A DNA stretch of 64,000 nucleotides from an uncultured Burkholderiales bacterium (GCA_943908475.1 CALTTG010000016.1:6582-70581), one strand, 5' to 3'. Positions 1 to 64,000 are shown, counted from the stretch's first letter. Translations and numbers: made by a program. The notes: generated by a model not told the origin, from the letters alone.

Positions 1-542
1 AACCTCAAGAACGCCGCCGCATACATGATGACCATGGCCACCCCAGTGAGGTACTCCTGGGCGAGATCGCTCTGGCTCATCACCACCAGAGCCAGATGGA
101 TGCTGGCGGTGGTGAAGATGCCCACGGTGGCGGCACGCTCCAACACCCGGGTGGAGCTGGCCAGCTTGCCCAGCATGTGCGCGAACAAGGTGTAGGGCGC
201 CAGGCCCGCCAGCCTGGCCACCACGGCCATGCCCCAGATGTCGGGCAGCATGAAATGGTCGCTCAAGATGAACAGCGCAATCGCTGGCGCCGTCCATTGC
301 GCCGACTTCATGAACACCGCCAGGCGTTCACGGTAGGCGTCGGTCTCGAAGCGCGCTTCCAGTTCGGGTGGAAAGGTCAGCCAAGGCGATGGGTTGGCCA
401 GGGCTTCGTCGATGTCTTCCCAAGACGTGGTGGCCTCCACCCCATCGGTTTGACGAAACTCCGACGTCCCGTGTGCAGGGACCTGGGCGTCAGCCAGCGG
501 GGGGACGGGCGCAGCAGCGCCGGGGCGTGTGGGCAGAACCAT
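1..542 (-). CDS. 5' part (N-terminal ~180 aa) of a membrane-associated sensor/signalling protein; gene runs off the left edge
   Basis: Minus-strand frame with ATG at 542 reads MVLPTRPGAA...FETDAYRERLAVFMKSAQWTAPAIALFILSDHFMLPDIWGMAVVARLAGLAPYTLF, with several hydrophobic helices. No stop codon before the window edge, so it is absent from the ORF track. Family not recognised. Confidence 0.35.
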   Translation of the reverse strand, partial: MVLPTRPGAAAPVPPLADAQVPAHGTSEFRQTDGVEATTSWEDIDEALANPSPWLTFPPELEARFETDAYRERLAVFMKSAQWTAPAIALFILSDHFMLPDIWGMAVVARLAGLAPYTLFAHMLGKLASSTRVLERAATVGIFTTASIHLALVVMSQSDLAQEYLTGVAMVIMYAAAFLR

Positions 543-857
543 GGGGGCAGTCAATTGGCAGACCCGCATCTTGCAACAAGCCACCCCCCGCGAACAGAAG
601 GGTGTCCCCGCAGGTCGGCCTCAAGCCCATGGGACATCGACCGAAAACATGAGATTGGTCACACGAACGGCCCCCGCAGCGTGGGGGGTTGAGCCCCTGG
701 TTCTCCCGCACCCCCATTCATGGGGGGCACCCCCAGAAAGCGATGGAAAACCCTTGCGGAGCGTGCATTCATTCGCACCGACCTAGGTATGACCCGGGCA
801 GGCAGCCCCAACGCCGCGCGATAAAGTTCTTCTCATGGTTGTGGCGAGGAAGCAGTA

Positions 858-1661
858 GTGAAACCTTCAAACTACAGTGTGTATCTGCAGACAGTGCGTC
901 AGCGCACCCGGCGATCGGGTGCGACCGTGTTGTCCAGCTTCATCGATGCGGTCGATTGGGACCAGGCACTCGCTCGCCTGGCCACCTGGGCACGGTTGCG
1001 CGAATCGCGCTACGTGTGCCTGTGCAACGTCCACTCGGTGGTCACGGCAGATCAAGACCCCAAATTCCACGATGTGATCGCTGGCGCCGACATGGCCCTG
1101 CCCGACGGTGCGCCCGTGGCCTGGTCGCTGCAACAAAGCGGCTTCCCCGAGCAACAGCGCATCAACGGCCCCGATCTGATGTGGCGATACATGCGGGTGG
1201 CGGAAGAGCTCGGTCAATCGGTGTTCTTCTACGGCTCGTCGGAAGAAACACTCGCCCAGCTACGTCAAGCGGTGGCGCGCAACTTCCCCACGCTGCGCAT
1301 TGCCGGCATGATTTCGCCCCCATTTGGTGACATATCTGCCGAGATGGACCAAGCCCACATCGACGCCATCAACCACTCCGGCGCTCACGTGCTGTTCGTG
1401 GGCCTGGGTTGCCCCAAGCAAGAGGTGTGGATGGCCCAGCACAAGGGCAAGGTTCACGCGGTGATGTTGGGCGTGGGTGCCGCGTTCGACTACCACGCAG
1501 GCACCTTGCGCCGCGCCCCCACCTGGATGCAGAACCATGGCCTGGAGTGGGCTTATCGCTTGGCCAGCGAGCCTCGCCGCCTGTTCAAGCGCTATTTGGT
1601 GACCAACTCGACCTTCGTGTGGCGTCAGATGCTCCGCATGGGCAGCCGCCGAATCATCTGA
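858..1661 (+). CDS. WecB/TagA/CpsF family glycosyltransferase (UDP-N-acetyl-mannosamin(uron)yl transferase-like)
   Basis: 267-aa ORF. Conserved WecG/TagA block ...RESRYVCLCNVHSVVTADQDPKFHDVIAGADMALPDGAPVAWS...GPDLM...GCPKQEVWM. Confidence 0.7.
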   Translation: MKPSNYSVYLQTVRQRTRRSGATVLSSFIDAVDWDQALARLATWARLRESRYVCLCNVHSVVTADQDPKFHDVIAGADMALPDGAPVAWSLQQSGFPEQQRINGPDLMWRYMRVAEELGQSVFFYGSSEETLAQLRQAVARNFPTLRIAGMISPPFGDISAEMDQAHIDAINHSGAHVLFVGLGCPKQEVWMAQHKGKVHAVMLGVGAAFDYHAGTLRRAPTWMQNHGLEWAYRLASEPRRLFKRYLVTNSTFVWRQMLRMGSRRII

Positions 1662-1724
1662 GCATGTGGTGCCTGACACTCAGGCTCGCTGAACTCAACA
1701 AAGGCGCTCGCAAGGGCGCCTTTT

Positions 1725-2489
1725 TCATGGGCATGGCCGTGGGCCACACACCGCGCAATGGGGGGTCTTGCGCAGCCGAATGACCGTGTGCTCACCCGAC
1801 AGGCCATCCACCAGGGTCAGGCGTCCCCAAAGGATCGACGCGGGAACCACCCCACTGAGCCAACGCAGTGCCATCGACGCCTGCATGACCCCCATCTGCC
1901 CCACCAGGGGTGCGAAGACACCCAGGGTCGCACAGCGCTCCTCCTGGGGCGGCTCATCGGCAGGAAACACACAGGCGTAGCATGGCGACTCGGCATGAGA
2001 CGGCGCGAACAGGGCCGATTGACCGGACCACCTCACCGCCGACGCAAACACCAGGGGTTTGCGGTGCCGCACACAGGCCTGGTTGACCATCTGGCGGGTG
2101 GCGAACTGGTCGGTGCAATCGAGCACGAGGTCCACCCCAGGCAGGGTCTCGTCCAGCCAGGCCGGGTCGGCGCGCCGCGCCACAGCGCGCACCACGACCT
2201 CGGGGTTGAGCCGCCCAAGGGTGGTTTGCACGGAATCGACCTTGGCCTGACCGACCGCGGCCGTGTCGTGAATGACCTGCCTCTGCAGATTGCTCAGGTC
2301 GACGTGATCATGATCGACCACCGTCAGTCGGCCCACGCCGCTGCTGGCCAGGTACATCAGGGCCGGCGCTCCCAGCCCTCCCGCGCCGATCACCAGCACA
2401 TGCGACGACAGCAACCGCTCCTGGATGTCTTCGGACCATTCATTCATCAGGAGGTGACGGCTGTAACGCAGCCGTTGCAGGTCGTCCAC
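1725..2489 (-). CDS. moeB: ThiF/MoeB-family adenylyltransferase (molybdopterin-synthase adenylyltransferase-like)
   Basis: 254 aa. Rossmann motif VLVIGAGGLGAPALMYLASSGVGRLTVVDHDHVDLSNLQRQ, plus the C-terminal CxxC pair (CYAC...CAVC) typical of MoeB/ThiF. Confidence 0.8.
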   Translation of the reverse strand: MDDLQRLRYSRHLLMNEWSEDIQERLLSSHVLVIGAGGLGAPALMYLASSGVGRLTVVDHDHVDLSNLQRQVIHDTAAVGQAKVDSVQTTLGRLNPEVVVRAVARRADPAWLDETLPGVDLVLDCTDQFATRQMVNQACVRHRKPLVFASAVRWSGQSALFAPSHAESPCYACVFPADEPPQEERCATLGVFAPLVGQMGVMQASMALRWLSGVVPASILWGRLTLVDGLSGEHTVIRLRKTPHCAVCGPRPCP

Positions 2490-2492
2490 CGC

Positions 2493-3953
2493 TCACTCGG
2501 ACTTGGACTTGTCTTTCTCGTCCTTGCGCTCGGTCATGGTCTTGGAGACCATGACGGGCTGCCCCTTGAGCTGGTTGAGCGCCTGCTGCAACTGGAAATC
2601 TTCCGGGCTGCCGAACTCAGGCAAGGGCTTGGGCTTGTCGTCCTTGCGGGCCTGAGCTTCCTTCTCTTTTTCTTCCAATTTCTTGAGGGCCTCTTCGCGG
2701 GCCTTCTCACGAGCGGCGTCTTTGACCTCCGGGCCCTGTCCGCTGGTGATGTGCTTCTCCAGGTCGGCCTCGCGCATGCGCAGGGCGCTGTACAGGTTGC
2801 CCTCGGCGGTTTCATCGATCATGACGTCAGGCACGATGCCCTTGGCCTGGATCGATTGCCCCTTGGGGGTGTAGTAGCGGGCGGTGGTGATCTTCAAGGC
2901 CGTGTCGGCCGTGAGCTGACGAACGGTCTGCACCGAGCCCTTGCCGAAGGTCTGCGCGCCCATGATCACAGCGCGCTTGTGGTCTTGCAAGGCGCCCGAC
3001 ACGATCTCGGAGGCCGATGCCGACCCCTCATTGACCAACACCACCATGGGCACGGTCTTGAGCGCGGCGGGCAGGCGAGCCAGCACGTCGCTGCCCATGC
3101 GGCGGGAGTAGTCTTCCGGGCGGGCCAAGAACTTCTGCTTGGACTCCGGCAACTGGCCGTCGGTGGTCACCACCACCACATCCTTGGGCAGGAAGGCGGC
3201 CGAGATCGCCACGGCACCATCCAGGAGGCCGCCCGGGTCGTTGCGCAGGTCCAGCACCAAACCCTTGATCTTGGGGTCGTCTTGGTAGAGCTTGCTCACC
3301 TTGCTGACGAAGTCTTCCACCGTGCGGTCTTGGAACTGCGTGATGCGAACGTAGGCATAGCCAGGCTCGACCATCTTGGTGCGAACACTCTGCACGCGGA
3401 TTTCTTCCCGGATGATGGTCACCGGGAAGCTGCGGCTTTCACTTTTGCGGAAAATGGTCAGGACCACCTTGGTGGCTGGCTCGCCGCGCATGCGTTTGAC
3501 CGCCTGATCCATGGTCAGGCCCTTGACGAAGGTGTCGTCGATCTTGGTGATGAGGTCGCCGCTTTTGAGGCCAGCCCGGAAGGCCGGTGAGCCTTCGATG
3601 GGCGAGACGATCTTGACCAAGCCATCCTCCATGCCGATTTCGATGCCCACCCCCACAAACTTGCCAGAGGTGCCCTCGCGGAATTCCTTGAAGGTGGTCT
3701 TGTCGAAGTATTGAGAATGGGGGTCCAGGCCCGAGACCATGCCACCGATGGCATCGCTGATCAGCTTCTTTTCGTCGACCACCTCGACGTAGTCCGTCTT
3801 GATCATTCCGAAAACGGCGGCCAGCTGCTGGAGCTCCTCCAGGGGCAGTTGGGGCGCCGCGTTGCGGGCCGTGGCCTGGAATTGCAAGGTGGTCATGCCG
3901 CCCGCCAGGGCGCCAATGGCCACCCAGCCAGCGATCTTCAATTTGGAGGTCAT
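2493..3953 (-). CDS. ctpA: Carboxy-terminal processing protease (peptidase S41, PDZ domain)
   Basis: The ORF track gives 2493..3989. Signal-peptide-like MTSKLKIAGWVAIGALAGG begins at the ATG at 3953, which I prefer as the start. PDZ region GVGIEIGMEDGLVKIVSPIEGSPAFRAGLKSGDLITKID and S41 catalytic region LVNEGSASASEIVSGALQDHKRAVIMGAQTFGKGSVQ. Conserved position next to moeB. Confidence 0.85.
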   Translation of the reverse strand: MTSKLKIAGWVAIGALAGGMTTLQFQATARNAAPQLPLEELQQLAAVFGMIKTDYVEVVDEKKLISDAIGGMVSGLDPHSQYFDKTTFKEFREGTSGKFVGVGIEIGMEDGLVKIVSPIEGSPAFRAGLKSGDLITKIDDTFVKGLTMDQAVKRMRGEPATKVVLTIFRKSESRSFPVTIIREEIRVQSVRTKMVEPGYAYVRITQFQDRTVEDFVSKVSKLYQDDPKIKGLVLDLRNDPGGLLDGAVAISAAFLPKDVVVVTTDGQLPESKQKFLARPEDYSRRMGSDVLARLPAALKTVPMVVLVNEGSASASEIVSGALQDHKRAVIMGAQTFGKGSVQTVRQLTADTALKITTARYYTPKGQSIQAKGIVPDVMIDETAEGNLYSALRMREADLEKHITSGQGPEVKDAAREKAREEALKKLEEKEKEAQARKDDKPKPLPEFGSPEDFQLQQALNQLKGQPVMVSKTMTERKDEKDKSKSE

Positions 3954-4088
3954 CGTGTTCGCCTCGGAGTGCTCAGCGTTGCGTGCCAAACATGCAGCAC
4001 GACCATGGTTTGCGCAGTATAGGAGAGGGGCAGACTGAACAAGGGGCGATCAGGGGCCAAAGTGGGCCCATATCCCAGCTCTTTGCGC

Positions 4089-5123
4089 TCAGAAACGCGC
4101 CCGAGGCGACTCTTGTCGCGCAAAGGTCACGACCTCGCGGGGGCGAATGCGGATGCCCACCTTCGCGCCCGCCTGAGGCGCGGTGTGTGCGGGCACGCTG
4201 GCATGCAGGGTGCGGCCATCGGCCAGACGCAGCGTGCACAAGGTGTCCGCGCCTCGGAACACGCTGCGCAGGACGTCGGCACGCACCTCGCTGTGCTCGT
4301 CCATGGTCACGTCGTGCGCCCGCAGCAGCAGGTCCTGCCCGGCAATCTGCCCTTGCAGCAACACCCCTTGCCCCACGAATTCGGCCACGAAGCGACTGGC
4401 TGGCGCGTGGTACAGCGCCTGAGGCGCGTCCCACTGGTGGAGCTGGCCTTGCTGCATGACCCCCACGAGGTCGCCCAAGGCGAAGGCTTCGGTCTGGTCG
4501 TGCGTGACGAACAAGGCCGTGGTGCCACTGTCTTTGATGATCTGACGCAACTCTTGCGCCAAGCGCTCGCGCAAGGTCGTGTCCAGGCTGGAAAACGGCT
4601 CGTCCAGCAACAGCAGGTCTGGCGAAGGTGCCAGGGCCCGGGCCAGGGCCACGCGCTGTTGCTGCCCGCCAGAGAGCTGGTGGGGCCAGCGGTCGGCCAG
4701 GTCGCTCAACCCGACCAGGGCCAGCATGTGCCCGACACGGCGACGGCGTGCCGCACGGTCCAGGCGCTCGTTGCGACGTTGACTGTTGAGCCCAAAGGCG
4801 ATGTTGCCGGCCACGGTGAGGTGCGGGAACAGGGCGAAATCCTGGAAGACCATGCCCACCCGGCGCTGTTCGGCCGGGCAATGCACCTTGTGTGCAGGAT
4901 CGGCCACCACTTGACCGCCCAGCACGATGCGTCCGCTTTGTGCCCGCTCCAAGCCCGCCACCGTGCGCAGCAAGGTCGTCTTGCCACATCCGGAGGGCCC
5001 CAGCAACACCCCAATGGCGCCTCGGGGCATGTCCATCGAGACACCGTCGAGCACGGGCCGCTCATCGGCCGCACGCCAGCGCACGACCAGATCCTGAACG
5101 CTCAACATCTTGCTCATGCTCAC
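4089..5123 (-). CDS. ABC transporter ATP-binding protein (Fe3+/spermidine-putrescine import type, FbpC/PotA-like)
   Basis: Walker A GPSGCGKTTLLR, signature LSGGQQQRVALARAL, Walker B LLLLDEPFSSLD, and a C-terminal TOBE-like extension. Confidence 0.8.
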   Translation of the reverse strand: MSMSKMLSVQDLVVRWRAADERPVLDGVSMDMPRGAIGVLLGPSGCGKTTLLRTVAGLERAQSGRIVLGGQVVADPAHKVHCPAEQRRVGMVFQDFALFPHLTVAGNIAFGLNSQRRNERLDRAARRRRVGHMLALVGLSDLADRWPHQLSGGQQQRVALARALAPSPDLLLLDEPFSSLDTTLRERLAQELRQIIKDSGTTALFVTHDQTEAFALGDLVGVMQQGQLHQWDAPQALYHAPASRFVAEFVGQGVLLQGQIAGQDLLLRAHDVTMDEHSEVRADVLRSVFRGADTLCTLRLADGRTLHASVPAHTAPQAGAKVGIRIRPREVVTFARQESPRARF

Positions 5124-5142
5124 ATGCTATCATCAAATGTAA

Positions 5143-6783
5143 ATGAGAGCTGTTTGCGTTTATGCACTGTCGGGCTTGGTGTGGGTGCTGGGCTTGCCGG
5201 TGCTGAGTGTGCTGGCCGCCTGGTTCACCGGCGGCGAGCAAGCCTGGGCCACCTTGATGCACCAGGCCCAGACCGTTCTGGGTGCTTACGCCCTGGAATC
5301 GGCCCAACTGACCCTGGGCGTGGGCGTGGGTGTCAGCCTGCTGGGAGGGCTGACCGCTGCTGCCGTGGCGCTGTTCGAGTTCCCGGGCAGGCGCTGGCTG
5401 GCTTGGGCGCAGCTGTTGCCCATGGCGATGCCGGCGTATGTGCTGGCCTACGTGTTCACCGACACCTTGCAGTTCAGCGGCCCGGTGCAGACGTGGTGGC
5501 GCGACTGGCAAGGGCCCGATGCCGCCCGCCTTCCCGATGTGCGCAGCTTGTGGGGCGCCGTGGTGTTGATGACGCTGTGCCTCTACCCTTACGTGTACCT
5601 GTTGACGCGCACCAGCTTGTCCAACCAGGGTTTGCGTTTGATGGAAGCGGCGAGGATGTTGGGCGCGAGCTGGCCCCGGCGCATCCTGACGGTGGCGCTG
5701 CCTGTGGCCCGCCCGGCCCTGATGGCCGGCACGGCCCTGGCCCTGATGGAGACACTGGCCGACTATGGCGTGGGCGCCTATTTCGGCCTGAGCACGTTCA
5801 CGACCGGCATCTACCGCGCTTGGCTGTCGATGGACGATCGACATGCCGCGGCACAGCTGGCGAGCATCCTGCTGGCATCGGTGGTGCTGCTGCTCTGGCT
5901 GGAGCGCCGCGCGCGGCGAGGCATGCGCCTGTCCCAGAACACCTCATCGGCATCTTCTGCAGGACCTTGGGTCTTGAAGGGGCCCGCCGCCTGGGCCATG
6001 ACCGCTGCCTGCCTGCTGCCCGTGCTGCTGGGCTTTGTGCTGCCCGTCGGGCGCCTGATCCAGCTGTTGTGGAGCGAGCATCAACATGGCGAGCTTGGCC
6101 TGCCTTGGGCCAGCTTTGTGCAATGGTGCCTGCACAGCTTCGGCCTGGCGGCCCTCGCCGCAGGCTTGACCGTGGCACTCGCACTGGCGCTCAGCCACTT
6201 CGCCCGACAAGGGCGCCACCCGGGCCTGGCGCTGGCCACCCAGGGCCTCTCGCTGGGCTATGCCGTGCCCGGCGCGGTGATCGCCATCGGGCTGCTGTGG
6301 CCCGTCGGCGCGCTGCAGGCCATCTGGCCCGAGCACTGGATGACAGGCGACTGGCGAAGCTGGTCACCCGCTGGACTGATGACGGGTACCGTGGTGGGCC
6401 TGGTCTACGCCTACCTGGTTCGGTTTTCTTCGGTGGCCCTGCATTCGGTGCAAGCAGGCTATGAACACATCAGCCCCAGCCTGGATGAAAGCGCTCGGCT
6501 GATGGGCCTGTCAGGCTGGGCCATCTGGTGGCGCGTTCATCGCCCCCTGTTGCGCGGTCCTGCGCTGGCCGCCGCCACCCTGGTGTTCGTGGATGTGATG
6601 AAAGAGTTGCCCGCCACCCTGGTGCTGCGCCCCTTCGACACCGACACCTTGGCCGTCATGGCCTACCAGCTCGCGCGCGACGAACGCCTGGGCGAAGCCG
6701 CCCTGCCCTCGCTGGCGATGGTGGTCGTCGGCCTGCTGCCCGTGATCTTGCTGCATCGCAACCTGAACCGCCCCACCCCTTGA
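5143..6783 (+). CDS. ABC transporter permease, duplicated (two-MetI-domain) FbpB-like iron(III)/thiamine-type permease
   Basis: 546 aa, strongly hydrophobic, with two EAA-like repeats (EAARMLGASWPRRILTVALPVARPAL... and DESARLMGLSGWAIWWRVHRPLLRGPAL...). Confidence 0.75.
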   Translation: MRAVCVYALSGLVWVLGLPVLSVLAAWFTGGEQAWATLMHQAQTVLGAYALESAQLTLGVGVGVSLLGGLTAAAVALFEFPGRRWLAWAQLLPMAMPAYVLAYVFTDTLQFSGPVQTWWRDWQGPDAARLPDVRSLWGAVVLMTLCLYPYVYLLTRTSLSNQGLRLMEAARMLGASWPRRILTVALPVARPALMAGTALALMETLADYGVGAYFGLSTFTTGIYRAWLSMDDRHAAAQLASILLASVVLLLWLERRARRGMRLSQNTSSASSAGPWVLKGPAAWAMTAACLLPVLLGFVLPVGRLIQLLWSEHQHGELGLPWASFVQWCLHSFGLAALAAGLTVALALALSHFARQGRHPGLALATQGLSLGYAVPGAVIAIGLLWPVGALQAIWPEHWMTGDWRSWSPAGLMTGTVVGLVYAYLVRFSSVALHSVQAGYEHISPSLDESARLMGLSGWAIWWRVHRPLLRGPALAAATLVFVDVMKELPATLVLRPFDTDTLAVMAYQLARDERLGEAALPSLAMVVVGLLPVILLHRNLNRPTP

Positions 6784-6853
6784 GCAGGGGTCGGCCAACG
6801 GCCCGGCATTGCAACAAGGATGAGCTGACAGGCATGCCCCTGTCCTGCTAGGC

Positions 6854-9694
6854 TTGCGGCACGGATCACAACACAAGACGGGACACGCCACGATGTCGAT
6901 GGCACCGCAGGCGTCGCGACGCCCTTTGCAAGTTTTGCAAGCTCTGACAGCCTTTGGCGCCTACACCCTGGCGGGCACGGCATCGCTGTGGCTGTCCGGG
7001 TCGCACGACGACGTGTCGCTCCTGTACCTGGCCGCCGGCGTGGGCCTGGCATTCGTGCTGGGCTGGGGCCCGTGGATGGCCTTGCCCGTGGGCATCGGGT
7101 CGGCCACGGTGTCTTGGATCGGGCACCTGGCCAGCGCTGGCGACCCCTTGACCTGGGCCCATGGCGTTTCGTTTGCCATCAGCGGCTTGGGGGGCGGCGC
7201 GCAAGCTTGGCTGGCAGGTCGTTGGTTGCACCCCGACCCCCAAGCCGAACTGAGGCTTGAGCACCCCCGCGAGATCCTGAACTTCCTGATGGTGGCAGGA
7301 CCACTGAGCTGCACCCTCAATGCCTTGCTGAGCGGCACGGCCCTGGTGTGGTTGGGGCTGCTGCCCGCCGAAGCCTGGGCCAACACCACGGTGACCTGGT
7401 GGGCTGGGGACACGCTGGGGGTGCTCATGGGCATGCCGCCCATGTTGACCTTGCTGTGCAGCCCGAGACCCTTGTGGAAACGCCGGCGTCAGGTGATGGG
7501 GCTGCCCATGGTGGTGGCCATGCTGCTGTTGGCCGTGGGCATTCGGCAGATGCAGAACTGGGAGCATGGTCGAGAGGCCGCGGCCTTCCGTCAGGAGGTG
7601 GACGCCACCACCACGGCCGTGAAACTGCGCCTGAGCGGTTACATGTCCGCGCTGGAGTCGCTCCGCGGGGTGTTTGATGCCTCGGATTCCGTGGAGCGCG
7701 GCGAATTCGGTCGGGCCAGTCGGCATTGGCTGGAGCAATTGCAAGGCATTCAAGCCCTGGGGTGGGAGGAGCGCGTCCCCCTGACCCGATTGGCCGAGTT
7801 CGAAGCGGCCCAGCGAGGGGAAGGGGTGCTGGGCTACCGGGTGTTCGACCTGCCGGACCGCAGCCCGCCCAAGGGGCCTGAGGCGGTCGCCTTGCGTTTC
7901 ATCGAACCGATGGAGGGCAATGAAAGCGCCATGGGGTTCAATGTGCTGTCTCGACCGCACACCCGCGAGGCGTACACCCGCGCGGTCCAAGACAACCTTC
8001 CAACAGCCACCGCCGGCACCCAACTGGTTCAGGAGCGCGGCCAACAAATTGGCGTGGTGATCTACCGGGCGATTTACCGAGACCCGAACGCGCTGCCCTC
8101 AGAGCGGGCATCTTCCACGATGGGCACCGTGTTTCTGGCCCTGCGCATGGACGATGCCCTCAATGCGGTGCTCAAAGACTTGCCGTCGTTCATGCGGGCT
8201 TGCCTGCTGGATGTGACGGGGGCCCAACCTCACATGCTCAGCGGCCCCAGCGACTGCGCCGATCAAGATGCACCGGGGAGCGAGCGATCCCGCGCGGCCC
8301 ACGAATTGACCGTGCCGCTGGCCTTTGCCCAACGCCAATGGGCACTGAGGTTGTGGGCGGTGGAGCCCATCCCGATGGCGGGTGGCCGCGCCACGTCGTG
8401 GCTGTTTGCCATCAGCGGGGTGCTGTTTGCGGCGGCCTTGAGCGCTTTGTTGCTGGTGATCACGGGCGCCACCGAACGCATGGCAGCGGCCATGAACGAG
8501 GCCCGCCTGCAGCGCGAGGCCGCCGAACGGGCCAATCAGGCCAAGAGCGAGTTCCTCTCGCGCATGAGCCATGAATTGCGGACCCCGCTCAACGCGATGC
8601 TGGGCTTTGCACAGGTGATGGGGCTGGACCGCAGCGAGCCGCTCAGCGGCCACCAGAAACACCGGGTCGACCAAATTCAGCAGGCCGGGTGGCACCTGCT
8701 TGACATGATCGATGACGTGCTGGACATCTCACGCATCGACAGCGGCACCTTGAATCTTCAGGTCGAAAACCTGGACTTGCACGACCTGCTTCACGCCTGC
8801 CTGCCATTGGTTCAGGACACCGCTCGGCAACAGCAAATTCACATCACACTGGACGAGCAACTGCCCTCGGGGTGGGGGGTGCAGGCCGATGGCACGCGCT
8901 TGCGTCAGGTGGTCATCAACCTGTTGAGCAATGCCATCAAATACAACCGGACCGGAGGGCAGGTGCGCCTGCAATCGTCCCTGGTGAAATCGGCCCAGGG
9001 GCCCATGGTCAACCTCGTGTTCACGGACACGGGGCTGGGCATGAGCGAGCAACAGATGGCTCAGCTGTTCCAGCCCTTCAACCGGCTGGGACGCGAGCGC
9101 AACGGGCCAGACGGCACGGGCATCGGCCTGGTGATCAGCCGCCACCTGGTGCAACTGATGGGCGGGCAACTCGATGTGCGCAGCCGCGAGGGGGATGGGT
9201 CCACCTTCACCGTGACCTTGCCGGCCGCCCCGCTGCCGCTGCCCCTGAACCCCTCGGCAGCCGGACAACGTCAGGCCGAGACGAACGCGGCACCGGCCGC
9301 GCGCCCAGGGCGACATGTGCTGTACGTGGAGGACAACCTGGCCAACTCGGCCCTGGTGCAGGCCGCACTCACCACGCGCCCTTGGGTGCAGCTCACGCTC
9401 ACCGAGACGATTGAAGACGGTTTGGCCGCCCTGCACGACCGGCTGGCCGCGCCCCTGCCAGACCTCATCTTGCTGGACGTGCACCTGCCCGATGCCTCGG
9501 GCCTGGACTTCCTGAAGCTGGCCAAAGCCAACCCCGAAACCCGACACATTCCGGTGGTGATGATTTCTGCCGATGCGACACCCGAGCAGATCCATGCCTG
9601 CCTGAGTGCGGGCGCCGCGTGCTACCTGACCAAACCCGTTCAAGTGAGCGAGTTGCTTCAGCAGGTCGACGACCTGCTCAGGCCTCAGCCCTGA
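6854..9694 (+). CDS. Hybrid sensor histidine kinase/response regulator (MASE1 membrane domain, CHASE-like periplasmic sensor, HisKA-HATPase, C-terminal receiver)
   Basis: 946 aa. N-terminal multi-TM MASE1-like region. CHASE-like segment FIEPMEGNESAMGFNVLSRPHTREAYTRAV. H-box SRMSHELRTPLNAMLGFAQVM, then N/G boxes. Receiver HVLYVEDNLAN...DLILLDVHLPDASGLD...CYLTKP. Confidence 0.8.
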   Translation: MRHGSQHKTGHATMSMAPQASRRPLQVLQALTAFGAYTLAGTASLWLSGSHDDVSLLYLAAGVGLAFVLGWGPWMALPVGIGSATVSWIGHLASAGDPLTWAHGVSFAISGLGGGAQAWLAGRWLHPDPQAELRLEHPREILNFLMVAGPLSCTLNALLSGTALVWLGLLPAEAWANTTVTWWAGDTLGVLMGMPPMLTLLCSPRPLWKRRRQVMGLPMVVAMLLLAVGIRQMQNWEHGREAAAFRQEVDATTTAVKLRLSGYMSALESLRGVFDASDSVERGEFGRASRHWLEQLQGIQALGWEERVPLTRLAEFEAAQRGEGVLGYRVFDLPDRSPPKGPEAVALRFIEPMEGNESAMGFNVLSRPHTREAYTRAVQDNLPTATAGTQLVQERGQQIGVVIYRAIYRDPNALPSERASSTMGTVFLALRMDDALNAVLKDLPSFMRACLLDVTGAQPHMLSGPSDCADQDAPGSERSRAAHELTVPLAFAQRQWALRLWAVEPIPMAGGRATSWLFAISGVLFAAALSALLLVITGATERMAAAMNEARLQREAAERANQAKSEFLSRMSHELRTPLNAMLGFAQVMGLDRSEPLSGHQKHRVDQIQQAGWHLLDMIDDVLDISRIDSGTLNLQVENLDLHDLLHACLPLVQDTARQQQIHITLDEQLPSGWGVQADGTRLRQVVINLLSNAIKYNRTGGQVRLQSSLVKSAQGPMVNLVFTDTGLGMSEQQMAQLFQPFNRLGRERNGPDGTGIGLVISRHLVQLMGGQLDVRSREGDGSTFTVTLPAAPLPLPLNPSAAGQRQAETNAAPAARPGRHVLYVEDNLANSALVQAALTTRPWVQLTLTETIEDGLAALHDRLAAPLPDLILLDVHLPDASGLDFLKLAKANPETRHIPVVMISADATPEQIHACLSAGAACYLTKPVQVSELLQQVDDLLRPQP

Positions 9695-11553
9695 CGGGGG
9701 GCGTACTCCGGCACCAGCGCATGCAAGCGCTGACGCAGTTGCACGGGGGTCGGCACATCTTCTTCGCGGGCCAATGCGAGCATGCGCTCGATCCAGTCGG
9801 CCGGGAGCTCGCCGCGCAACTGGGCCAGTCGCAAGCGCGGATGGGGCGTCGCCAAGGTCTCGTCCGCATCGGCCAGCAACTCTTCGTAGAGCTTTTCGCC
9901 GGGACGCAGGCCACTGAACACGATGGGAATCTCGGCTTCGGTGTGCCCAGAGAGTCGAATCATTTCGCGGGCCAAATCGGCGATCTTGATGGGCTGCCCC
10001 ATGTCCATCACAAAGACCTGCCCCGACTCGGCCAGGGCAGCCGCCTGAAGCACCAGCTGAGAGGCCTCAGGGATGGTCATGAAGTAACGGGTGATCTCAG
10101 GGTGGGTGACGGTGACGGGCCCCCCTTTGCCGATCTGCTCCTTGAACTTGGGGATCACGCTGCCGCTGGAGCCCAGCACGTTGCCAAACCGAACCGCCAT
10201 GAAGCGGGTCTGGGGCGCTTGGCCGGCCCAATGTGACACCACCATCTCGGCAGCGCGCTTGGTGGCCCCCATCACGTTGGTGGGGTTGACCGCCTTGTCG
10301 GTGGAGATGAGCACAAAACGGCGCACGCCATGCTCTGCCGCCGCCTGGGCCGCCAAATAGGTGCCCAGGGTGTTGTTTCGGACCGCAATCCAGGCGTTTT
10401 CGTCCTCCATCAGGGGAACGTGTTTGTAGGCCGCGGCATGGAACACCAGGCCCGGCCGGTATTGCGCCATCACCCGACGCAAGGTAGGCAGGTCTTTCAC
10501 ATCGCCCACCAGACGAGACAGTGGCAAGTGCGGGAAGCGCTCGCTCAGGTCTTGCTCCACTTGGTACAGGGCGAACTCGCTGAGCTCGAACAGCACCAGC
10601 CGGGTGGGGCCGAAACGGGCGATCTGGCGGCACAACTCCGAGCCGATCGAGCCCCCCGCACCCGTGACCAGCACCACCTCGCCGCCGATCAAGGCCGACA
10701 AGGCCGACTCATCCAGGGACACCTTGTCGCGGCCCAAGAGGTCCTCGGGCTCGATGTCGCGCACGCGGTCAATGCGAGAGCGCCCTTCTCGCAACTCATC
10801 GGCCGAGGGCACCGTCACGACGGGCAGGCCGGCCTCGGCGGCCAAGTCCAGCGCCCGTTTGCGCTGGGGCCCGGTGGCCGATGGCATGGCCAAAATCAAG
10901 TGCGTGACGCCCTCCAGCACCTCGGCGTCGCGGAGTTTGTCCAGCCCCCCCAGCACGGTCACGCCGGCGACCCGGGCGCCGTGCTTGCGCGCGTCGTCGT
11001 CCAGCAGGCCATGAACCGTCCAGCCGCGGTGCTGGATGCCGGCGATCAACAACTTGCCTGCCGCGCCGGCGCCCAGCACCAGCGCATGCTGCCCGGTGGC
11101 GTCACCGCCGCGCGTGCGTGCGCGCGCCTGCTCGTGGGCCATGCGAACCAGCATGCGTGCCAAGCTGAGGGTGACGAGTGCAAACACCGGGTGAAGCGCC
11201 AGCACCGCCCGAGGAATCTCCACCAACTGGGCCATGAGGACCACGACGGCACTGGCGAGCCCGGCCCCCAGGCACACCCAACCCAGCCGGGCAATTTCGT
11301 GAAAGCTCAGGTAACGCCAAGCCGCTTTGGGCACACCCAGGGCCCAGGACACGGCCGCGTACACCGCCAACACCCCCAACAGGACGCCACTGTCGTAGCT
11401 CGGGCGCTCGTGCAACCAACGTTCGAACCCCAGGCGAAACAGGTACGTGGCATGCCAGGCCACGGCAATCAACAAGGAATCGACCAGCAACACCACACCG
11501 GCGCGACGGGTGCGCAAACGGTCCAGCAATGGGGCAATGCGATTCCAGATCAT
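9685..11553 (-). CDS. Polysaccharide biosynthesis protein, PglF/CapD/WbpM family (membrane-anchored UDP-GlcNAc 4,6-dehydratase)
   Basis: ORF track 9685..11625. I prefer the start at MIWNRIAPLLDRLRTRRAGVVLLVDSLL (ATG at 11553). N-terminal TM helices, then NAD-binding VLVTGAGGSIGSELCRQI and a YKHVPLME-type active-site region. The 3' end overlaps the hybrid kinase stop convergently by 10 nt. Confidence 0.85.
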   Translation of the reverse strand: MIWNRIAPLLDRLRTRRAGVVLLVDSLLIAVAWHATYLFRLGFERWLHERPSYDSGVLLGVLAVYAAVSWALGVPKAAWRYLSFHEIARLGWVCLGAGLASAVVVLMAQLVEIPRAVLALHPVFALVTLSLARMLVRMAHEQARARTRGGDATGQHALVLGAGAAGKLLIAGIQHRGWTVHGLLDDDARKHGARVAGVTVLGGLDKLRDAEVLEGVTHLILAMPSATGPQRKRALDLAAEAGLPVVTVPSADELREGRSRIDRVRDIEPEDLLGRDKVSLDESALSALIGGEVVLVTGAGGSIGSELCRQIARFGPTRLVLFELSEFALYQVEQDLSERFPHLPLSRLVGDVKDLPTLRRVMAQYRPGLVFHAAAYKHVPLMEDENAWIAVRNNTLGTYLAAQAAAEHGVRRFVLISTDKAVNPTNVMGATKRAAEMVVSHWAGQAPQTRFMAVRFGNVLGSSGSVIPKFKEQIGKGGPVTVTHPEITRYFMTIPEASQLVLQAAALAESGQVFVMDMGQPIKIADLAREMIRLSGHTEAEIPIVFSGLRPGEKLYEELLADADETLATPHPRLRLAQLRGELPADWIERMLALAREEDVPTPVQLRQRLHALVPEYAPRQG

Positions 11554-11725
11554 GGCGAACGGGCTCAGGCGTGACAAACCCTCGATTGTGCGACGGGAAC
11601 GCCCGTTTCGGCGCGAGCGCCCCACGATTCAAGTGGGCCGAGCCGATGGCCGATAAAACCCGCAAGGACAGGGCCATCTGGGGCCTTGCCGTGCAGTCAC
11701 GGGTGCCCCGTCACCCCGGAGAAAC

Positions 11726-13141
11726 ATGCCGATGACCGAGACCACATCGCCCATGGACCGTTTCATCCCTGACGCCTTGCGTCAGGACCCGGTCTCCCAT
11801 GCTCGGGCCAAAAATGCCGTGGGCTTTGCCCTGGTGGCCCTCCTCGCGGCGCCGCCATTCGCGGGCATCTACTGGTGGCAGCAACACCCAGGCGCCTCCC
11901 TCGGCATCCTGGGAGTGCTGGTGGCCAGCTTGGGTGCCGTGACCGTGATGAACCTGATGGGCAAGCTCTGGCTGACCAACCTGATGTCCATCACATCGCT
12001 GTTCCTGCTGTTCAACTATTTGGCCTGGAGCCTCGGGGGCGATCCGTCCCTGTCGGTCACGGCCTGGTACGCGATGGTGCCGGTGGTGGCCACCTTCTTG
12101 GGGGGCATGAAGGTCGGGCTGTGGTGGCTGGGCATCACCAGCGTGTCGGCGGTGGCCATGGCGGCGGCCTGGTACGCCGGCTGGAGCTTCCCGAAGAACC
12201 CGCTGGCGCAGCCGCAAATCATGTACACGATCAGCACACTGGGCTTCATCCCGTCCATCGGACTGCTGGCCGTTTTCTTTCAGATGTCAAAAAATCAGAG
12301 CGATGCAGCGCGGTCCGAACAGGTCAAGACGATCGAGTCCCTGATGGCGGAGGTCAGTCACCAAAGCCGCACCGTGGAGCAACTGGTCAGCGACATGGTC
12401 GGCGCCCTGTCTCAGCAAAGCGAGCAGGCGTCCGCCCTCCATGTCGCCTCAGATGCCAACCACCGCCTGGCCTCCAGCGTGGAGGCCGCGTCCACCACAC
12501 TGGCCCAAGAGGCCGACCTCGCCAAGGCACGCGCCGTGTCGGGCGCGTCGGTGGTCAATGGCGCCATCACGTCGGCGGAGTCGCTGGCCGAATCCATCGG
12601 GCAGGCAGACCAACTGGTCAAGACCCTTCAGTCGCGCTCACAGGGCATCTCTGAGATCGCCGACAAGATCAAAAGCCTGGCCTTCCAGACCAACATCTTG
12701 GCGCTCAATGCCACCATCGAGGCGGCTCATGCGGGCGCCCAGGGCAAGGGCTTTGCCGTGGTGGCCGACAACGTTCGAAAGCTGGCGGGCGAGGCGGGTG
12801 ATGCCGCCACCGCGATCAGCGAAGACCTGGGGGTGGTGCTGGCGCACATTTCACGCACCGGCCGCTTGCTGGACGACAGCCGTGAGACGGCCGAAATGGG
12901 CCGAGCCAGTGCCGCGCAGGCCAGAGACTCCTTGCAGGCCATCATCGATTCGGTCAACACCCTCAACACCGAAGCGGCCCGACTCCAGCAAACCAGCCAC
13001 GAGCAGTTGGGACACAACGAGCAGGTTCAACGACACGCCGCCGACATGGAAAGCGGCATCAGCCATGTCGTGCAAGGATCATCGTCGATCAAGCAGGCCA
13101 TGGACCAACTGAGCCGCCACCTGCAAACCGTGTCGATCTGA
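11726..13141 (+). CDS. Methyl-accepting chemotaxis protein (multi-TM N-terminus, no periplasmic ligand domain)
   Basis: 471 aa. MCP signalling domain with the highly conserved block [49 protein letters not shown]-terminal ~190 aa are hydrophobic helices. Confidence 0.75.
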
Positions 13142-13169
13142 ACTGATCGGATCAGATCAGGCCGACAGA

Positions 13170-13772
13170 TCAGCGACTGATGATGGCCACCAGCGTGCGC
13201 CAGATCAGCCGCACATCGAGCCACACCGAGGCCTGGTCCACATAGCGGGCCGCCAGGGCCAGCTTGTGCGGCAGCACCTCGTGGATGTAGGCGTGCTCGG
13301 GGTCGGCCGCACGGGCCAGCACGGTGCTTTCGTCGCGGTATTCGATCGAGGCGATGTCGGTGATGCCCGGGCGCACCGACAACACCTTGGCCTTGATCTC
13401 GGCCGGGTACACGGCCACATAGCGCGGCACCTCGGGGCGTGGGCCCACCAGGCTCATGTCACCCCACCATACGTCGAGCAGCTGCGGCAGCTCGTCGAGC
13501 TTGCTGGCGCGCAGGAAATGGCCCACGCGGGTGATGCGGGCATCGGCCCCCACGGTGATCTGCAGGCCCTGCCCCTCCGGCGCATGGCGCATGGTGCGGA
13601 ACTTGTGGATGTGAAATGGCACGCCATGCCGGCCCACACGCTCTTGGCGGAAGAACACCGGCCCGGGCGAATCAAGCTTCACGGCCAGCGCAATGAGCAG
13701 CAGCACCGGGGCCAGCGCCAGCAGGCCCAGTGAAGACATCATCCAATCGAACACGCGCTTGGCCATCAACAA
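13170..13772 (-). CDS. Small sugar transferase (bacterial sugar transferase domain only; PglC/WbaP-C-terminal-like undecaprenyl-phosphate hexosamine-1-phosphate transferase)
   Basis: 200 aa. Single N-terminal TM, then the conserved motifs [19 protein letters not shown] and [21 protein letters not shown]. Confidence 0.8.
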
Positions 13773-13795
13773 AATCCCGTCAACCGCACGTGGGC

Positions 13796-14977
13796 TCAGC
13801 GGCCAAAGGTCTTGCGCACGGCCGTGATCACGCGCTCGACGTCGGCATCGGTCATGCGGGTGTACAGCGGCAGGCTCACCATGCGCTCGTAAGCCTTCTG
13901 GCTGTGCGGGAACTGCGCGGGCTGCAGGTCGTAGCGCTCTTTCCAGTAGGGGTGCAGGTGCAGCGGGATGTAGTGCACGCTCACGCCGATGCCGTCGGCG
14001 AACAGGCTGTCGATCAGCTGATCGCGCGTGATGGTGGCGGCATCCGAGAGGCGCACCACGTACAGGTGCCAGGCGTGCAGGTCGCCCGCGTGCTGAGGGC
14101 GCGGCGGCAGCACCAGGGGCAGATCGGCGAGGGCCTCGTCGAAGCGGGTGGCAATCTGCTCGCGGCGCGTCTGGAAACCATCGATGCGCCGGAGCTGGTG
14201 CAGGCCCAAAGCCGCAGCGATGTCGGTCAAGTTGTACTTGAAGCCGGGCGCCACGATCTCGTAGTACCAGCTCGGCACCTTGGCCGTGAAACGGTCAAAA
14301 GCATCGCGGTTGATGCCGTGCAGGCGCATGACCTTGGCACGTGCGGCCAGTTCGGCGTTGCGCGTGACCAGCATGCCGCCTTCGCCCGTGGTCATGGTCT
14401 TGTTGGCGTAGAAGCTGAAGACGATGGCATCGCTGGCATGCAAGCCCACCAACTGCCCCTTGAAGGTGGTGGGCAGGGCATGGGCCGCGTCTTCGACCAC
14501 CTTCAGGCCGTGGCGCCGGGCGATGTCGTGGATGGCGTCCATGTCGACGGCCAGGCCCGCGTAGTGCACGGGCATGATGCACTTGGTGCGCGGCGTGATG
14601 GCCGCCTCGATGGCCGCCGGGTCAATGTTCAGCGTGGCCGGGTCGATGTCGACCAGCTTCACGTCGGCGCCCAGGTAACGCACCACCTCGGCCGTGGCCG
14701 TGAAGGTGTGCGTGGTGGTGATCACTTCATCGCCCGGGCCAATGCCCAGGGCCTCCAAGGCCAGGTGCAAGCCAGCCGTGGCCGAGTTCACCGCGATACA
14801 GTGCAGGCCGTGATCGCCCGCCTGCCCACCGTTCAGGTAGGTGCCAAACGCTTCTTCGAACTTGCGGGCCTTGGGGCCGGTGGTGACCCAGCCCGACCGC
14901 AGGGTGTCGACCACTTCGGCAATTTCTTCTTCGCCGATCTCCGGCAGTGCGAACGGCAGGAAGTTGGTTGGGCTCAT
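13796..14977 (-). CDS. DegT/DnrJ/EryC1/StrS-family PLP aminotransferase (UDP-4-amino-4,6-dideoxy-hexosamine aminotransferase, PglE/WbpE-like)
   Basis: 393 aa. [30 protein letters not shown] at the N-terminus. The ...[14 protein letters not shown]... segment carries the PLP-lysine motif (Lys in YANK). Confidence 0.85.
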
Positions 14978-15004
14978 GCAAATCTCTCAAACAGGTCGAA
15001 GGAA

Positions 15005-16117
15005 TCAGCGCTGTGCCGCAGCACCGCGGGTCAGGCGCCCGAAGGCGGGGTCGGGCTGCCCACGTGTGAGGGCATCCCACCAGCCCCGCAGGGACCCCAG
15101 CCCGTAGCCAAGGTGATAGGCCGCGATCACCGCCGGCAAGTGGGCCATCAGGTCGGCCCCCTTGTCACGTGCAATGGTGCGACTGATGAGCCAGACTGCG
15201 GCGCCATAAGCCAGCACCAAGGCCAGCAAGGTGAGCGAGCTGCCCAGCATGGCCCAGACCGCGGCGTCGCGCACCGGGCCCATGGGCAGGAACTGCACGC
15301 ACAGCCCGCCCACCAGCGACAGCCCATACAAAGCCATCAGGGTGCCCACAAACGCACCGGGAATCAGATGGCGCCAAGCCGCAGCCTGGCCATGCTTTTT
15401 CATGACAAAGGGCTTCCAGTAGCCGTACTGCCGGTACTGGCGGAACACGTCCATCTTGCTGGCACGAGGGAAGTAGGTGGAACGGATGTCGGCCGACTGC
15501 CAGACCTTGCCACCGCCCTTGTGGATGCGCAAGTTGTGCTCATCGTCTTGGTTGCGCACCAGTTGCTCATCAAAACCACCGAAGCGTTCGAACGTGGTTT
15601 TGGGCCAGGCCCCCAGATACACCGTGTCGACCCACCCCCGGTAGCCCAGGTCGCGGGACAAGGCTCCTCCCGCCACCAGCCTGGATTGGAAAGCTGCCGC
15701 CACCGCCCGTTGCACCGTGCCCGCCGGACCTGGCTGCCCCTCGGCCTTCCACGGGCCGCCCACGTTGTCCGCGCCGGTGGCCAGCCAAGTGGCCAGGCAT
15801 TGGGCCACGTAGTCCGGGGCGTACACGGTGTGCACATCCAGTCGCACAATGAACTCGCCATCGGCGCGCTCGATGCAGCGGTTCAAGCCACACGACACGA
15901 TCCGGCCCGGGTTGTCGATCATCAGAAAACGAGGGTCTCGGCGGCACCGAGCCTGGAGCCGGTCTCGCGTGCCATCGTCACTCATGCCATCGGCGATCAA
16001 GACCTGGCACTGCCACCCCGTGGGCAAGGCTTGCGCAGAAACGCTGTCGCAAAACGCCTCGATGTGATCGACCTCGTTGCGGCAGGGCACGATCACCGAC
16101 ACGGTGCGCATGCTCAT
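15005..16117 (-). CDS. Family-2 glycosyltransferase with C-terminal membrane segments
   Basis: The most likely start is MSMRTVSVIVPCRNEVDHIEAF (the GT2 VIVPxxNE motif), which overlaps the stop of the upstream GT4 gene in an ATGA junction. The ORF track extends it to 16189. DxD-like LIADGMSDDGT. Confidence 0.7.
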   Translation of the reverse strand: MSMRTVSVIVPCRNEVDHIEAFCDSVSAQALPTGWQCQVLIADGMSDDGTRDRLQARCRRDPRFLMIDNPGRIVSCGLNRCIERADGEFIVRLDVHTVYAPDYVAQCLATWLATGADNVGGPWKAEGQPGPAGTVQRAVAAAFQSRLVAGGALSRDLGYRGWVDTVYLGAWPKTTFERFGGFDEQLVRNQDDEHNLRIHKGGGKVWQSADIRSTYFPRASKMDVFRQYRQYGYWKPFVMKKHGQAAAWRHLIPGAFVGTLMALYGLSLVGGLCVQFLPMGPVRDAAVWAMLGSSLTLLALVLAYGAAVWLISRTIARDKGADLMAHLPAVIAAYHLGYGLGSLRGWWDALTRGQPDPAFGRLTRGAAAQR

Positions 16118-17238
16118 GCCCGGCCTCCGCGTGCCTGAGCCGCCAGGGCTTTGGAGCAGGGTTTGAGCAGCTGCGCGTACAGGGCCCACATCCGGTCCAT
16201 TTGCCCTCGACGCGAGGCCTCACGCTCGATGCGATCGCGGTTGAAAGCGCCCATTGCCCGGGCCTGGTCAGGGTGGTCGTGCGCTTGAACCAGGGCCTGG
16301 GTGACGGCGTCGACATCACGCACCGGGGCGATCCAGCCCCCGCGGGCATCGATCCATTGCCGATTGGCCGGCAGGTCTGAGGCAATGATGGGCAGGCCGC
16401 AGGCCATGGACTCCAGCACCGACACCGAGGTCGCGTCACTGGTGGGCACCGAGACCGAGACACTGGCGCGCTGGATGGCCTCGACCATGGCCTGGTCGCC
16501 CACCCGTCCGTGGAACTTCACCTGCTGCAACAAACGCAAGGCGGCCACGCGATCCTCCAGCGCCGCCGCCATCGAGCCTCCACCCAACAAATGCAGGCGA
16601 GCATGCGAATGAGGACGCAAACTCACGAAGCGCGCAAACGCCTCGATGATCAGGTCGATGTTGTAGTTGGGCTCCCAGCTGCGCAAGCTGACGACCTCAA
16701 AGTCCGAGGCCGGCTCGCCCGGGCAGAACTTGTCCGTGTCGGCCCCCCACAGAATCTGGTGTGCCGGCGCCGATGGGTGGTAGGTCGCGATTTCGTCCAC
16801 CATGTCCAGCGAGTCGGCCGTGATCAAATCAGCACGGCGCAAGGACCAGCCCACCACCCACCGCATCAGCCGGCTCTCGCGCGGCGTGACCAAGATGTCA
16901 GAGCCCCAAGCCGTGAGCACGATCGGCGCGTTCACACCACACGCGGCAGCCCACAACCCGTACGAGGTCACGTAATGGCCGTGAACCATGTCGGGCTTGA
17001 AGCGGCGACTGACTTGGGCCGCGACGCGCCGCACCTCAGGCAGGGCCTTGAACCAACTGAGCTTGTCGGCACCCGGTCGGATGGCGATCACCTCGTCGGC
17101 ACCGGGCACTTCGGCGGGCTGGCGCGTGATGACCACGGCGCGAGCACCACGCTCAACCACCGCCGCCACCCAGCGCCGGGTGTGCACGCTGGCGGCATCG
17201 GCAAAGAACAGGATGCGCTCAGGGCCCTTGACGGTCAT
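16114..17238 (-). CDS. Family-4 (group 1) glycosyltransferase
   Basis: 374 aa. GT4 C-terminal signature ...HGRVGDQAMVEAIQRASVSVSVPTSDATSVSVLESMACGLPIIASD. 4-nt overlap with the acetyltransferase gene upstream. Confidence 0.7.
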   Translation of the reverse strand: MTVKGPERILFFADAASVHTRRWVAAVVERGARAVVITRQPAEVPGADEVIAIRPGADKLSWFKALPEVRRVAAQVSRRFKPDMVHGHYVTSYGLWAAACGVNAPIVLTAWGSDILVTPRESRLMRWVVGWSLRRADLITADSLDMVDEIATYHPSAPAHQILWGADTDKFCPGEPASDFEVVSLRSWEPNYNIDLIIEAFARFVSLRPHSHARLHLLGGGSMAAALEDRVAALRLLQQVKFHGRVGDQAMVEAIQRASVSVSVPTSDATSVSVLESMACGLPIIASDLPANRQWIDARGGWIAPVRDVDAVTQALVQAHDHPDQARAMGAFNRDRIEREASRRGQMDRMWALYAQLLKPCSKALAAQARGGRA

Positions 17239-17975
17239 GCCCGCCCTCCATGGCGCCCCAGGCGCGAGGCGGCGTGCGCCAACGCCTTGTGAAGGCTGTC
17301 ATGCCCCGCCCACTCGGCGTAGATGGCATGCAATTCCGGATGCTTGGCCAGCAAAGAGGCATCCACCTCCCGCGTATCGCCCATCACCACCGCCGGCTGC
17401 CCCATCACCTTCGGGCCGACGATGGCAAAGTCAGGCACCTCGCCCGACACGAAGCTGAACGCTTGCACGATCACGCCCTTGCCGATGCGCGTGCCCGGGG
17501 CGATGATGCTGTGGGGACCGATGAAACTGTAGGCGCCGATGTGGGTGGCCCTGCGCACATAGCCCACGGGGTCCGGATGCCCGTAATACTGCCGCCCCAT
17601 GATGCGCACCGATCGGTGGCTGGAATGACTGAGCACCGACACGTAGTTGGTGACCTGCACGCCTTCGTCAATGACCAAGCCATTGGAGCCATCGATGCGA
17701 TTGAAATGGCCGATGAAAATGTGATCGGCCAGCGTGATGCCCTCGGGGCATTCGAAACAGGTGTGGGTGCTGAAGCGCGTGTTGGGGCAATACCCGCTGC
17801 GCGTGTTTTGCCATCCGTACACGATGCGCGGCCCCGTCCACATGGACCACAGTCGGGCCACGGCACGTTTGATGGATTGGGGAATGGCGGACATGAACTC
17901 GGTGGCAGATTCAAACCGCGTATTGTCGCCGCTGGCGACCCCTGCCTGCAGCAGCCCCCTCGAACAAGCCCCCAC
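17235..17975 (-). CDS. Hexapeptide-repeat (left-handed beta-helix) acyl/acetyltransferase, PglD/WbpD-like sugar N-acetyltransferase candidate
   Basis: Hexapeptide repeats IGAYSFIGPHSIIAPGTRIGKGVIVQAFSFV. The true start may be the internal MSAIPQSIKR (about 17894). The ORF-track N-terminus is GC-extended. Confidence 0.6.
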   Translation of the reverse strand: MGACSRGLLQAGVASGDNTRFESATEFMSAIPQSIKRAVARLWSMWTGPRIVYGWQNTRSGYCPNTRFSTHTCFECPEGITLADHIFIGHFNRIDGSNGLVIDEGVQVTNYVSVLSHSSHRSVRIMGRQYYGHPDPVGYVRRATHIGAYSFIGPHSIIAPGTRIGKGVIVQAFSFVSGEVPDFAIVGPKVMGQPAVVMGDTREVDASLLAKHPELHAIYAEWAGHDSLHKALAHAASRLGRHGGRA

Positions 17976-17996
17976 GAGTTCGGGATGACGCGCGGG

Positions 17997-19322
17997 TCAT
18001 GCCCACAATGCCCGCCACGGCAGGCGAGCATGGCGCAGGAACACCGCATACGCCACCGAAATGGCCAGGAGGTAGCCCAGGGTCGACGCGACCGCCGCCC
18101 CCACTGCCCCATGGGCAGGCGCCAGCACCCAACCCAGCGACACATTGATCAGCAAAGACAGGCCCGCGATGGCGCCCGACAAATGGGGTTTGCCCAAGTG
18201 GTTGGTGTAAAACGCCGAGAGGCTGGACGCGGCGGCATACGCCGCGACACCAGGCAACAAGGCGGCCAAAGGCATCACCGAGGCCGCGTAGGCCTCGCCC
18301 ATGATCCAAGGGAGCCCCCACCACGCGCCGGCCAGCAGCACCGGCGCGGCCACCAACGTGGCCAGCACATTGATGCGCACGGCCTGCACCGTGGTCTGAG
18401 CGGCCACCTGTCGGTCAGGGTGTCCGATTTTCGAATAGGCCGACACCGACACCGACGACGACAGCAGCCACAACAGCTCTGCCACACTGACTGCCACGGA
18501 ATACGTGCCGACCACCGACAAGCCGTGGTGACGCTCGACCAGAAACAACGATGCGCGATAGTTCAGCAAACTGATCACATTCGTCAGGCCAATGACGGCC
18601 ACGAAGCCCGCGTCGTGCCACCAACGCGGCCGAGGGGTCAAAGGCTGGATGCCCTGATCCTCGCGCGCTTCATCACGCTGCTTGGCGGCATGCAAGGCGT
18701 ACAAAGCGGTGGCCACGGCCACCAACGACTTGCCCAACACCCAGGCCGTGAGCACCAGCACCACCATCGGGGTCTGGCGGGTCGTGCTCGACAGCAGCCA
18801 CCAAACCACCGACAAGCCAGACAGCACCGACAAAGGCGCGGCCACCTGGGCCACATTCAGGGGCCACATTCGCCCTTGCCCCAGCCACAGACCGGTCGCG
18901 GTGGGCACCAGCAGCAAAAACGGGGCGGCCAAAGCCAGCAACCACAGTTGCGCATAGGGCATCGTCTTGGTCGACCAGGACACTGCCAGCAACACCATCG
19001 AGCCCAAGAGGCCCAAGCCGACTGCCGCACGCAACACGCTGCGCAACAAAGGGGCCGCCATGCCCGCTTCTCCGGCCTCTTGGCGCGAGACCTGCCGCGC
19101 CAGCCAAAGGCCCAGCCCAGAAAACAGGGTCAAGACCACCGACTCCACGGCCACAAAAAGCGCAAACGCCCCCTGAACGCGGGGCCCTTGCCGCGCCACC
19201 AGCACCGTGATGGCCAGCCCCAACGCGACGATGAGCAGCTTGGCCACGAGGTTGCCCAGCGCTGCGCGTGGGATGGCAGCCCAGGCCTGCAGGATCTTGG
19301 ACGACAACGCTTGCACGGACAT
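17997..19322 (-). CDS. Oligosaccharide/polysaccharide flippase (Wzx-like, MOP superfamily)
   Basis: 441 aa, about 12 predicted TM helices, basic loops. Typical position at the head of a glycan operon. Confidence 0.7.
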
Positions 19323-19383
19323 AAGCGCCCATTGTCGCCCACGGTTTCATACAATCGAGGGTTTGATCCCTCTGCTGCGCACC

Positions 19384-20913
<1,530 letters not shown>

Positions 20914-20982
20914 CCCGCTTACATCTGTTCACACGAGTCCCTCGCATTGGGGGCAACGAAAGGCAGCCGGCACACGGACAAT

Positions 20983-21001
20983 GTGAAACACAACGTTTCA
21001 C
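20983..21001. promoter_or_regulatory. Perfect inverted repeat GTGAAAC-ACAAC-GTTTCAC in the lysS-autotransporter intergenic region
   Basis: Seen directly. 7-bp arms and a 5-nt loop, with no T-tract after it. More likely a dimeric regulator site than a terminator. Confidence 0.3.
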
Positions 21002-21150
21002 CCCCGTGGCCGGCCTCGAAGCCTGCAACGTCAGAACAAGCATCAGGGAGCGGCGCCTCGACAGCGTCACCAATGCCTGCACCGACCCGCGCCTTCGCGG
21101 CGGTGCAGTGGCTGACGACGCGTGCGCTCAAAAGGCTGGCACTTCATGCC

Positions 21151-22401
21151 ATGTCGCCCATCCACACCCCCGATTCGTCTTCCCCTGCGCCCGCCTTGCA
21201 GCTGAGCGCCTTCATCACTGCCGCAGCCCTGTTGGGACTGAACGGCGTCGCCCAAGCCCAATGTGTGCAGGCGCCCATCGTCGTCGATGAAGAGGCGCCC
21301 ATCATCATCGAGCCTGAAGTTGGCTTCGAGCGCGCCGTGCTCAACGGCAACCGCATGCGATTGCTGGCCGACAGCGTCAGCGCCCTCGACACGGTCCGCG
21401 GCGACGGTGACACCATCGTCAACAACGAAGGCGACTTCTTGGAAGACTTCACCGCCGAAGTGACGCTCAGTCCCACCGACGCCGAGTGCCTGTCCGACAA
21501 CTTCAGCGCGCCCCTGTTGGCCTCGGGCATGAACCAGTTGCGCACCCACATGCAAGACAGCTTGAACCGTCTGATCCGCCATCGACAGACCGCTCAAGGC
21601 AACGGCACGCGCATGTACCTGCTGGGGGGCAACCAGTTCTCCACCGAGGATGGCAAGGGCCTGCGCATGCGCGCGCACCGGACGGACCTGGTGCTCGGTG
21701 CCGACCACCGCTTCAACACCCGCTGGACCGCAGGTGCCTCGATGGCCCATGGCAAGCCGCTGATGAAGTGGTCCGATGGTTCTCGTGCCGATGGCAGCGC
21801 CACCACCTTGACCGCGTATGGCAGCTGGAGCCCCACCGACACCCGCTATGTGGCCGCTGCCGTGAGCATGGACCACACCCGGTATGCGGTCAGCGGTGGC
21901 AGCACCATCGGCAGCGCCCAGACCACCCACGCCAAGGCCCTGGCCACCGGCATCAGCGTGACCGCAGGCCAGGACTTCCAAGTGGGCAGCCTCGGCTGGT
22001 CACCCTATGTGCGCCTGGACAGCATCCACGCCCGCATGGGTGACATGGGCAGCTCGCGAGGCCGCCAGACGGGCCACACAAGCGCGGTGGCACTGGGCGC
22101 TCAGGCCAGCCACAGCGTACCGATGACCTGGGGGGTGCTGGTGCCTCACGCGCGCCTGGAATGGCAGCGGGTGCTGCAATGGAAGATGGGCGGATCGTCG
22201 GCCCATGTGCACGCCTTGAGCCAGGCCTCGCTGGGTGGCATCGACCCCACGCGCCCGGACCGTGACCAGGGGCAGGCCGCCATGGGCCTCTCGGGCGTGC
22301 TGCACAACGGCGTGTCCTTGTTCGCCGACTACGAACAGGTCTTCGAAGCCCGCGACATCGACAGCTGGAAGTTCACGCTCGGCGTGCGTGCCGAGCTGTG
22401 A
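21151..22401 (+). CDS. Autotransporter-like outer-membrane beta-barrel protein with a short passenger
   Basis: I prefer the start at MSPIHTPDSSSPAPALQLSAFITAAALLGLNGVAQAQ (signal peptide). The C-terminal ~270 aa have alternating-hydrophobic beta-strand character and end with the aromatic-terminal motif SWKFTLGVRAEL. The ORF track starts earlier, at 20947. Confidence 0.5.
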   Translation: MSPIHTPDSSSPAPALQLSAFITAAALLGLNGVAQAQCVQAPIVVDEEAPIIIEPEVGFERAVLNGNRMRLLADSVSALDTVRGDGDTIVNNEGDFLEDFTAEVTLSPTDAECLSDNFSAPLLASGMNQLRTHMQDSLNRLIRHRQTAQGNGTRMYLLGGNQFSTEDGKGLRMRAHRTDLVLGADHRFNTRWTAGASMAHGKPLMKWSDGSRADGSATTLTAYGSWSPTDTRYVAAAVSMDHTRYAVSGGSTIGSAQTTHAKALATGISVTAGQDFQVGSLGWSPYVRLDSIHARMGDMGSSRGRQTGHTSAVALGAQASHSVPMTWGVLVPHARLEWQRVLQWKMGGSSAHVHALSQASLGGIDPTRPDRDQGQAAMGLSGVLHNGVSLFADYEQVFEARDIDSWKFTLGVRAEL

Positions 22402-22426
22402 CCCCGTCGTGATGCAAGGGTGCCCC

Positions 22427-24129
22427 TCAGAGGGGCACCAGCACGAAGTCTCCCGCCTCGTGCCCCGCAAACCCGATGGGTGCGTACTGGGGCTGCTGGG
22501 GCAGCTTCAGACGCCGCGACAGGTGCGCAAACCGGGCCGACACCGCTGAGAAAAACTCTTGGGCGGCCACGGGACCTCGCACCTGATTCAAGGTGTCCAA
22601 CAGGCTGCGTGCGAACAAGGAATGCTCGATGCTGCCCCCATCCACCACGGGCTCCAAGCCCCCGGAGGTCATGGCCACGCGCACCCGCTGACTGGCCAGG
22701 TGGGACAGCGGCGCATGGCGCTGTGCATGCCCAATGGCTTGATCGACGGAAGGAATCAGCGAGCGCACCAAGGTGCCGGAATAGCAGGAGTCGGCAATGA
22801 CCATGACGTGGCGGGCTGACATGGCGGCCAGTTGATCGGTCACGTCGATGACCGACACCCATTGCGCCAAGTCTTTCACCTCGGCATCCACCGGGATCCA
22901 GTAGCCACGCGCGGTGTCGGGGTCCATCTGACCATGGCCGGCGTAGTACACCACCACCTGGTCATCAGGCCCCGCTTGCCGACGCAAACGGCTGAGTGAA
23001 GCCAGGATCTGCTGGCGCGACGCGTTGACCAAGGAAGTGACTTGGAACCCGAAGCGCTCGCGCAAAGCAGCCGCCACCGCCTGACTGTCCGCCTGAGGGG
23101 TCTCAAGGGGCGTCCAATGCTTGTAGGCTTGGTTGCCGATCACCAGCGCCAGCCGACGGCCTTTTTTCAGCACCTCGGGCAAGGGCACACCTGCCGCTGG
23201 GGGCTGCTGGGCCAGCACGGCCGCCACATCCACCGGCGCCGGAGCGTCTGCCACCGATGGGGGCGCAGAACGCTGCATCAGCGACATCCGGGCCTGGGCG
23301 GCTTGCCCGCTTCGATCCACCGCATTCACCTGAACCAGCGTGCTCTGGGCCCCCACCGCGACGGGGATGTCGAGGAAGCCCTGCGCATCCGGTTCACGCG
23401 CGATGCCATTGACCTCCACCGATTGAAGGCCGAGGGGCGCACTGACCCGCGCCACCACGGTTGCCTGGCCTGCTGGGGCCTGAACCTCAACCACGCCACC
23501 GGTCGGACGGGGCAGCGGCGAAGCCACCGGCGCGATGAACTCCACGGTGGGACCGGCCTTGGGCGCAAACACCAGGCCCGTGATGCTGCCACCGCTGGCG
23601 GCCATCAAGAGCTCTTCCATCCGAGACGCCCCCGAGGAGGGCGCCCCAGTGGCTGATGTGGCCCCATCAGCCCCAGCGCCCACGGCGGTGGCGGCCATGG
23701 CCGCGAGGTTGAAGCGAGCGCGCGGCACACCCTGGGCCGCCGCTTTCTCGTACCAGGCCTTGGCCAATGCCGTTTTGCCCTGCTGCTCGTACAGCTCGCC
23801 CAAGGTCACTTGCGCCTCGGGCACCCCATCGGCCGCCAGAGGCGCCCAGACCTTGGTGGCCGCCATCACATGGTCCTGCAACTCGATGTACTCGCCCCCA
23901 CCGGCCGCGCAGGTTTGCGGCGACACACGGGCCGCCCGACGTGGCGTGACGCTGGTGCTGAACGCCCCAAGGCGTCGCACCTGCCCGGGAAACAGGCAAT
24001 GCACCAGGCCGTCTTCGGCCGACGTGTCTTGCGCTTGCAAACGCTCCAGGGTGTCGGCGCGGGCCACACCTGTGCACAGCAGGGCCGCCAGGGCGATGAC
24101 GGCCGGGCGCGTCAGGGGGTGAGCGTTCA
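22427..24129 (-). CDS. Secreted caspase-family (peptidase C14) protein with N-terminal Sel1/TPR-like repeats
   Basis: The ORF track extends to 24325. I prefer MNAHPLTRPAVIALAALLCTGVARA (signal peptide) as the start. Sel1-like YEQQGKTALAKAWYEKAAAQGVPRARFNLAAM. C-terminal caspase fold with the catalytic His and Cys in VVYYAGHG and VIADSCYSG. Confidence 0.7.
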
Positions 24130-24134
24130 TGGCG

Positions 24135-24734
24135 TCAACCGGCGCGGAACTGCACCCGGCGGTTGCGCGGGCTGTAGGGGTCGGTGTCGATCGGCTTGCG
24201 GGGGCCCTTGCCGTCAACCGCCAGCGCCTTCGCAGGCAAACCCTTGGTGAGCACGAGGTAGTCGCGCACCGCCTGGGCACGCTTGAGCGACAGGGCGTCG
24301 TTGTAGGACACGCGGCCCTTGGCATCGGTGTGGCCTTCGATGACCACCTTGACCGTGCCCTCGGTCAGGCGGATGCCTTCGGCGATGGTGTTGAGCTGCA
24401 CCCGCGCCTGCGGCGTGAGCTGGGCGGAATCAAAGCCGAAGGTGACGGGCACCGACAATGCGCTCGCCTCAGACACTTTGGCCACCGGCTTTTGCACCAG
24501 TGCGGCAAAAGGAGAACCCGCGGGCATCTGGCCTCGGGTTTTCTGGTTCTCGGCCGCACCGCGCGAGAGGATGTCGGCCACGTCTTGGGCCGAGACTTCT
24601 TGCCCTTCGCCATAGACCATCACCGATTGGGCGTGCGCCCCGGAGACGGCGCAGGCCACCAGTCCGAAAAACAGAGAAAAAGTGCCAGCGAATCGACGAC
24701 CGGCCAGAGCCAGCCCGTGTTGTTGGGGTGTCAT
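24135..24734 (-). CDS. OmpA-family (peptidoglycan-binding) lipoprotein
   Basis: MTPQQ...FSLFFGLVAC lipobox. C-terminal OmpA_C motif TFGFDSAQLTPQARVQLNTIAEGI...VVIEGHTDAKGRVSYNDALSLKRAQAVRDYL. The long ORF-track upstream extension is spurious. Confidence 0.75.
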   Translation of the reverse strand: MTPQQHGLALAGRRFAGTFSLFFGLVACAVSGAHAQSVMVYGEGQEVSAQDVADILSRGAAENQKTRGQMPAGSPFAALVQKPVAKVSEASALSVPVTFGFDSAQLTPQARVQLNTIAEGIRLTEGTVKVVIEGHTDAKGRVSYNDALSLKRAQAVRDYLVLTKGLPAKALAVDGKGPRKPIDTDPYSPRNRRVQFRAG

Positions 24735-24839
24735 GATGAAAATCCCTGAAGGTTCAAAACTGTTTGCTCCATTTTTCCATGCGAGCATGTGCCATGTCCC
24801 CCCCTGAGAGGGGGAAGGCGCGTCCAACCCAGAAATCTC

Positions 24840-27041
24840 ATGAGCCACGCCCACACCGCCTCCAGCCTGCCTGTTTCCACCCGCACCGTGCAGGGCGCCT
24901 GCAACCTGTGCGAGGCCATTTGCGGCCTGACCTTCACCGTCGAAACCCAAGGCACGCACGAACGCATCGTGTCCATCAAGGGCAACGAGGCCGACCCGCT
25001 GTCGCGCGGGCACATCTGCCCCAAGGCCGTGGCCCTGAAAGACCTGCACGAAGACCCCGACCGCCTGCGCCAGCCCGTGCGCCGCGTGGTGAGCAACGGC
25101 CAGACCACCTGGCAACCGATCAGCTGGGACCAGGCCTTCGACCTGGTCGTGGAACAACTGGCTCGCGTGCGCGAACAGCATGGCTCGCAGGCCGTGGCCG
25201 TGTACCAGGGCAACCCCAGCGTGCACAACTGGGGCAACATCACCCACGCCCAGACTTTCCTGGGCCAGCTCAAGACCCGGCACCGCTATTCGGCCACCTC
25301 GGTCGACCAGCTGCCGCATCACCTGGTGTCGCACTGGCTGTATGGGCACCAGATGCGCATTCCGGTGCCCGACATCGACCGCACGCAGTTCATGCTGATC
25401 CTGGGCGGCAACCCCATGGCCAGCAATGGCAGCCTGATGACGGTGCCCGATGTGCGCGCCCGTTTCAAGGCCTTGAAAGAGCGCGGTGGCCAGCTGGTGG
25501 TGGTCGACCCCCGCCGCACGGAAACCGCCGCCCTGGCGCATGAACACCTGGCCATCGAGCCCGGCACCGATGCGGCTTGGCTGCTGGCGCTGTTGTACAC
25601 CCTGTTCGACGAGCAACTGCTGCGCCCCCGCCGCTGGGACGGGCTGCTGCAGCACATCGAGGCCGTGCAACAGGCCGTGCAGGCCTTCAGCCCCGAGGCC
25701 ATGGCGGCGGTCACGGGCATCGACGCAGCCACCACCCGCCGCATGGCACGCGCCCTGGCCAGCTCAGAAGCCGGTGTGGTGTATGGGCGCATGGGCGTGT
25801 CGACCCAGGCGCATGGCGTGGTCTGCCAATGGGCCATCCAGGTGCTGAACCTGCTGTGCGGCCAGGTCGACCACGAAGGGGGTGCACTGCTGACATCGCC
25901 CGCCGTGAACCTGATCCAGATGGGCCTGATGGGCAAGGGCCATTTCGATGTGTGGCGCAGCCGCGTGCGGGGGGCCCCCGAATTCAACGGCGAGTTGCCC
26001 GTGGCCGTGATGGCCGAAGAAATGCTCACGCCCGGCCAGGGCCAGGTGCGCGCCCTGATCACCTCGTGTGGCAACCCGGTGCTGTCCACCCCCAACGGCC
26101 AGCAGCTCGACCGCGCGCTGCAAGGGCTGGACTTCATGGTGGCCATCGACTTCTTCATCAACGAGACCACCCGCCATGCCGACGTGATCCTGCCGCCCAC
26201 CTGCTTCGTCGAGCACGACCACTACGACCTGGTCTTCCTGCACCTGGCCGTGCGCAACGTGGCCCGCTACAGCGAGCCCGTGGTGGCCCCGGCCGATGGC
26301 AGCCTGCACGACTGGCAGATCTACAGCGAGCTGGCCCGCCGCTACGCCCGCCGCCTGTGGGGCGTGGAGAGCAAGAGCACCCTGGGCCGCCTGAAGGGCA
26401 TGGCCATGCGCGCGGCCCTGACCCGCCTGAGCCCCAAGCGCCTGCTGCAGCTGGGCCTGGGCCGCAAGGGCGCCCGCGTGACCTGGGACGAGCTCAAGCA
26501 GCACCCCGAAGGCATCGACCTGGGTCCGCTGGAGCCGCAGCTGGTCGACGCCCTGAAAAGACAGAACCGCCGCGTGAACCTGATGCCCGACCGCATCGCG
26601 CAAGAGTTGCCGCGCCTGGTGCAGGCCTTCGTGACCGAACCGGCCAGCCCCACGGCCCTGCGCCTGATCGGCCGGCGCGACGTGCGCAGCAACAACTCGT
26701 GGATGCACAACACCGAGCGTCTGGTGTCGGGCAAGCCGCGCTGCACGCTGTACATGCACCCGGCCGACGCCGAGGCCCGCCAGCTCAGCGAAGGCCAGGT
26801 GGTGCGCATTGCCTCGCGCGTGGGCGAGGTGCGGGCGCCCGTGCACATCACGCCCGACATGCGCCCGGGCGTGGTCAGCCTGCCGCACGGCTGGGGCCAT
26901 GACCGCGCCGGCACCCAGCTGCGGGTGGCCCAGGCCCATGCCGGGGTGTCCATCAATGACCTGACCGACGACCAGCTCACCGACGGCATCAGCGGCAATG
27001 CCGCATTCAGTGCCACGCCGGTGCACGTGATCGCGGCATGA
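24840..27041 (+). CDS. Molybdopterin (bis-MGD) dependent oxidoreductase, cytoplasmic single-subunit type
   Basis: Start at MSHAHTASSLPV. N-terminal 4Fe-4S motif CNLCEAICGL...C, MopB-like core, and C-terminal molybdopterin dinucleotide-binding beta-barrel (VVRIASRVGEVRAPVHITPDMRPGVVSLPHGWGH). Confidence 0.75.
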   Translation: MSHAHTASSLPVSTRTVQGACNLCEAICGLTFTVETQGTHERIVSIKGNEADPLSRGHICPKAVALKDLHEDPDRLRQPVRRVVSNGQTTWQPISWDQAFDLVVEQLARVREQHGSQAVAVYQGNPSVHNWGNITHAQTFLGQLKTRHRYSATSVDQLPHHLVSHWLYGHQMRIPVPDIDRTQFMLILGGNPMASNGSLMTVPDVRARFKALKERGGQLVVVDPRRTETAALAHEHLAIEPGTDAAWLLALLYTLFDEQLLRPRRWDGLLQHIEAVQQAVQAFSPEAMAAVTGIDAATTRRMARALASSEAGVVYGRMGVSTQAHGVVCQWAIQVLNLLCGQVDHEGGALLTSPAVNLIQMGLMGKGHFDVWRSRVRGAPEFNGELPVAVMAEEMLTPGQGQVRALITSCGNPVLSTPNGQQLDRALQGLDFMVAIDFFINETTRHADVILPPTCFVEHDHYDLVFLHLAVRNVARYSEPVVAPADGSLHDWQIYSELARRYARRLWGVESKSTLGRLKGMAMRAALTRLSPKRLLQLGLGRKGARVTWDELKQHPEGIDLGPLEPQLVDALKRQNRRVNLMPDRIAQELPRLVQAFVTEPASPTALRLIGRRDVRSNNSWMHNTERLVSGKPRCTLYMHPADAEARQLSEGQVVRIASRVGEVRAPVHITPDMRPGVVSLPHGWGHDRAGTQLRVAQAHAGVSINDLTDDQLTDGISGNAAFSATPVHVIAA

Positions 27042-27042
27042 C

Positions 27043-27939
27043 ATGCAACGACCGCCACCCTTGCAATGGTTGCCCACCTTCGAGGCCGCCGCCAGGCTGC
27101 TGAGCTTCAGCAAAGCGGCCGAGGAGTTGCATGTCACCACGGCCGCCGTGAGCCAGCAAATTCGGCAATTGGAAGCCCACCTGGGCTTGCCGCTGTTTCG
27201 GCGCCTGCCCCGGCAGGTGGCGCTGACCGATGCCGGACAGCAGTTTGCGGCACTGGCCACCAGCCTGCTGGCCCAGTACCGACAAGGCCATGCGGACCTC
27301 ATGCACCACCACACACGCCCGGTGCTGCGCCTGAGCATGACGCCAATGGTGGCGCAAGAGTTGCTCATTCCTGTGCTGGCTGCGTTCCAGGCCGACCACC
27401 CTGGCGTGAGCGTCAGCTTGGATGCGCGCATGGACCTGGTCGACTTCGATCAAGAGCCCATTGACGCCGCCATCCGTGTGGGCTCAGGACCGTGGCCCGG
27501 CCTGCAGGCCTGGCCCTTGTGCGACTGCGTGGCCGCCATCGTGGCAGCCCCCTCCGCGTTGGCGCGCCACCCCATCCGAACGCTCGACGACCTGGCCTCG
27601 CACACCTTGATTCACCCCCGGCAGTCGCAACTGGACTGGCAAACCGCCGCTCGCCACTTGGGGCTGGACACGCTGCCCCGCCGAGCGGACTTGGTGCTGG
27701 AGTCCGACCTGTCGGCCCTGAAAGCCGCCGAGCAAGGCCTCGGACTGGCCTTGTGTCTGTTGCCTGCATCGCCTGACATTCAAACAAGGCTGGTGCCGCC
27801 CGGTCGGCTGGCCTTCGTGTTGCCGCCACTGCCATTGCCTGACCCCGCCTGGTTCGTGTTTCGTCCCCACACCGGAAAAGACGATTTGATCCGGCAAGCG
27901 TACGAATGGATCCGCTCAGAGATCACCCCAGACAGTTAA
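27043..27939 (+). CDS. LysR-family transcriptional regulator
   Basis: HTH FSKAAEELHVTTAAVSQQIRQLEAHLGLPLFRR. The start codon is 1 nt after the oxidoreductase stop (TGAcATG). Confidence 0.8.
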   Translation: MQRPPPLQWLPTFEAAARLLSFSKAAEELHVTTAAVSQQIRQLEAHLGLPLFRRLPRQVALTDAGQQFAALATSLLAQYRQGHADLMHHHTRPVLRLSMTPMVAQELLIPVLAAFQADHPGVSVSLDARMDLVDFDQEPIDAAIRVGSGPWPGLQAWPLCDCVAAIVAAPSALARHPIRTLDDLASHTLIHPRQSQLDWQTAARHLGLDTLPRRADLVLESDLSALKAAEQGLGLALCLLPASPDIQTRLVPPGRLAFVLPPLPLPDPAWFVFRPHTGKDDLIRQAYEWIRSEITPDS

Positions 27940-28036
27940 GGAAAACTTAACAACCCAGCAGGAATGATCGTTTGTCAGGCCTGGGGGCGCTGCCTACAGT
28001 CGCAGCGTCCAATCACCGGCATTTGCCCTCATTCCC

Positions 28037-29611
28037 ATGGCCTCAGACACCCTGGCGCGTCCGCCACTGCGCCCCCCGCTACCTCGGTCACCGAGTGACC
28101 GCCCTTGGGCCACCCTTTATGTGCTGCTGGTGGCCGCCCTGATGGCCCTGACCGGCGTCATTGCCCTGACCGAGGGCGTGACCCGCTACTGGCCGCAATG
28201 GCAGCAAGCCGTCTCGCCTGCCGAGGTCCAGACCCAGCTGCAGGCCTTGCGCGCCACACCCGATCTGGCGCAAATGGCTCAGTTCAGCCGCGAGATGGCC
28301 TGGCTGTCGGCCGCCACCACCCCAGAGCGCTTCCTGGATTCGAAGCTGCCCGACCACGGGGTCTACTTGGCCACGATGCCCGCCATGAACAGGGCACTGC
28401 TGACGAGCCACATCTTCCTGGGTGTGTTTTGCATGCTCTTTGGTGGCCTGCAGTTCTGGCCGTGGCTCAGGCGCCGTCACATGCGATTGCATCGCACCTT
28501 GGGGACGCTGTACGTCGTCACCGCGCCGCTGTCGGTGCTGCTGTCGCTGGCCTACCTGCTCGTGACCCCGCCTCACCATCTGTACACGCACCTGACGGGC
28601 TTTGTCGCCCTGTGGGGGTTCGGCCTGGGCGCCATCGCCTCGATCGGCATGGCGCTGCGTGCGTTGAAACAACGGCGCCTTCACGAGCACATGGGCTGGA
28701 TGGCCCTGTCCTTCGGGTGCCTGATCGTGGCCCCGATGCTGCGCCTGAACTGGGTGTTCACGGCCTGGCTGATGCCCGGCATCGACCAAGAAACCCTCAA
28801 CATGGTCACGCTGGGCTTCATGCTGCCTCAATGCTTGCTGATTGCCCATGGTCTGATGCTGGCCAATCGTCAAGCCCAGGCACGACCGCGACCGCCAGCG
28901 GCCTTGCCGTGTGTGCAGTGGCTCGGGGCGAAGGTGGACCAGGCCTCCGCACTGTGGATCGCGCTGGCCGCCGGGGCCATCGCGTTGACGCTGGGCGTGT
29001 TCGCCGTGGGGCATGGGCTGTCCTCCCTGCCCGGCATGGCCTCGGTGATGGGCGAAGGCCTGATGCAGCGTGAATGGCGCGTGTGGGAGGCATCACCCTG
29101 GCTGGGTGGGCTCTTTGGTGGATCACTCAGCATCGCGCTGGCCCTGGCCGTGTGGCAATGGGTGAGCGGTCCGCTGTCCCGCCGCGCGTCGCCGGTCGTG
29201 GGCGTCACGGGGTCTTCGATGGCCCTGGTGGTGAGCACCGCTGTGGCGGGCATCAGTGCAGGCGTGATCGGGTGGCGAGTGGGCATTGCCCCAGCCTTGG
29301 CCTGGCATCACGGGGGCACGTTCTACCTCGTTGAAGGCTTGTTGCTCACGACTTTTGCGCTCCGGCACGTCACGCTTTTGCGGCGTGGATCGCTGGCCCG
29401 CTTGCGGGAAGGCCTGGTCTACCTGCTTGCGGTCCTTCCTGCACCGGCATTGGCCGCTGCCAGCCTCTGGCTGCTCAAAGACCTTCCCCTGCCGGCCGAT
29501 TACTTCACCAGCGGCCAGGTTCACCTGCTGGGCAGCGCAGGCGGATCCGGCCTGCTGGCCCTGGCCCTGCTGTACAGCGTGGTGGGTCAAGCGGCCCGCG
29601 AACACGGTTGA
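28037..29611 (+). CDS. Integral membrane protein of unknown function (>=10 TM helices; possibly DUF2306-like)
   Basis: 524 aa, hydrophobic throughout, His/Arg-containing loops (HIFLGVFCMLFGGLQFWPWLRRRHMRLHRTLG). No catalytic motif recognised. Confidence 0.5.
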   Translation: MASDTLARPPLRPPLPRSPSDRPWATLYVLLVAALMALTGVIALTEGVTRYWPQWQQAVSPAEVQTQLQALRATPDLAQMAQFSREMAWLSAATTPERFLDSKLPDHGVYLATMPAMNRALLTSHIFLGVFCMLFGGLQFWPWLRRRHMRLHRTLGTLYVVTAPLSVLLSLAYLLVTPPHHLYTHLTGFVALWGFGLGAIASIGMALRALKQRRLHEHMGWMALSFGCLIVAPMLRLNWVFTAWLMPGIDQETLNMVTLGFMLPQCLLIAHGLMLANRQAQARPRPPAALPCVQWLGAKVDQASALWIALAAGAIALTLGVFAVGHGLSSLPGMASVMGEGLMQREWRVWEASPWLGGLFGGSLSIALALAVWQWVSGPLSRRASPVVGVTGSSMALVVSTAVAGISAGVIGWRVGIAPALAWHHGGTFYLVEGLLLTTFALRHVTLLRRGSLARLREGLVYLLAVLPAPALAAASLWLLKDLPLPADYFTSGQVHLLGSAGGSGLLALALLYSVVGQAAREHG

Positions 29612-30558
29612 GACCCATCATGACCCCACACACCCAACATTCGATCCGAGTCAGTGCCGGCATCCAGATCGCCGTGCAGACCTGGGGACATCGCCCCGGC
29701 GACGGGCCGCCTCGTGAAGTGGCGGTGATGCTCCACGGTTTTCCCGACCGCGCCGACCTCTGGGCAGGCGTGGCCGCGCACTTGGCCCCCCATTGCCAGG
29801 TGGTGGCCTTCGACATGCGCGGCTGCGGTCAATCGACCCCACTGACGGGCACCCGCCACTACCACTATTCGCACTTGATCGACGACCTCTTTGACGTCAT
29901 CGACCACGTCAGCCCTGGTCAAAAAGTGCACCTGGTGGGCCACGATTGGGGCGGGCTGTACGGCTGGGACGCCCTCCTGGACCCTCGCGCCCATGCCCGA
30001 GTGGCCTCGTTCGTCACCCTGGCACCCAGCCTCCAGCAAGTGGCCCACTGGATGCGGCACCGCGTGCAGCGGCCGACGCCCACCAACCTGCTGGCGCTGC
30101 TTCATCAGGTCTTGGTGAGCAATTCACTGATGGGGCTGTTCACGATGCCGGGGTTGCCACACCTCCTGTGGCGCTCGGGGCTGGGCTTGAAAGTGTTCGG
30201 TCAGCTGGTACAACGCTTGGAAGGCGTGGCCCTGCCCGCATCCCCCGGCGTGGAAGCCGATGCGGTGCGGTCGCTGGGCATCTACCGCGCCAACCTGCTT
30301 CAACAATTGCTCAGGCCCAGGCCGGTCGACGTCACGCCGATCCCGGTGCACACCCTGATCGCCACGCGCGACCCCTTCCTGCCGCCTCGGGTCTTCGAGG
30401 GCTGCTCGGCCTGGACCCAGCACCCGAGCCAGAGCCTGCTGGACGCGTCTCATTGGGCTCCCCTGAGTCGCCCGGCCGAGATCGCGGCGAAAGTGCTGGA
30501 CATGACCCGCCGCTGGCCGGCCGCTCACAACGTCACGCGGCCCTCCCACAGCGCGTGA
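29608..30558 (+). CDS. Alpha/beta-fold hydrolase
   Basis: HGFPD oxyanion region, nucleophile elbow GHDWGG, and a C-terminal His region. 4-nt overlap with the preceding membrane-protein gene. Confidence 0.7.
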   Translation: MRPIMTPHTQHSIRVSAGIQIAVQTWGHRPGDGPPREVAVMLHGFPDRADLWAGVAAHLAPHCQVVAFDMRGCGQSTPLTGTRHYHYSHLIDDLFDVIDHVSPGQKVHLVGHDWGGLYGWDALLDPRAHARVASFVTLAPSLQQVAHWMRHRVQRPTPTNLLALLHQVLVSNSLMGLFTMPGLPHLLWRSGLGLKVFGQLVQRLEGVALPASPGVEADAVRSLGIYRANLLQQLLRPRPVDVTPIPVHTLIATRDPFLPPRVFEGCSAWTQHPSQSLLDASHWAPLSRPAEIAAKVLDMTRRWPAAHNVTRPSHSA

Positions 30559-30571
30559 AGCTCGGGCCACA

Positions 30572-31183
30572 ATGGCGGTGATGAGCTCGAACGTCACCCT
30601 GGAAATCGCCGCCACCGCCGCCCGCCTCGTGGTGGAAGAGGGCATGGAATACGGACCGGCCAAGCGCCAGGCCGTCAAGCAGTTGGGGCTGCCCAGCCGG
30701 GCGGCCTTGCCAGACAACGACCAGGTCGAAGAAGCCGTGATCGACTACATCGAGCTGTTTTGCGCCGACACCCAACCTGGCGAGCTCAAAGCGCTGCGCG
30801 AGCTGGCCGCCGTCTGGATGGCGCGGCTCAGCGAGTTCCGCCCTCACCTCACGGGCGCAGTCTGGCGTGGCACGGCCACGCGATTGAACGACATCCACCT
30901 TCACCTGTACTGCGACGACAGCAAGTCGGCCGAAATCACGCTGATCGGCAAAGGGGTGGATTACGACGTGAGCAGTGCGCCGGGCCCCCGAGGACAGCCT
31001 GTCGACCGACTGAGCCTGAGCGTGCGCTGTCAGGCACTGAACGACACCATTGGGCTGCACCTGACCATTCTGGATGCCGACGACATCCGCGGCGCCCTCA
31101 AACCCAACGCCCGAGGCCAGACCGACCGCGGTGACCTTCAGGCACTTCAAGACCTTCTGAACCGCTCGCAGGACCGGCCATGA
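30572..31183 (+). CDS. Hypothetical cytoplasmic protein
   Basis: 203-aa ORF in the same operon. ATGA overlap with the next gene. No recognisable family. Confidence 0.45.
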   Translation: MAVMSSNVTLEIAATAARLVVEEGMEYGPAKRQAVKQLGLPSRAALPDNDQVEEAVIDYIELFCADTQPGELKALRELAAVWMARLSEFRPHLTGAVWRGTATRLNDIHLHLYCDDSKSAEITLIGKGVDYDVSSAPGPRGQPVDRLSLSVRCQALNDTIGLHLTILDADDIRGALKPNARGQTDRGDLQALQDLLNRSQDRP

Positions 31184-32388
31184 CCCTGATCTCCTCACGC
31201 CTGCCCCGAACCCTGGGGACCTTGTGCTGGGCGCTGGCCGTGGGTCCGGCGCTGGCGACCTCTGCCCCCACCCCGCCCAACGCAGACTGGCCCGGCCTGT
31301 ACCAAGGTCGAATCGGCTCGAAAGCCGTGGTGGTGGCGCTGTACCTCGACGAGTCGCAGCGGTTGGTGGGGCGCTATTTTTACGACCAACACGGGCGAGA
31401 CATCCCGCTGTGGGGCCCCGATCCACAGAGTGCCGCGAAATCGGGGCTGACCCTCAGCGAGTGCGAATCGGCCTACAGCAACCCAATGGAGCCCTGCGAT
31501 CCTGCGGTGGCGAATTGGCATTTGCCGCGTGCCGGACGGTCGGTGAGCGGTCAATGGGTGGCACAAGCTGGGCCGGGACGGGCCAACCGCCCGAACGCCG
31601 CCATTGAATTGCGCAGGTTGGGCCCCTACACACCCAGCGCCCACGCCTTCCAAGATCGCTACGAGCAACTCCGAATGCGAGGCACTCGAGAAGTGGTCCG
31701 ACCTGGCGGTCAGATGGGCCCGGTCAAATGGCACACCTTGGTGGACCCCCGCACGCAAGTCAGCGCGCCACAGCTCACCGCAGGCCCCGTGGCACCTGCC
31801 ATGGCCCGCATCAACCAGGCCTTGAAAAAACACTGGCGCCAGCGGGTGAGCGAGTTCCTCACGGCAGTGGACCACGCCGATGCTGTGCAGGTGGTCTTTG
31901 CCAACGAGCGCTGGCTCAGCACCACGCATCAGTACGGCTTCTACTACGCCGGGGCCGCACATCCCAGTGGCGGCTTTGCCACCACCACCTGGGACATGGC
32001 CACCGGCCGAGAGATTCAGCTGGCGCGCTGGTTCCGGATCGGCAGCCCTCAAAAGGGCCCCTTGGAGCTTCAACGCCAGGATGTCCTCGCAGCCCTGACC
32101 CTCAGAGCCTTTGCCGCTCAGCAGGCCCAACTCAGCCCCACAGAACGCGCCGACAGTTGCGCCAGCCAAGTGCTGGAGCGTTACGCCTGTGCCGCGGGTC
32201 GCTGCGCCGCCCCGGAACTGAGCGCCGGGCAGCAACCGAGCGACTGGCTGATGTGGCCCACCCCTGCCGGCCTGGCCGTCTCGCCAGACATCTACCCAGA
32301 ATCAAGCCGCAACTGCCGGGGTGAGCACGTGGTGATCCCCTGGACACAGGCTCGCGCGGCCTTGGTCAAGCCACAAGCCTTGCCCTGA
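31180..32388 (+). CDS. Secreted protein, RsiV/DUF3298-DUF4163-like
   Basis: Signal peptide MTLISSRLPRTLGTLCWALAVGPALATSAP. Segment VVFANERWLSTTHQYGFYYAGAAHPSGGFATTTWDMATGREIQLARWF resembles the DUF3298 core of RsiV-like proteins. Confidence 0.45.
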   Translation: MTLISSRLPRTLGTLCWALAVGPALATSAPTPPNADWPGLYQGRIGSKAVVVALYLDESQRLVGRYFYDQHGRDIPLWGPDPQSAAKSGLTLSECESAYSNPMEPCDPAVANWHLPRAGRSVSGQWVAQAGPGRANRPNAAIELRRLGPYTPSAHAFQDRYEQLRMRGTREVVRPGGQMGPVKWHTLVDPRTQVSAPQLTAGPVAPAMARINQALKKHWRQRVSEFLTAVDHADAVQVVFANERWLSTTHQYGFYYAGAAHPSGGFATTTWDMATGREIQLARWFRIGSPQKGPLELQRQDVLAALTLRAFAAQQAQLSPTERADSCASQVLERYACAAGRCAAPELSAGQQPSDWLMWPTPAGLAVSPDIYPESSRNCRGEHVVIPWTQARAALVKPQALP

Positions 32389-32414
32389 AGCGCCCATGAC
32401 GCTGGCAAGGTTGC

Positions 32415-33023
32415 GTGCAACCCTCTAGGATCTTCGCCATGACACGCTCACACCTTCCCTCGACACCGGCCGCATCGACCCCCTCTTCGGCGATGCCTGA
32501 CCTTGCGCGTCGGGGCCTGACCGCCGCGACAGCCCTCGTGGGGCTGGGAGGCGGGCTGTGGTGGTCCATGCGCTCGGCCGAAGCGGCCAGTGACCTGCCC
32601 AAGAACTTTTGGCAAGAACGGTTTGACAGCCTCTCGGGCCCGCCCGTGGCGCTGTCGGCATTCCAGGGCAAGCCTCTGCTGATCAATTTCTGGGCGACGT
32701 GGTGCCCCCCCTGCGTCAAGGAAATTCCAGACATCAACCAACTTCACGATGCGCAAAAAGCCCTGGGGTCCAAAGGGTGTCAAGTGCTCGGGCTGGCGGT
32801 CGATGGCCCCACGCCCGTGCGGGAGTTCCTGAAGAAAACGCCGGTTCGTTATCCACTCGGGCTGGCGGGCTTTGGGGGCAGCGAGCTCGCGCAAGCCTTG
32901 GGCAACACCGTGGGAGGCTTGCCGTTCACGGTGCTGATCGACGCCCAGGGCCGCGTGCGGCAACGTAAAATGGGGGCCACGACCTTGAAAGAAATGCAAG
33001 GTTGGATCAAGGCGCTGGGCTGA
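32415..33023 (+). CDS. TlpA-family periplasmic thiol:disulfide oxidoreductase (redoxin)
   Basis: Thioredoxin-fold active site [19 protein letters not shown]-terminal membrane anchor or signal. Alternative start MTRSHL at 32439. Confidence 0.8.
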
Positions 33024-33171
33024 TCCAGATCAGGCACGCGCATTAAGAAGTGCTCGATTTCTGCACTCATTTGCGCTTAAACTCGGCGTTCTTTCATTTT
33101 CTTGGTCACCCGACCCGGCACCGCAGCGGCCTGAACCGCCCTGCGCCAGCCCCGGACCTGGCCAACGACGC

Positions 33172-33627
33172 ATGCAGATCCTCGTTCTTCATGGCCCCAA
33201 TCTGAACCTGCTCGGCACCCGTGAACCTCAGGTTTACGGCTCGACCACCCTGGAGCAGATCAACACGGCCCTCACGGCTCAGGCATCCCAACGCGGCGCC
33301 AGCTTGAGTGCCTTTCAGAGCAACCATGAAGGCGTGCTGATCGACCGTGTCCATGCGGCTCGGACCGACGGCACCCAATTCATCGTCATCAACCCCGGCG
33401 CCTTCACCCACACCAGCGTGGCCTTGCGCGACGCCTTGGCCGGGGTGGCGATTCCTTTCATAGAAGTGCACCTGTCCAACGTGCACCGACGTGAACCCTT
33501 CCGCCACCACTCCTATTTTTCCGATCTCGCCGAAGGCGTGATCGTGGGCCTCGGCACCAAGGGCTATCAGCTTGCCCTGGATGCCGCCCTGGACCGACTG
33601 GTCGCCAGCGGTCAGCCACAGGCCTGA
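33172..33627 (+). CDS. aroQ: 3-Dehydroquinate dehydratase, type II
   Basis: [23 protein letters not shown]...[17 protein letters not shown]...[18 protein letters not shown]. Confidence 0.92.
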
Positions 33628-33687
33628 CTCCCCCACATCCAAAGCAGTACTGCGGGGCACAACCCTGCTTCATCTGGAGATCCCACC

Positions 33688-34149
33688 ATGGACTTGCGCA
33701 AACTCAAAACCCTGATCGACCTCGTTTCGGAATCGAACGTCTCCGAACTCGAAATCACCGAGGCTGATGGCAAGGTGCGCATCGTCAAGGCCGGTGCCGC
33801 CCCCGTGGTCTACACCCAGACCGTGGCCGCGCCCGCCGCCCCCGTGGCTGCCGCACCCAGCCCCGCACCGGCCGTGGCGGCTGCGGCGCCAATTGTCGAA
33901 GAACCCGTTGACGCCGGTCATGCCGTGAAGTCGCCCATGGTGGGCACGTTCTACCGCGCGGCCAGCCCCGGCGCCAAGGCCTTTGCCGAAGTCGGTGACA
34001 CCGTCAAGGCCGGCCAGGCCGTCTGCATCATCGAAGCCATGAAGATCATGAACGAGATCGAAGCCGACAAAGACGGCGTGGTCACGAAGATCCTGATCGA
34101 AAACGGCCAACCCGTCGAGTACGGCCAGCCCCTGCTGATCATTGAATAA
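33688..34149 (+). CDS. accB: Acetyl-CoA carboxylase biotin carboxyl carrier protein
   Basis: Ala/Pro-rich linker and the biotinyl-lysine motif [15 protein letters not shown]. Confidence 0.92.
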
Positions 34150-34162
34150 GGCGCAGCACGCC

Positions 34163-35512
34163 ATGTTCAAAAAAATCCTGATCGCCAACCGCGGCGAAAT
34201 TACCCTGCGCATCCAGCGCGCCTGTCGCGAGATGGGCATCCAATCCGTGGTGGTCTACTCCGAAGCCGACCGCGAAGCCAAGTACGTCAAGCTGGCCGAC
34301 GAGGCCGTGTGCATCGGCCCTGCGGCCTCGGCGCAGAGCTACTTGCACATGCCGGCCATCATCTCGGCCGCCGAAGTGACCGATGCCGAAGCCATTCACC
34401 CTGGCTACGGCTTCTTGTCGGAAAACGCCGACTTCGCCGAACGCGTGCAGTCGTCGGGGTTCACGTTCATCGGCCCGACGCCCGAGAGCATCCGCATCAT
34501 GGGCGACAAGGTCTCGGCCAAGCAGGCCATGATCAAGTCCGGCGTGCCCTGTGTGCCCGGCTCGGAAGGCGCCCTGCCCGACGACCCCAAAGAGATCATC
34601 AAGATTGCCCGCTCGGTGGGCTATCCGGTCATCATCAAGGCCGCTGGCGGTGGCGGTGGACGCGGCATGCGTGTGGTGCACACCGAAGCGGCCCTGATCC
34701 ACGCCGTGCAGACGACCAAGGCGGAAGCCGGTGCCGCGTTCGGCAACCCCGAGGTGTACATGGAGAAGTTCCTCCAGCACCCGCGCCACATCGAGATCCA
34801 GGTCATGGCCGACACGCACCGCAACGCGGTGTGGCTGGGTGAGCGCGACTGCTCCATGCAACGCCGCCACCAGAAAATCATCGAAGAAGCCCCGGCACCC
34901 GGCATCCCTCGCCGCGTCATCGAAAAGATCGGTGACCGCTGCGCCGCCGCGTGCAAGAAGATCGGCTACCGCGGAGCGGGCACGTTCGAGTTCCTCTACG
35001 AAAACGGCGAGTTCTACTTCATCGAGATGAACACCCGTGTGCAGGTGGAACACCCGGTGACCGAACTGGTCAGCGGCATCGACATCGTGCAGATGCAGAT
35101 TCGCGTGGCCGCCGGTGAAAAGCTGCCCTTCACGCAACGCCAGATCGAAATGCGCGGGCACTCCATCGAGTGCCGCATCAACGCGGAAGATCCGGTCAAG
35201 TTCATCCCCTCGCCAGGCCGCATCACCATGTGGCACCCCCCGGGTGGCCCTGGCGTGCGGGTCGATTCGCACGTCTACACCAACTACTTCGTGCCGCCCA
35301 ACTACGACTCCATGATCGGCAAGATCATCGTGCACGGCGACACCCGCGATCAGGCCTTGGCCCGCATGCGCACGGCCCTGTCGGAAACGGTGGTGGAAGG
35401 CATTCAGACCAACATCCCCCTGCACCGCGAGCTGATGGTGGACGCCAAGTTCGTGCAAGGCGGCACCGACATTCACTACCTCGAAGGCTGGATGGCCGCG
35501 CGCAAGCGCTGA
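34163..35512 (+). CDS. accC: Acetyl-CoA carboxylase biotin carboxylase subunit
   Basis: Start at [16 protein letters not shown]-grasp motifs and [14 protein letters not shown]. Confidence 0.93.
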
Positions 35513-35526
35513 CCGCCGGGCGACCC

Positions 35527-36462
35527 ATGCTGTTTGAACTCACTTTGCTGGCCAAAGAGGCCGAAGTCGAAATCCTGAGCGATGCGCTCATGGAGATCGA
35601 GGCCTTGTCGGTGTCGGTGGAAGACGCCGACGCCGACACCGAGCACGAAGAGGCCCTGTGGGGTGAGCCGGGCATGCCGGTCGCGCGTGAAGCTTGGCAA
35701 CGCTCGACCCTCAAGAGCTTGTTCCCCAGCGAAGCCGCAGCGCTGGAGGCCGCCACCCTGGTGCTGGCCCAAGACTGGGCCGAAGACATTCACGTGCAAG
35801 GCATCCAGCCTGTGGGTGAGCAGGATTGGGTTCGACTGACCCAGTCGCAATTCCAGCCCGTGCCCATCACCGACCAGTTCTGGATCGTGCCCACCTGGCA
35901 CGACGTCCCGGCAGGTGCGACCGTGGCCATGCGCCTGGATCCCGGCTTGGCCTTCGGCACCGGCACCCACCCCACCACCCGCATGTGCCTGAAGTGGCTG
36001 GCGCTGAATGCGCCGGCCTACCAGGGACAAACGGTGCTGGACTACGGCTGTGGCTCAGGCATTTTGGCCATTGGGGCCCTGATGCACGGCGCCGCGTCGG
36101 CCGATGCGGTCGACATCGACCCGGCTGCCGTGGAAGCCACCTTGGCCAACGCAGAGGCCAACGTGGCCCCGCTGAAAAATGCGCAAGGCGAACTGCCCCT
36201 GCAGGTCGGCCTGCCCGAACTGGTGGGTGAGGCCCAAGGCCGCTACCCCGTCGTCTTGGCCAACATCCTGGCCACGCCCTTGAAAATGCTGGCGCCGCTG
36301 CTGGCCGGTCACGTGGCGCCGGGTGGGCATCTGGTGCTGGCCGGCATTCTGGCGCGCCAGGAAGACGAACTCAAAGCCGCCTACGCCGGGGTGGGCCTGA
36401 CGCTGCAAGTGGCCAACCAAGAAGACGGCTGGATCCTGATGACGGCCCGTCGGGCCGACTGA
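35527..36462 (+). CDS. prmA: Ribosomal protein L11 methyltransferase
   Basis: Start at MLFELTLLAKEAE. SAM motif VLDYGCGSGILAIGAL. Conserved position after accBC. Confidence 0.85.
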   Translation: MLFELTLLAKEAEVEILSDALMEIEALSVSVEDADADTEHEEALWGEPGMPVAREAWQRSTLKSLFPSEAAALEAATLVLAQDWAEDIHVQGIQPVGEQDWVRLTQSQFQPVPITDQFWIVPTWHDVPAGATVAMRLDPGLAFGTGTHPTTRMCLKWLALNAPAYQGQTVLDYGCGSGILAIGALMHGAASADAVDIDPAAVEATLANAEANVAPLKNAQGELPLQVGLPELVGEAQGRYPVVLANILATPLKMLAPLLAGHVAPGGHLVLAGILARQEDELKAAYAGVGLTLQVANQEDGWILMTARRAD

Positions 36463-36521
36463 CCACACTCAGTTGCACCCGGCCAACGAAATGGCCGAAA
36501 TCGATGGCATAAACGCGTGTC

Positions 36522-37970
36522 ATGAGCCTGGCCACCCGATGCACCCACTGCGGCACGATCTTCAAGGTCGTGCAAGACCAACTCAAGGTCTCTGAGGGCT
36601 GGGTGCGCTGTGGCCGCTGCCATGAAGTGTTCAACGCCCTGGAGGGCCTCTTCGACCTGGAGCGCGAAGCCCCTCCGGCTCGGCCACCGGCCATGCCGCC
36701 CGCTGCCGCGTCCGTGGTCGAACCCACGACGCCTGTCGAGGCACCGGCACCTGCTGCCCCGGTGTGGTCCGAGCCCCCGATGGCCCCCGAACCGGCCCAC
36801 CCCGGTGTCACGCATTTCGACCTGGACCTGCCGCCAACGGCCAGCCAGCCTCAGCCCTTCGACGGCCGGGCGCTCACACCAAACAGTGACCGGGAGGCAA
36901 ACGCTGACCTCGCGTTGCCAGAAACCAGCGAAGCCGATGCCCTGGAATCTCGCTACCTGCTGCCCAAGGAAGACGCCCCCCTTCGCAAGAAGCGGCGCCG
37001 GCGTGGCCCTGAGTTCGCCGATGCCGAATTCCCAGACGACCTCTCTGACCCGTCGGAATGGGCCGATGCATGGCAAAGTGAGTTCGACGAGCGCACGGAC
37101 ACCGACGAGGCCCCGCTGGTGGCTAACCCAGAGCATCGACCGTCGTCGACCACGGCGGACGATGTGGCGAGCGGGCGCCGAACAACCGGTTCAGAGGTTG
37201 AGCACACCGAGCCATCGACCGCGCCCCTGGCCGCCCCCGCGTCGCCCACACCGGGCCTCATGACACCCGCGCCCCGGCCGGCCATGGCGGTCACGGCGCC
37301 CTCGCCCCTCGAAGACGATTTCCAGCCCGAGGTGGCCCTTCCGCCGCCGAGCCAGCGCAAAGGCAAGCCGGGCACCCGTGGGCGGCCGCCCCAGGCAGAC
37401 TCCCCGGAGTTCATTCGACAAGCCGAGCGCAAGGCCATCTGGCGTCACCCCGTCATGGTGGGCGTCTTGGCGGTGCTCAGCATGGTGCTCACGCTCAGCC
37501 TCGCGCTGCAAGCGGCTCATCACTGGCGCGATCAATTGGCGGCGCGCCAACCGGCGCTGGCCCCGGTGCTGGCTCAGTGGTGCGGTCTGGTGGGATGCCA
37601 GCTGCAACCTCCGATGCAACTGCAGCAGTTGCAAGTCGACAGCATCCAGCTGGTGCGAACGGCCTCTGAAGGCCCCGACAGCTACCGCCTGACGGCCATC
37701 GTGCACAACAGTGCCGACATCGGCCTGAAATGGCCGCTGCTCGACCTCACCTTGACCGACCCCAACGGGGCTGTGCTGGCACGCCGCCTCTTCAACGTTC
37801 AAGACGCTCGCTTGGTGCCGCCCGTCGAGAGCACCCCAAACACGCGTCCACGCGGCGACCAGCGTGTGCCCCACGCAGTGCCCCCCAGCAGCCAAACCAC
37901 CATCCAGTGGCAGCTGCGCGCGCCCGACCTCAAGCTCGCTGGCTACACTGCAGAGCTTTTCTACCCTTGA
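36522..37970 (+). CDS. Zinc-ribbon / DUF3426-type protein with a Pro/Ala-rich acidic linker and one TM segment
   Basis: N-terminal MJ0042-type zinc ribbon (CTHCGTIFKV...VRCGRCHEVFNA). Low-complexity middle, a TM helix and a C-terminal domain. Conserved neighbour of prmA in Burkholderiales. Confidence 0.6.
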   Translation: MSLATRCTHCGTIFKVVQDQLKVSEGWVRCGRCHEVFNALEGLFDLEREAPPARPPAMPPAAASVVEPTTPVEAPAPAAPVWSEPPMAPEPAHPGVTHFDLDLPPTASQPQPFDGRALTPNSDREANADLALPETSEADALESRYLLPKEDAPLRKKRRRRGPEFADAEFPDDLSDPSEWADAWQSEFDERTDTDEAPLVANPEHRPSSTTADDVASGRRTTGSEVEHTEPSTAPLAAPASPTPGLMTPAPRPAMAVTAPSPLEDDFQPEVALPPPSQRKGKPGTRGRPPQADSPEFIRQAERKAIWRHPVMVGVLAVLSMVLTLSLALQAAHHWRDQLAARQPALAPVLAQWCGLVGCQLQPPMQLQQLQVDSIQLVRTASEGPDSYRLTAIVHNSADIGLKWPLLDLTLTDPNGAVLARRLFNVQDARLVPPVESTPNTRPRGDQRVPHAVPPSSQTTIQWQLRAPDLKLAGYTAELFYP

Positions 37971-37992
37971 TTTCCCTGAAACGGACACCGCC

Positions 37993-38901
37993 ATGGCCAT
38001 CCTGATTTGCGGCTCGCTTGCCTTCGACACCATCACCCGTTTTGAAGGCCGCTTTGCCCAGCAAATCCTGCCTGAGCAGGTGCACATCCTGAACGTGTCC
38101 TTCCTGGTGCCTACCCTCAAGCGCGAGTTCGGGGGCTGTGCGGGCAACATCGCCTACAGCCTTCAACAATTGGGCGGCACCCCCCTGGTGATGGCCACGG
38201 TGGGCGCCGATGGGGCCGACTACCTGGCGCGCATGAACAGCTGGGGGGTGCCCCTGGACTTGGTCAAGACCGTCAGCGACAGCTACACCGCTCAGGCCAT
38301 CATCATCACCGACAGCGACAACAACCAGATCACCGCCTTCCACCCAGGTGCCATGGGCTCGGCCCACACCCAGGCCGTGCCAGCACGCGACGACATCCAA
38401 TTGGCCATCGTCGCCCCCGATGGCCGCGATGCCATGATCGAGCACGCCGCCCAACTGGCCGCGGCGAAGATTCCCTTCGTGTTCGATCCGGGTCAGGGCC
38501 TGCCCATGTTCGACGGTGCCGACCTGCTGAAGTTCATCAACCAGGCCACCTGGGTCGCCGTCAACGACTACGAAGGCAAGATGCTGGCAGACCGCACGGG
38601 CCTGAGCTTGGCCGAGATCTCCCAGCGCCCCAACATCCAGGGCCTGATCGAGACCCTGGGCGGCGACGGCTGCCATGTGTACATCCAGGGCCAGAAAACC
38701 CATGTGGCGGGCGTTCAGGCCACGGCCGTGGTCGACCCCACCGGCTGCGGCGATGCCTTCCGAGGCGGCCTGCTCCACGGCCTGTCGCTGGGCTGGGACC
38801 TGGTCCGCGCCGTGACCCTGGCCAACCAGATCGGCGCCACCAAGATCGCCGTGGCGGGGCCTCAGAACTACACCCTGGACCGCGCCCAACTGGGCCTTTG
38901 A
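37993..38901 (+). CDS. PfkB-family carbohydrate/nucleoside kinase (adenosine-kinase-like)
   Basis: Start at MAILICGSLAFD. Ribokinase-family motifs GGCAGNIAYSL and DPTGCGDAFRGGLLHG. Confidence 0.7.
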   Translation: MAILICGSLAFDTITRFEGRFAQQILPEQVHILNVSFLVPTLKREFGGCAGNIAYSLQQLGGTPLVMATVGADGADYLARMNSWGVPLDLVKTVSDSYTAQAIIITDSDNNQITAFHPGAMGSAHTQAVPARDDIQLAIVAPDGRDAMIEHAAQLAAAKIPFVFDPGQGLPMFDGADLLKFINQATWVAVNDYEGKMLADRTGLSLAEISQRPNIQGLIETLGGDGCHVYIQGQKTHVAGVQATAVVDPTGCGDAFRGGLLHGLSLGWDLVRAVTLANQIGATKIAVAGPQNYTLDRAQLGL

Positions 38902-39938
38902 TGCGCCGTTTGAAGGGCGGCAGGCCGAGCCTGCGAGAGAGATGGCTGCTCGGCATGGTCACTGCCCTGTCGATGGGCGTGAACCATGCCCAGGCCGCGC
39001 CACCCTCCGGCGAGCTCACCATGTTCACCTGGAACATGGAGTGGCTGATGACACCCGCCACACACGCCGAACTCTCATCGCGGTGCACGCGTCAGCAGCC
39101 CCGAAGCCACGAGCGCGCCCTGCCCTGCACACCGGGTCGCAAAACGCCCCCACGGCGCACGGCCGACGACCTGCAAGCGCTGGCCCAAGCGGCGCAGGCG
39201 TTGCGTCAACGGCATCGCGCCGACGTGGTGGCCCTGCAAGAGGTCGATGGGCCTGCAGCGGCCCGGTTGGTGTTTCAACAGGGCTGGCAGGTCGACTGCT
39301 TTGAATCTCGCGCGCACCCGCAAAAAGTGGGGTTTGCCATTCGAGACGGTGTGCCCTACCGGTGCCATGGCGAACTCAAGGCGCTGGACATCGACGGAGG
39401 CAGTCGGGCCGGCGCCGACATCACCTTGTGGCCGGGAACGCCCCGAGCAATTCGCCTGCTGAACGTTCACCTCAAAAGCGGCTGCTTCGACGGCAAACTC
39501 GACCGCAGTTTCGCGCCGTGCGGCAAGCTGCGCGAACAAGTGCCCGTGATCGAGCGGTGGATTGACGCACGCGTTCGAGAGGGGGCCGCTTTTGCCGTGC
39601 TGGGCGACTTCAACCGCCACCTCGACAAGGACGCCCGACAAGCCGCCGGTGACGACGAGTCAGCACCCTTGAGCGTGTTCCAGGCCTGGAGCGACAACAC
39701 CCCGGTGGGCGCCACCTTGACGCGGGCCACCGATGGCGAACGCCATGTGCCCTGTCATGCCCAGGACACCCACAGCCGCTACATCGACGATGTGCTGGTG
39801 AGCAGTCAACTCTTGAGCCAGGTCAGGGGCCTCAGATTTGTACGGCCCAACTGGCCTGAACTGTCCGGTGGCAAGACCGGCTGGCAGGGCCTGAAGCTGT
39901 CAGACCACTGCCCGGTGGGCATCACCTTGACGAGGTGA
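38898..39938 (+). CDS. Endonuclease/exonuclease/phosphatase (EEP) family protein, secreted
   Basis: Signal peptide. EEP motifs MFTWNMEW, VVALQEVDG, LGDFNRHLD, and C-terminal SDHCPV. Confidence 0.65.
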   Translation: MMRRLKGGRPSLRERWLLGMVTALSMGVNHAQAAPPSGELTMFTWNMEWLMTPATHAELSSRCTRQQPRSHERALPCTPGRKTPPRRTADDLQALAQAAQALRQRHRADVVALQEVDGPAAARLVFQQGWQVDCFESRAHPQKVGFAIRDGVPYRCHGELKALDIDGGSRAGADITLWPGTPRAIRLLNVHLKSGCFDGKLDRSFAPCGKLREQVPVIERWIDARVREGAAFAVLGDFNRHLDKDARQAAGDDESAPLSVFQAWSDNTPVGATLTRATDGERHVPCHAQDTHSRYIDDVLVSSQLLSQVRGLRFVRPNWPELSGGKTGWQGLKLSDHCPVGITLTR

Positions 39939-39953
39939 GAGCCCTGTCGCAGA

Positions 39954-40697
39954 TCAGGCCTTGCCTTGCGTGGCCACTGCGGCGGCTGCCTTGGCGGCCG
40001 CTTCGGCGTCACCCAGGTAGTAGTGGCGGATCGGCTTGAGGTTTTCGTCAAGCTCATACACCAACGGGATGCCGTTGGGGATGTTGAGGCCGACGATGTC
40101 TTCGTCGCTGATGTTGTCCAGGTACTTGATCAGGGCGCGGATGGAGTTGCCATGTGCCGCCACGACGATGCGCTTGCCGGCCTTGATGGCAGGCGCCATC
40201 GATTCGTTCCAGAACGGCAGCACGCGCGCCACGGTGTCCTTCAGGCATTCCGTCAGGGGCACTTGCTCGGCGTCCAGCTTGGCGTAACGCACATCCTGGC
40301 GCTGACCGCGGGGATCGTTCGCATCCAGGGCGGGGGGCGGCGTGTCGTAGCTGCGGCGCCAGACCAGCACCTGCGCATCGCCATACTGCTTGGCCATGTC
40401 GGCCTTGTTCAGCCCCTGCAGCGAGCCGTAGTGACGCTCGTTGAGGCGCCAGTTCTTGACCACCGGCAACCAGGTGCGGTCCATCTGCTCCAGGGTCAGC
40501 CACAGGGTGTGGATGGCACGCTTGAGCACCGAGGTGTAGCACACGTCGAACTCATAGCCTTCGGCCTTGAGCAAACGGCCGGCGTTGCGGGCCTGTTCTT
40601 CGCCCGTGGGCGTCAGTTCCACGTCGGTCCAGCCGGTGAAACGATTTTCGAGGTTCCAGGTCGATTCGCCGTGGCGGATCAGCACAAGCTTGTACAT
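39954..40697 (-). CDS. gpmA: 2,3-Bisphosphoglycerate-dependent phosphoglycerate mutase
   Basis: [29 protein letters not shown]... (RHGES catalytic motif). Confidence 0.92.
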
Positions 40698-40794
40698 GGC
40701 AACAGGTCCGTGAGTGTGTGTATGCGGGAGCGCCTCAGCAGCGCCAGACCGGCGATTTTATAATCCCTGCTTTTGCATTCAGGATGCTTTTTCC

Positions 40795-41202
40795 ATGAGC
40801 TATTTGGCCGACAACTGGTACTGGATGGCCGCCGCAGCGGCTTCGGGCGGCGCGCTGCTGTGGCTGCAAGTCAAAGAAGGTGCTGGCGCGGGCCTCTCGC
40901 CTCAGCAGGCCGTCATGCTCATCAACCGCGAAAAAGCCGTGGTGATCGACGTGTCTGACGCGGCCGTGTTCGCGCAAGGCCACCTGGCTGGCGCCAAAAA
41001 CATCCCTGCCAACAGCCTGGGAGACGGCAAAGGCCTGCCCGGCAAGAAGCAGCAACCCATCCTGGTGGTGTCGCCCGATGGCAGCGCCGCTGTCAAAGCC
41101 GCCAACCAGATCAAGGCACAAGGCTACGAGAACGTCCAGGTGCTGGGCGGCGGCCTGAAGGCCTGGCGCACCGCCAACCTGCCCGTTCAAAAGAACGACT
41201 GA
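40795..41202 (+). CDS. Rhodanese-domain protein (single domain, membrane-anchored)
   Basis: Start at MSYLADNWYW. Rhodanese fold. Conserved neighbour of grxC/secB. Confidence 0.65.
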   Translation: MSYLADNWYWMAAAAASGGALLWLQVKEGAGAGLSPQQAVMLINREKAVVIDVSDAAVFAQGHLAGAKNIPANSLGDGKGLPGKKQQPILVVSPDGSAAVKAANQIKAQGYENVQVLGGGLKAWRTANLPVQKND

Positions 41203-41226
41203 GCACGCTCCACCCGAGGTTTCACC

Positions 41227-41484
41227 ATGCAACACGTCAAGATGTACACCACGGCCGTGTGCCCCTACTGCATCCGGGCCAAGAACCTGCTGACACAACG
41301 CGGCGTTCAGACCATCGAAGAAATCCGCATCGACCAAGACGCCGAGCAGCGCGTGCACATGATGAACATCACCGGACGCCGGACGGTGCCGCAAATTTTC
41401 ATCGGTGACACCCACGTGGGCGGCTGCGACGACCTGATGGCCCTGGACAGCGACGGCAAACTGCTGCCCCTGCTGCAAGGCTGA
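41227..41484 (+). CDS. grxC: Glutaredoxin 3
   Basis: Active site CPYC. 85 aa. Confidence 0.9.
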   Translation: MQHVKMYTTAVCPYCIRAKNLLTQRGVQTIEEIRIDQDAEQRVHMMNITGRRTVPQIFIGDTHVGGCDDLMALDSDGKLLPLLQG

Positions 41485-41538
41485 ACGACCGACGCCCCCC
41501 CTGCAAACCCTGGCGGCAGCCGCTCAAGAAGCGACATC

Positions 41539-41564
41539 GGGCTGGGCGATAATCCAGCCCGTTT
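41539..41564 (+). terminator. Hairpin GGGCTGG-N8-CCAGCCC followed by GTTT, between grxC and secB
   Basis: Seen directly. Weak T-tail, so possibly only an attenuating structure. Confidence 0.3.
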
Positions 41565-41589
41565 AGCCGTCATCACACAAGGAATTCCC

Positions 41590-42042
41590 ATGTCTGAACA
41601 AGACAACATCGCCCAGCCGTCGTTCAACATCCAGCGCATCTACCTGAAGGACCTGTCGGTCGAGCTGCCCAACGCGCCCCAGATCCTGCTGGAACAAGGC
41701 AACCCCAACGTCGACGTGCAACTGAACATTCACGCCGAAAACGTGGTGGACGGCATCTACGAAGTCACCGTGAGCGCCACGGTCACCACCAAGCTCAACG
41801 ACAAGGTGCTGTTCCTGGTGGAAGCCAAGCAAGCCGGCCTCTTCGAGATCCGCAACATCCCCGAAGACCAGCTGCAGCCCATCATCGCGATTGCCTGCCC
41901 GCAAATCGTCTACCCCTACCTGCGCTCGACCGTGGCCGACGTCATCAACCGCACCGGCTTCCCCGCAGTGCACCTGACCGAAGTCAACTTCCAGGCCATG
42001 TACCAGTCGCAACTGGACCAGCAAACCGCCGGCAACGCCTGA
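41590..42042 (+). CDS. secB: Protein-export chaperone SecB
   Basis: [14 protein letters not shown]...[17 protein letters not shown]...QIVYPYLR, typical SecB. Confidence 0.9.
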
Positions 42043-42059
42043 GGCGAAGGCTTCCCCGC

Positions 42060-43046
42060 ATGATGAACGTCACCGTCCTCGGTGCGGGGGCCTGGGGCTC
42101 GGCGCTGGCCATCAGCGCCGCCCGTCGCCAGGCCAATGTGGTGCTGTGGGCGCGCGACGCCGCCCAGGCCCACCACATGCAGCAGCAACGCTGCAACGAA
42201 CGCTACCTGGGTGCCGAGCCCTTCCCTCACACCCTCCAAGTGACCGCCGACTGGGCGGCCGCCATGGCCCATGCGCAAGATGGCCTGATCGTCATCGGCA
42301 CGCCCATGGCGGCCCTGGACGACATGCTGGCGCGCGTGCCGCCACATGCCAACGTGGTGTGGCTGTGCAAAGGCTTCGACAAAGCATCGGGTCGCCTGGG
42401 CCATGAAATCGCGCAGGCCGTGCGTCCGCATGGCCCCAGCGGCGTGCTCTCCGGCCCCAGCTTTGCCTTGGAAGTGGCCCGGGGCCAACCCACTGCACTG
42501 GTGTCTGCCAGCCGCGATGCGGCCCTGGCCGAGCTGGCCGCTCAGGCCTTCCACAGCGACAGCCTTCGGGTCTACACCTCGACCGACCCCATTGGGGTGG
42601 AAGTGGGGGGGGCGGTGAAAAACGTGCTGGCCATCGCCACCGGCATCGCCGACGGACTCGACCTGGGCCTGAACGCTCGTGCGGCCCTGATCACCCGTGG
42701 CTTGGCCGAAATGACGCGCCTGGGCCTGGCCTTGGGCGCGCGCGCCGACACGTTCATGGGCCTGTCTGGCCTGGGCGATCTGGTGCTCACCGCCACCGGC
42801 CACCTGTCTCGCAACCGCACCGTGGGCTTGCAACTGGCGCAGGGCAAGGACCTGGCCACGATCCTGGCCGAACTCGGCCATGTGTCAGAGGGGGTGTACA
42901 GCGCCCCCACCGTGCTGCAAAGGGCCCAGGCCCTGGGCGTGTCCATGCCCATCACCGAAGCCGTGGTGCAAGTGATCGAGGGCACGCTGCCCGCCCGCCA
43001 AGCCGTTCAGACCCTCATGGGCCGAGAAGCGCGCCCAGAAGCCTGA
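42060..43046 (+). CDS. gpsA: NAD(P)H-dependent glycerol-3-phosphate dehydrogenase
   Basis: [15 protein letters not shown] motif, and the GpsA signature region [14 protein letters not shown]. Confidence 0.9.
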
Positions 43047-43051
43047 GCCTC

Positions 43052-43079
43052 GCCGGCGGAACCGTCAGACCGCGCCGGC
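43052..43079. terminator. GC-rich hairpin (GCCGGCG-N14-CGCCGGC) in the convergent gpsA/trmL junction
   Basis: Seen directly. Overlaps the trmL stop codon. Candidate bidirectional terminator. Confidence 0.3.
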
Positions 43080-43535
43080 AAAGCCGTTCTGGCGCCAGGC
43101 CTCGAACACCGTCACGGCCACGGCATTGCTCAAGTTCAAACTGCGCTGTTCCGGCAACATCGGCAAGCGCACCCGTTGCGACACCGGGAACTGCTCGCGC
43201 AGGTCCACCGGCAGGCCTTGCGTCTCGCACCCGAACACGAACCAGTCGCCCGGCTGGCAGGCCAGATCGGTCAATGGGCGACTGCCCCGGGTGGTGAAGG
43301 CGAAACAGCGGGTGGGATCAGGCTGCTCATGGGCCACAAACGCGTCCCAGCTGGCGTGGCGCTTGACCGGTGCGTACTCGTGATAGTCGAGCCCCGCGCG
43401 GCGCAAGAGCTTGTCGTCCATCGAAAAACCCAGGGGCTCGATCAGGTGCAACTCGCAGCCGGTGTTGGCCGCCAGGCGAATGACATTGCCCGTGTTGGGC
43501 GGGATTTCGGGGTGGACCAGGACGATGCGAAACAT
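43065..43535 (-). CDS. trmL: tRNA (cytidine/uridine-2'-O)-methyltransferase TrmL (SpoU family)
   Basis: Start at MFRIVLVHPEIPPNTGNVIRLAANTGCELHLIEPLGF. 156 aa. The ORF track extends it upstream spuriously. Confidence 0.85.
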   Translation of the reverse strand: MFRIVLVHPEIPPNTGNVIRLAANTGCELHLIEPLGFSMDDKLLRRAGLDYHEYAPVKRHASWDAFVAHEQPDPTRCFAFTTRGSRPLTDLACQPGDWFVFGCETQGLPVDLREQFPVSQRVRLPMLPEQRSLNLSNAVAVTVFEAWRQNGFAGAV

Positions 43536-43570
43536 GGGTGGGCATTCTAGGCCGCCCCCCAGGCGCACAA

Positions 43571-45166
43571 TCACCGACCGTTGCTGGCCGATTGCTTGAA
43601 CGCCAAGATGGCTTGATTGCGCAGGGCCGTCAGCTGCGTCAGGTGCTGCGCATCCACCTTCAACGAGTCGGCCACCAAGCGGTCGGCATAAATCAGGCCC
43701 ATGATGTGGGGCTTGCCTTGGCGCTGCATGATCAAGGGCAGCAGCAAAAAGGTCGGAGCGTCCACCTTTTGCCGGAACCACAACGGCAGACGGTCTCGAA
43801 CGGCCGGGGCGCTGGCATCGCGGATCAACAAGTCCGTGCCCTTGAGGCACACCGCTGAGAAAATGTGCGGCGAACCGCCGGACTCCAATGGCACCCCAAA
43901 CAGGCCTTTGACGGCCTCTCCGCCGTCACCCAAGGCCATGCGTCCCATCAGGGCATTGCCTCGGGGGTCGCGCAAGCAAAACACCACCCGGTGGCAGTCG
44001 AAGGCCCGCAGCACCGTTTCGAGAATCATGTGCAACACGTCGGGCAACTTGAAGTCGCCCACGAGGGTCGAGGCCACATCCTGAATGCCCGAGGCCAAGA
44101 TGCTGGCTGCGTCTTCCTCCCGAGCTTGGGCCTCGCCAAAGCCATCGCCCAAACCCAAGGCATCGGGGCTCACCGCCGGCGGGGCGTCATCCGCATGCGG
44201 CGCGTCCACGTAATAGGTGTCGACCAAGCGCTCTGAGGGCTCGCCACGGTCCACCTGGAATTCCAGCGCCTCCACCAGTTCGGTCAAGCGGGTTCGGGCG
44301 CGAAAAGCCGCCTGGCTGACCGTGTCGCGCCCCAACTCCAAAGCCGTGGCCGCCTGGGCTTCCAGGGCCTGCAATTGCACCCCCAACTCGGCAGGCTCCG
44401 TCAGCAACATCACGCGAGCCACGTCACACGAGAGCGTGGCCATCCACGACAGCCGGTCGGCCGGATCCTTGATCGCGCCTCGTGGCCAGGCCGTCTGAGG
44501 CGCACGCATGCCTTTGACGATTTCGGGCGGCAAGCCCCAGTCTTTGCCCACCGCCTGCCCCAGCTCGTCAAAGCTCAACCCGAGCACCGCATGAGAAACA
44601 TCTTCTTCCGGCGCGCTCTGACCTGGCGCACGGGCCTGATCGCGAATCTGCTGCGCATCCTCCGGGAGGTAGTACTCCACCAGCAAGCGCCCCAGGTTGC
44701 GAAACAGCGCCATCACGAAGGCCTCTTCAGACTGCCGCGGTGTGGTGCTCAACTCACTGGCGATGGTGCCGGCCATCACCGTCCGCAAGAACTCTTCCTT
44801 CAGCTGACGCGCGTGCTGCTTGTCCTCCATGTGCTCAACCAGCATCAGCGACAAGGCCACGTTGCGAATGCCGGCCAGCCCCACCAGCATCACGGCCCGC
44901 GACACCGTGCTGATCGGATCGACCCCGGCGCTGCGAAACCGCGCCGCGTTGACCACCCGCAGCAGCTTTTGGGTCAAGGCCACATCCTTGAGGATCTCCT
45001 CGCTCAGGGTGTGCAGGCTCTCGGTGTCCGACAACGACAAGCTCTGAATCCGGGTCATGGACGATGCCAGCGCAGGAAAGTCCGACTTCTGACGCATTCG
45101 GCGCAGGAGATATTCCACCGTCAGGGCCGGGTCTTCGGACTTCACAGAGGCGTGGGGGTCGGTCAT
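43571..45166 (-). CDS. HDOD-domain signalling protein with a C-terminal GAF-like domain
   Basis: N-terminal HDOD (LPALASSMTRIQSLSLSDTESLHTLSEEILKDVALTQKLLRVVNAARF). C-terminal ~170 aa GAF-like (FDCHRVVFCLRDPRGNALMGRMALG). Confidence 0.6.
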   Translation of the reverse strand: MTDPHASVKSEDPALTVEYLLRRMRQKSDFPALASSMTRIQSLSLSDTESLHTLSEEILKDVALTQKLLRVVNAARFRSAGVDPISTVSRAVMLVGLAGIRNVALSLMLVEHMEDKQHARQLKEEFLRTVMAGTIASELSTTPRQSEEAFVMALFRNLGRLLVEYYLPEDAQQIRDQARAPGQSAPEEDVSHAVLGLSFDELGQAVGKDWGLPPEIVKGMRAPQTAWPRGAIKDPADRLSWMATLSCDVARVMLLTEPAELGVQLQALEAQAATALELGRDTVSQAAFRARTRLTELVEALEFQVDRGEPSERLVDTYYVDAPHADDAPPAVSPDALGLGDGFGEAQAREEDAASILASGIQDVASTLVGDFKLPDVLHMILETVLRAFDCHRVVFCLRDPRGNALMGRMALGDGGEAVKGLFGVPLESGGSPHIFSAVCLKGTDLLIRDASAPAVRDRLPLWFRQKVDAPTFLLLPLIMQRQGKPHIMGLIYADRLVADSLKVDAQHLTQLTALRNQAILAFKQSASNGR

Positions 45167-45317
45167 GTCCGCATTTCACCAGGGACGCGGCAGGGGCCTT
45201 GCGAGGAAAAACACCCCAAAGCCCCCCGAAACACCATTCACGCATCTTTACGCAACACGAACATGGGCTTTACCCAGGCGGCGCACGATGACGTCACTGA
45301 ATCACGAGGAGCACACG

Positions 45318-45899
45318 ATGCCACGTTCACGCGCCCAAACACTGATGCCCCTGCGCACCGCACGATGGATGGCCGCCACCGTCCTGCTGGCCGGGGGCAT
45401 GCTGGCGGCGCTGTCTGGCGCCAACGCCTGGGCCGACCGAGGCCATGGCGGCAAGGGCGGCCCTGAGGCTTGCATGCACCAGGCGGGTCACCCGGGCGGC
45501 ATGCTCGGGGGCGGACGCATGATGAACCGCATGCTGGACGACATCAAAGCCACCGACGCACAACGCACCCAGATCCGCAGCATTCAGGACGCCGCACGTG
45601 CCGACCTGAAGAAACTGCACGACCAGCACGCCAGCTTCCATCAAGACCTGCAGAAGCTGCTGGCCGCCCCTGTGGTCGACGCAGCCGCCGTGGAGAAACA
45701 TCGCCAGCAGATGCTCGCGCACCACGATGCGGTGAGCAAACGCATGACGTCGGCCATGGTGGACACCAGCAACGTGCTGACCCCGGAACAACGCAGTGCC
45801 ATGGCCACGCACTGGCAAGAACGTGCCAAGGCACGTGCAGATCGACATGAGCGCCATGAGCGCCGCCAACATCATCATCACGACGCCCCCAAGGGCTGA
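45318..45899 (+). CDS. Periplasmic Spy/CpxP-family (LTxxQ-motif) stress protein
   Basis: Signal peptide MPRSRAQTLMPLRTARWMAATVLLAGGMLAALSGANAWA. LTxxQ-like repeats (KATDAQRTQI, LTPEQRSAM). His-rich C-terminus. Sits directly upstream of an OmpR/HK pair. Confidence 0.6.
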   Translation: MPRSRAQTLMPLRTARWMAATVLLAGGMLAALSGANAWADRGHGGKGGPEACMHQAGHPGGMLGGGRMMNRMLDDIKATDAQRTQIRSIQDAARADLKKLHDQHASFHQDLQKLLAAPVVDAAAVEKHRQQMLAHHDAVSKRMTSAMVDTSNVLTPEQRSAMATHWQERAKARADRHERHERRQHHHHDAPKG

Positions 45900-45913
45900 A
45901 AGAGGAGGCCACA

Positions 45914-46627
45914 ATGGTGGACATGAGCGAGCACATCTTGATGATCGACGACGACCTGCGGCTCAGCGCCATGGTCGGCGACTACCTCAAAAGCCATGGC
46001 TATCAGGTGTCGACGGCGCCCAGCCTGGGCGCTGGTCGGGAAATGCTGGCACGTCAGGCGTGTGACGCCCTCGTGCTGGACCTGATGCTGCCCGATGGCG
46101 ATGGCCTGGACCTCTGCAAAGAGTTGCGCGCCTCGCCACGCACCCGAGCGTTGCCACTGCTGATGCTCAGTGCACGAGGCGAGCCCACCGACCGCATCGT
46201 CGGCCTGGAAATCGGCGCCGACGACTACCTGCCCAAGCCTTTTGAGCCCCGCGAACTGCTGGCGCGGGTGCGGGCCTTGCTGCGCCGAACCAGTGCCGGA
46301 CAGGCCGAAGACGACGTCTGGCGGTTCGGTCGGCTGGAAATCGACAACGGCCTGCGGCAGGTGCGCCTGGACGGGCAACCGTGCGACCTGACGTCCTACC
46401 AGTACGACCTGATGACGGTGCTGGCAAGGCACCCAGGCCGGGTCCTCAGCCGCGACCAGATCATGGACTCCCTCAAAGGCCACCCCTTGGAAGCGTTTGA
46501 CCGCTCCATCGACGTGCACATCTCCCGCATCCGGGCGGCCATCGAAAACGACCCGAAAAACCCGCAGCGCATCCTCACTGTGCGGGGCGTGGGTTACGTG
46601 TTTGCGAAGAAGCAAGACGCTGAATGA
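45914..46627 (+). CDS. OmpR-family response regulator
   Basis: Receiver HILMIDDDLRL...LVLDLMLPDGDGLDLC, then a winged-helix domain (RLEIDNGLRQVRLDG...RVLSRDQIM). Confidence 0.85.
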   Translation: MVDMSEHILMIDDDLRLSAMVGDYLKSHGYQVSTAPSLGAGREMLARQACDALVLDLMLPDGDGLDLCKELRASPRTRALPLLMLSARGEPTDRIVGLEIGADDYLPKPFEPRELLARVRALLRRTSAGQAEDDVWRFGRLEIDNGLRQVRLDGQPCDLTSYQYDLMTVLARHPGRVLSRDQIMDSLKGHPLEAFDRSIDVHISRIRAAIENDPKNPQRILTVRGVGYVFAKKQDAE

Positions 46628-48075
46628 AGACCCTGGCGCTGAGGATTTACCTGGCCGTCGTGGCCGTGCTGCTGTTGTTCGCGCTGGTCACCGGGTGGCT
46701 GGCGCAGCGCAACCTCGAACGCGAGGTGCAGCACTACCAGGCTCGCAGCGCCAGCAACGAACGCGTGACGGCATGGGCCGAGCTGATTGAAAACAGTTTG
46801 CCCGTGGCGCAAATGCCCGAAGAGGCCCAGCGCGACGCCCTGCTCGACTGGTCACAACGCCTGCGGCTGCCCATGGCCCTGGACAACGCCGAGGGCGAAC
46901 GCATTGCCACCTCCCCCCTGCTGATCGAGCGACTGGCCCAATGGCCTGAGCTGGAAAAACGCATGCAAAGCGCTCGCCTCTCGGACGGACGGGTGCTGTG
47001 GGTGCTTCGCGGCCCGCCCCCCCGACTCAGCATGGGCGGCTTGATGGGGCCACGCCCCCCTTCCGAACTGCTGGCGGGCCGCGATGACGGCCCGCGCGAC
47101 CGTCCAGACGAGGGTGGACACCTGGGCCGTGTGCCGCCCCGGGAAGACCCCTGGCTGATGCCCCTGAGCGGTTTGCTCCCCCCAGGCTGGGCCGTGGGCG
47201 CCCCCGCTTTGTTGATCATGCTGATGATGGTGTTCTTGGCCGTGGCCTTGGTGGCCTGGCCCGTGGCCGATCGCCTGACCCGCCGACTCAAGGCGCTGAC
47301 GGCCGGCGTGGAGCGCTTCGGCAAGGGGCAACTCGGCCACCGCGTCGACGTCGAGGGCAAAGACGAAGTCGCCGAACTGGCCCGCAGCTTCAACCAAGCT
47401 GCCCAGCGCATTGAAGAGCTGGTGACCTCCCACCGCTCGCTGCTGGCCAATGCCAGCCACGAATTGCGCTCACCGTTGGCCCGCATGAAGATGGCGGTGT
47501 CGATGATGAGCGATGTGTCCGCCGAGCACGCGCATCGCCTGCGACAAGAGATCCACAAAGACATCCGCGAGCTCGATGAGCTGGTCGAGGAAGTGCTGCT
47601 GGCCAGTCGACTGGACGCCCGCCCCGAGATCGAGCGCCACCCGGTGGACCTCCTGGGCCTGCTGATCGAAGAGGCGCAACGCACCGGGGCCGAAGTCCAA
47701 GCCAGCCCCGAGGCCACCACCCTGGAGTTCCAGGCCGACGAACGACTCTTGCGCCGCGCCGTGCGAAACCTGCTGGAAAACGCGCGACGCTATGGGCATG
47801 CCGCCAACGAGAGTGCACAGGTCGACGCCACCCTGCAGATCGAGCCCCACCATGTGGCGTTTGTGATCGAAGACCGGGGCCCCGGCGTGCCCGACGACCA
47901 GCGCGAACGCATCTTCGAACCCTTCTACCGCATGCCCGGCCATGCCGAGCACGCGGGGGGCGTCGGCCTCGGCCTGAGCCTGGTCAGGCAGATCGCCGTC
48001 CGCCATGGCGGTGAGGTGCGCTGCGAAGCCCGTGAAGGGGGCGGCAGCCGGTTTGTGATCAGGGTGCCGCGTTGA
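46624..48075 (+). CDS. Sensor histidine kinase (two TM helices, HAMP, HisKA, HATPase_c), CpxA/EnvZ class
   Basis: H-box LLANASHELRSPLARMKMAV. N box NLLENARRYG. G boxes GPGVPDDQRERIFEPFYR and GGVGLGLSLVRQI. 4-nt overlap with the RR gene. Confidence 0.85.
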   Translation: MKTLALRIYLAVVAVLLLFALVTGWLAQRNLEREVQHYQARSASNERVTAWAELIENSLPVAQMPEEAQRDALLDWSQRLRLPMALDNAEGERIATSPLLIERLAQWPELEKRMQSARLSDGRVLWVLRGPPPRLSMGGLMGPRPPSELLAGRDDGPRDRPDEGGHLGRVPPREDPWLMPLSGLLPPGWAVGAPALLIMLMMVFLAVALVAWPVADRLTRRLKALTAGVERFGKGQLGHRVDVEGKDEVAELARSFNQAAQRIEELVTSHRSLLANASHELRSPLARMKMAVSMMSDVSAEHAHRLRQEIHKDIRELDELVEEVLLASRLDARPEIERHPVDLLGLLIEEAQRTGAEVQASPEATTLEFQADERLLRRAVRNLLENARRYGHAANESAQVDATLQIEPHHVAFVIEDRGPGVPDDQRERIFEPFYRMPGHAEHAGGVGLGLSLVRQIAVRHGGEVRCEAREGGGSRFVIRVPR

Positions 48076-48140
48076 AATCAACAGCGATTAGCTGGTACCG
48101 CGCTGGCCTTGAAGCGTGCTGTCGATTGAAGCCAACTGAT

Positions 48141-49217
48141 TCAGTGCTCACGAGGGGTGACAGCTTTGCGCAGCAGATGATAGGCCAGCAGCCAAGGAGG
48201 CATCCGAAGCCAATGCCCCCTCAGGTACATGACCTGGGTTGCAAGCGAAAACCGAATGTCTTTTGCCTGCGATGGGTGAGCTCCTAAGACCCTGTCCAGC
48301 ATGGCGTGCAGGCACCACAACCCGACATCTGACACACGTACGGCTTGCCGAAGCTCTCTCAACAAAAGAGCAGACACCTGCACCTGCAACTGGCGGCTCA
48401 TCTGACGGAGTGAATGAAACAGAGGCCCTGCCAATTCAAGCTCGATCGCCCGGCAAATCAAATCACGGTCTGTGATTCCATGGCGGTCGCAAACGCCAAG
48501 CAACGCTGCCAAATCCACCAACCCCCTGAATCCCTGCTCAAAAGTCCCCTCATGCATCAAATGGGTCGCGCTGTGCAAGAGCATGTCCTCGGGGGCCAAG
48601 ACCCTGAGTCCCTCGAAATCAACCAAGGGGACGGATCGATCAATGAGTTTTTGAGAGCTCGGATGCAATCTCGCCGTGGATGGCAAGATTGCATGGTGCA
48701 CATCCACAACTGTTCCTCGCTGAATGTGGACCATGGGGGGCAACTCGTGCATCCAGGTCCGGTAGTACCGTTGGTCGTAGGCCGAGGTTGACGCACTGCG
48801 CCAACCCGCAACCATCAAGGCCGACTCGACCTCTGGCAATGCTTCGCGAGGAACCAGGATGTCAACGTCAGAAACCATGCGTCCCCGTCCGGCAAGGTTG
48901 TTTGCGCAGACATACGCGGCACCTTTGAGCAAGACAACAGGGATACGCAAGCTCGCCAATGCCCGACTGATTTCCTGAACTTCAAATGCGAGCTCTTCGT
49001 GCTGACGACGACAAACCAACTCCCCAGACCGCAAATGACGACGAGGCGCTTCCGGCACCGAGGACCAAAGGCCCCGCTCTCGCAGCAGCGAGGCAACGTG
49101 CGCGAGCAACTCAGACGCGCGACACGAACGAATCAAATCCTCCCAATCGCTGGGAGAAAAATTCGTCACCATCGACGGATCAACGAGAACTTGATTGATG
49201 AGATGCCTGCTGCTCAC
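48141..49217 (-). CDS. Nucleotidyltransferase-family protein (PF14907 'uncharacterised nucleotidyltransferase' type), member of the HprK-related-kinase-A cassette
   Basis: 358 aa. Pol-beta-like NTase region RGRMVSDVDILVPREALPEVESALMVAGW. Large helical C-terminal domain. 4-nt overlap with the kinase gene. Confidence 0.65.
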   Translation of the reverse strand: MSSRHLINQVLVDPSMVTNFSPSDWEDLIRSCRASELLAHVASLLRERGLWSSVPEAPRRHLRSGELVCRRQHEELAFEVQEISRALASLRIPVVLLKGAAYVCANNLAGRGRMVSDVDILVPREALPEVESALMVAGWRSASTSAYDQRYYRTWMHELPPMVHIQRGTVVDVHHAILPSTARLHPSSQKLIDRSVPLVDFEGLRVLAPEDMLLHSATHLMHEGTFEQGFRGLVDLAALLGVCDRHGITDRDLICRAIELELAGPLFHSLRQMSRQLQVQVSALLLRELRQAVRVSDVGLWCLHAMLDRVLGAHPSQAKDIRFSLATQVMYLRGHWLRMPPWLLAYHLLRKAVTPREH

Positions 49218-50140
49218 CTGTTGCCCCTGCTAAGAGCCAAGGCATCCATACAAACCATCGCGTCGTCCAAGTCACTGTAGACCAGCTGGTGCACGGCGCA
49301 TTGATCGACCACATCTGCGAGCACATGAAACCCATGGTGACCATGAATGTGTCGATTGAAACTGTTGCGCTGCAACTCCATCAAGCCAAGTGCGCGGCCC
49401 ATGGTCGACAAGGTCAATGGTGCACCCATTTCATAGCGAGGAAAAACAATCCAAGCAGGCAAAGCGCGCCTTTGCGCGTGTACGACACTGTCTGTCGATG
49501 CGCGCATGTGACAAACCGTGCCTTTGAGAGTGTCAAAAGCCACAGGCCCCATGACGGCTTCGGGCACACGCCGACGCATGACGTCAATCGATGCGTTCTT
49601 CAAGCTGATCGGTCGCGGAGACGGAATCAAGTCGCCAGACAAGGGATCCAAGAGCGCCATCTCATCAGAGAGCAAACGCCACCCGTGATGCATCAACGCA
49701 GAACAAAGTGTACTTTTACCCGAGCCTGGTGGCGCTGGAAGTATCAGCGCCCGACCATTGCTCTCAAGCACAGCAGAATGAATGGTGATCCATTCATGAC
49801 AATGGCTGCTGACACACCAATTCAGCCCCCACTCGAACAGAGCAAATGCCTCTCCAATTGCAAGCGGTGTGAATGGCCTGCGCTCGTCAACCTCAAAGAC
49901 GCAAAGAGGACGAAACAGCTTTCTGTGAGGCACCAGCTTGATTCTGAAGTCGGCGAATACACCCGTTTCCATCCAAAACTCGTGTTCGGCATACAACTTG
50001 TAGATGCCTTCCGCGACAACCTGAATTTCCGATTGCACATGGATCACCCATGGGGAAATTGACAAAAAGATGCCGGTTGAGGACGACAGACCGTCACGCA
50101 ACTCTTCCAACGAAACAGAGGCAATTCGTCGACGAATCAC
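49214..50140 (-). CDS. HPr kinase/phosphorylase-related P-loop protein (HprK-related kinase A type)
   Basis: 308 aa. C-terminal-domain-like P-loop ILPAPPGSGKSTLCSALMHHGWRLLSDEMALL matches the HprK C-terminal kinase fold, but the HprK N-terminal domain is absent. Confidence 0.7.
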   Translation of the reverse strand: MIRRRIASVSLEELRDGLSSSTGIFLSISPWVIHVQSEIQVVAEGIYKLYAEHEFWMETGVFADFRIKLVPHRKLFRPLCVFEVDERRPFTPLAIGEAFALFEWGLNWCVSSHCHEWITIHSAVLESNGRALILPAPPGSGKSTLCSALMHHGWRLLSDEMALLDPLSGDLIPSPRPISLKNASIDVMRRRVPEAVMGPVAFDTLKGTVCHMRASTDSVVHAQRRALPAWIVFPRYEMGAPLTLSTMGRALGLMELQRNSFNRHIHGHHGFHVLADVVDQCAVHQLVYSDLDDAMVCMDALALSRGNR

Positions 50141-50409
50141 GCTGTTTCAGACCTCACCACGCCCATGGCGACCAAAGACTGCAACAATGAGTCAATCAGT
50201 TCGTGGTCTTCGGGCTCGGGAAAATCGCCGATCAGGTGACGAGCCAACATGTGCAAAGATGCTTTTTTTTCGGCCTGCAGGAACTGAAGAACTTCAACTG
50301 CAACAGGCGTGACTTGATAAACAGCAGAATCCGCCGAGTCATGAACGACGCCACCGTCTGCCCAACACCGGAAGGTGAATCTGGGAGACCTCAAACTGAA
50401 CCAAACCAC
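50137..50409 (-). CDS. PqqD-family small protein (RRE-like peptide-binding chaperone)
   Basis: The ORF track gives 50137..50553 from an ATG, which would overlap the upstream gene by 140 nt. A GTG at 50409, 4 nt after the upstream stop and preceded by GAGG, gives a ~90-aa product VVWFSLRSPRFTFRCWADGGVVHDSADSAVYQVTPVAVEVLQFL..., the size and pattern of PqqD/RRE domains. Confidence 0.55.
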   Translation of the reverse strand: MVWFSLRSPRFTFRCWADGGVVHDSADSAVYQVTPVAVEVLQFLQAEKKASLHMLARHLIGDFPEPEDHELIDSLLQSLVAMGVVRSETA

Positions 50410-50413
50410 CGCC

Positions 50414-51079
50414 TCAGCAACCAGACGAAGTCCCTCCAGGCCCTCCGGTGAGGCAGGCGTCAAACGTAGCGCCACCCACACCGTACACTCGGTCAAAATA
50501 AGCCAGTGTTTTTGCCAAGTCCCAGGAAACCCCCGCCATCGGCTTCCACGCACCCTTATTTCTCCAAATCTCCAAGCATTGGGTTTTGGTGAGGATGCTG
50601 GAGCCAGGATAAACCTCAGCCGCCAGGAATGCCGCAGCGCAATAGACTGAAAGCTTCAACTGGCTCGAACTGGAGGTCGAAATGGTCCGGTTGATCACCG
50701 TTCGCAAGGTATCCGAGGTGCCTACACCACAGCTGGTGTAGCTGCTGAATCCACAATTGGAGTAGATCGAGTGATGCAGAAACCGTTTGGTTCCAACGGT
50801 CGTTTGACAACGGGAACGACACTCTGACAGCGGAAGATAGCTGCCGGTGGTGTTGCGACCAGGCGCGGTGCTCAACCTGTTGTTGATGAACGAAGCGAAT
50901 GAGGAGGGGCGCACCGTTGAGTTCGCAGAGGTGGTCGCCAACACCAAATCGGTCTTGAACGCTGCAACCACTGGCGCAGCGGACAGCCCAGCACGAATCA
51001 GGGCACGACGGGACACCTGTGCCGAGACGGGCTCAGGTGCTGGCACCGGGGAATCATCGTGCGAGTGAGGATCAGACAT
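50414..51079 (-). CDS. Tat-signal secreted Ser/Thr/Cys-rich protein of unknown function; first gene of the kinase/PqqD cassette
   Basis: Twin-arginine motif SRRALIRAGLSAAPVVAAF, then a ~180-aa S/T-rich region with 8 Cys, ending LTGGPGGTSSGC. No PEP-CTERM motif. Alternative GTG start at 51088. Lower-GC coding region. Confidence 0.45.
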   Translation of the reverse strand: MSDPHSHDDSPVPAPEPVSAQVSRRALIRAGLSAAPVVAAFKTDLVLATTSANSTVRPSSFASFINNRLSTAPGRNTTGSYLPLSECRSRCQTTVGTKRFLHHSIYSNCGFSSYTSCGVGTSDTLRTVINRTISTSSSSQLKLSVYCAAAFLAAEVYPGSSILTKTQCLEIWRNKGAWKPMAGVSWDLAKTLAYFDRVYGVGGATFDACLTGGPGGTSSGC

Positions 51080-51240
51080 CTGGAACACCTTGATTTAATT
51101 GCCCAATCAACAGGCACTGCCGGAATTTTACGTGGATGGCGCGATTAAGCAACAGATGCACAAGCGAAAGAGGGCAGTTGCATCCCTCGATTCGAAGGGG
51201 GGGCCATCAGCATGGTGAAAAAGATCGCCTCAACGGCTGA

Positions 51241-54018
51241 TCAGAGCCCCTTCAGCAACGCATCCACCTCAGCCTGCTTGCCGTAGCGACTGCCCAGTTG
51301 CCGCAACACCAGCAAAGACTCTTTGGCAGCCACTTTTTGGCCAGCTTGCAGCTGAAGCTTGGCCAAACTCAAACGGAATTCGGTGGCAGCGGGCTTCAAC
51401 TCGACGGCTTTTCGCTGCAGTTCGACGGCCTTGGCCCACTGCTGCTGACCGGCCAACACCATGGACCATGTGTCAAGAATCTCTGGGGTGTCAGGCGCAA
51501 GCGCGGCGGCTTTCTCCACATGACCCAACGCTTCTTTGCGCCCCATTTTTCCCAACACCCATGCCATGTTGTTCAAAATCAAAGGATTGCTGGGCTGCAA
51601 ACTCAACGCCACTTGATAGTGCTTCTCGGCCAAAGACAAGCGTCCTTCGATCATGGCTCGTTCGCCCATGTAAAACGCAAAACCCGCATCGCGTGGGTGT
51701 TTGAGCATCCAACCTGTGGCGAGCTTTTCCGCCTCCATCGAAGCGCCCATTACCAAATAGGTCGAATGGAGCTTGGTCGCAACGCCAGTGGCGGCGGGGG
51801 CTTTTTCCAACGCAGACGCATACGCTGATACAGCCGGCGAATACTGCTTGACATGAACATGGACGTCGCCCTCCATCACGAAGCCGATGGGGTCTTTTGG
51901 TCGCTGCCTTTGAATATCTTTGACGAGCGCAATGGCCTCCGGCACTGAATTGTTGCGCAGCGCCAGCTTGGCCAAACCATGCTGCGCTTCCAAGTGGTCA
52001 GGCTCAGCCTCTAGCGCTTTGCGCATCATCAGTGCAGCTTGAACCAAGTCATTGTTGGCGGCATGGATGCCTGCCATCCGCATGTAGGCCAGTCCGGACT
52101 GGGGCTGAACGCTCGCAAGCTTCCCGTAAGTACTCAGCGCCTGGTTCCTCTCTCCAGCTGCGGCCTGCGCTTGCCCCAAAGCCCCCAAAACCGCGACACT
52201 GCCAGGCAAGGCAGCGGCCGCATTCTGCGCGATGGTAAGTGCCTGTTTGGGCTCCTTGCCGTGCAGCAGAAATGCAATCAACATCAGTCTGGGCGCCTCA
52301 TCGTCAGGCGAAGCCTCAACCGCACGGCTCAGTAGGGCCCTTGTTTTGTCTCTGGCCACGCCCGAAGTGATCTGCAGTTCCGCCAGATACATCAGCGCAT
52401 TGACATGCTTGGGCTCATTTTCAAGAAAAGCCTCCACACGACGAACAGCGACGTCTTGCTTTTTCTGGGCAACATCAATCGCCGCAAGTGCCTTGACAGC
52501 TGGGAAAAACGCAGGGGTCGCCTTCAAAGCCGCCCCCAAAACCTCTTGAGCAGCTTGGATATTCCCTTTCAACAGCAGCACCTGACCGTGCAGCATGGCC
52601 GGGATTGGGTCTCCCGGTCGTTTGGCTGCCAAGCGCAACACCGCAGCCAGGGCTTTATCGAGCTCACGACGCTGTACCAAAGCGTTAACCAGCGCCATGT
52701 CCGCCACAACACCTTTGTCTTTGGTTGAAATGTCCTGCAGTTCTCCAAAGGCTTGTTCAGCACGCCCATCCATCAGTCGACTCAAAGCGAGAGAGGTCTT
52801 CTTGGAAGGGTCTACTGGATCCAGCCTCGAAGCCCTCTCGAAGTGCGTCTGAGCCAACGCCTGGTTGCCCAGGACCATGTAAACCTGCCCTGCAGCCGCC
52901 AGCATCTCGGCATCGTTGCTTTGTGCCAAGTCCGTCGGCAACGTCGACATCGCTTTTTCAGTTTGGCCGGTTTTCAGATAGCTCAAGACCAACATTCGCC
53001 GAGCTAAAGTTAGCTCAGGCGAAGCCCTCAACGCCTTCGCCAAGAAGGGCTGAGCCTGAATCAAGGCGTTGGCCTGATACTCGATTGCACCGGCCAACTC
53101 AAGTGCGAGGGCATTGTCAGGCGACACCTTCAGAACACGCTGCGCGGCCTCCCGCGCGGCACGCAAATCGCCTCTGGCCATCGCGACCTGCGCCTCGATG
53201 AAAGCCGTTGAGGGACGCTGAGCGGCCATCTTTTTGAGCTTATTCAGTGCATCAACGGCCTCATCAAACTTTCCTTGGGATAGAAGAACCCGGACGATGC
53301 TGTACTGAGCATCATGGAACGAAGGCCAATGTTCCAAGGCGGTTTGATACGCTTTGAGCGCAGCATCAGGCTGCTTTTGCCCATAGTAGAGCACGTCACC
53401 CTTCAGTTTGAGGGCGACAGCATGCCGAGGATCCAGTTTCAACACCGTCTCAAGGAGGCTCAGCGCATCACCATATCGCTTGCCGCCGGCCAGGAAACGC
53501 GCTTTTTCGACCAACGCAGGCACATGATCGGGCTGGACCTTCAGTGCGGCATCCAAAGTCTCCAAAGCTCGCGCGCTTTGCCCAAGCCCCATTCGGGCGG
53601 AGGCCAGCGACGTCAAAAGACTTGCCTGCGAAGCGGGCTCTTTCAGAACCGTTGTGCCGTAAGCGTCCTCCAGCTTTTTGAACTGCTGTTTGGTCAACAT
53701 GGCCTCAGCCAAGGCTGGCACCACGGCATCTTGCGTTTGACCACCGCTCAAGGCTTTTCGTAACTCACTTTCGGCGCCTTCCGCATCACCCGTCGCCAAG
53801 AGCGACTTGCCCAGCAACAAGCGAGCTTCCGAGTCATCGGGCTTTTGCTGCAATGCATTCTTCAGCTGAATGATGGCTGCTGTGTGGTCATTTTTGGCGA
53901 TGTAGTCCTTGGCGGACACCAAGAGCTCAGCCGGGTTGCTGCCCTTGCATGCAACCAAGCACGCACAAAAACATAGACTCAGGGACAAGTGCGAGAACGA
54001 ACGCTTCAATCGATTCAT
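51241..54018 (-). CDS. prsT: PEP-CTERM system TPR-repeat lipoprotein PrsT
   Basis: ~925 aa of consecutive TPR repeats. Lipoprotein signal MNRLKRSFSHLSLSLCFCACLVAC (alternative ATG at 54039 overlaps the prsR stop as TAATG). Downstream of prsK-prsR as in described PEP-CTERM loci. Confidence 0.8.
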   Translation of the reverse strand: MNRLKRSFSHLSLSLCFCACLVACKGSNPAELLVSAKDYIAKNDHTAAIIQLKNALQQKPDDSEARLLLGKSLLATGDAEGAESELRKALSGGQTQDAVVPALAEAMLTKQQFKKLEDAYGTTVLKEPASQASLLTSLASARMGLGQSARALETLDAALKVQPDHVPALVEKARFLAGGKRYGDALSLLETVLKLDPRHAVALKLKGDVLYYGQKQPDAALKAYQTALEHWPSFHDAQYSIVRVLLSQGKFDEAVDALNKLKKMAAQRPSTAFIEAQVAMARGDLRAAREAAQRVLKVSPDNALALELAGAIEYQANALIQAQPFLAKALRASPELTLARRMLVLSYLKTGQTEKAMSTLPTDLAQSNDAEMLAAAGQVYMVLGNQALAQTHFERASRLDPVDPSKKTSLALSRLMDGRAEQAFGELQDISTKDKGVVADMALVNALVQRRELDKALAAVLRLAAKRPGDPIPAMLHGQVLLLKGNIQAAQEVLGAALKATPAFFPAVKALAAIDVAQKKQDVAVRRVEAFLENEPKHVNALMYLAELQITSGVARDKTRALLSRAVEASPDDEAPRLMLIAFLLHGKEPKQALTIAQNAAAALPGSVAVLGALGQAQAAAGERNQALSTYGKLASVQPQSGLAYMRMAGIHAANNDLVQAALMMRKALEAEPDHLEAQHGLAKLALRNNSVPEAIALVKDIQRQRPKDPIGFVMEGDVHVHVKQYSPAVSAYASALEKAPAATGVATKLHSTYLVMGASMEAEKLATGWMLKHPRDAGFAFYMGERAMIEGRLSLAEKHYQVALSLQPSNPLILNNMAWVLGKMGRKEALGHVEKAAALAPDTPEILDTWSMVLAGQQQWAKAVELQRKAVELKPAATEFRLSLAKLQLQAGQKVAAKESLLVLRQLGSRYGKQAEVDALLKGL

Positions 54019-54038
54019 GTATTGCCCATTGGAAAACA

Positions 54039-55400
54039 TTACCTGAGCCCAAACCTGTGCATCAAATCATACAAAGTTGGACGACTGACACCCAAGAGTT
54101 CAGCCGCCTGGAGCACGTTACCATCAACCCTGGCCAGCGCTGAGAGAACAGCAGAGCGCTCTGCAGCCTCTCGAACGGTTCGCAAGTCCAATGAAGCCTC
54201 GGGCGCCCTCGCCTCGGCATCGGGCAAGCCAAGATCTTCTGGCTGTATGCGAGCACCGTCGGCCATGATGCACGCCCGTTTGATGCAGTTTTCAAGCTCT
54301 CGAATGTTGCCTGGCCACTGGTATTGCTCAATGCTGTGAACAGCCTCTGGCGACAAAGAAAGGGCACTCCTGCCCTGTTCGCCGACAAATCGCCTAACGA
54401 ATGCGTGTGCAATGAGTACCGCATCTCCCACTCGTTGACGCAATGGTGGAATGTCCACCACTATTTCAGCCAGCCTGTAATACAGATCTTCGCGAAATTG
54501 TCCGTTACCGATCAGCACCTTTAGATCTTGATGGGTCGCGCAGACGATTCGAACGTCAACTGGTATTTCTTGACGTCCGCCCACACGCTCGATGACTCGC
54601 TCTTGGAGGAATCTCAGCAGCTTGGATTGCAAAGCCACAGGAAGATCCCCAATTTCATCCAACATCAGGGTGCCACCATTGGCCAATTCAATTTTGCCCA
54701 GGGTTGTTTTCACCGCCCCAGTAAAGGCGCCCTTTTCGTGACCGAAAAGCTCTGTCTCGAGCAAACTTTCAGGAATGGCAGCGCAGTTAATGGCCACAAA
54801 CCTTCCTTCACGCCGAGCACTGGATTGGTGCAAACCTCTTGCCAATACTTCCTTGCCCGTACCACTTTCCCCCAACAACATTACTGTGGCAGTGGTGTTG
54901 GACACCTTCTCGATCAAGCGACAAACCCGAAGCATTTCAGGATCTCGCGACAAAAGTCCTTTCATCGCATCAGGCACCTGGGCGCTCTGCAATCTTCGAA
55001 TTTCACACTGCAACTCATGCAGCCTGAATGCACGCTCCAATGTGAGATTGAGCACCTCGGGCTCAAACGGCTTGGCGAGAAAGTCGTATGCACCCATTTC
55101 AATGGCTTTCATCGCATTGTCTTGGCCATTTTGTCCGGTCAACACAATGACTTTCGCCTCGGGCTGTGCAGCCAATATTTCACTCAGTAGCGCGAAGCCC
55201 TCGCTGACATCATCAGCATCAGGCGGCAAGCCCAGATCCATGGTCACAACCGATGGCGCGTACCGACGAACGAGCGTCATGGCCTCCTGTCGATCAAAAG
55301 CAGTGAAGGATTCCCAACGATCGACAGACCACTTGATCTGTTTTTGCAGAGCAGGATCATCCTCGACAATCAACAGGCACCCGCTTTTTTGAACGCTCAT
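54039..55400 (-). CDS. prsR: PEP-CTERM-box response regulator transcription factor PrsR (sigma-54-dependent, NtrC family)
   Basis: Receiver LLIVEDDPALQ...VVTMDLGLPPD. AAA+ sigma-54 activator domain LLGESGTGKEVLARGLH, GAFTGA, ESELFGHEKGAFTGA-type. C-terminal Fis-like HTH (LQAAELLGVSRPTLYDLMHRFGL). Confidence 0.85.
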   Translation of the reverse strand: MSVQKSGCLLIVEDDPALQKQIKWSVDRWESFTAFDRQEAMTLVRRYAPSVVTMDLGLPPDADDVSEGFALLSEILAAQPEAKVIVLTGQNGQDNAMKAIEMGAYDFLAKPFEPEVLNLTLERAFRLHELQCEIRRLQSAQVPDAMKGLLSRDPEMLRVCRLIEKVSNTTATVMLLGESGTGKEVLARGLHQSSARREGRFVAINCAAIPESLLETELFGHEKGAFTGAVKTTLGKIELANGGTLMLDEIGDLPVALQSKLLRFLQERVIERVGGRQEIPVDVRIVCATHQDLKVLIGNGQFREDLYYRLAEIVVDIPPLRQRVGDAVLIAHAFVRRFVGEQGRSALSLSPEAVHSIEQYQWPGNIRELENCIKRACIMADGARIQPEDLGLPDAEARAPEASLDLRTVREAAERSAVLSALARVDGNVLQAAELLGVSRPTLYDLMHRFGLR

Positions 55401-57439
55401 TCCTTCTCCCCGGACTCGAGCAGCGGGACGGCCACTGTGATCAGTGTTCCTCGCCCCTCTTGACTATCGACCTTCATTTGCCCACCAAGCTCGTGGATGT
55501 ATTGAGCACTTTCATAAGCGCCAATTCCCATCCCAGCGTCTTTGGTGCTGTGAAAGGGCCTGAACAAGCGCGATCGCACAAACTCTTCGCTCATCCCGCA
55601 CCCCTGATCAGCAACCTCTATGCATGCTTGACTTCCAAGCCGGTAGGTTCGAACACTGACAGCCCCTTGATTCGCTTCTGTCGCATCCAGCGCGTTTTGA
55701 ATGACATGCCCAATCACGCGGGAGAGTCGATCGCGATCTCCTCTGGCTGAAACGTTGGTGGAGATGTCCAAAGAAATCTTACGGCCCCGCTTTTCCGTGA
55801 GCAAGGCCCACTCTTGGGCGATCGACGATAAGTTGACCGCCGGCGAGGTGCCCGCCAACGCTGGAGCCCCTCCTTCCCTGAGTTGTAACATCAACTGCTT
55901 CATCCGCTCGAGCGAATGCTCGATGGTCATGATCATGTCGTCCTGAAATTCAGCGTTATCTTTGAGACGGCGAGCATTTTTCATCAACAAGGACAGCTGC
56001 GTCACTATGTTCTTGAGGTCATGCACCACGAAGGCAGACATTTTGTTAAACGAGTCAAATTTTCGCGACTCCATGAGCACTTCGGTGGCACGCATCTGCA
56101 GCAAAAAGCTGGCCGCCTGCGTCGATGCCGTCTTGAGCAAGTCTGTCACTTCCCAATTGCGGTCCAGCGCGGCCCTGGGGCGAGCCAGCACGACGAAGCC
56201 ACAGTCGTCACCCGCCAGACGCAAGGGAACCAGCAGCCAAGCATCAGACAACCTCATCAGCCAATCTGGAAGGTCGACATTGGGATAACGATCGGAGTGC
56301 GCTCGGTACTCATCGATGTCGATCACCCAGCCTGATCGGGCGACAAAGGCCATGAGTGACGAGCCCACGGGTTCCACTTCGCGGACCAAGGGCAAATTCC
56401 AGCGCGCCACCTGAACGAATTCAGCACGTTCTGAATGACGCATCCAAAGGCCGCCTGCAGGGCTCTCGACCATGCCTGCCAAACCCTGTATGACGTTTTG
56501 ATTGAGTTCGTCGGGATTGGAGTGCGATGCCAAGGCCCCAGTGAACTTCAGCCATTCTTCTCGATAATCATAGCGATAACGAAGAAAATGTTTGCCCGAC
56601 CATACTCTCAACCATGCGCGCCCAGACCCGGAAAAAGCCAACGTCATCAACAAGCCGCATGACAGAAAAACAAAACCAACCTGAAGCGCCCGCCCCCAAT
56701 CGCCACCAAAATAGCGAATGTAATACCCCAAAGCGGAGATGAACAACAAATATCCGCCTGCCAAACTCAGCGCAACAGAGTGAAATACCACCTGCCTCGA
56801 GAGGCGAACCTGCATGATCCAACGACGCTGCCGCCAACTCGACAAAATCAACAGAGGCACCATCAGTGCGTGAACAAAACCGCGCGCGGCAAGTACATCA
56901 CCATCTATCAGGCTCAGTATGGCAGCCTCTGAGAACAAATAGAAATCAAAGAGAAAAATCCCACAAAGACCCAAACATATGGGCTTGATACTCCACCGGG
57001 AGTCAGTCGGCAAATTTCTAAAAAGCTGTTCAGCCAAAACGAGCCCAAACACCGACAGCAGGGTGAACGCCAAATGGCTGCCAGAGAAGAATGCAAGCGA
57101 CACCAGCAACACAGCGGACCACATAGCCCCCGTGAGGAGAAGCGATTGCAAACGCTCCTCTCTTTTGGCATTCAGCAAGTACAAAAGCACGAAAAACCAA
57201 GCGCCATATCGCAGGGCATCCAGCCTGTGTTCGACTTCAGGCCAAGATACACTCAGCCATGCCAGCATCGGGCCACTCCAGGCCCACATGACGGAAATGG
57301 AGGCGGCGAGCAGAAGCAACTTTTCAGAGGGATCAGCGGAAATCCTCGCAAATCCCGACCTCACCCAGAACGCAGCCAAGATCAAGTGACTCAAACCAGC
57401 CAGCATCAACCCGATGAGCAGCATGGTTCCAACAGTCAT
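55397..57439 (-). CDS. prsK: PEP-CTERM/XrtA-system sensor histidine kinase PrsK
   Basis: 680 aa. About 10 N-terminal TM helices, a GAF-like domain, HisKA (SAFVVHDLKNIVTQLSLL) and HATPase (GCGMSEEFVRSRLFRPFHSTK...GMGIGAYE). 4-nt overlap with prsR. Confidence 0.8.
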   Translation of the reverse strand: MTVGTMLLIGLMLAGLSHLILAAFWVRSGFARISADPSEKLLLLAASISVMWAWSGPMLAWLSVSWPEVEHRLDALRYGAWFFVLLYLLNAKREERLQSLLLTGAMWSAVLLVSLAFFSGSHLAFTLLSVFGLVLAEQLFRNLPTDSRWSIKPICLGLCGIFLFDFYLFSEAAILSLIDGDVLAARGFVHALMVPLLILSSWRQRRWIMQVRLSRQVVFHSVALSLAGGYLLFISALGYYIRYFGGDWGRALQVGFVFLSCGLLMTLAFSGSGRAWLRVWSGKHFLRYRYDYREEWLKFTGALASHSNPDELNQNVIQGLAGMVESPAGGLWMRHSERAEFVQVARWNLPLVREVEPVGSSLMAFVARSGWVIDIDEYRAHSDRYPNVDLPDWLMRLSDAWLLVPLRLAGDDCGFVVLARPRAALDRNWEVTDLLKTASTQAASFLLQMRATEVLMESRKFDSFNKMSAFVVHDLKNIVTQLSLLMKNARRLKDNAEFQDDMIMTIEHSLERMKQLMLQLREGGAPALAGTSPAVNLSSIAQEWALLTEKRGRKISLDISTNVSARGDRDRLSRVIGHVIQNALDATEANQGAVSVRTYRLGSQACIEVADQGCGMSEEFVRSRLFRPFHSTKDAGMGIGAYESAQYIHELGGQMKVDSQEGRGTLITVAVPLLESGEKE

Positions 57440-57467
57440 GAGGAGCCCTGGGCCTGAAAAATGGGAC

Positions 57468-58889
57468 TCACTGGGCCCCCTTGCCTGTCAACACCACGCC
57501 AATGGTCTCAAACAGAACCACGAGATCCAGAAAAAGAGAATGGTTCTTCACGTAGTACAAATCGTACTGAAGCTTCTGAGTCGTGTCCTCAAGCGTAGAA
57601 CCATATTGGTACCTGACCTGCGCCCATCCAGTCACACCAGGCTTCAAACTGTGCCGGACCGCGTAAAAGGGGATCTGCTGGGTCAGTTGATCCACGAAAT
57701 ATTGTCGCTCTGGACGTGGCCCCACCAAACTCATGTCGCCATTGAGCACACTGAACAGTTGCGGCAGCTCATCGATGCGGCATTTACGGATGAAACGCCC
57801 CACTCTGGTCACCCGACTGTCGCCGGCTGTGGCCCATTTGGGAACGCCGTCTTTCTCTGCGTCCGTGCGCATGCTTCGAAACTTCACAACATTGAATGGC
57901 TTTCCAGCCTGCCCCACTCGCTCCTGCTTGTAGATGATCGGGCCTCGGCTGTCGAGCTTGATCAGCAACGCAGTGATCAGCATGATGGGTGCAGCCAGCA
58001 GCAACAGCACAGATGCAGCGAGCAGGTCACAACTCCGCTTGACCGTGGCTCTAACCATGCCCTGCTCGAAGCCGTCGCTGAAAATCAAGTAGCCTGCAGA
58101 CATCGCATCCAGCCTGATTTGCCCGATTTTCTGCTCGAAATGGGTGGCAATGTCCATCACTCGAACACCATCAAGCTTGCAATCCAGAAGCTCGCGCATG
58201 GGCATGCTGCCGCCCCGCCGCTCGGTGAGAGCGACAATGATCTCGTCGACTTGCTTGTCGATGACCACTTGTGACAGTGGAGTCCCGACCTGAAACACCT
58301 CAGGACCCGACACTTCAAGGGTTTCTTCATTCGGACTGACAAAGAATCCAACCAGTGTCACATTCGGGTCCGACTTCAAGAGGGACTCGGCAACAGCCTT
58401 TGCCCGAGCACCCGCGCCGTAGATCAATATTCTGCTCTTGGTCATCGAAACAGGCAGCATCGACACAGACACTTCTCTCTGAACGATGACCAGAACTTTG
58501 GCGAGCGTCAGCACGCCAAAGACAATCCAAATGCTTTTGTCGATGACCTTGGGCATCAACCACAAGATGCCCAAGGTGACGAGACTCGCCGCGACAAGCG
58601 CGACCAGAGCTCGAATGCGCATCACGCTCCGGGAAAAAGAGCGGGCTCGCTCGTACAAGCCTAGGGTCGCATTCACCATCACAAAGTTCAATGCCACCAG
58701 CCCACCAGTGAGCGCACTGTCCAACACCGAGTCTGGTCTTCTCATGCTGGCCTGCAACCAGACTGCGAAAAAAGCAGCGAGCATCAGAGCCCCTGCCTCA
58801 AACAAAACCTGCAGAACGGTGCGAGTGTGAAAGTAATGCCCGAATATTTTGATCATTTGACGGAAGTCGCCTCTCAGCCGCAGGCCCAA
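57468..58889 (-). CDS. Exopolysaccharide polyprenyl glycosylphosphotransferase (EpsB/WbaP-like, PEP-CTERM-locus associated)
   Basis: 473 aa. Four N-terminal TM helices, a CoA-binding-like domain, and a C-terminal sugar-transferase domain (GPIIYKQERVGQAGKPFNVVKFRSM...[21 protein letters not shown]). Confidence 0.8.
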   Translation of the reverse strand: MGLRLRGDFRQMIKIFGHYFHTRTVLQVLFEAGALMLAAFFAVWLQASMRRPDSVLDSALTGGLVALNFVMVNATLGLYERARSFSRSVMRIRALVALVAASLVTLGILWLMPKVIDKSIWIVFGVLTLAKVLVIVQREVSVSMLPVSMTKSRILIYGAGARAKAVAESLLKSDPNVTLVGFFVSPNEETLEVSGPEVFQVGTPLSQVVIDKQVDEIIVALTERRGGSMPMRELLDCKLDGVRVMDIATHFEQKIGQIRLDAMSAGYLIFSDGFEQGMVRATVKRSCDLLAASVLLLLAAPIMLITALLIKLDSRGPIIYKQERVGQAGKPFNVVKFRSMRTDAEKDGVPKWATAGDSRVTRVGRFIRKCRIDELPQLFSVLNGDMSLVGPRPERQYFVDQLTQQIPFYAVRHSLKPGVTGWAQVRYQYGSTLEDTTQKLQYDLYYVKNHSLFLDLVVLFETIGVVLTGKGAQ

Positions 58890-58924
58890 TCGCCATGCTT
58901 TTAGAACAGATTGTTACTCGGATC

Positions 58925-60922
58925 TTACGCGGAAGGCCTGCCTCTCGCACCCCCTAGAAAGGACGCATAGAACACCAAGAATTGCGCGAAAAATGATGTA
59001 CGGGGGAACTCAAAGACGCTGATGAGGAGCCCCAGCACCAACAGCCCCGCCACGGCCCAACACCAGGAAGCTGGCAGGGCGGCGCGCGCCCGCCATGCGA
59101 GCCATACCGCAAACAACCAGGTCAAGACTGCGCCCATGCCTCGCTCCAGCCACAATTCCAGATACAAGTTATCGGCATGCCAAGGCAAAAAATAACCTGT
59201 TGCACTCGGCCACCAAGGGGCAAGTCCCTTCGAAAAGTCTGAGGACCAGTTCCCCCACTGAATCTGAGACAACGTCATGTCTGCCTCCGGATTCAACAGT
59301 GCCACCTTCAGTACCGTTGACGCGAATGGGCGCCATTGCCCACCCCCAACGTCTCCCGTCGTCTCAATTCCCCAAGGAATCGCCTGTCGCTGAACACTCG
59401 TCGTTGGAGGCAAATTTGCCACGGCCTCGAGACAACGCCCCTCGTACAGCAAATGCTGCTCACACCATGCCACCCTGATTGTGGTGGGTTGGCGAGCAGT
59501 GAACCAAATGAGCAGGGGCTCGTGCGCATCGAGGCGGTCAGGCAGGCTCCTGACCAGTTGGAGTCGCCCCCGAAGGTCATCACGCTCGGAATTGCCCATG
59601 AACCGAATGTGTGCTGGCCCGTCCGATGCCGCAGGGACCCAGCGCCAATATGCAGGCATGTGACGACCATCAACACTCTGGTCGTAGCGGGTGGGCAGTT
59701 GCCCCATTCCAACCCCTAGAAGCCGTTCGACCGCGTTGGCTGGCAACGATGCCAGCGCTTGCCAGTGCCGCAAGCGCCCCGCAGCATCGGCGGATGACTG
59801 AACGAGTCGATCGGTCATGAAGTGACTGACCGAGAACAACCCCACCGTTTCTGACAACAGGATGAGAACGAGCGCCATGGTTGCCTTCGACTTTGCGCCT
59901 CGCCCACAAGACCATTCACGTCGAAGCGTCCAAAGCATTCCAGCGGAAGTCAGAAGCGAGGTCACCAAGACGGCTCTTGAAAATGTCGTGATCAGGGTAT
60001 AAACCGCGGCTACCAGGAGCAGTGCCATGCACGACCAGACCAAGGACCGCCGTGTGGTGAGCAAAATGCCCCACGCAAATGGCAGTGTCATCGCAAGGTA
60101 GGCGTCCAATGCTCCGCCGCCAAGCCGCATCTCCCAAAACCAGGCTGTGGTGCGGTAGGGCAAGTTCAGGTTCCACATTCCGATGTGGGCCCAGCGCTCC
60201 CACAGGGTCAAACACACCACAGCCCCGAGACCTGTCACCACGCCGGCCGACAGGATCTGCACAGATTCACGTTGCAAACGCCACGGCTGGAGCGCCGCCA
60301 ACATCACGACCACCCAAGCGGTGGGCAAGAAAGTCGACCAAGCCGCAATCCATCCAGTGTGGTCGCTGGAGAGTGCAAACGACAGATCCCCCCACGCGGT
60401 TACCGGCGCACGAAGCCAACTCAGCCAACCAAATGCGAGCCACAGTGCGCAAACCGAAAAACTCCAGGGGGTGAGGCGAATGGGAGACTGGACCACAAAG
60501 GACTGATCGCCACGCGACATAACACGTCCCGCACAAAGGGCTGAGCACCCCAACATCATGAACAGATGAAAGCTGCCATGATGGACACCGCCAATGCTCA
60601 CGCTGCAATCAATGATTGGCAGCACCGCCAACAAAAAAGCAACGCCCCAAACGGGATGCCAACCCAACAAAAAAGATGCCAATGACGCGATCAACCACCA
60701 CCACAGCGGGTGATTGGGCAGGGCCAAACCCAGGCTTACCGTCCCTGTTAGCGACATGACGGTACACAAGCACCAAAGAATCCTGACTGTCACACCATGA
60801 AGCGCCCCGGGTTTTGCGGAGGCCAGTTGGTTTAAGTCAGACGGTCGCGGCCTGACCAGCGCGTTGTTGGAGGTAGTTTGCCTCGAATTCCGTGGGCGAT
60901 TCAGCCCCAGCCCAGCGCACAC
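58925..60922 (-). CDS. O-antigen-ligase-like (Wzy_C) membrane protein with a large C-terminal extracytoplasmic domain; exosortase-A-system associated putative O-glycosylation ligase
   Basis: 665-aa ORF whose true start is probably internal (about MSLTGTVSL). About 10 TM helices including an O-antigen ligase-type core. A ~200-aa soluble domain and two more TM helices at the C-terminus. Confidence 0.55.
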   Translation of the reverse strand: MCAGLGLNRPRNSRQTTSNNALVRPRPSDLNQLASAKPGALHGVTVRILWCLCTVMSLTGTVSLGLALPNHPLWWWLIASLASFLLGWHPVWGVAFLLAVLPIIDCSVSIGGVHHGSFHLFMMLGCSALCAGRVMSRGDQSFVVQSPIRLTPWSFSVCALWLAFGWLSWLRAPVTAWGDLSFALSSDHTGWIAAWSTFLPTAWVVVMLAALQPWRLQRESVQILSAGVVTGLGAVVCLTLWERWAHIGMWNLNLPYRTTAWFWEMRLGGGALDAYLAMTLPFAWGILLTTRRSLVWSCMALLLVAAVYTLITTFSRAVLVTSLLTSAGMLWTLRREWSCGRGAKSKATMALVLILLSETVGLFSVSHFMTDRLVQSSADAAGRLRHWQALASLPANAVERLLGVGMGQLPTRYDQSVDGRHMPAYWRWVPAASDGPAHIRFMGNSERDDLRGRLQLVRSLPDRLDAHEPLLIWFTARQPTTIRVAWCEQHLLYEGRCLEAVANLPPTTSVQRQAIPWGIETTGDVGGGQWRPFASTVLKVALLNPEADMTLSQIQWGNWSSDFSKGLAPWWPSATGYFLPWHADNLYLELWLERGMGAVLTWLFAVWLAWRARAALPASWCWAVAGLLVLGLLISVFEFPRTSFFAQFLVFYASFLGGARGRPSA

Positions 60923-60956
60923 CGCACAATCATCGAGGCCGGTTCAAGTAAGCGAA

Positions 60957-62165
60957 TCACACCAGCAACTCAACAGCGGCAGGGTGCCCCAGGAATGAAG
61001 CCGGACTGGCCGAAGCGCCATACGCGCCCGATTGAAAAACCACCAGCAGATCACCCGGGTGGGCCTGGGGCATCGCCACCGCCTGACCGAACGTGTCCAG
61101 CGGCGTGCACAAGGGGCCACTGACCGTGACCTCTTCGGTGACATCTGCGTCAGACAGACGATTGCCCAGGCACATCGGATAGGGCCGCTTGAGCACCTGC
61201 CCCAGGTTGCCACTGGCCGCCAGGTGGTGATGCATGCCGCCATCGATCACGACGTGCACCCGCCCCCCCGACAACTTGCGCTCCATGACACGCGCCACAT
61301 AAAGCCCTGCCTCGCCCACCAGGAAGCGCCCCAGCTCGATCACCAACTGGGCCTGAGGCCACTCCAGGGCGGCACGATCACGCAGCACCTGCAGGCCCTC
61401 CCGCATCTGCGCCAGGTCGAGTGCCTGTTCATGGGCGAAATAAGGAATGCCCCAACCGCCCCCGAGGTTCAGGCTCTTCACAGGGCCAGGCAGCACCTGG
61501 CACCAGGCCTGCAGCATGTCCAAGGTGCGATGCATGGACTGGATCAGCAAGTCGGCCTGGAGCACCTGGGAGCCCGCGTACACATGAAAGCCCTCGAATG
61601 CCAGGGCAGCATGAGCCGCCAAAGCCAGGGCCTGCGGCACATCGGCGCTGTCCAGACCGAAGACCTGTCCAGCCCCGCCCATGCGCATGCCTGCGGTGCG
61701 CAACTCAAAATCAGGGTTGACGCGCAAGCCCACACGGGCCCGGATGTTCAAGGACTCAGACACTGCGATCAGTCGTCGAAGTTCTCCCAACGACTCGACA
61801 TGCAGCAACACCCCTGCCGCCACCGCCTGCCTCAGCTCGGCATCGCGCTTGGCCGGGCCTGCAAAGCTGATCGACTGAGGTGAGCACCCCGCATTCAGCG
61901 CGGCCGTCAATTCGGCTGATGACGCCACGTCCATGCCGTCGACTCGCTCGGCCATCCATCCCAGCAAAGCCGGCATGGGGTTGGCTTTCACCGCGTAATG
62001 CAGATGCACACCCGGGGGCAGCACGGCACGGACATCCTGCAAACGCCGCGTCAGCGCGCGCCGCTCCAGTGCAAAAAATGGGGTCTGCCCGGCACGCTCT
62101 GCCAGGCGAGACAGGGGAACTCCGCCCAGGCACAACTGCCCGGCACTCACCTCAAACCCACGCAT
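60957..62165 (-). CDS. PLP-dependent decarboxylase, fold-type III (diaminopimelate/ornithine decarboxylase-like), exosortase-A-system associated
   Basis: Start at MRGFEVS (the ORF track starts 6 codons earlier). HYAVKANPMPALLGWMAERVDGMDVASSAELTAAL, with the PLP lysine in AVKAN. C-terminal beta-barrel domain. Confidence 0.8.
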   Translation of the reverse strand: MRGFEVSAGQLCLGGVPLSRLAERAGQTPFFALERRALTRRLQDVRAVLPPGVHLHYAVKANPMPALLGWMAERVDGMDVASSAELTAALNAGCSPQSISFAGPAKRDAELRQAVAAGVLLHVESLGELRRLIAVSESLNIRARVGLRVNPDFELRTAGMRMGGAGQVFGLDSADVPQALALAAHAALAFEGFHVYAGSQVLQADLLIQSMHRTLDMLQAWCQVLPGPVKSLNLGGGWGIPYFAHEQALDLAQMREGLQVLRDRAALEWPQAQLVIELGRFLVGEAGLYVARVMERKLSGGRVHVVIDGGMHHHLAASGNLGQVLKRPYPMCLGNRLSDADVTEEVTVSGPLCTPLDTFGQAVAMPQAHPGDLLVVFQSGAYGASASPASFLGHPAAVELLV

Positions 62166-63744
62166 GAGACCTCCAGACAACACGGTCCAGTTTGCCGTTC
62201 GGGTTCCTCGGCAGGCTGGAGGTCACCCACACCACATGCCGAGGACAGAGATAGACCGGCGCATTCTGGCGAAAATACGCCATCAAAGCCTGGGTGCTGG
62301 CGTCGATGGCCGCCCCCGCGGGGCCGGGGGACACTGCCACACAGATCTTTTGACCCAAGGAGGGGTCGTCCACGCCCACTGCCACTGCCTCGGACACCAG
62401 GCCGGAGGCGAGCGCCAGCTGTTCCACCTCGGTGGGGCTGACCCTATACCCGGATGTTTTGATCATTTCGTCGGCGCGCCCCACGAAATACAGGAACCCG
62501 TCATGGTCCTGCCGCACCAGGTCACCGGAAAACACGGCCGGCTCCAGATGCGCCACATCAGGCTGCGTGGAGGCTGCGGGCGACCATGAGCGAAACCTCA
62601 GAGACTGCTCTTGCGGGCGCTGCCAATAGCCCATCGACACCAGCGGCCCCACATGCACCAGCTCGCCCACTTCTCCGGGCCCGCACACCTGCCCCTTTGC
62701 ATCGACCACGTGAACTTGGGCATAAGGAATGGCGCGCCCCATGGAATCTGGACGCCGAGGCAGCTCCTCAGGAGGAAGGTAGGTGGAGCGGAAGGCTTCG
62801 GTGAGCCCATACATCAGATAGGGCGTTGCGTGCGGAGCCTTGTGCTGCATGGCCCGCAACACGGGTGCCGGCATGCGCCCCCCCGTGTTGGCCCAGAACC
62901 GAAGCAAATCGGCACATCCTGCGGGCCAATCCTGCGACACCAATTGGCTGAACAGAGGGGGGACCCCCGTGATGCCCGTGACGCGGTGGCGGGCCATTGC
63001 CTTGAGCACGTCTTGCGGGAACAGATGGTTGATCAAGGCCACTTGAGCCCCGCTCCACAGGGCCGTGGTGACCTGGCTGAAGCCTGCATCGAAAGAAAGC
63101 GGCAACACGGCCAGCAGCACATCGTCGGGGTTCAAGCCCAGATAAGACGACACGCTGACGGCCCCCACGATCAGATTGCGGTGAGAGACCATCACCCCCT
63201 TGGGAAGCCCCGTGCTGCCAGAGGTGTAGAAAATGATGGCCAGCCCGTCGGGCTTGGCAGCCGATGTGGCGGGTGGAGCCCCTGAGCTCGGCAGCCATCG
63301 CGGGGCGGACCAGGCCTCGGTGGCAGACAGCAAGGCCACTTGCGTCAGCGCCTGGCGCCGCTGTGGCACCAGGGTGTCCCAGCGAGTGTCCAGCGTGAGC
63401 AAGCCCCAAGCACCACAGTCATCCAGAATGTGTTGAACCTGCTGTGCCTTGAGCACCGGATTGATGGGGATCAGCACACCACCCGCCAGGAGGACACCCA
63501 GCATGGCCGCTACCCCCTCCAACCGCTTGTCGAGCCAGATGCCCACGCATTGGCCCGGCTGCAAACCGGCAGCCAGCCAGGCCTGAGCCCACTGATCGGC
63601 ATGCTGCGCGAGCTCGGCAAACGACCAGGCACGGTCTGCCACAGCGACGGCCGCTCGATCGGGCCACAGCCCTGCGGCACGCCGCACCACCTGTCCCAGG
63701 GTCACAGGCAGTTCGTTCAAGTGTGGCAAGGCAATGTCAGGCAT
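62152..63744 (-). CDS. AMP-forming acyl-CoA/acyl-carrier ligase, exosortase-A-system associated
   Basis: Adenylation motifs IIFYTSGSTGLPKGV, a YGLTE-like region MYGLTEAFRS, and C-terminal PRNPNGKLDR. Confidence 0.8.
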   Translation of the reverse strand: MPDIALPHLNELPVTLGQVVRRAAGLWPDRAAVAVADRAWSFAELAQHADQWAQAWLAAGLQPGQCVGIWLDKRLEGVAAMLGVLLAGGVLIPINPVLKAQQVQHILDDCGAWGLLTLDTRWDTLVPQRRQALTQVALLSATEAWSAPRWLPSSGAPPATSAAKPDGLAIIFYTSGSTGLPKGVMVSHRNLIVGAVSVSSYLGLNPDDVLLAVLPLSFDAGFSQVTTALWSGAQVALINHLFPQDVLKAMARHRVTGITGVPPLFSQLVSQDWPAGCADLLRFWANTGGRMPAPVLRAMQHKAPHATPYLMYGLTEAFRSTYLPPEELPRRPDSMGRAIPYAQVHVVDAKGQVCGPGEVGELVHVGPLVSMGYWQRPQEQSLRFRSWSPAASTQPDVAHLEPAVFSGDLVRQDHDGFLYFVGRADEMIKTSGYRVSPTEVEQLALASGLVSEAVAVGVDDPSLGQKICVAVSPGPAGAAIDASTQALMAYFRQNAPVYLCPRHVVWVTSSLPRNPNGKLDRVVWRSHAWV

Positions 63745-63779
63745 GGCGAGATGTTAAGCGAGGCCTCTAGAATGGAACG

Positions 63780-64000
63780 ATGCTCGACTCTCAAGATGTG
63801 CTCCTTGTGCTGGACCGCGCGCTGCAACTGCAGGGGCGGGCCCTGCAGTTTTCACTCGATACCCCCTTGTTGGGGTCTCTGCCAGAACTCGACTCGATGG
63901 GCGTCGTGGCCTTGCTGTCCGAGCTTGAAACCCATTTCGGTGTGTTTTTCGATGACTCCGCCATCAGTGCAGAGTCATTCGCCACCGTGGCGCAGGTCTG
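63780..64000 (+). CDS. Acyl-carrier-protein-like protein (5' part; runs off the right edge), divergent from the ligase gene
   Basis: The frame from ATG 63780 reads MLDSQDVLLVLDRALQ...LGSLPELDSMGVVALLSELETHFGVFFDDSAISAESF, a phosphopantetheine-attachment-type DSM/LDS helix-II motif. No stop codon within the window. Confidence 0.55.
   Translation, partial: MLDSQDVLLVLDRALQLQGRALQFSLDTPLLGSLPELDSMGVVALLSELETHFGVFFDDSAISAESFATVAQV

Follow-up and report, generated by a model that had tools for sequence, protein, structure and literature searches.

Four intact genes lie on the minus strand directly downstream of the regulators prsK, prsR and prsT in the window analysed here, a 64,000-nucleotide stretch of DNA from an uncultured Burkholderiales bacterium (GCA_943908475.1 CALTTG010000016.1:6582-70581). 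In the order of transcription they encode a protein with a Tat-type signal, here called X (50414-51079), a PqqD-like protein (50137-50409), HprK-related kinase A (49214-50140) and a PF14907 nucleotidyltransferase-fold protein (NTase, 48141-49217). The NTase and kinase genes overlap by 4 nt, as do the kinase gene and the PqqD-like gene (stop at 50137; GTGA). The PqqD-like gene most likely starts at GTG 50409, 4 nt after the X stop at 50414; this start was chosen from the reading frame and the homolog N-termini, whereas the longest ORF would start at 50553 and would overlap X by 140 nt. X most likely starts at ATG 51079 (221 aa); this ATG is preceded by AAGGTG, and the database copy of the protein (P0001) is 221 aa long. 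The longest ORF of X, which was the one taken in the initial annotation, starts at GTG 51088 (224 aa), and residue numbers in this work refer to the 224-aa frame. The upstream context genes on the same strand are prsT (51241-54039), prsR (54039-55400) and prsK (55397-57439), the PEP-CTERM/XrtA regulators, whose products matched TIGR02917 (711.7 bits), TIGR02915 (713.7 bits) and TIGR02916 (751.6 bits), all far above cutoff. The GC content falls from about 0.65 to 0.53-0.59 over 48-61 kb, and the cassette sits at the boundary of this lower-GC island.

The enzyme assignments made in the initial annotation were confirmed by profile searches. The kinase scored 349.2 bits with TIGR04352 (cutoff 200), covering 280 of 280 model positions. 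Its Walker A motif PAPPGSGKST lies at 49709-49738 and the LSDE motif is at residues 157-160; H115, H121, G139, G141, K142, S143, T144, D159 and E160 are invariant. The NTase matched PF14907 with E = 3e-51, and its G112-R113 ... D117-x-D119 ... E131 motif is intact (the DVD codons are at 48861-48869), these residues being at least 95% conserved in 78 orthologs. The PqqD-like protein of the window is a divergent member of its family: it reached only 18.3 bits with TIGR04353 (cutoff 35), but 36 of 36 syntenic orthologs hit that model at E <= 0.01 (best E = 1e-17), and 10 of 36 hit PF05402. The three enzymes correspond to the "HPr-rel-A system" of the databases, which is catalogued but uncharacterised; in the literature searched, no paper mentions TIGR04352, TIGR04353 or HprK-related kinase.

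To test whether X belongs to this system, as the initial annotation had proposed, loci related to the cassette were retrieved through the kinase and searched for X homologs. A single-sequence phmmer search found X in 28 loci, and an iterated profile found exactly one copy per locus, on the same strand and immediately upstream of the PqqD gene, in 79 of 79 evaluable loci. In the reverse direction, all six look-ups starting from X found the trio downstream. The NTase gene was found in 77 of the 83 related loci; five of the six loci without it are short contigs that end at or just after the kinase gene, and in the sixth (L008) the hit fell outside the tally window. Only the 80 best kinase loci (42-63% identity) were examined in this way, and more distant cassettes were sampled by just two plasmids: the Vibrio cassette (36% kinase identity) has a clear X homolog (E = 1e-12), whereas the Sphingomonas one (31%) has a 161-aa protein with a Tat-like signal whose mature part does not align. 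These results strongly support X as a fourth member of the cassette. The databases do not treat it as part of the system: it matches no Pfam or NCBIfam model and is annotated by NCBI as a hypothetical protein.

X consists of three parts. The twin-arginine signal peptide (50936-51079), read from the sequence, comprises an n-region, S-R-R-A-L-I-R (Arg27/Arg28 at 51005-51010), the h-region AGLSAAPVVAAF, a basic residue in the c-region, and V-L-A. The RR pair is invariant in 106 homologs and in alignments A2, A3 and A4; of 81 family members, 77 fit x-RR-x-hydrophobic, 44 fit the strict consensus and 68 have a basic c-region residue, although no Tat-signal model appeared in the NCBIfam scan at E <= 5. 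The signal is followed by an X-specific linker with the motif P-S-S-F-A-S (50891-50908), for which the family consensus is C-x-S/T-P-S-G-F-x-S-G-N-x-S. Ser62 (50903-50905) and Ser66 (50891-50893) of this linker are invariant in 34 diverse members and at least 90% conserved in 106, and an S-x-x-x-S motif is present in 74 of 81; they are the candidate modification sites. The segment has a lower pLDDT (about 65) than the folded domain. The third part is a confidently modelled domain of roughly 125-130 residues (pLDDT above 90 over residues 80-208 in the family member P0130), for which no Pfam or NCBIfam model and no PDB fold match was found. This downstream domain also occurs alone in large surface-type proteins, and these large multidomain proteins matched from profile position ~81-85 onward, not in the signal or linker region. 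The X of the window lacks two family hallmarks, the first Cys and PGYWK, and it models poorly (pLDDT 59.8).

The initial annotation had emphasised the richness of X in Ser, Thr and Cys. These residues indeed make up 27.7% of X (31.8% of the mature part), against 9-14% in neighbouring proteins, but the family median is only 20.8%, and the Ser/Thr/Cys-rich C-terminal tail (TSSGC) is limited to the closest clade. The conserved candidate sites are instead the two serines just after the signal peptide.

The initial annotation had also argued for a link to the exosortase/EPS system from the position of the cassette next to prsKRT. About half of the related cassettes are not physically next to these genes, and in 38 of 83 loci no prs or eps gene lies within 10 kb. 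However, a functional link is supported by a shared cis-regulatory element. In other genomes the operon carries TGTCG-N7-TTACA followed, after about 60-120 nt, by a -24/-12 sigma-54 promoter, and in the same genomes this element precedes genes with PEP-CTERM tails. In total 82 strict boxes were found against 3.6 expected; box plus sigma-54 site precedes X in 39 loci and precedes ORFs with PEP-CTERM tails 21 times. A sigma-54 site lies upstream of X in 27 of 83 loci against about 4 expected (P = 7e-15). This matches the two-motif element described by Haft 2006 (PMC1569441), and pepA has been shown to depend on RpoN (PMC9850573). These observations suggest that in related genomes the operon belongs to the PrsK/PrsR regulon. 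X differs from the PEP-CTERM proteins in having no sorting tail (it ends in GGPGGTSSGC) and in being followed by three modification genes; no ORF in the window matched the tail pattern.

In the window itself only a degenerate remnant of the element is left between prsT and X (51148-51235, minus strand). In an alignment with the closest loci, 51214-51235 CCGTTGAGGCGATCTTTTTCACC lines up with the TGTCG-N7-TTGACA box, and 51148-51163 TTGTGCATCTGTTGCT lines up with the sigma-54 site TGGTGCGAATCTTGCG, so that the -24 GG reads TG here. No sigma-54 match with 2 or fewer mismatches was found in 51089-51240, and no terminator-like site was found between prsT and X. Expression in this genome probably depends on read-through from prsT.

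Taking these observations together, the explanation that we consider best, although about as likely as not and without biochemical evidence of any kind, is that X is the substrate of the other three proteins. X would be made as a pre-protein with a twin-arginine signal, and the small PqqD-family protein would bind its N-terminal region in the cytoplasm, that is, the unusually conserved signal peptide and/or the linker that follows it. The chaperone would present X to the P-loop kinase, which would phosphorylate a conserved linker serine (Ser62 and/or Ser66), and the PF14907 enzyme would add a further group, a sugar or a nucleotide, to that phosphate. The modified, folded protein would then leave through the Tat pathway and act outside the cytoplasm in the PEP-CTERM/exopolysaccharide matrix system. 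Read directly from the sequence, the three enzymes show no N-terminal hydrophobic signal-like stretch and two of them have intact NTP-binding-type motifs (Walker A; G-x-D-x-D), whereas X has an invariant RR signal. The enzymes can therefore act on X only before export, and Tat is the route that carries folded proteins. That X is the substrate, the modification site and the chemistry are all inferred.

A close precedent is the tailoring set of lasso peptides, in which a PqqD RRE (B1), an HprK-like kinase (PadeK, ThcoK, PsmK) and the uncharacterised NTase-family protein PsmN are encoded together. In that system the kinase phosphorylates a serine of the ribosomal precursor before maturation, and PsmN, whose membership of PF14907 is not established here, is needed to add one or two hexoses to the phospho-serine (PMC6993621, PMC9266682). 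In lasso systems the phosphorylated serine is C-terminal, whereas the C-terminus of X is not conserved and its conserved serines are near the N-terminus of the mature protein. The kinase motif reads D-E (D159, E160) rather than the D-D of the His-Lys-Asp-Asp motif of lasso kinases, no ABC exporter is present, and the operon has PEP-CTERM-type sigma-54 control in related genomes. In bufferins, a small protein that folds (BufA) carries a general-export signal peptide, is modified in the cytoplasm by the MNIO enzyme BufB with the help of the RRE-type partner BufC, and is then exported and cleaved by signal peptidase (PMC11626156). Bufferins, however, use a Sec signal, their chemistry is the conversion of Cys to thiooxazole by an iron enzyme, their function is copper binding, and no kinase or NTase is involved. 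The role proposed for the PqqD-like protein would resemble that of Tat proofreading chaperones (TorD, DmsD, NapD), small dedicated cytoplasmic proteins that are encoded with their Tat substrate and appear to bind the twin-arginine signal peptide, delaying export until maturation is complete; their folds are unrelated, they seem to serve cofactor insertion into redox enzymes, and no binding data exist for this cassette. An HprK-like P-loop protein is paired with a PqqD-like protein also in the equally uncharacterised SynChlorMet (SCM) cassettes (ScmC and ScmD). The kinase described here weakly hit TIGR04249 (E = 5e-6), its relatives carry Pfam PF27840 "ScmC", and one PqqD ortholog hit ScmD. SCM cassettes probably also contain radical-SAM/SPASM enzymes and a short precursor (Haft and Basu 2011), and nothing annotated as such flanks the cassette in the window.

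It is possible, though less likely, that X is an exported partner or effector rather than the substrate, and that the three enzymes modify a different target such as an unannotated short peptide, PEP-CTERM proteins, or a non-protein molecule such as a lipid-linked sugar. PqqD-family RREs typically bind short leader peptides, whereas X is a protein of about 220 aa (about 200-250 aa in the family) with a well-folded domain, and the operon is co-regulated with PEP-CTERM genes in other genomes. On the other hand, clustering of the cassette neighbours showed no other conserved ORF travelling with the cassette, although ORFs shorter than 30 aa were not screened. X and PqqD are separated by only a few bases in the window (4 nt) and in the called genes of three related loci (L003, L088 and L090), which leaves no room for a peptide gene between them. 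Moreover, the region that matches only in cassette-linked X, and not in the multidomain proteins, is its N-terminal segment, and PEP-CTERM genes are encoded elsewhere, often far away.

It appears unlikely that in this particular genome the cassette is decaying or silent, a relic at the edge of the lower-GC EPS island with no current function. The PEP-CTERM-type box and the -24 GG of the sigma-54 promoter are lost, X and PqqD are the most divergent members of their families, and the cassette sits at the island boundary. In contrast, all four ORFs are intact and keep their 4-nt couplings, all invariant catalytic residues are retained, no terminator separates prsT from X, and the closest relatives (loci L001-L003) share the derived X sequence and still keep a box or promoter.

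A lasso-peptide or other RiPP tailoring module that has lost, or is separated from, its core biosynthetic genes is very improbable, even though the trio is the known set of lasso accessory genes and 4 of 36 PqqD orthologs also weakly hit a lasso PqqD model. No lasso-core family (Asn-synthetase-like cyclase or transglutaminase-like B2 leader protease) appeared among the ten recurrent neighbour clusters annotated from the 83 loci or among the genes flanking the cassette in the window. The kinase is a distinct equivalog family with at least 7,629 clusters at 90% identity, and the constant partner is a Tat protein of about 220 aa. Although an RRE protein is encoded with the modifying enzymes, as in RiPP pathways, the only conserved partner is not a short precursor peptide with a leader and a core, and no cassette-linked protease is universal, although peptidases are adjacent in some loci. 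That the kinase-like protein is an ordinary HPr kinase/phosphorylase of carbon catabolite control with unrelated neighbours can be practically dismissed, since the weak hit to TIGR00679 across the P-loop region (E = 0.003) reached only 16.8 bits against a cutoff of 240, no solved structure is related by sequence, and the four-gene synteny is fixed.

What is new here, relative to the catalogued three-enzyme system, is the constant presence of X in the evaluable loci and the regulatory element shared with PEP-CTERM genes in other genomes. A more far-reaching interpretation, which is not excluded but which we regard as unlikely, is that the cassette defines a new class of protein maturation. In this view a RiPP-type recognition protein would have been recruited as a proofreading chaperone that binds the signal peptide of a Tat substrate and, while the pre-protein is held, a kinase and a PF14907 enzyme would build a phosphodiester-linked sugar or nucleotide on invariant serines next to the cleavage site. 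The exported phospho-modified protein would serve the exosortase/exopolysaccharide matrix, for example as an anchor or primer, and this would also assign a first general function to PF14907 and to HprK-related kinase A.

Seven co-directional genes run on the minus strand of the window from 57439 down to 48141. The three upstream genes, prsK (55397-57439), prsR (54039-55400) and prsT (51241-54039), matched TIGR02916, TIGR02915 and TIGR02917 with 751.6, 713.7 and 711.7 bits, respectively. They are followed by gene X (50414-51079/51088), which had no Pfam or NCBIfam match, a PqqD-like gene (50137-50409; TIGR04353, 18.3 bits against a cutoff of 35), the gene of HprK-related kinase A (49214-50140; TIGR04352, 349.2 bits against a cutoff of 200) and a nucleotidyltransferase (NTase) gene (48141-49217; PF14907, E = 3e-51). 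The kinase and PqqD genes, as well as the NTase and kinase genes, overlap by 4 nt, and the GTG start of the PqqD-like gene at 50409 lies 4 nt after the stop codon of X. These data confirm the initial annotation, which had described a tightly coupled four-gene cassette directly downstream of the PEP-CTERM regulators.

Upstream of prsK there are XrtA-system genes: a TIGR03013 glycosyltransferase and the exosortase A-associated decarboxylase and acyl-CoA ligase. A 665-aa polytopic membrane protein (58925-60922, minus strand), encoded between epsB2 and the decarboxylase, had no Pfam or NCBIfam hit, yet it is conserved upstream of epsB2 in at least 13 related loci, and it may resemble an O-antigen-ligase-type protein. 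A second, weaker Bac_transf/EpsB2-like match (about 13170-13772, minus strand; E = 2e-35 to the window's EpsB2) lies far from the island. The GC content is 0.53-0.59 from 48 to 61 kb and about 0.65 elsewhere, thus the cassette forms the edge of the lower-GC block. Directly beyond the island lies a core-genome block of high GC (43571-48075), which encodes an HDOD-domain protein, a CpxP/Spy-like LTXXQ protein and an OmpR-type response regulator with its sensor kinase. The sensor gene is convergent with the NTase gene and ends at 48075.

The three genes downstream of X represent a catalogued but unstudied system. NCBIfam names the kinase "HprK-related kinase A" and the small protein "HPr-rel-A system PqqD family peptide chaperone", and the same names are used in the NCBI annotation of a Sphingomonas plasmid. 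The kinase family is large: at least 7,629 clusters at 90% identity matched, and more than 510 places in species-representative genomes encode a relative. In the literature that could be searched, no paper mentioning these models or names was found, nothing relevant was found on PF14907 or on PqqD combined with HPr kinase and exosortase, and papers on floc formation do not mention these genes. The PqqD copy of the window is divergent, but all 36 syntenic orthologs hit TIGR04353 (best E = 1e-17), and 10 hit PF05402. The catalytic motifs are intact, with the Walker A sequence PAPPGSGKST and invariant H115, H121, K142, D159 and E160 in the kinase, and G112-R113, D117-x-D119 and E131, each at least 95% conserved in 78 orthologs, in the NTase. 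PDB sequence searches with the kinase profile and with the NTase returned only P-loop noise or no hit, thus neither enzyme has a solved relative detectable by sequence.

A word-indexed search with X alone found only 9 proteins, which made X look rare. The 80 genome loci retrieved through the kinase were then examined. Single-sequence phmmer detected an X homolog directly upstream of the PqqD gene in 28 loci, whereas an iterated profile found exactly one per locus, always on the same strand and immediately upstream of PqqD, in every locus that has sequence there (79 of 79). The one locus without a hit (L043) is cut off at the PqqD gene. In the reverse direction, six different X-type proteins were each followed by a small ORF, a PF27840 (ScmC-type) kinase and a PF14907 gene. 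The pattern is kept in two far more distant cassettes. A Vibrio alfacsensis plasmid (kinase 36% identical) encodes an upstream hypothetical protein with SRRRF, CSITSCMSGNAS and PDYW (profile E = 1e-12), and a Sphingomonas plasmid (31% identical) encodes a 161-aa hypothetical protein with a Tat-like signal (TSRRMLM...ALAQ), although the mature part of the latter does not align. Every named member that we saw is called "hypothetical protein".

Alignments of the family show that X consists of three parts. The first is a twin-arginine signal, in which RR is invariant and 77 of 81 members fit x-RR-x-hydrophobic. The h/c region is unusually conserved (T-L-A-S-R-P-V-L-G/A), and 68 of 81 members have a basic c-region residue. 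The second part is a linker of about 25-30 residues with the consensus C-x-S/T-P-S-G-F-x-S-G-N-x-S. Ser62 and Ser66 (window numbering) in this linker are invariant in 34 diverse sequences and at least 90% conserved in 106, and the segment has only moderate model confidence (about 65). The Cys is not in a lipobox position, which argues against a lipoprotein signal, and a sulfatase-like C-x-P-x-R motif could be rejected because the spacing differs and there is no Arg. The third part is a folded domain of roughly 125-130 residues (C-S/T-P-G-Y/F-W-K ... W-P ... F ... H-x-V-A-A-L-L-N-A ...), for which AlphaFold predicts pLDDT above 90 over residues 80-208 in the typical member P0130.

The folded domain of X, which in the window corresponds to the C-terminal two-thirds of the protein (50414-50830), is a widespread extracellular domain (C-S/T-P-G-F/Y-W-K ... 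VAALLNA ... CPL) with no PDB fold match, and Pfam and NCBIfam scans of X and of 34 family members gave nothing meaningful. An exhaustive profile search found 7,508 representatives, 4,294 of them at E <= 1e-10. About 200-aa X-type proteins matched from the signal onward, whereas large proteins matched only in the folded domain, sometimes in tandem, with six copies in the protein P0245 and two in each of P0259, P0306 and P0372. In those large proteins the domain sits beside SdrD_B, DUF11, DUF7507, SpaA-like, DUF4215 and Laminin_G_3 domains, which is a cell-surface type of architecture. In these hits, therefore, the signal plus Ser-linker appears only in the ~200-aa X-type proteins, the kind found next to the cassette. 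The alignments also revealed two C-terminal subtypes of X: the longer one ends W..G.Y.PTAGV.W...YL..T, and the shorter one ends GYT..E.I.LF...LN.R.CPL, like the domain copies in the large surface proteins.

The X protein of the window is a derived member of the family. It lacks the first Cys and PGYWK, it models poorly (pLDDT 59.8), and it carries an extra S/T/C-rich tail found only in its closest clade. Its S+T+C content of 27.7%, one of the features by which the initial annotation had characterized the protein, is at the top of the family range, whose median is 20.8%. The C-terminal TSSGC tail, considered as the phosphorylation site by analogy with lasso peptides, was rejected because it is not conserved.

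Physical linkage of the cassette to the PEP-CTERM system is only partial. Of 83 related loci, 45 have prsK, prsR, prsT or epsB2 within 10 kb, in varying orders and orientations, whereas in others the cassette sits between hemA-prfA-prmC and grx4 or next to metK-ahcY-metF. In Nitrosomonadales-type genomes (L018, L024, L086 and L090; Sulfurirhabdus, Sulfuriferula, Thiobacillus) it is inserted between hemA-prfA-prmC and grx4, far from any EPS genes, and still carries the regulatory box described below and/or the sigma-54 promoter. A trypsin-like (HtrA/MarP-type) serine protease gene lies next to the cassette in about 16 loci (11980-12774 in locus L004), and a Peptidase_M10-like gene follows the NTase in loci L086 (9080-9970) and L087. 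Either could be a processing enzyme for X, but neither is universal.

The regulatory evidence for the link is stronger. A sigma-54 -24/-12 site (at least 9 of 11 matches) was found within 400 nt upstream of the codons for the X twin-arginine motif in 27 of 83 loci, whereas about 4.3 would be expected by chance (P = 7e-15). Alignment of those regions exposed a conserved box, TGTCG-N7-T(T/G)ACA, located 63-120 nt (median 85) upstream of the -24 element. Over 2.9 Mb (both strands), 82 strict boxes occur where 3.6 are expected. In 39 loci a box plus sigma-54 site precedes X, 21 boxes lie before ORFs ending in textbook PEP-CTERM tails (VPEPxSLALLGLGLxGL...RRR), 7 lie before other ORFs, and 15 have no sigma-54 site. 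In front of the 21 ORFs with PEP-CTERM tails, found in loci L004-L083, the box lies 40-100 nt upstream of a TGGCAC-N5-TTGCT promoter, and could serve as a simple genomic marker of the PrsR regulon. These observations match the two-motif element that Haft et al. 2006 described upstream of proteobacterial PEP-CTERM genes and attributed to PrsR and sigma-54 (PMC1569441), and also fit the experimentally RpoN-dependent pepA gene (PMC9850573). The X operon is therefore, in many genomes, a non-PEP-CTERM member of the PEP-CTERM regulon.

In the window, however, the element is degenerate. The prsT-X spacer (51148-51235, minus strand) holds a decayed copy of the enhancer box and sigma-54 promoter, both of which are intact in the closest relatives (loci L001-L007). 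The box position reads CCGTTGAGGCGATCTTTTTCACC, the -24 GG is TG, and no sigma-54 match with 2 or fewer mismatches was found in the spacer. No terminator-like site separates prsT from X, so read-through from prsT is the simplest route to expression.

Taking into account that the unit is fixed, that its first product carries a Tat-type signal and an X-specific conserved N-terminal segment, and that the three downstream products have no N-terminal hydrophobic signal-like stretch while two of them have intact nucleotide-binding-type motifs, a mechanism can be proposed. HprK-like kinases in lasso clusters phosphorylate a serine of the linear precursor, and the uncharacterized NTase-family protein PsmN, whose DxD motif is essential, is required to add hexose to that phospho-serine. 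PqqD-type proteins are peptide-binding recognition elements, and bufferins show that a small protein that folds and carries an export signal can be modified in the cytoplasm with an RRE partner before export. By inference, the PqqD-like protein binds the signal or linker region of pre-X, the kinase phosphorylates Ser62 and/or Ser66, the PF14907 enzyme elaborates the phosphate, and Tat exports the folded, modified protein to act in the matrix system. The main logical support is the fit with Tat: enzymes whose motifs indicate NTP use, and which lack export signals, can reach X only before export, and Tat is the route for proteins that fold or mature in the cytoplasm. We consider this whole chain about as likely as not.

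The alternative that X is merely a partner and the true substrate lies elsewhere is possible but less likely, as no other conserved ORF of at least 30 aa was found and the Ser-linker and signal match only in the ~200-aa X-type proteins. That the window copy is decaying appears unlikely, because the ORFs and motifs are intact and relatives share the derived X. It is very doubtful that the cassette is a stray lasso or RiPP tailoring module, since no cyclase or protease was found among the ten recurrent neighbor clusters annotated. A genuine HprK/P can practically be dismissed, with 16.8 bits against a cutoff of 240.

The trio of genes is already catalogued, so the cassette itself is not a discovery. 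As far as the libraries and literature searched show, the Tat-signal protein as a constant fourth member, its uncatalogued extracellular domain and the operon's possession of the PEP-CTERM regulatory element are new. Mechanistically, it would be RRE-guided tailoring applied to a folded Tat substrate, although the chemistry and the substrate relationship are inferred.

The kinase family, for which no function is known, occurs in hundreds of species of Burkholderiales, Nitrosomonadales, Rhodocyclales and some Gammaproteobacteria, groups that include floc formers and sulfur and nitrogen cyclers. Recognizing the Tat-signal protein as the constant fourth gene gives a concrete substrate candidate, the two conserved serines give specific candidate sites, and the shared regulatory element gives a regulon in which to look for phenotypes (PrsK/PrsR, sigma-54, floc and biofilm formation). 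If the mechanism is right, RRE-guided modification would extend from peptides to a folded, Tat-exported protein, and it would also assign chemistry to two large uncharacterized enzyme families.
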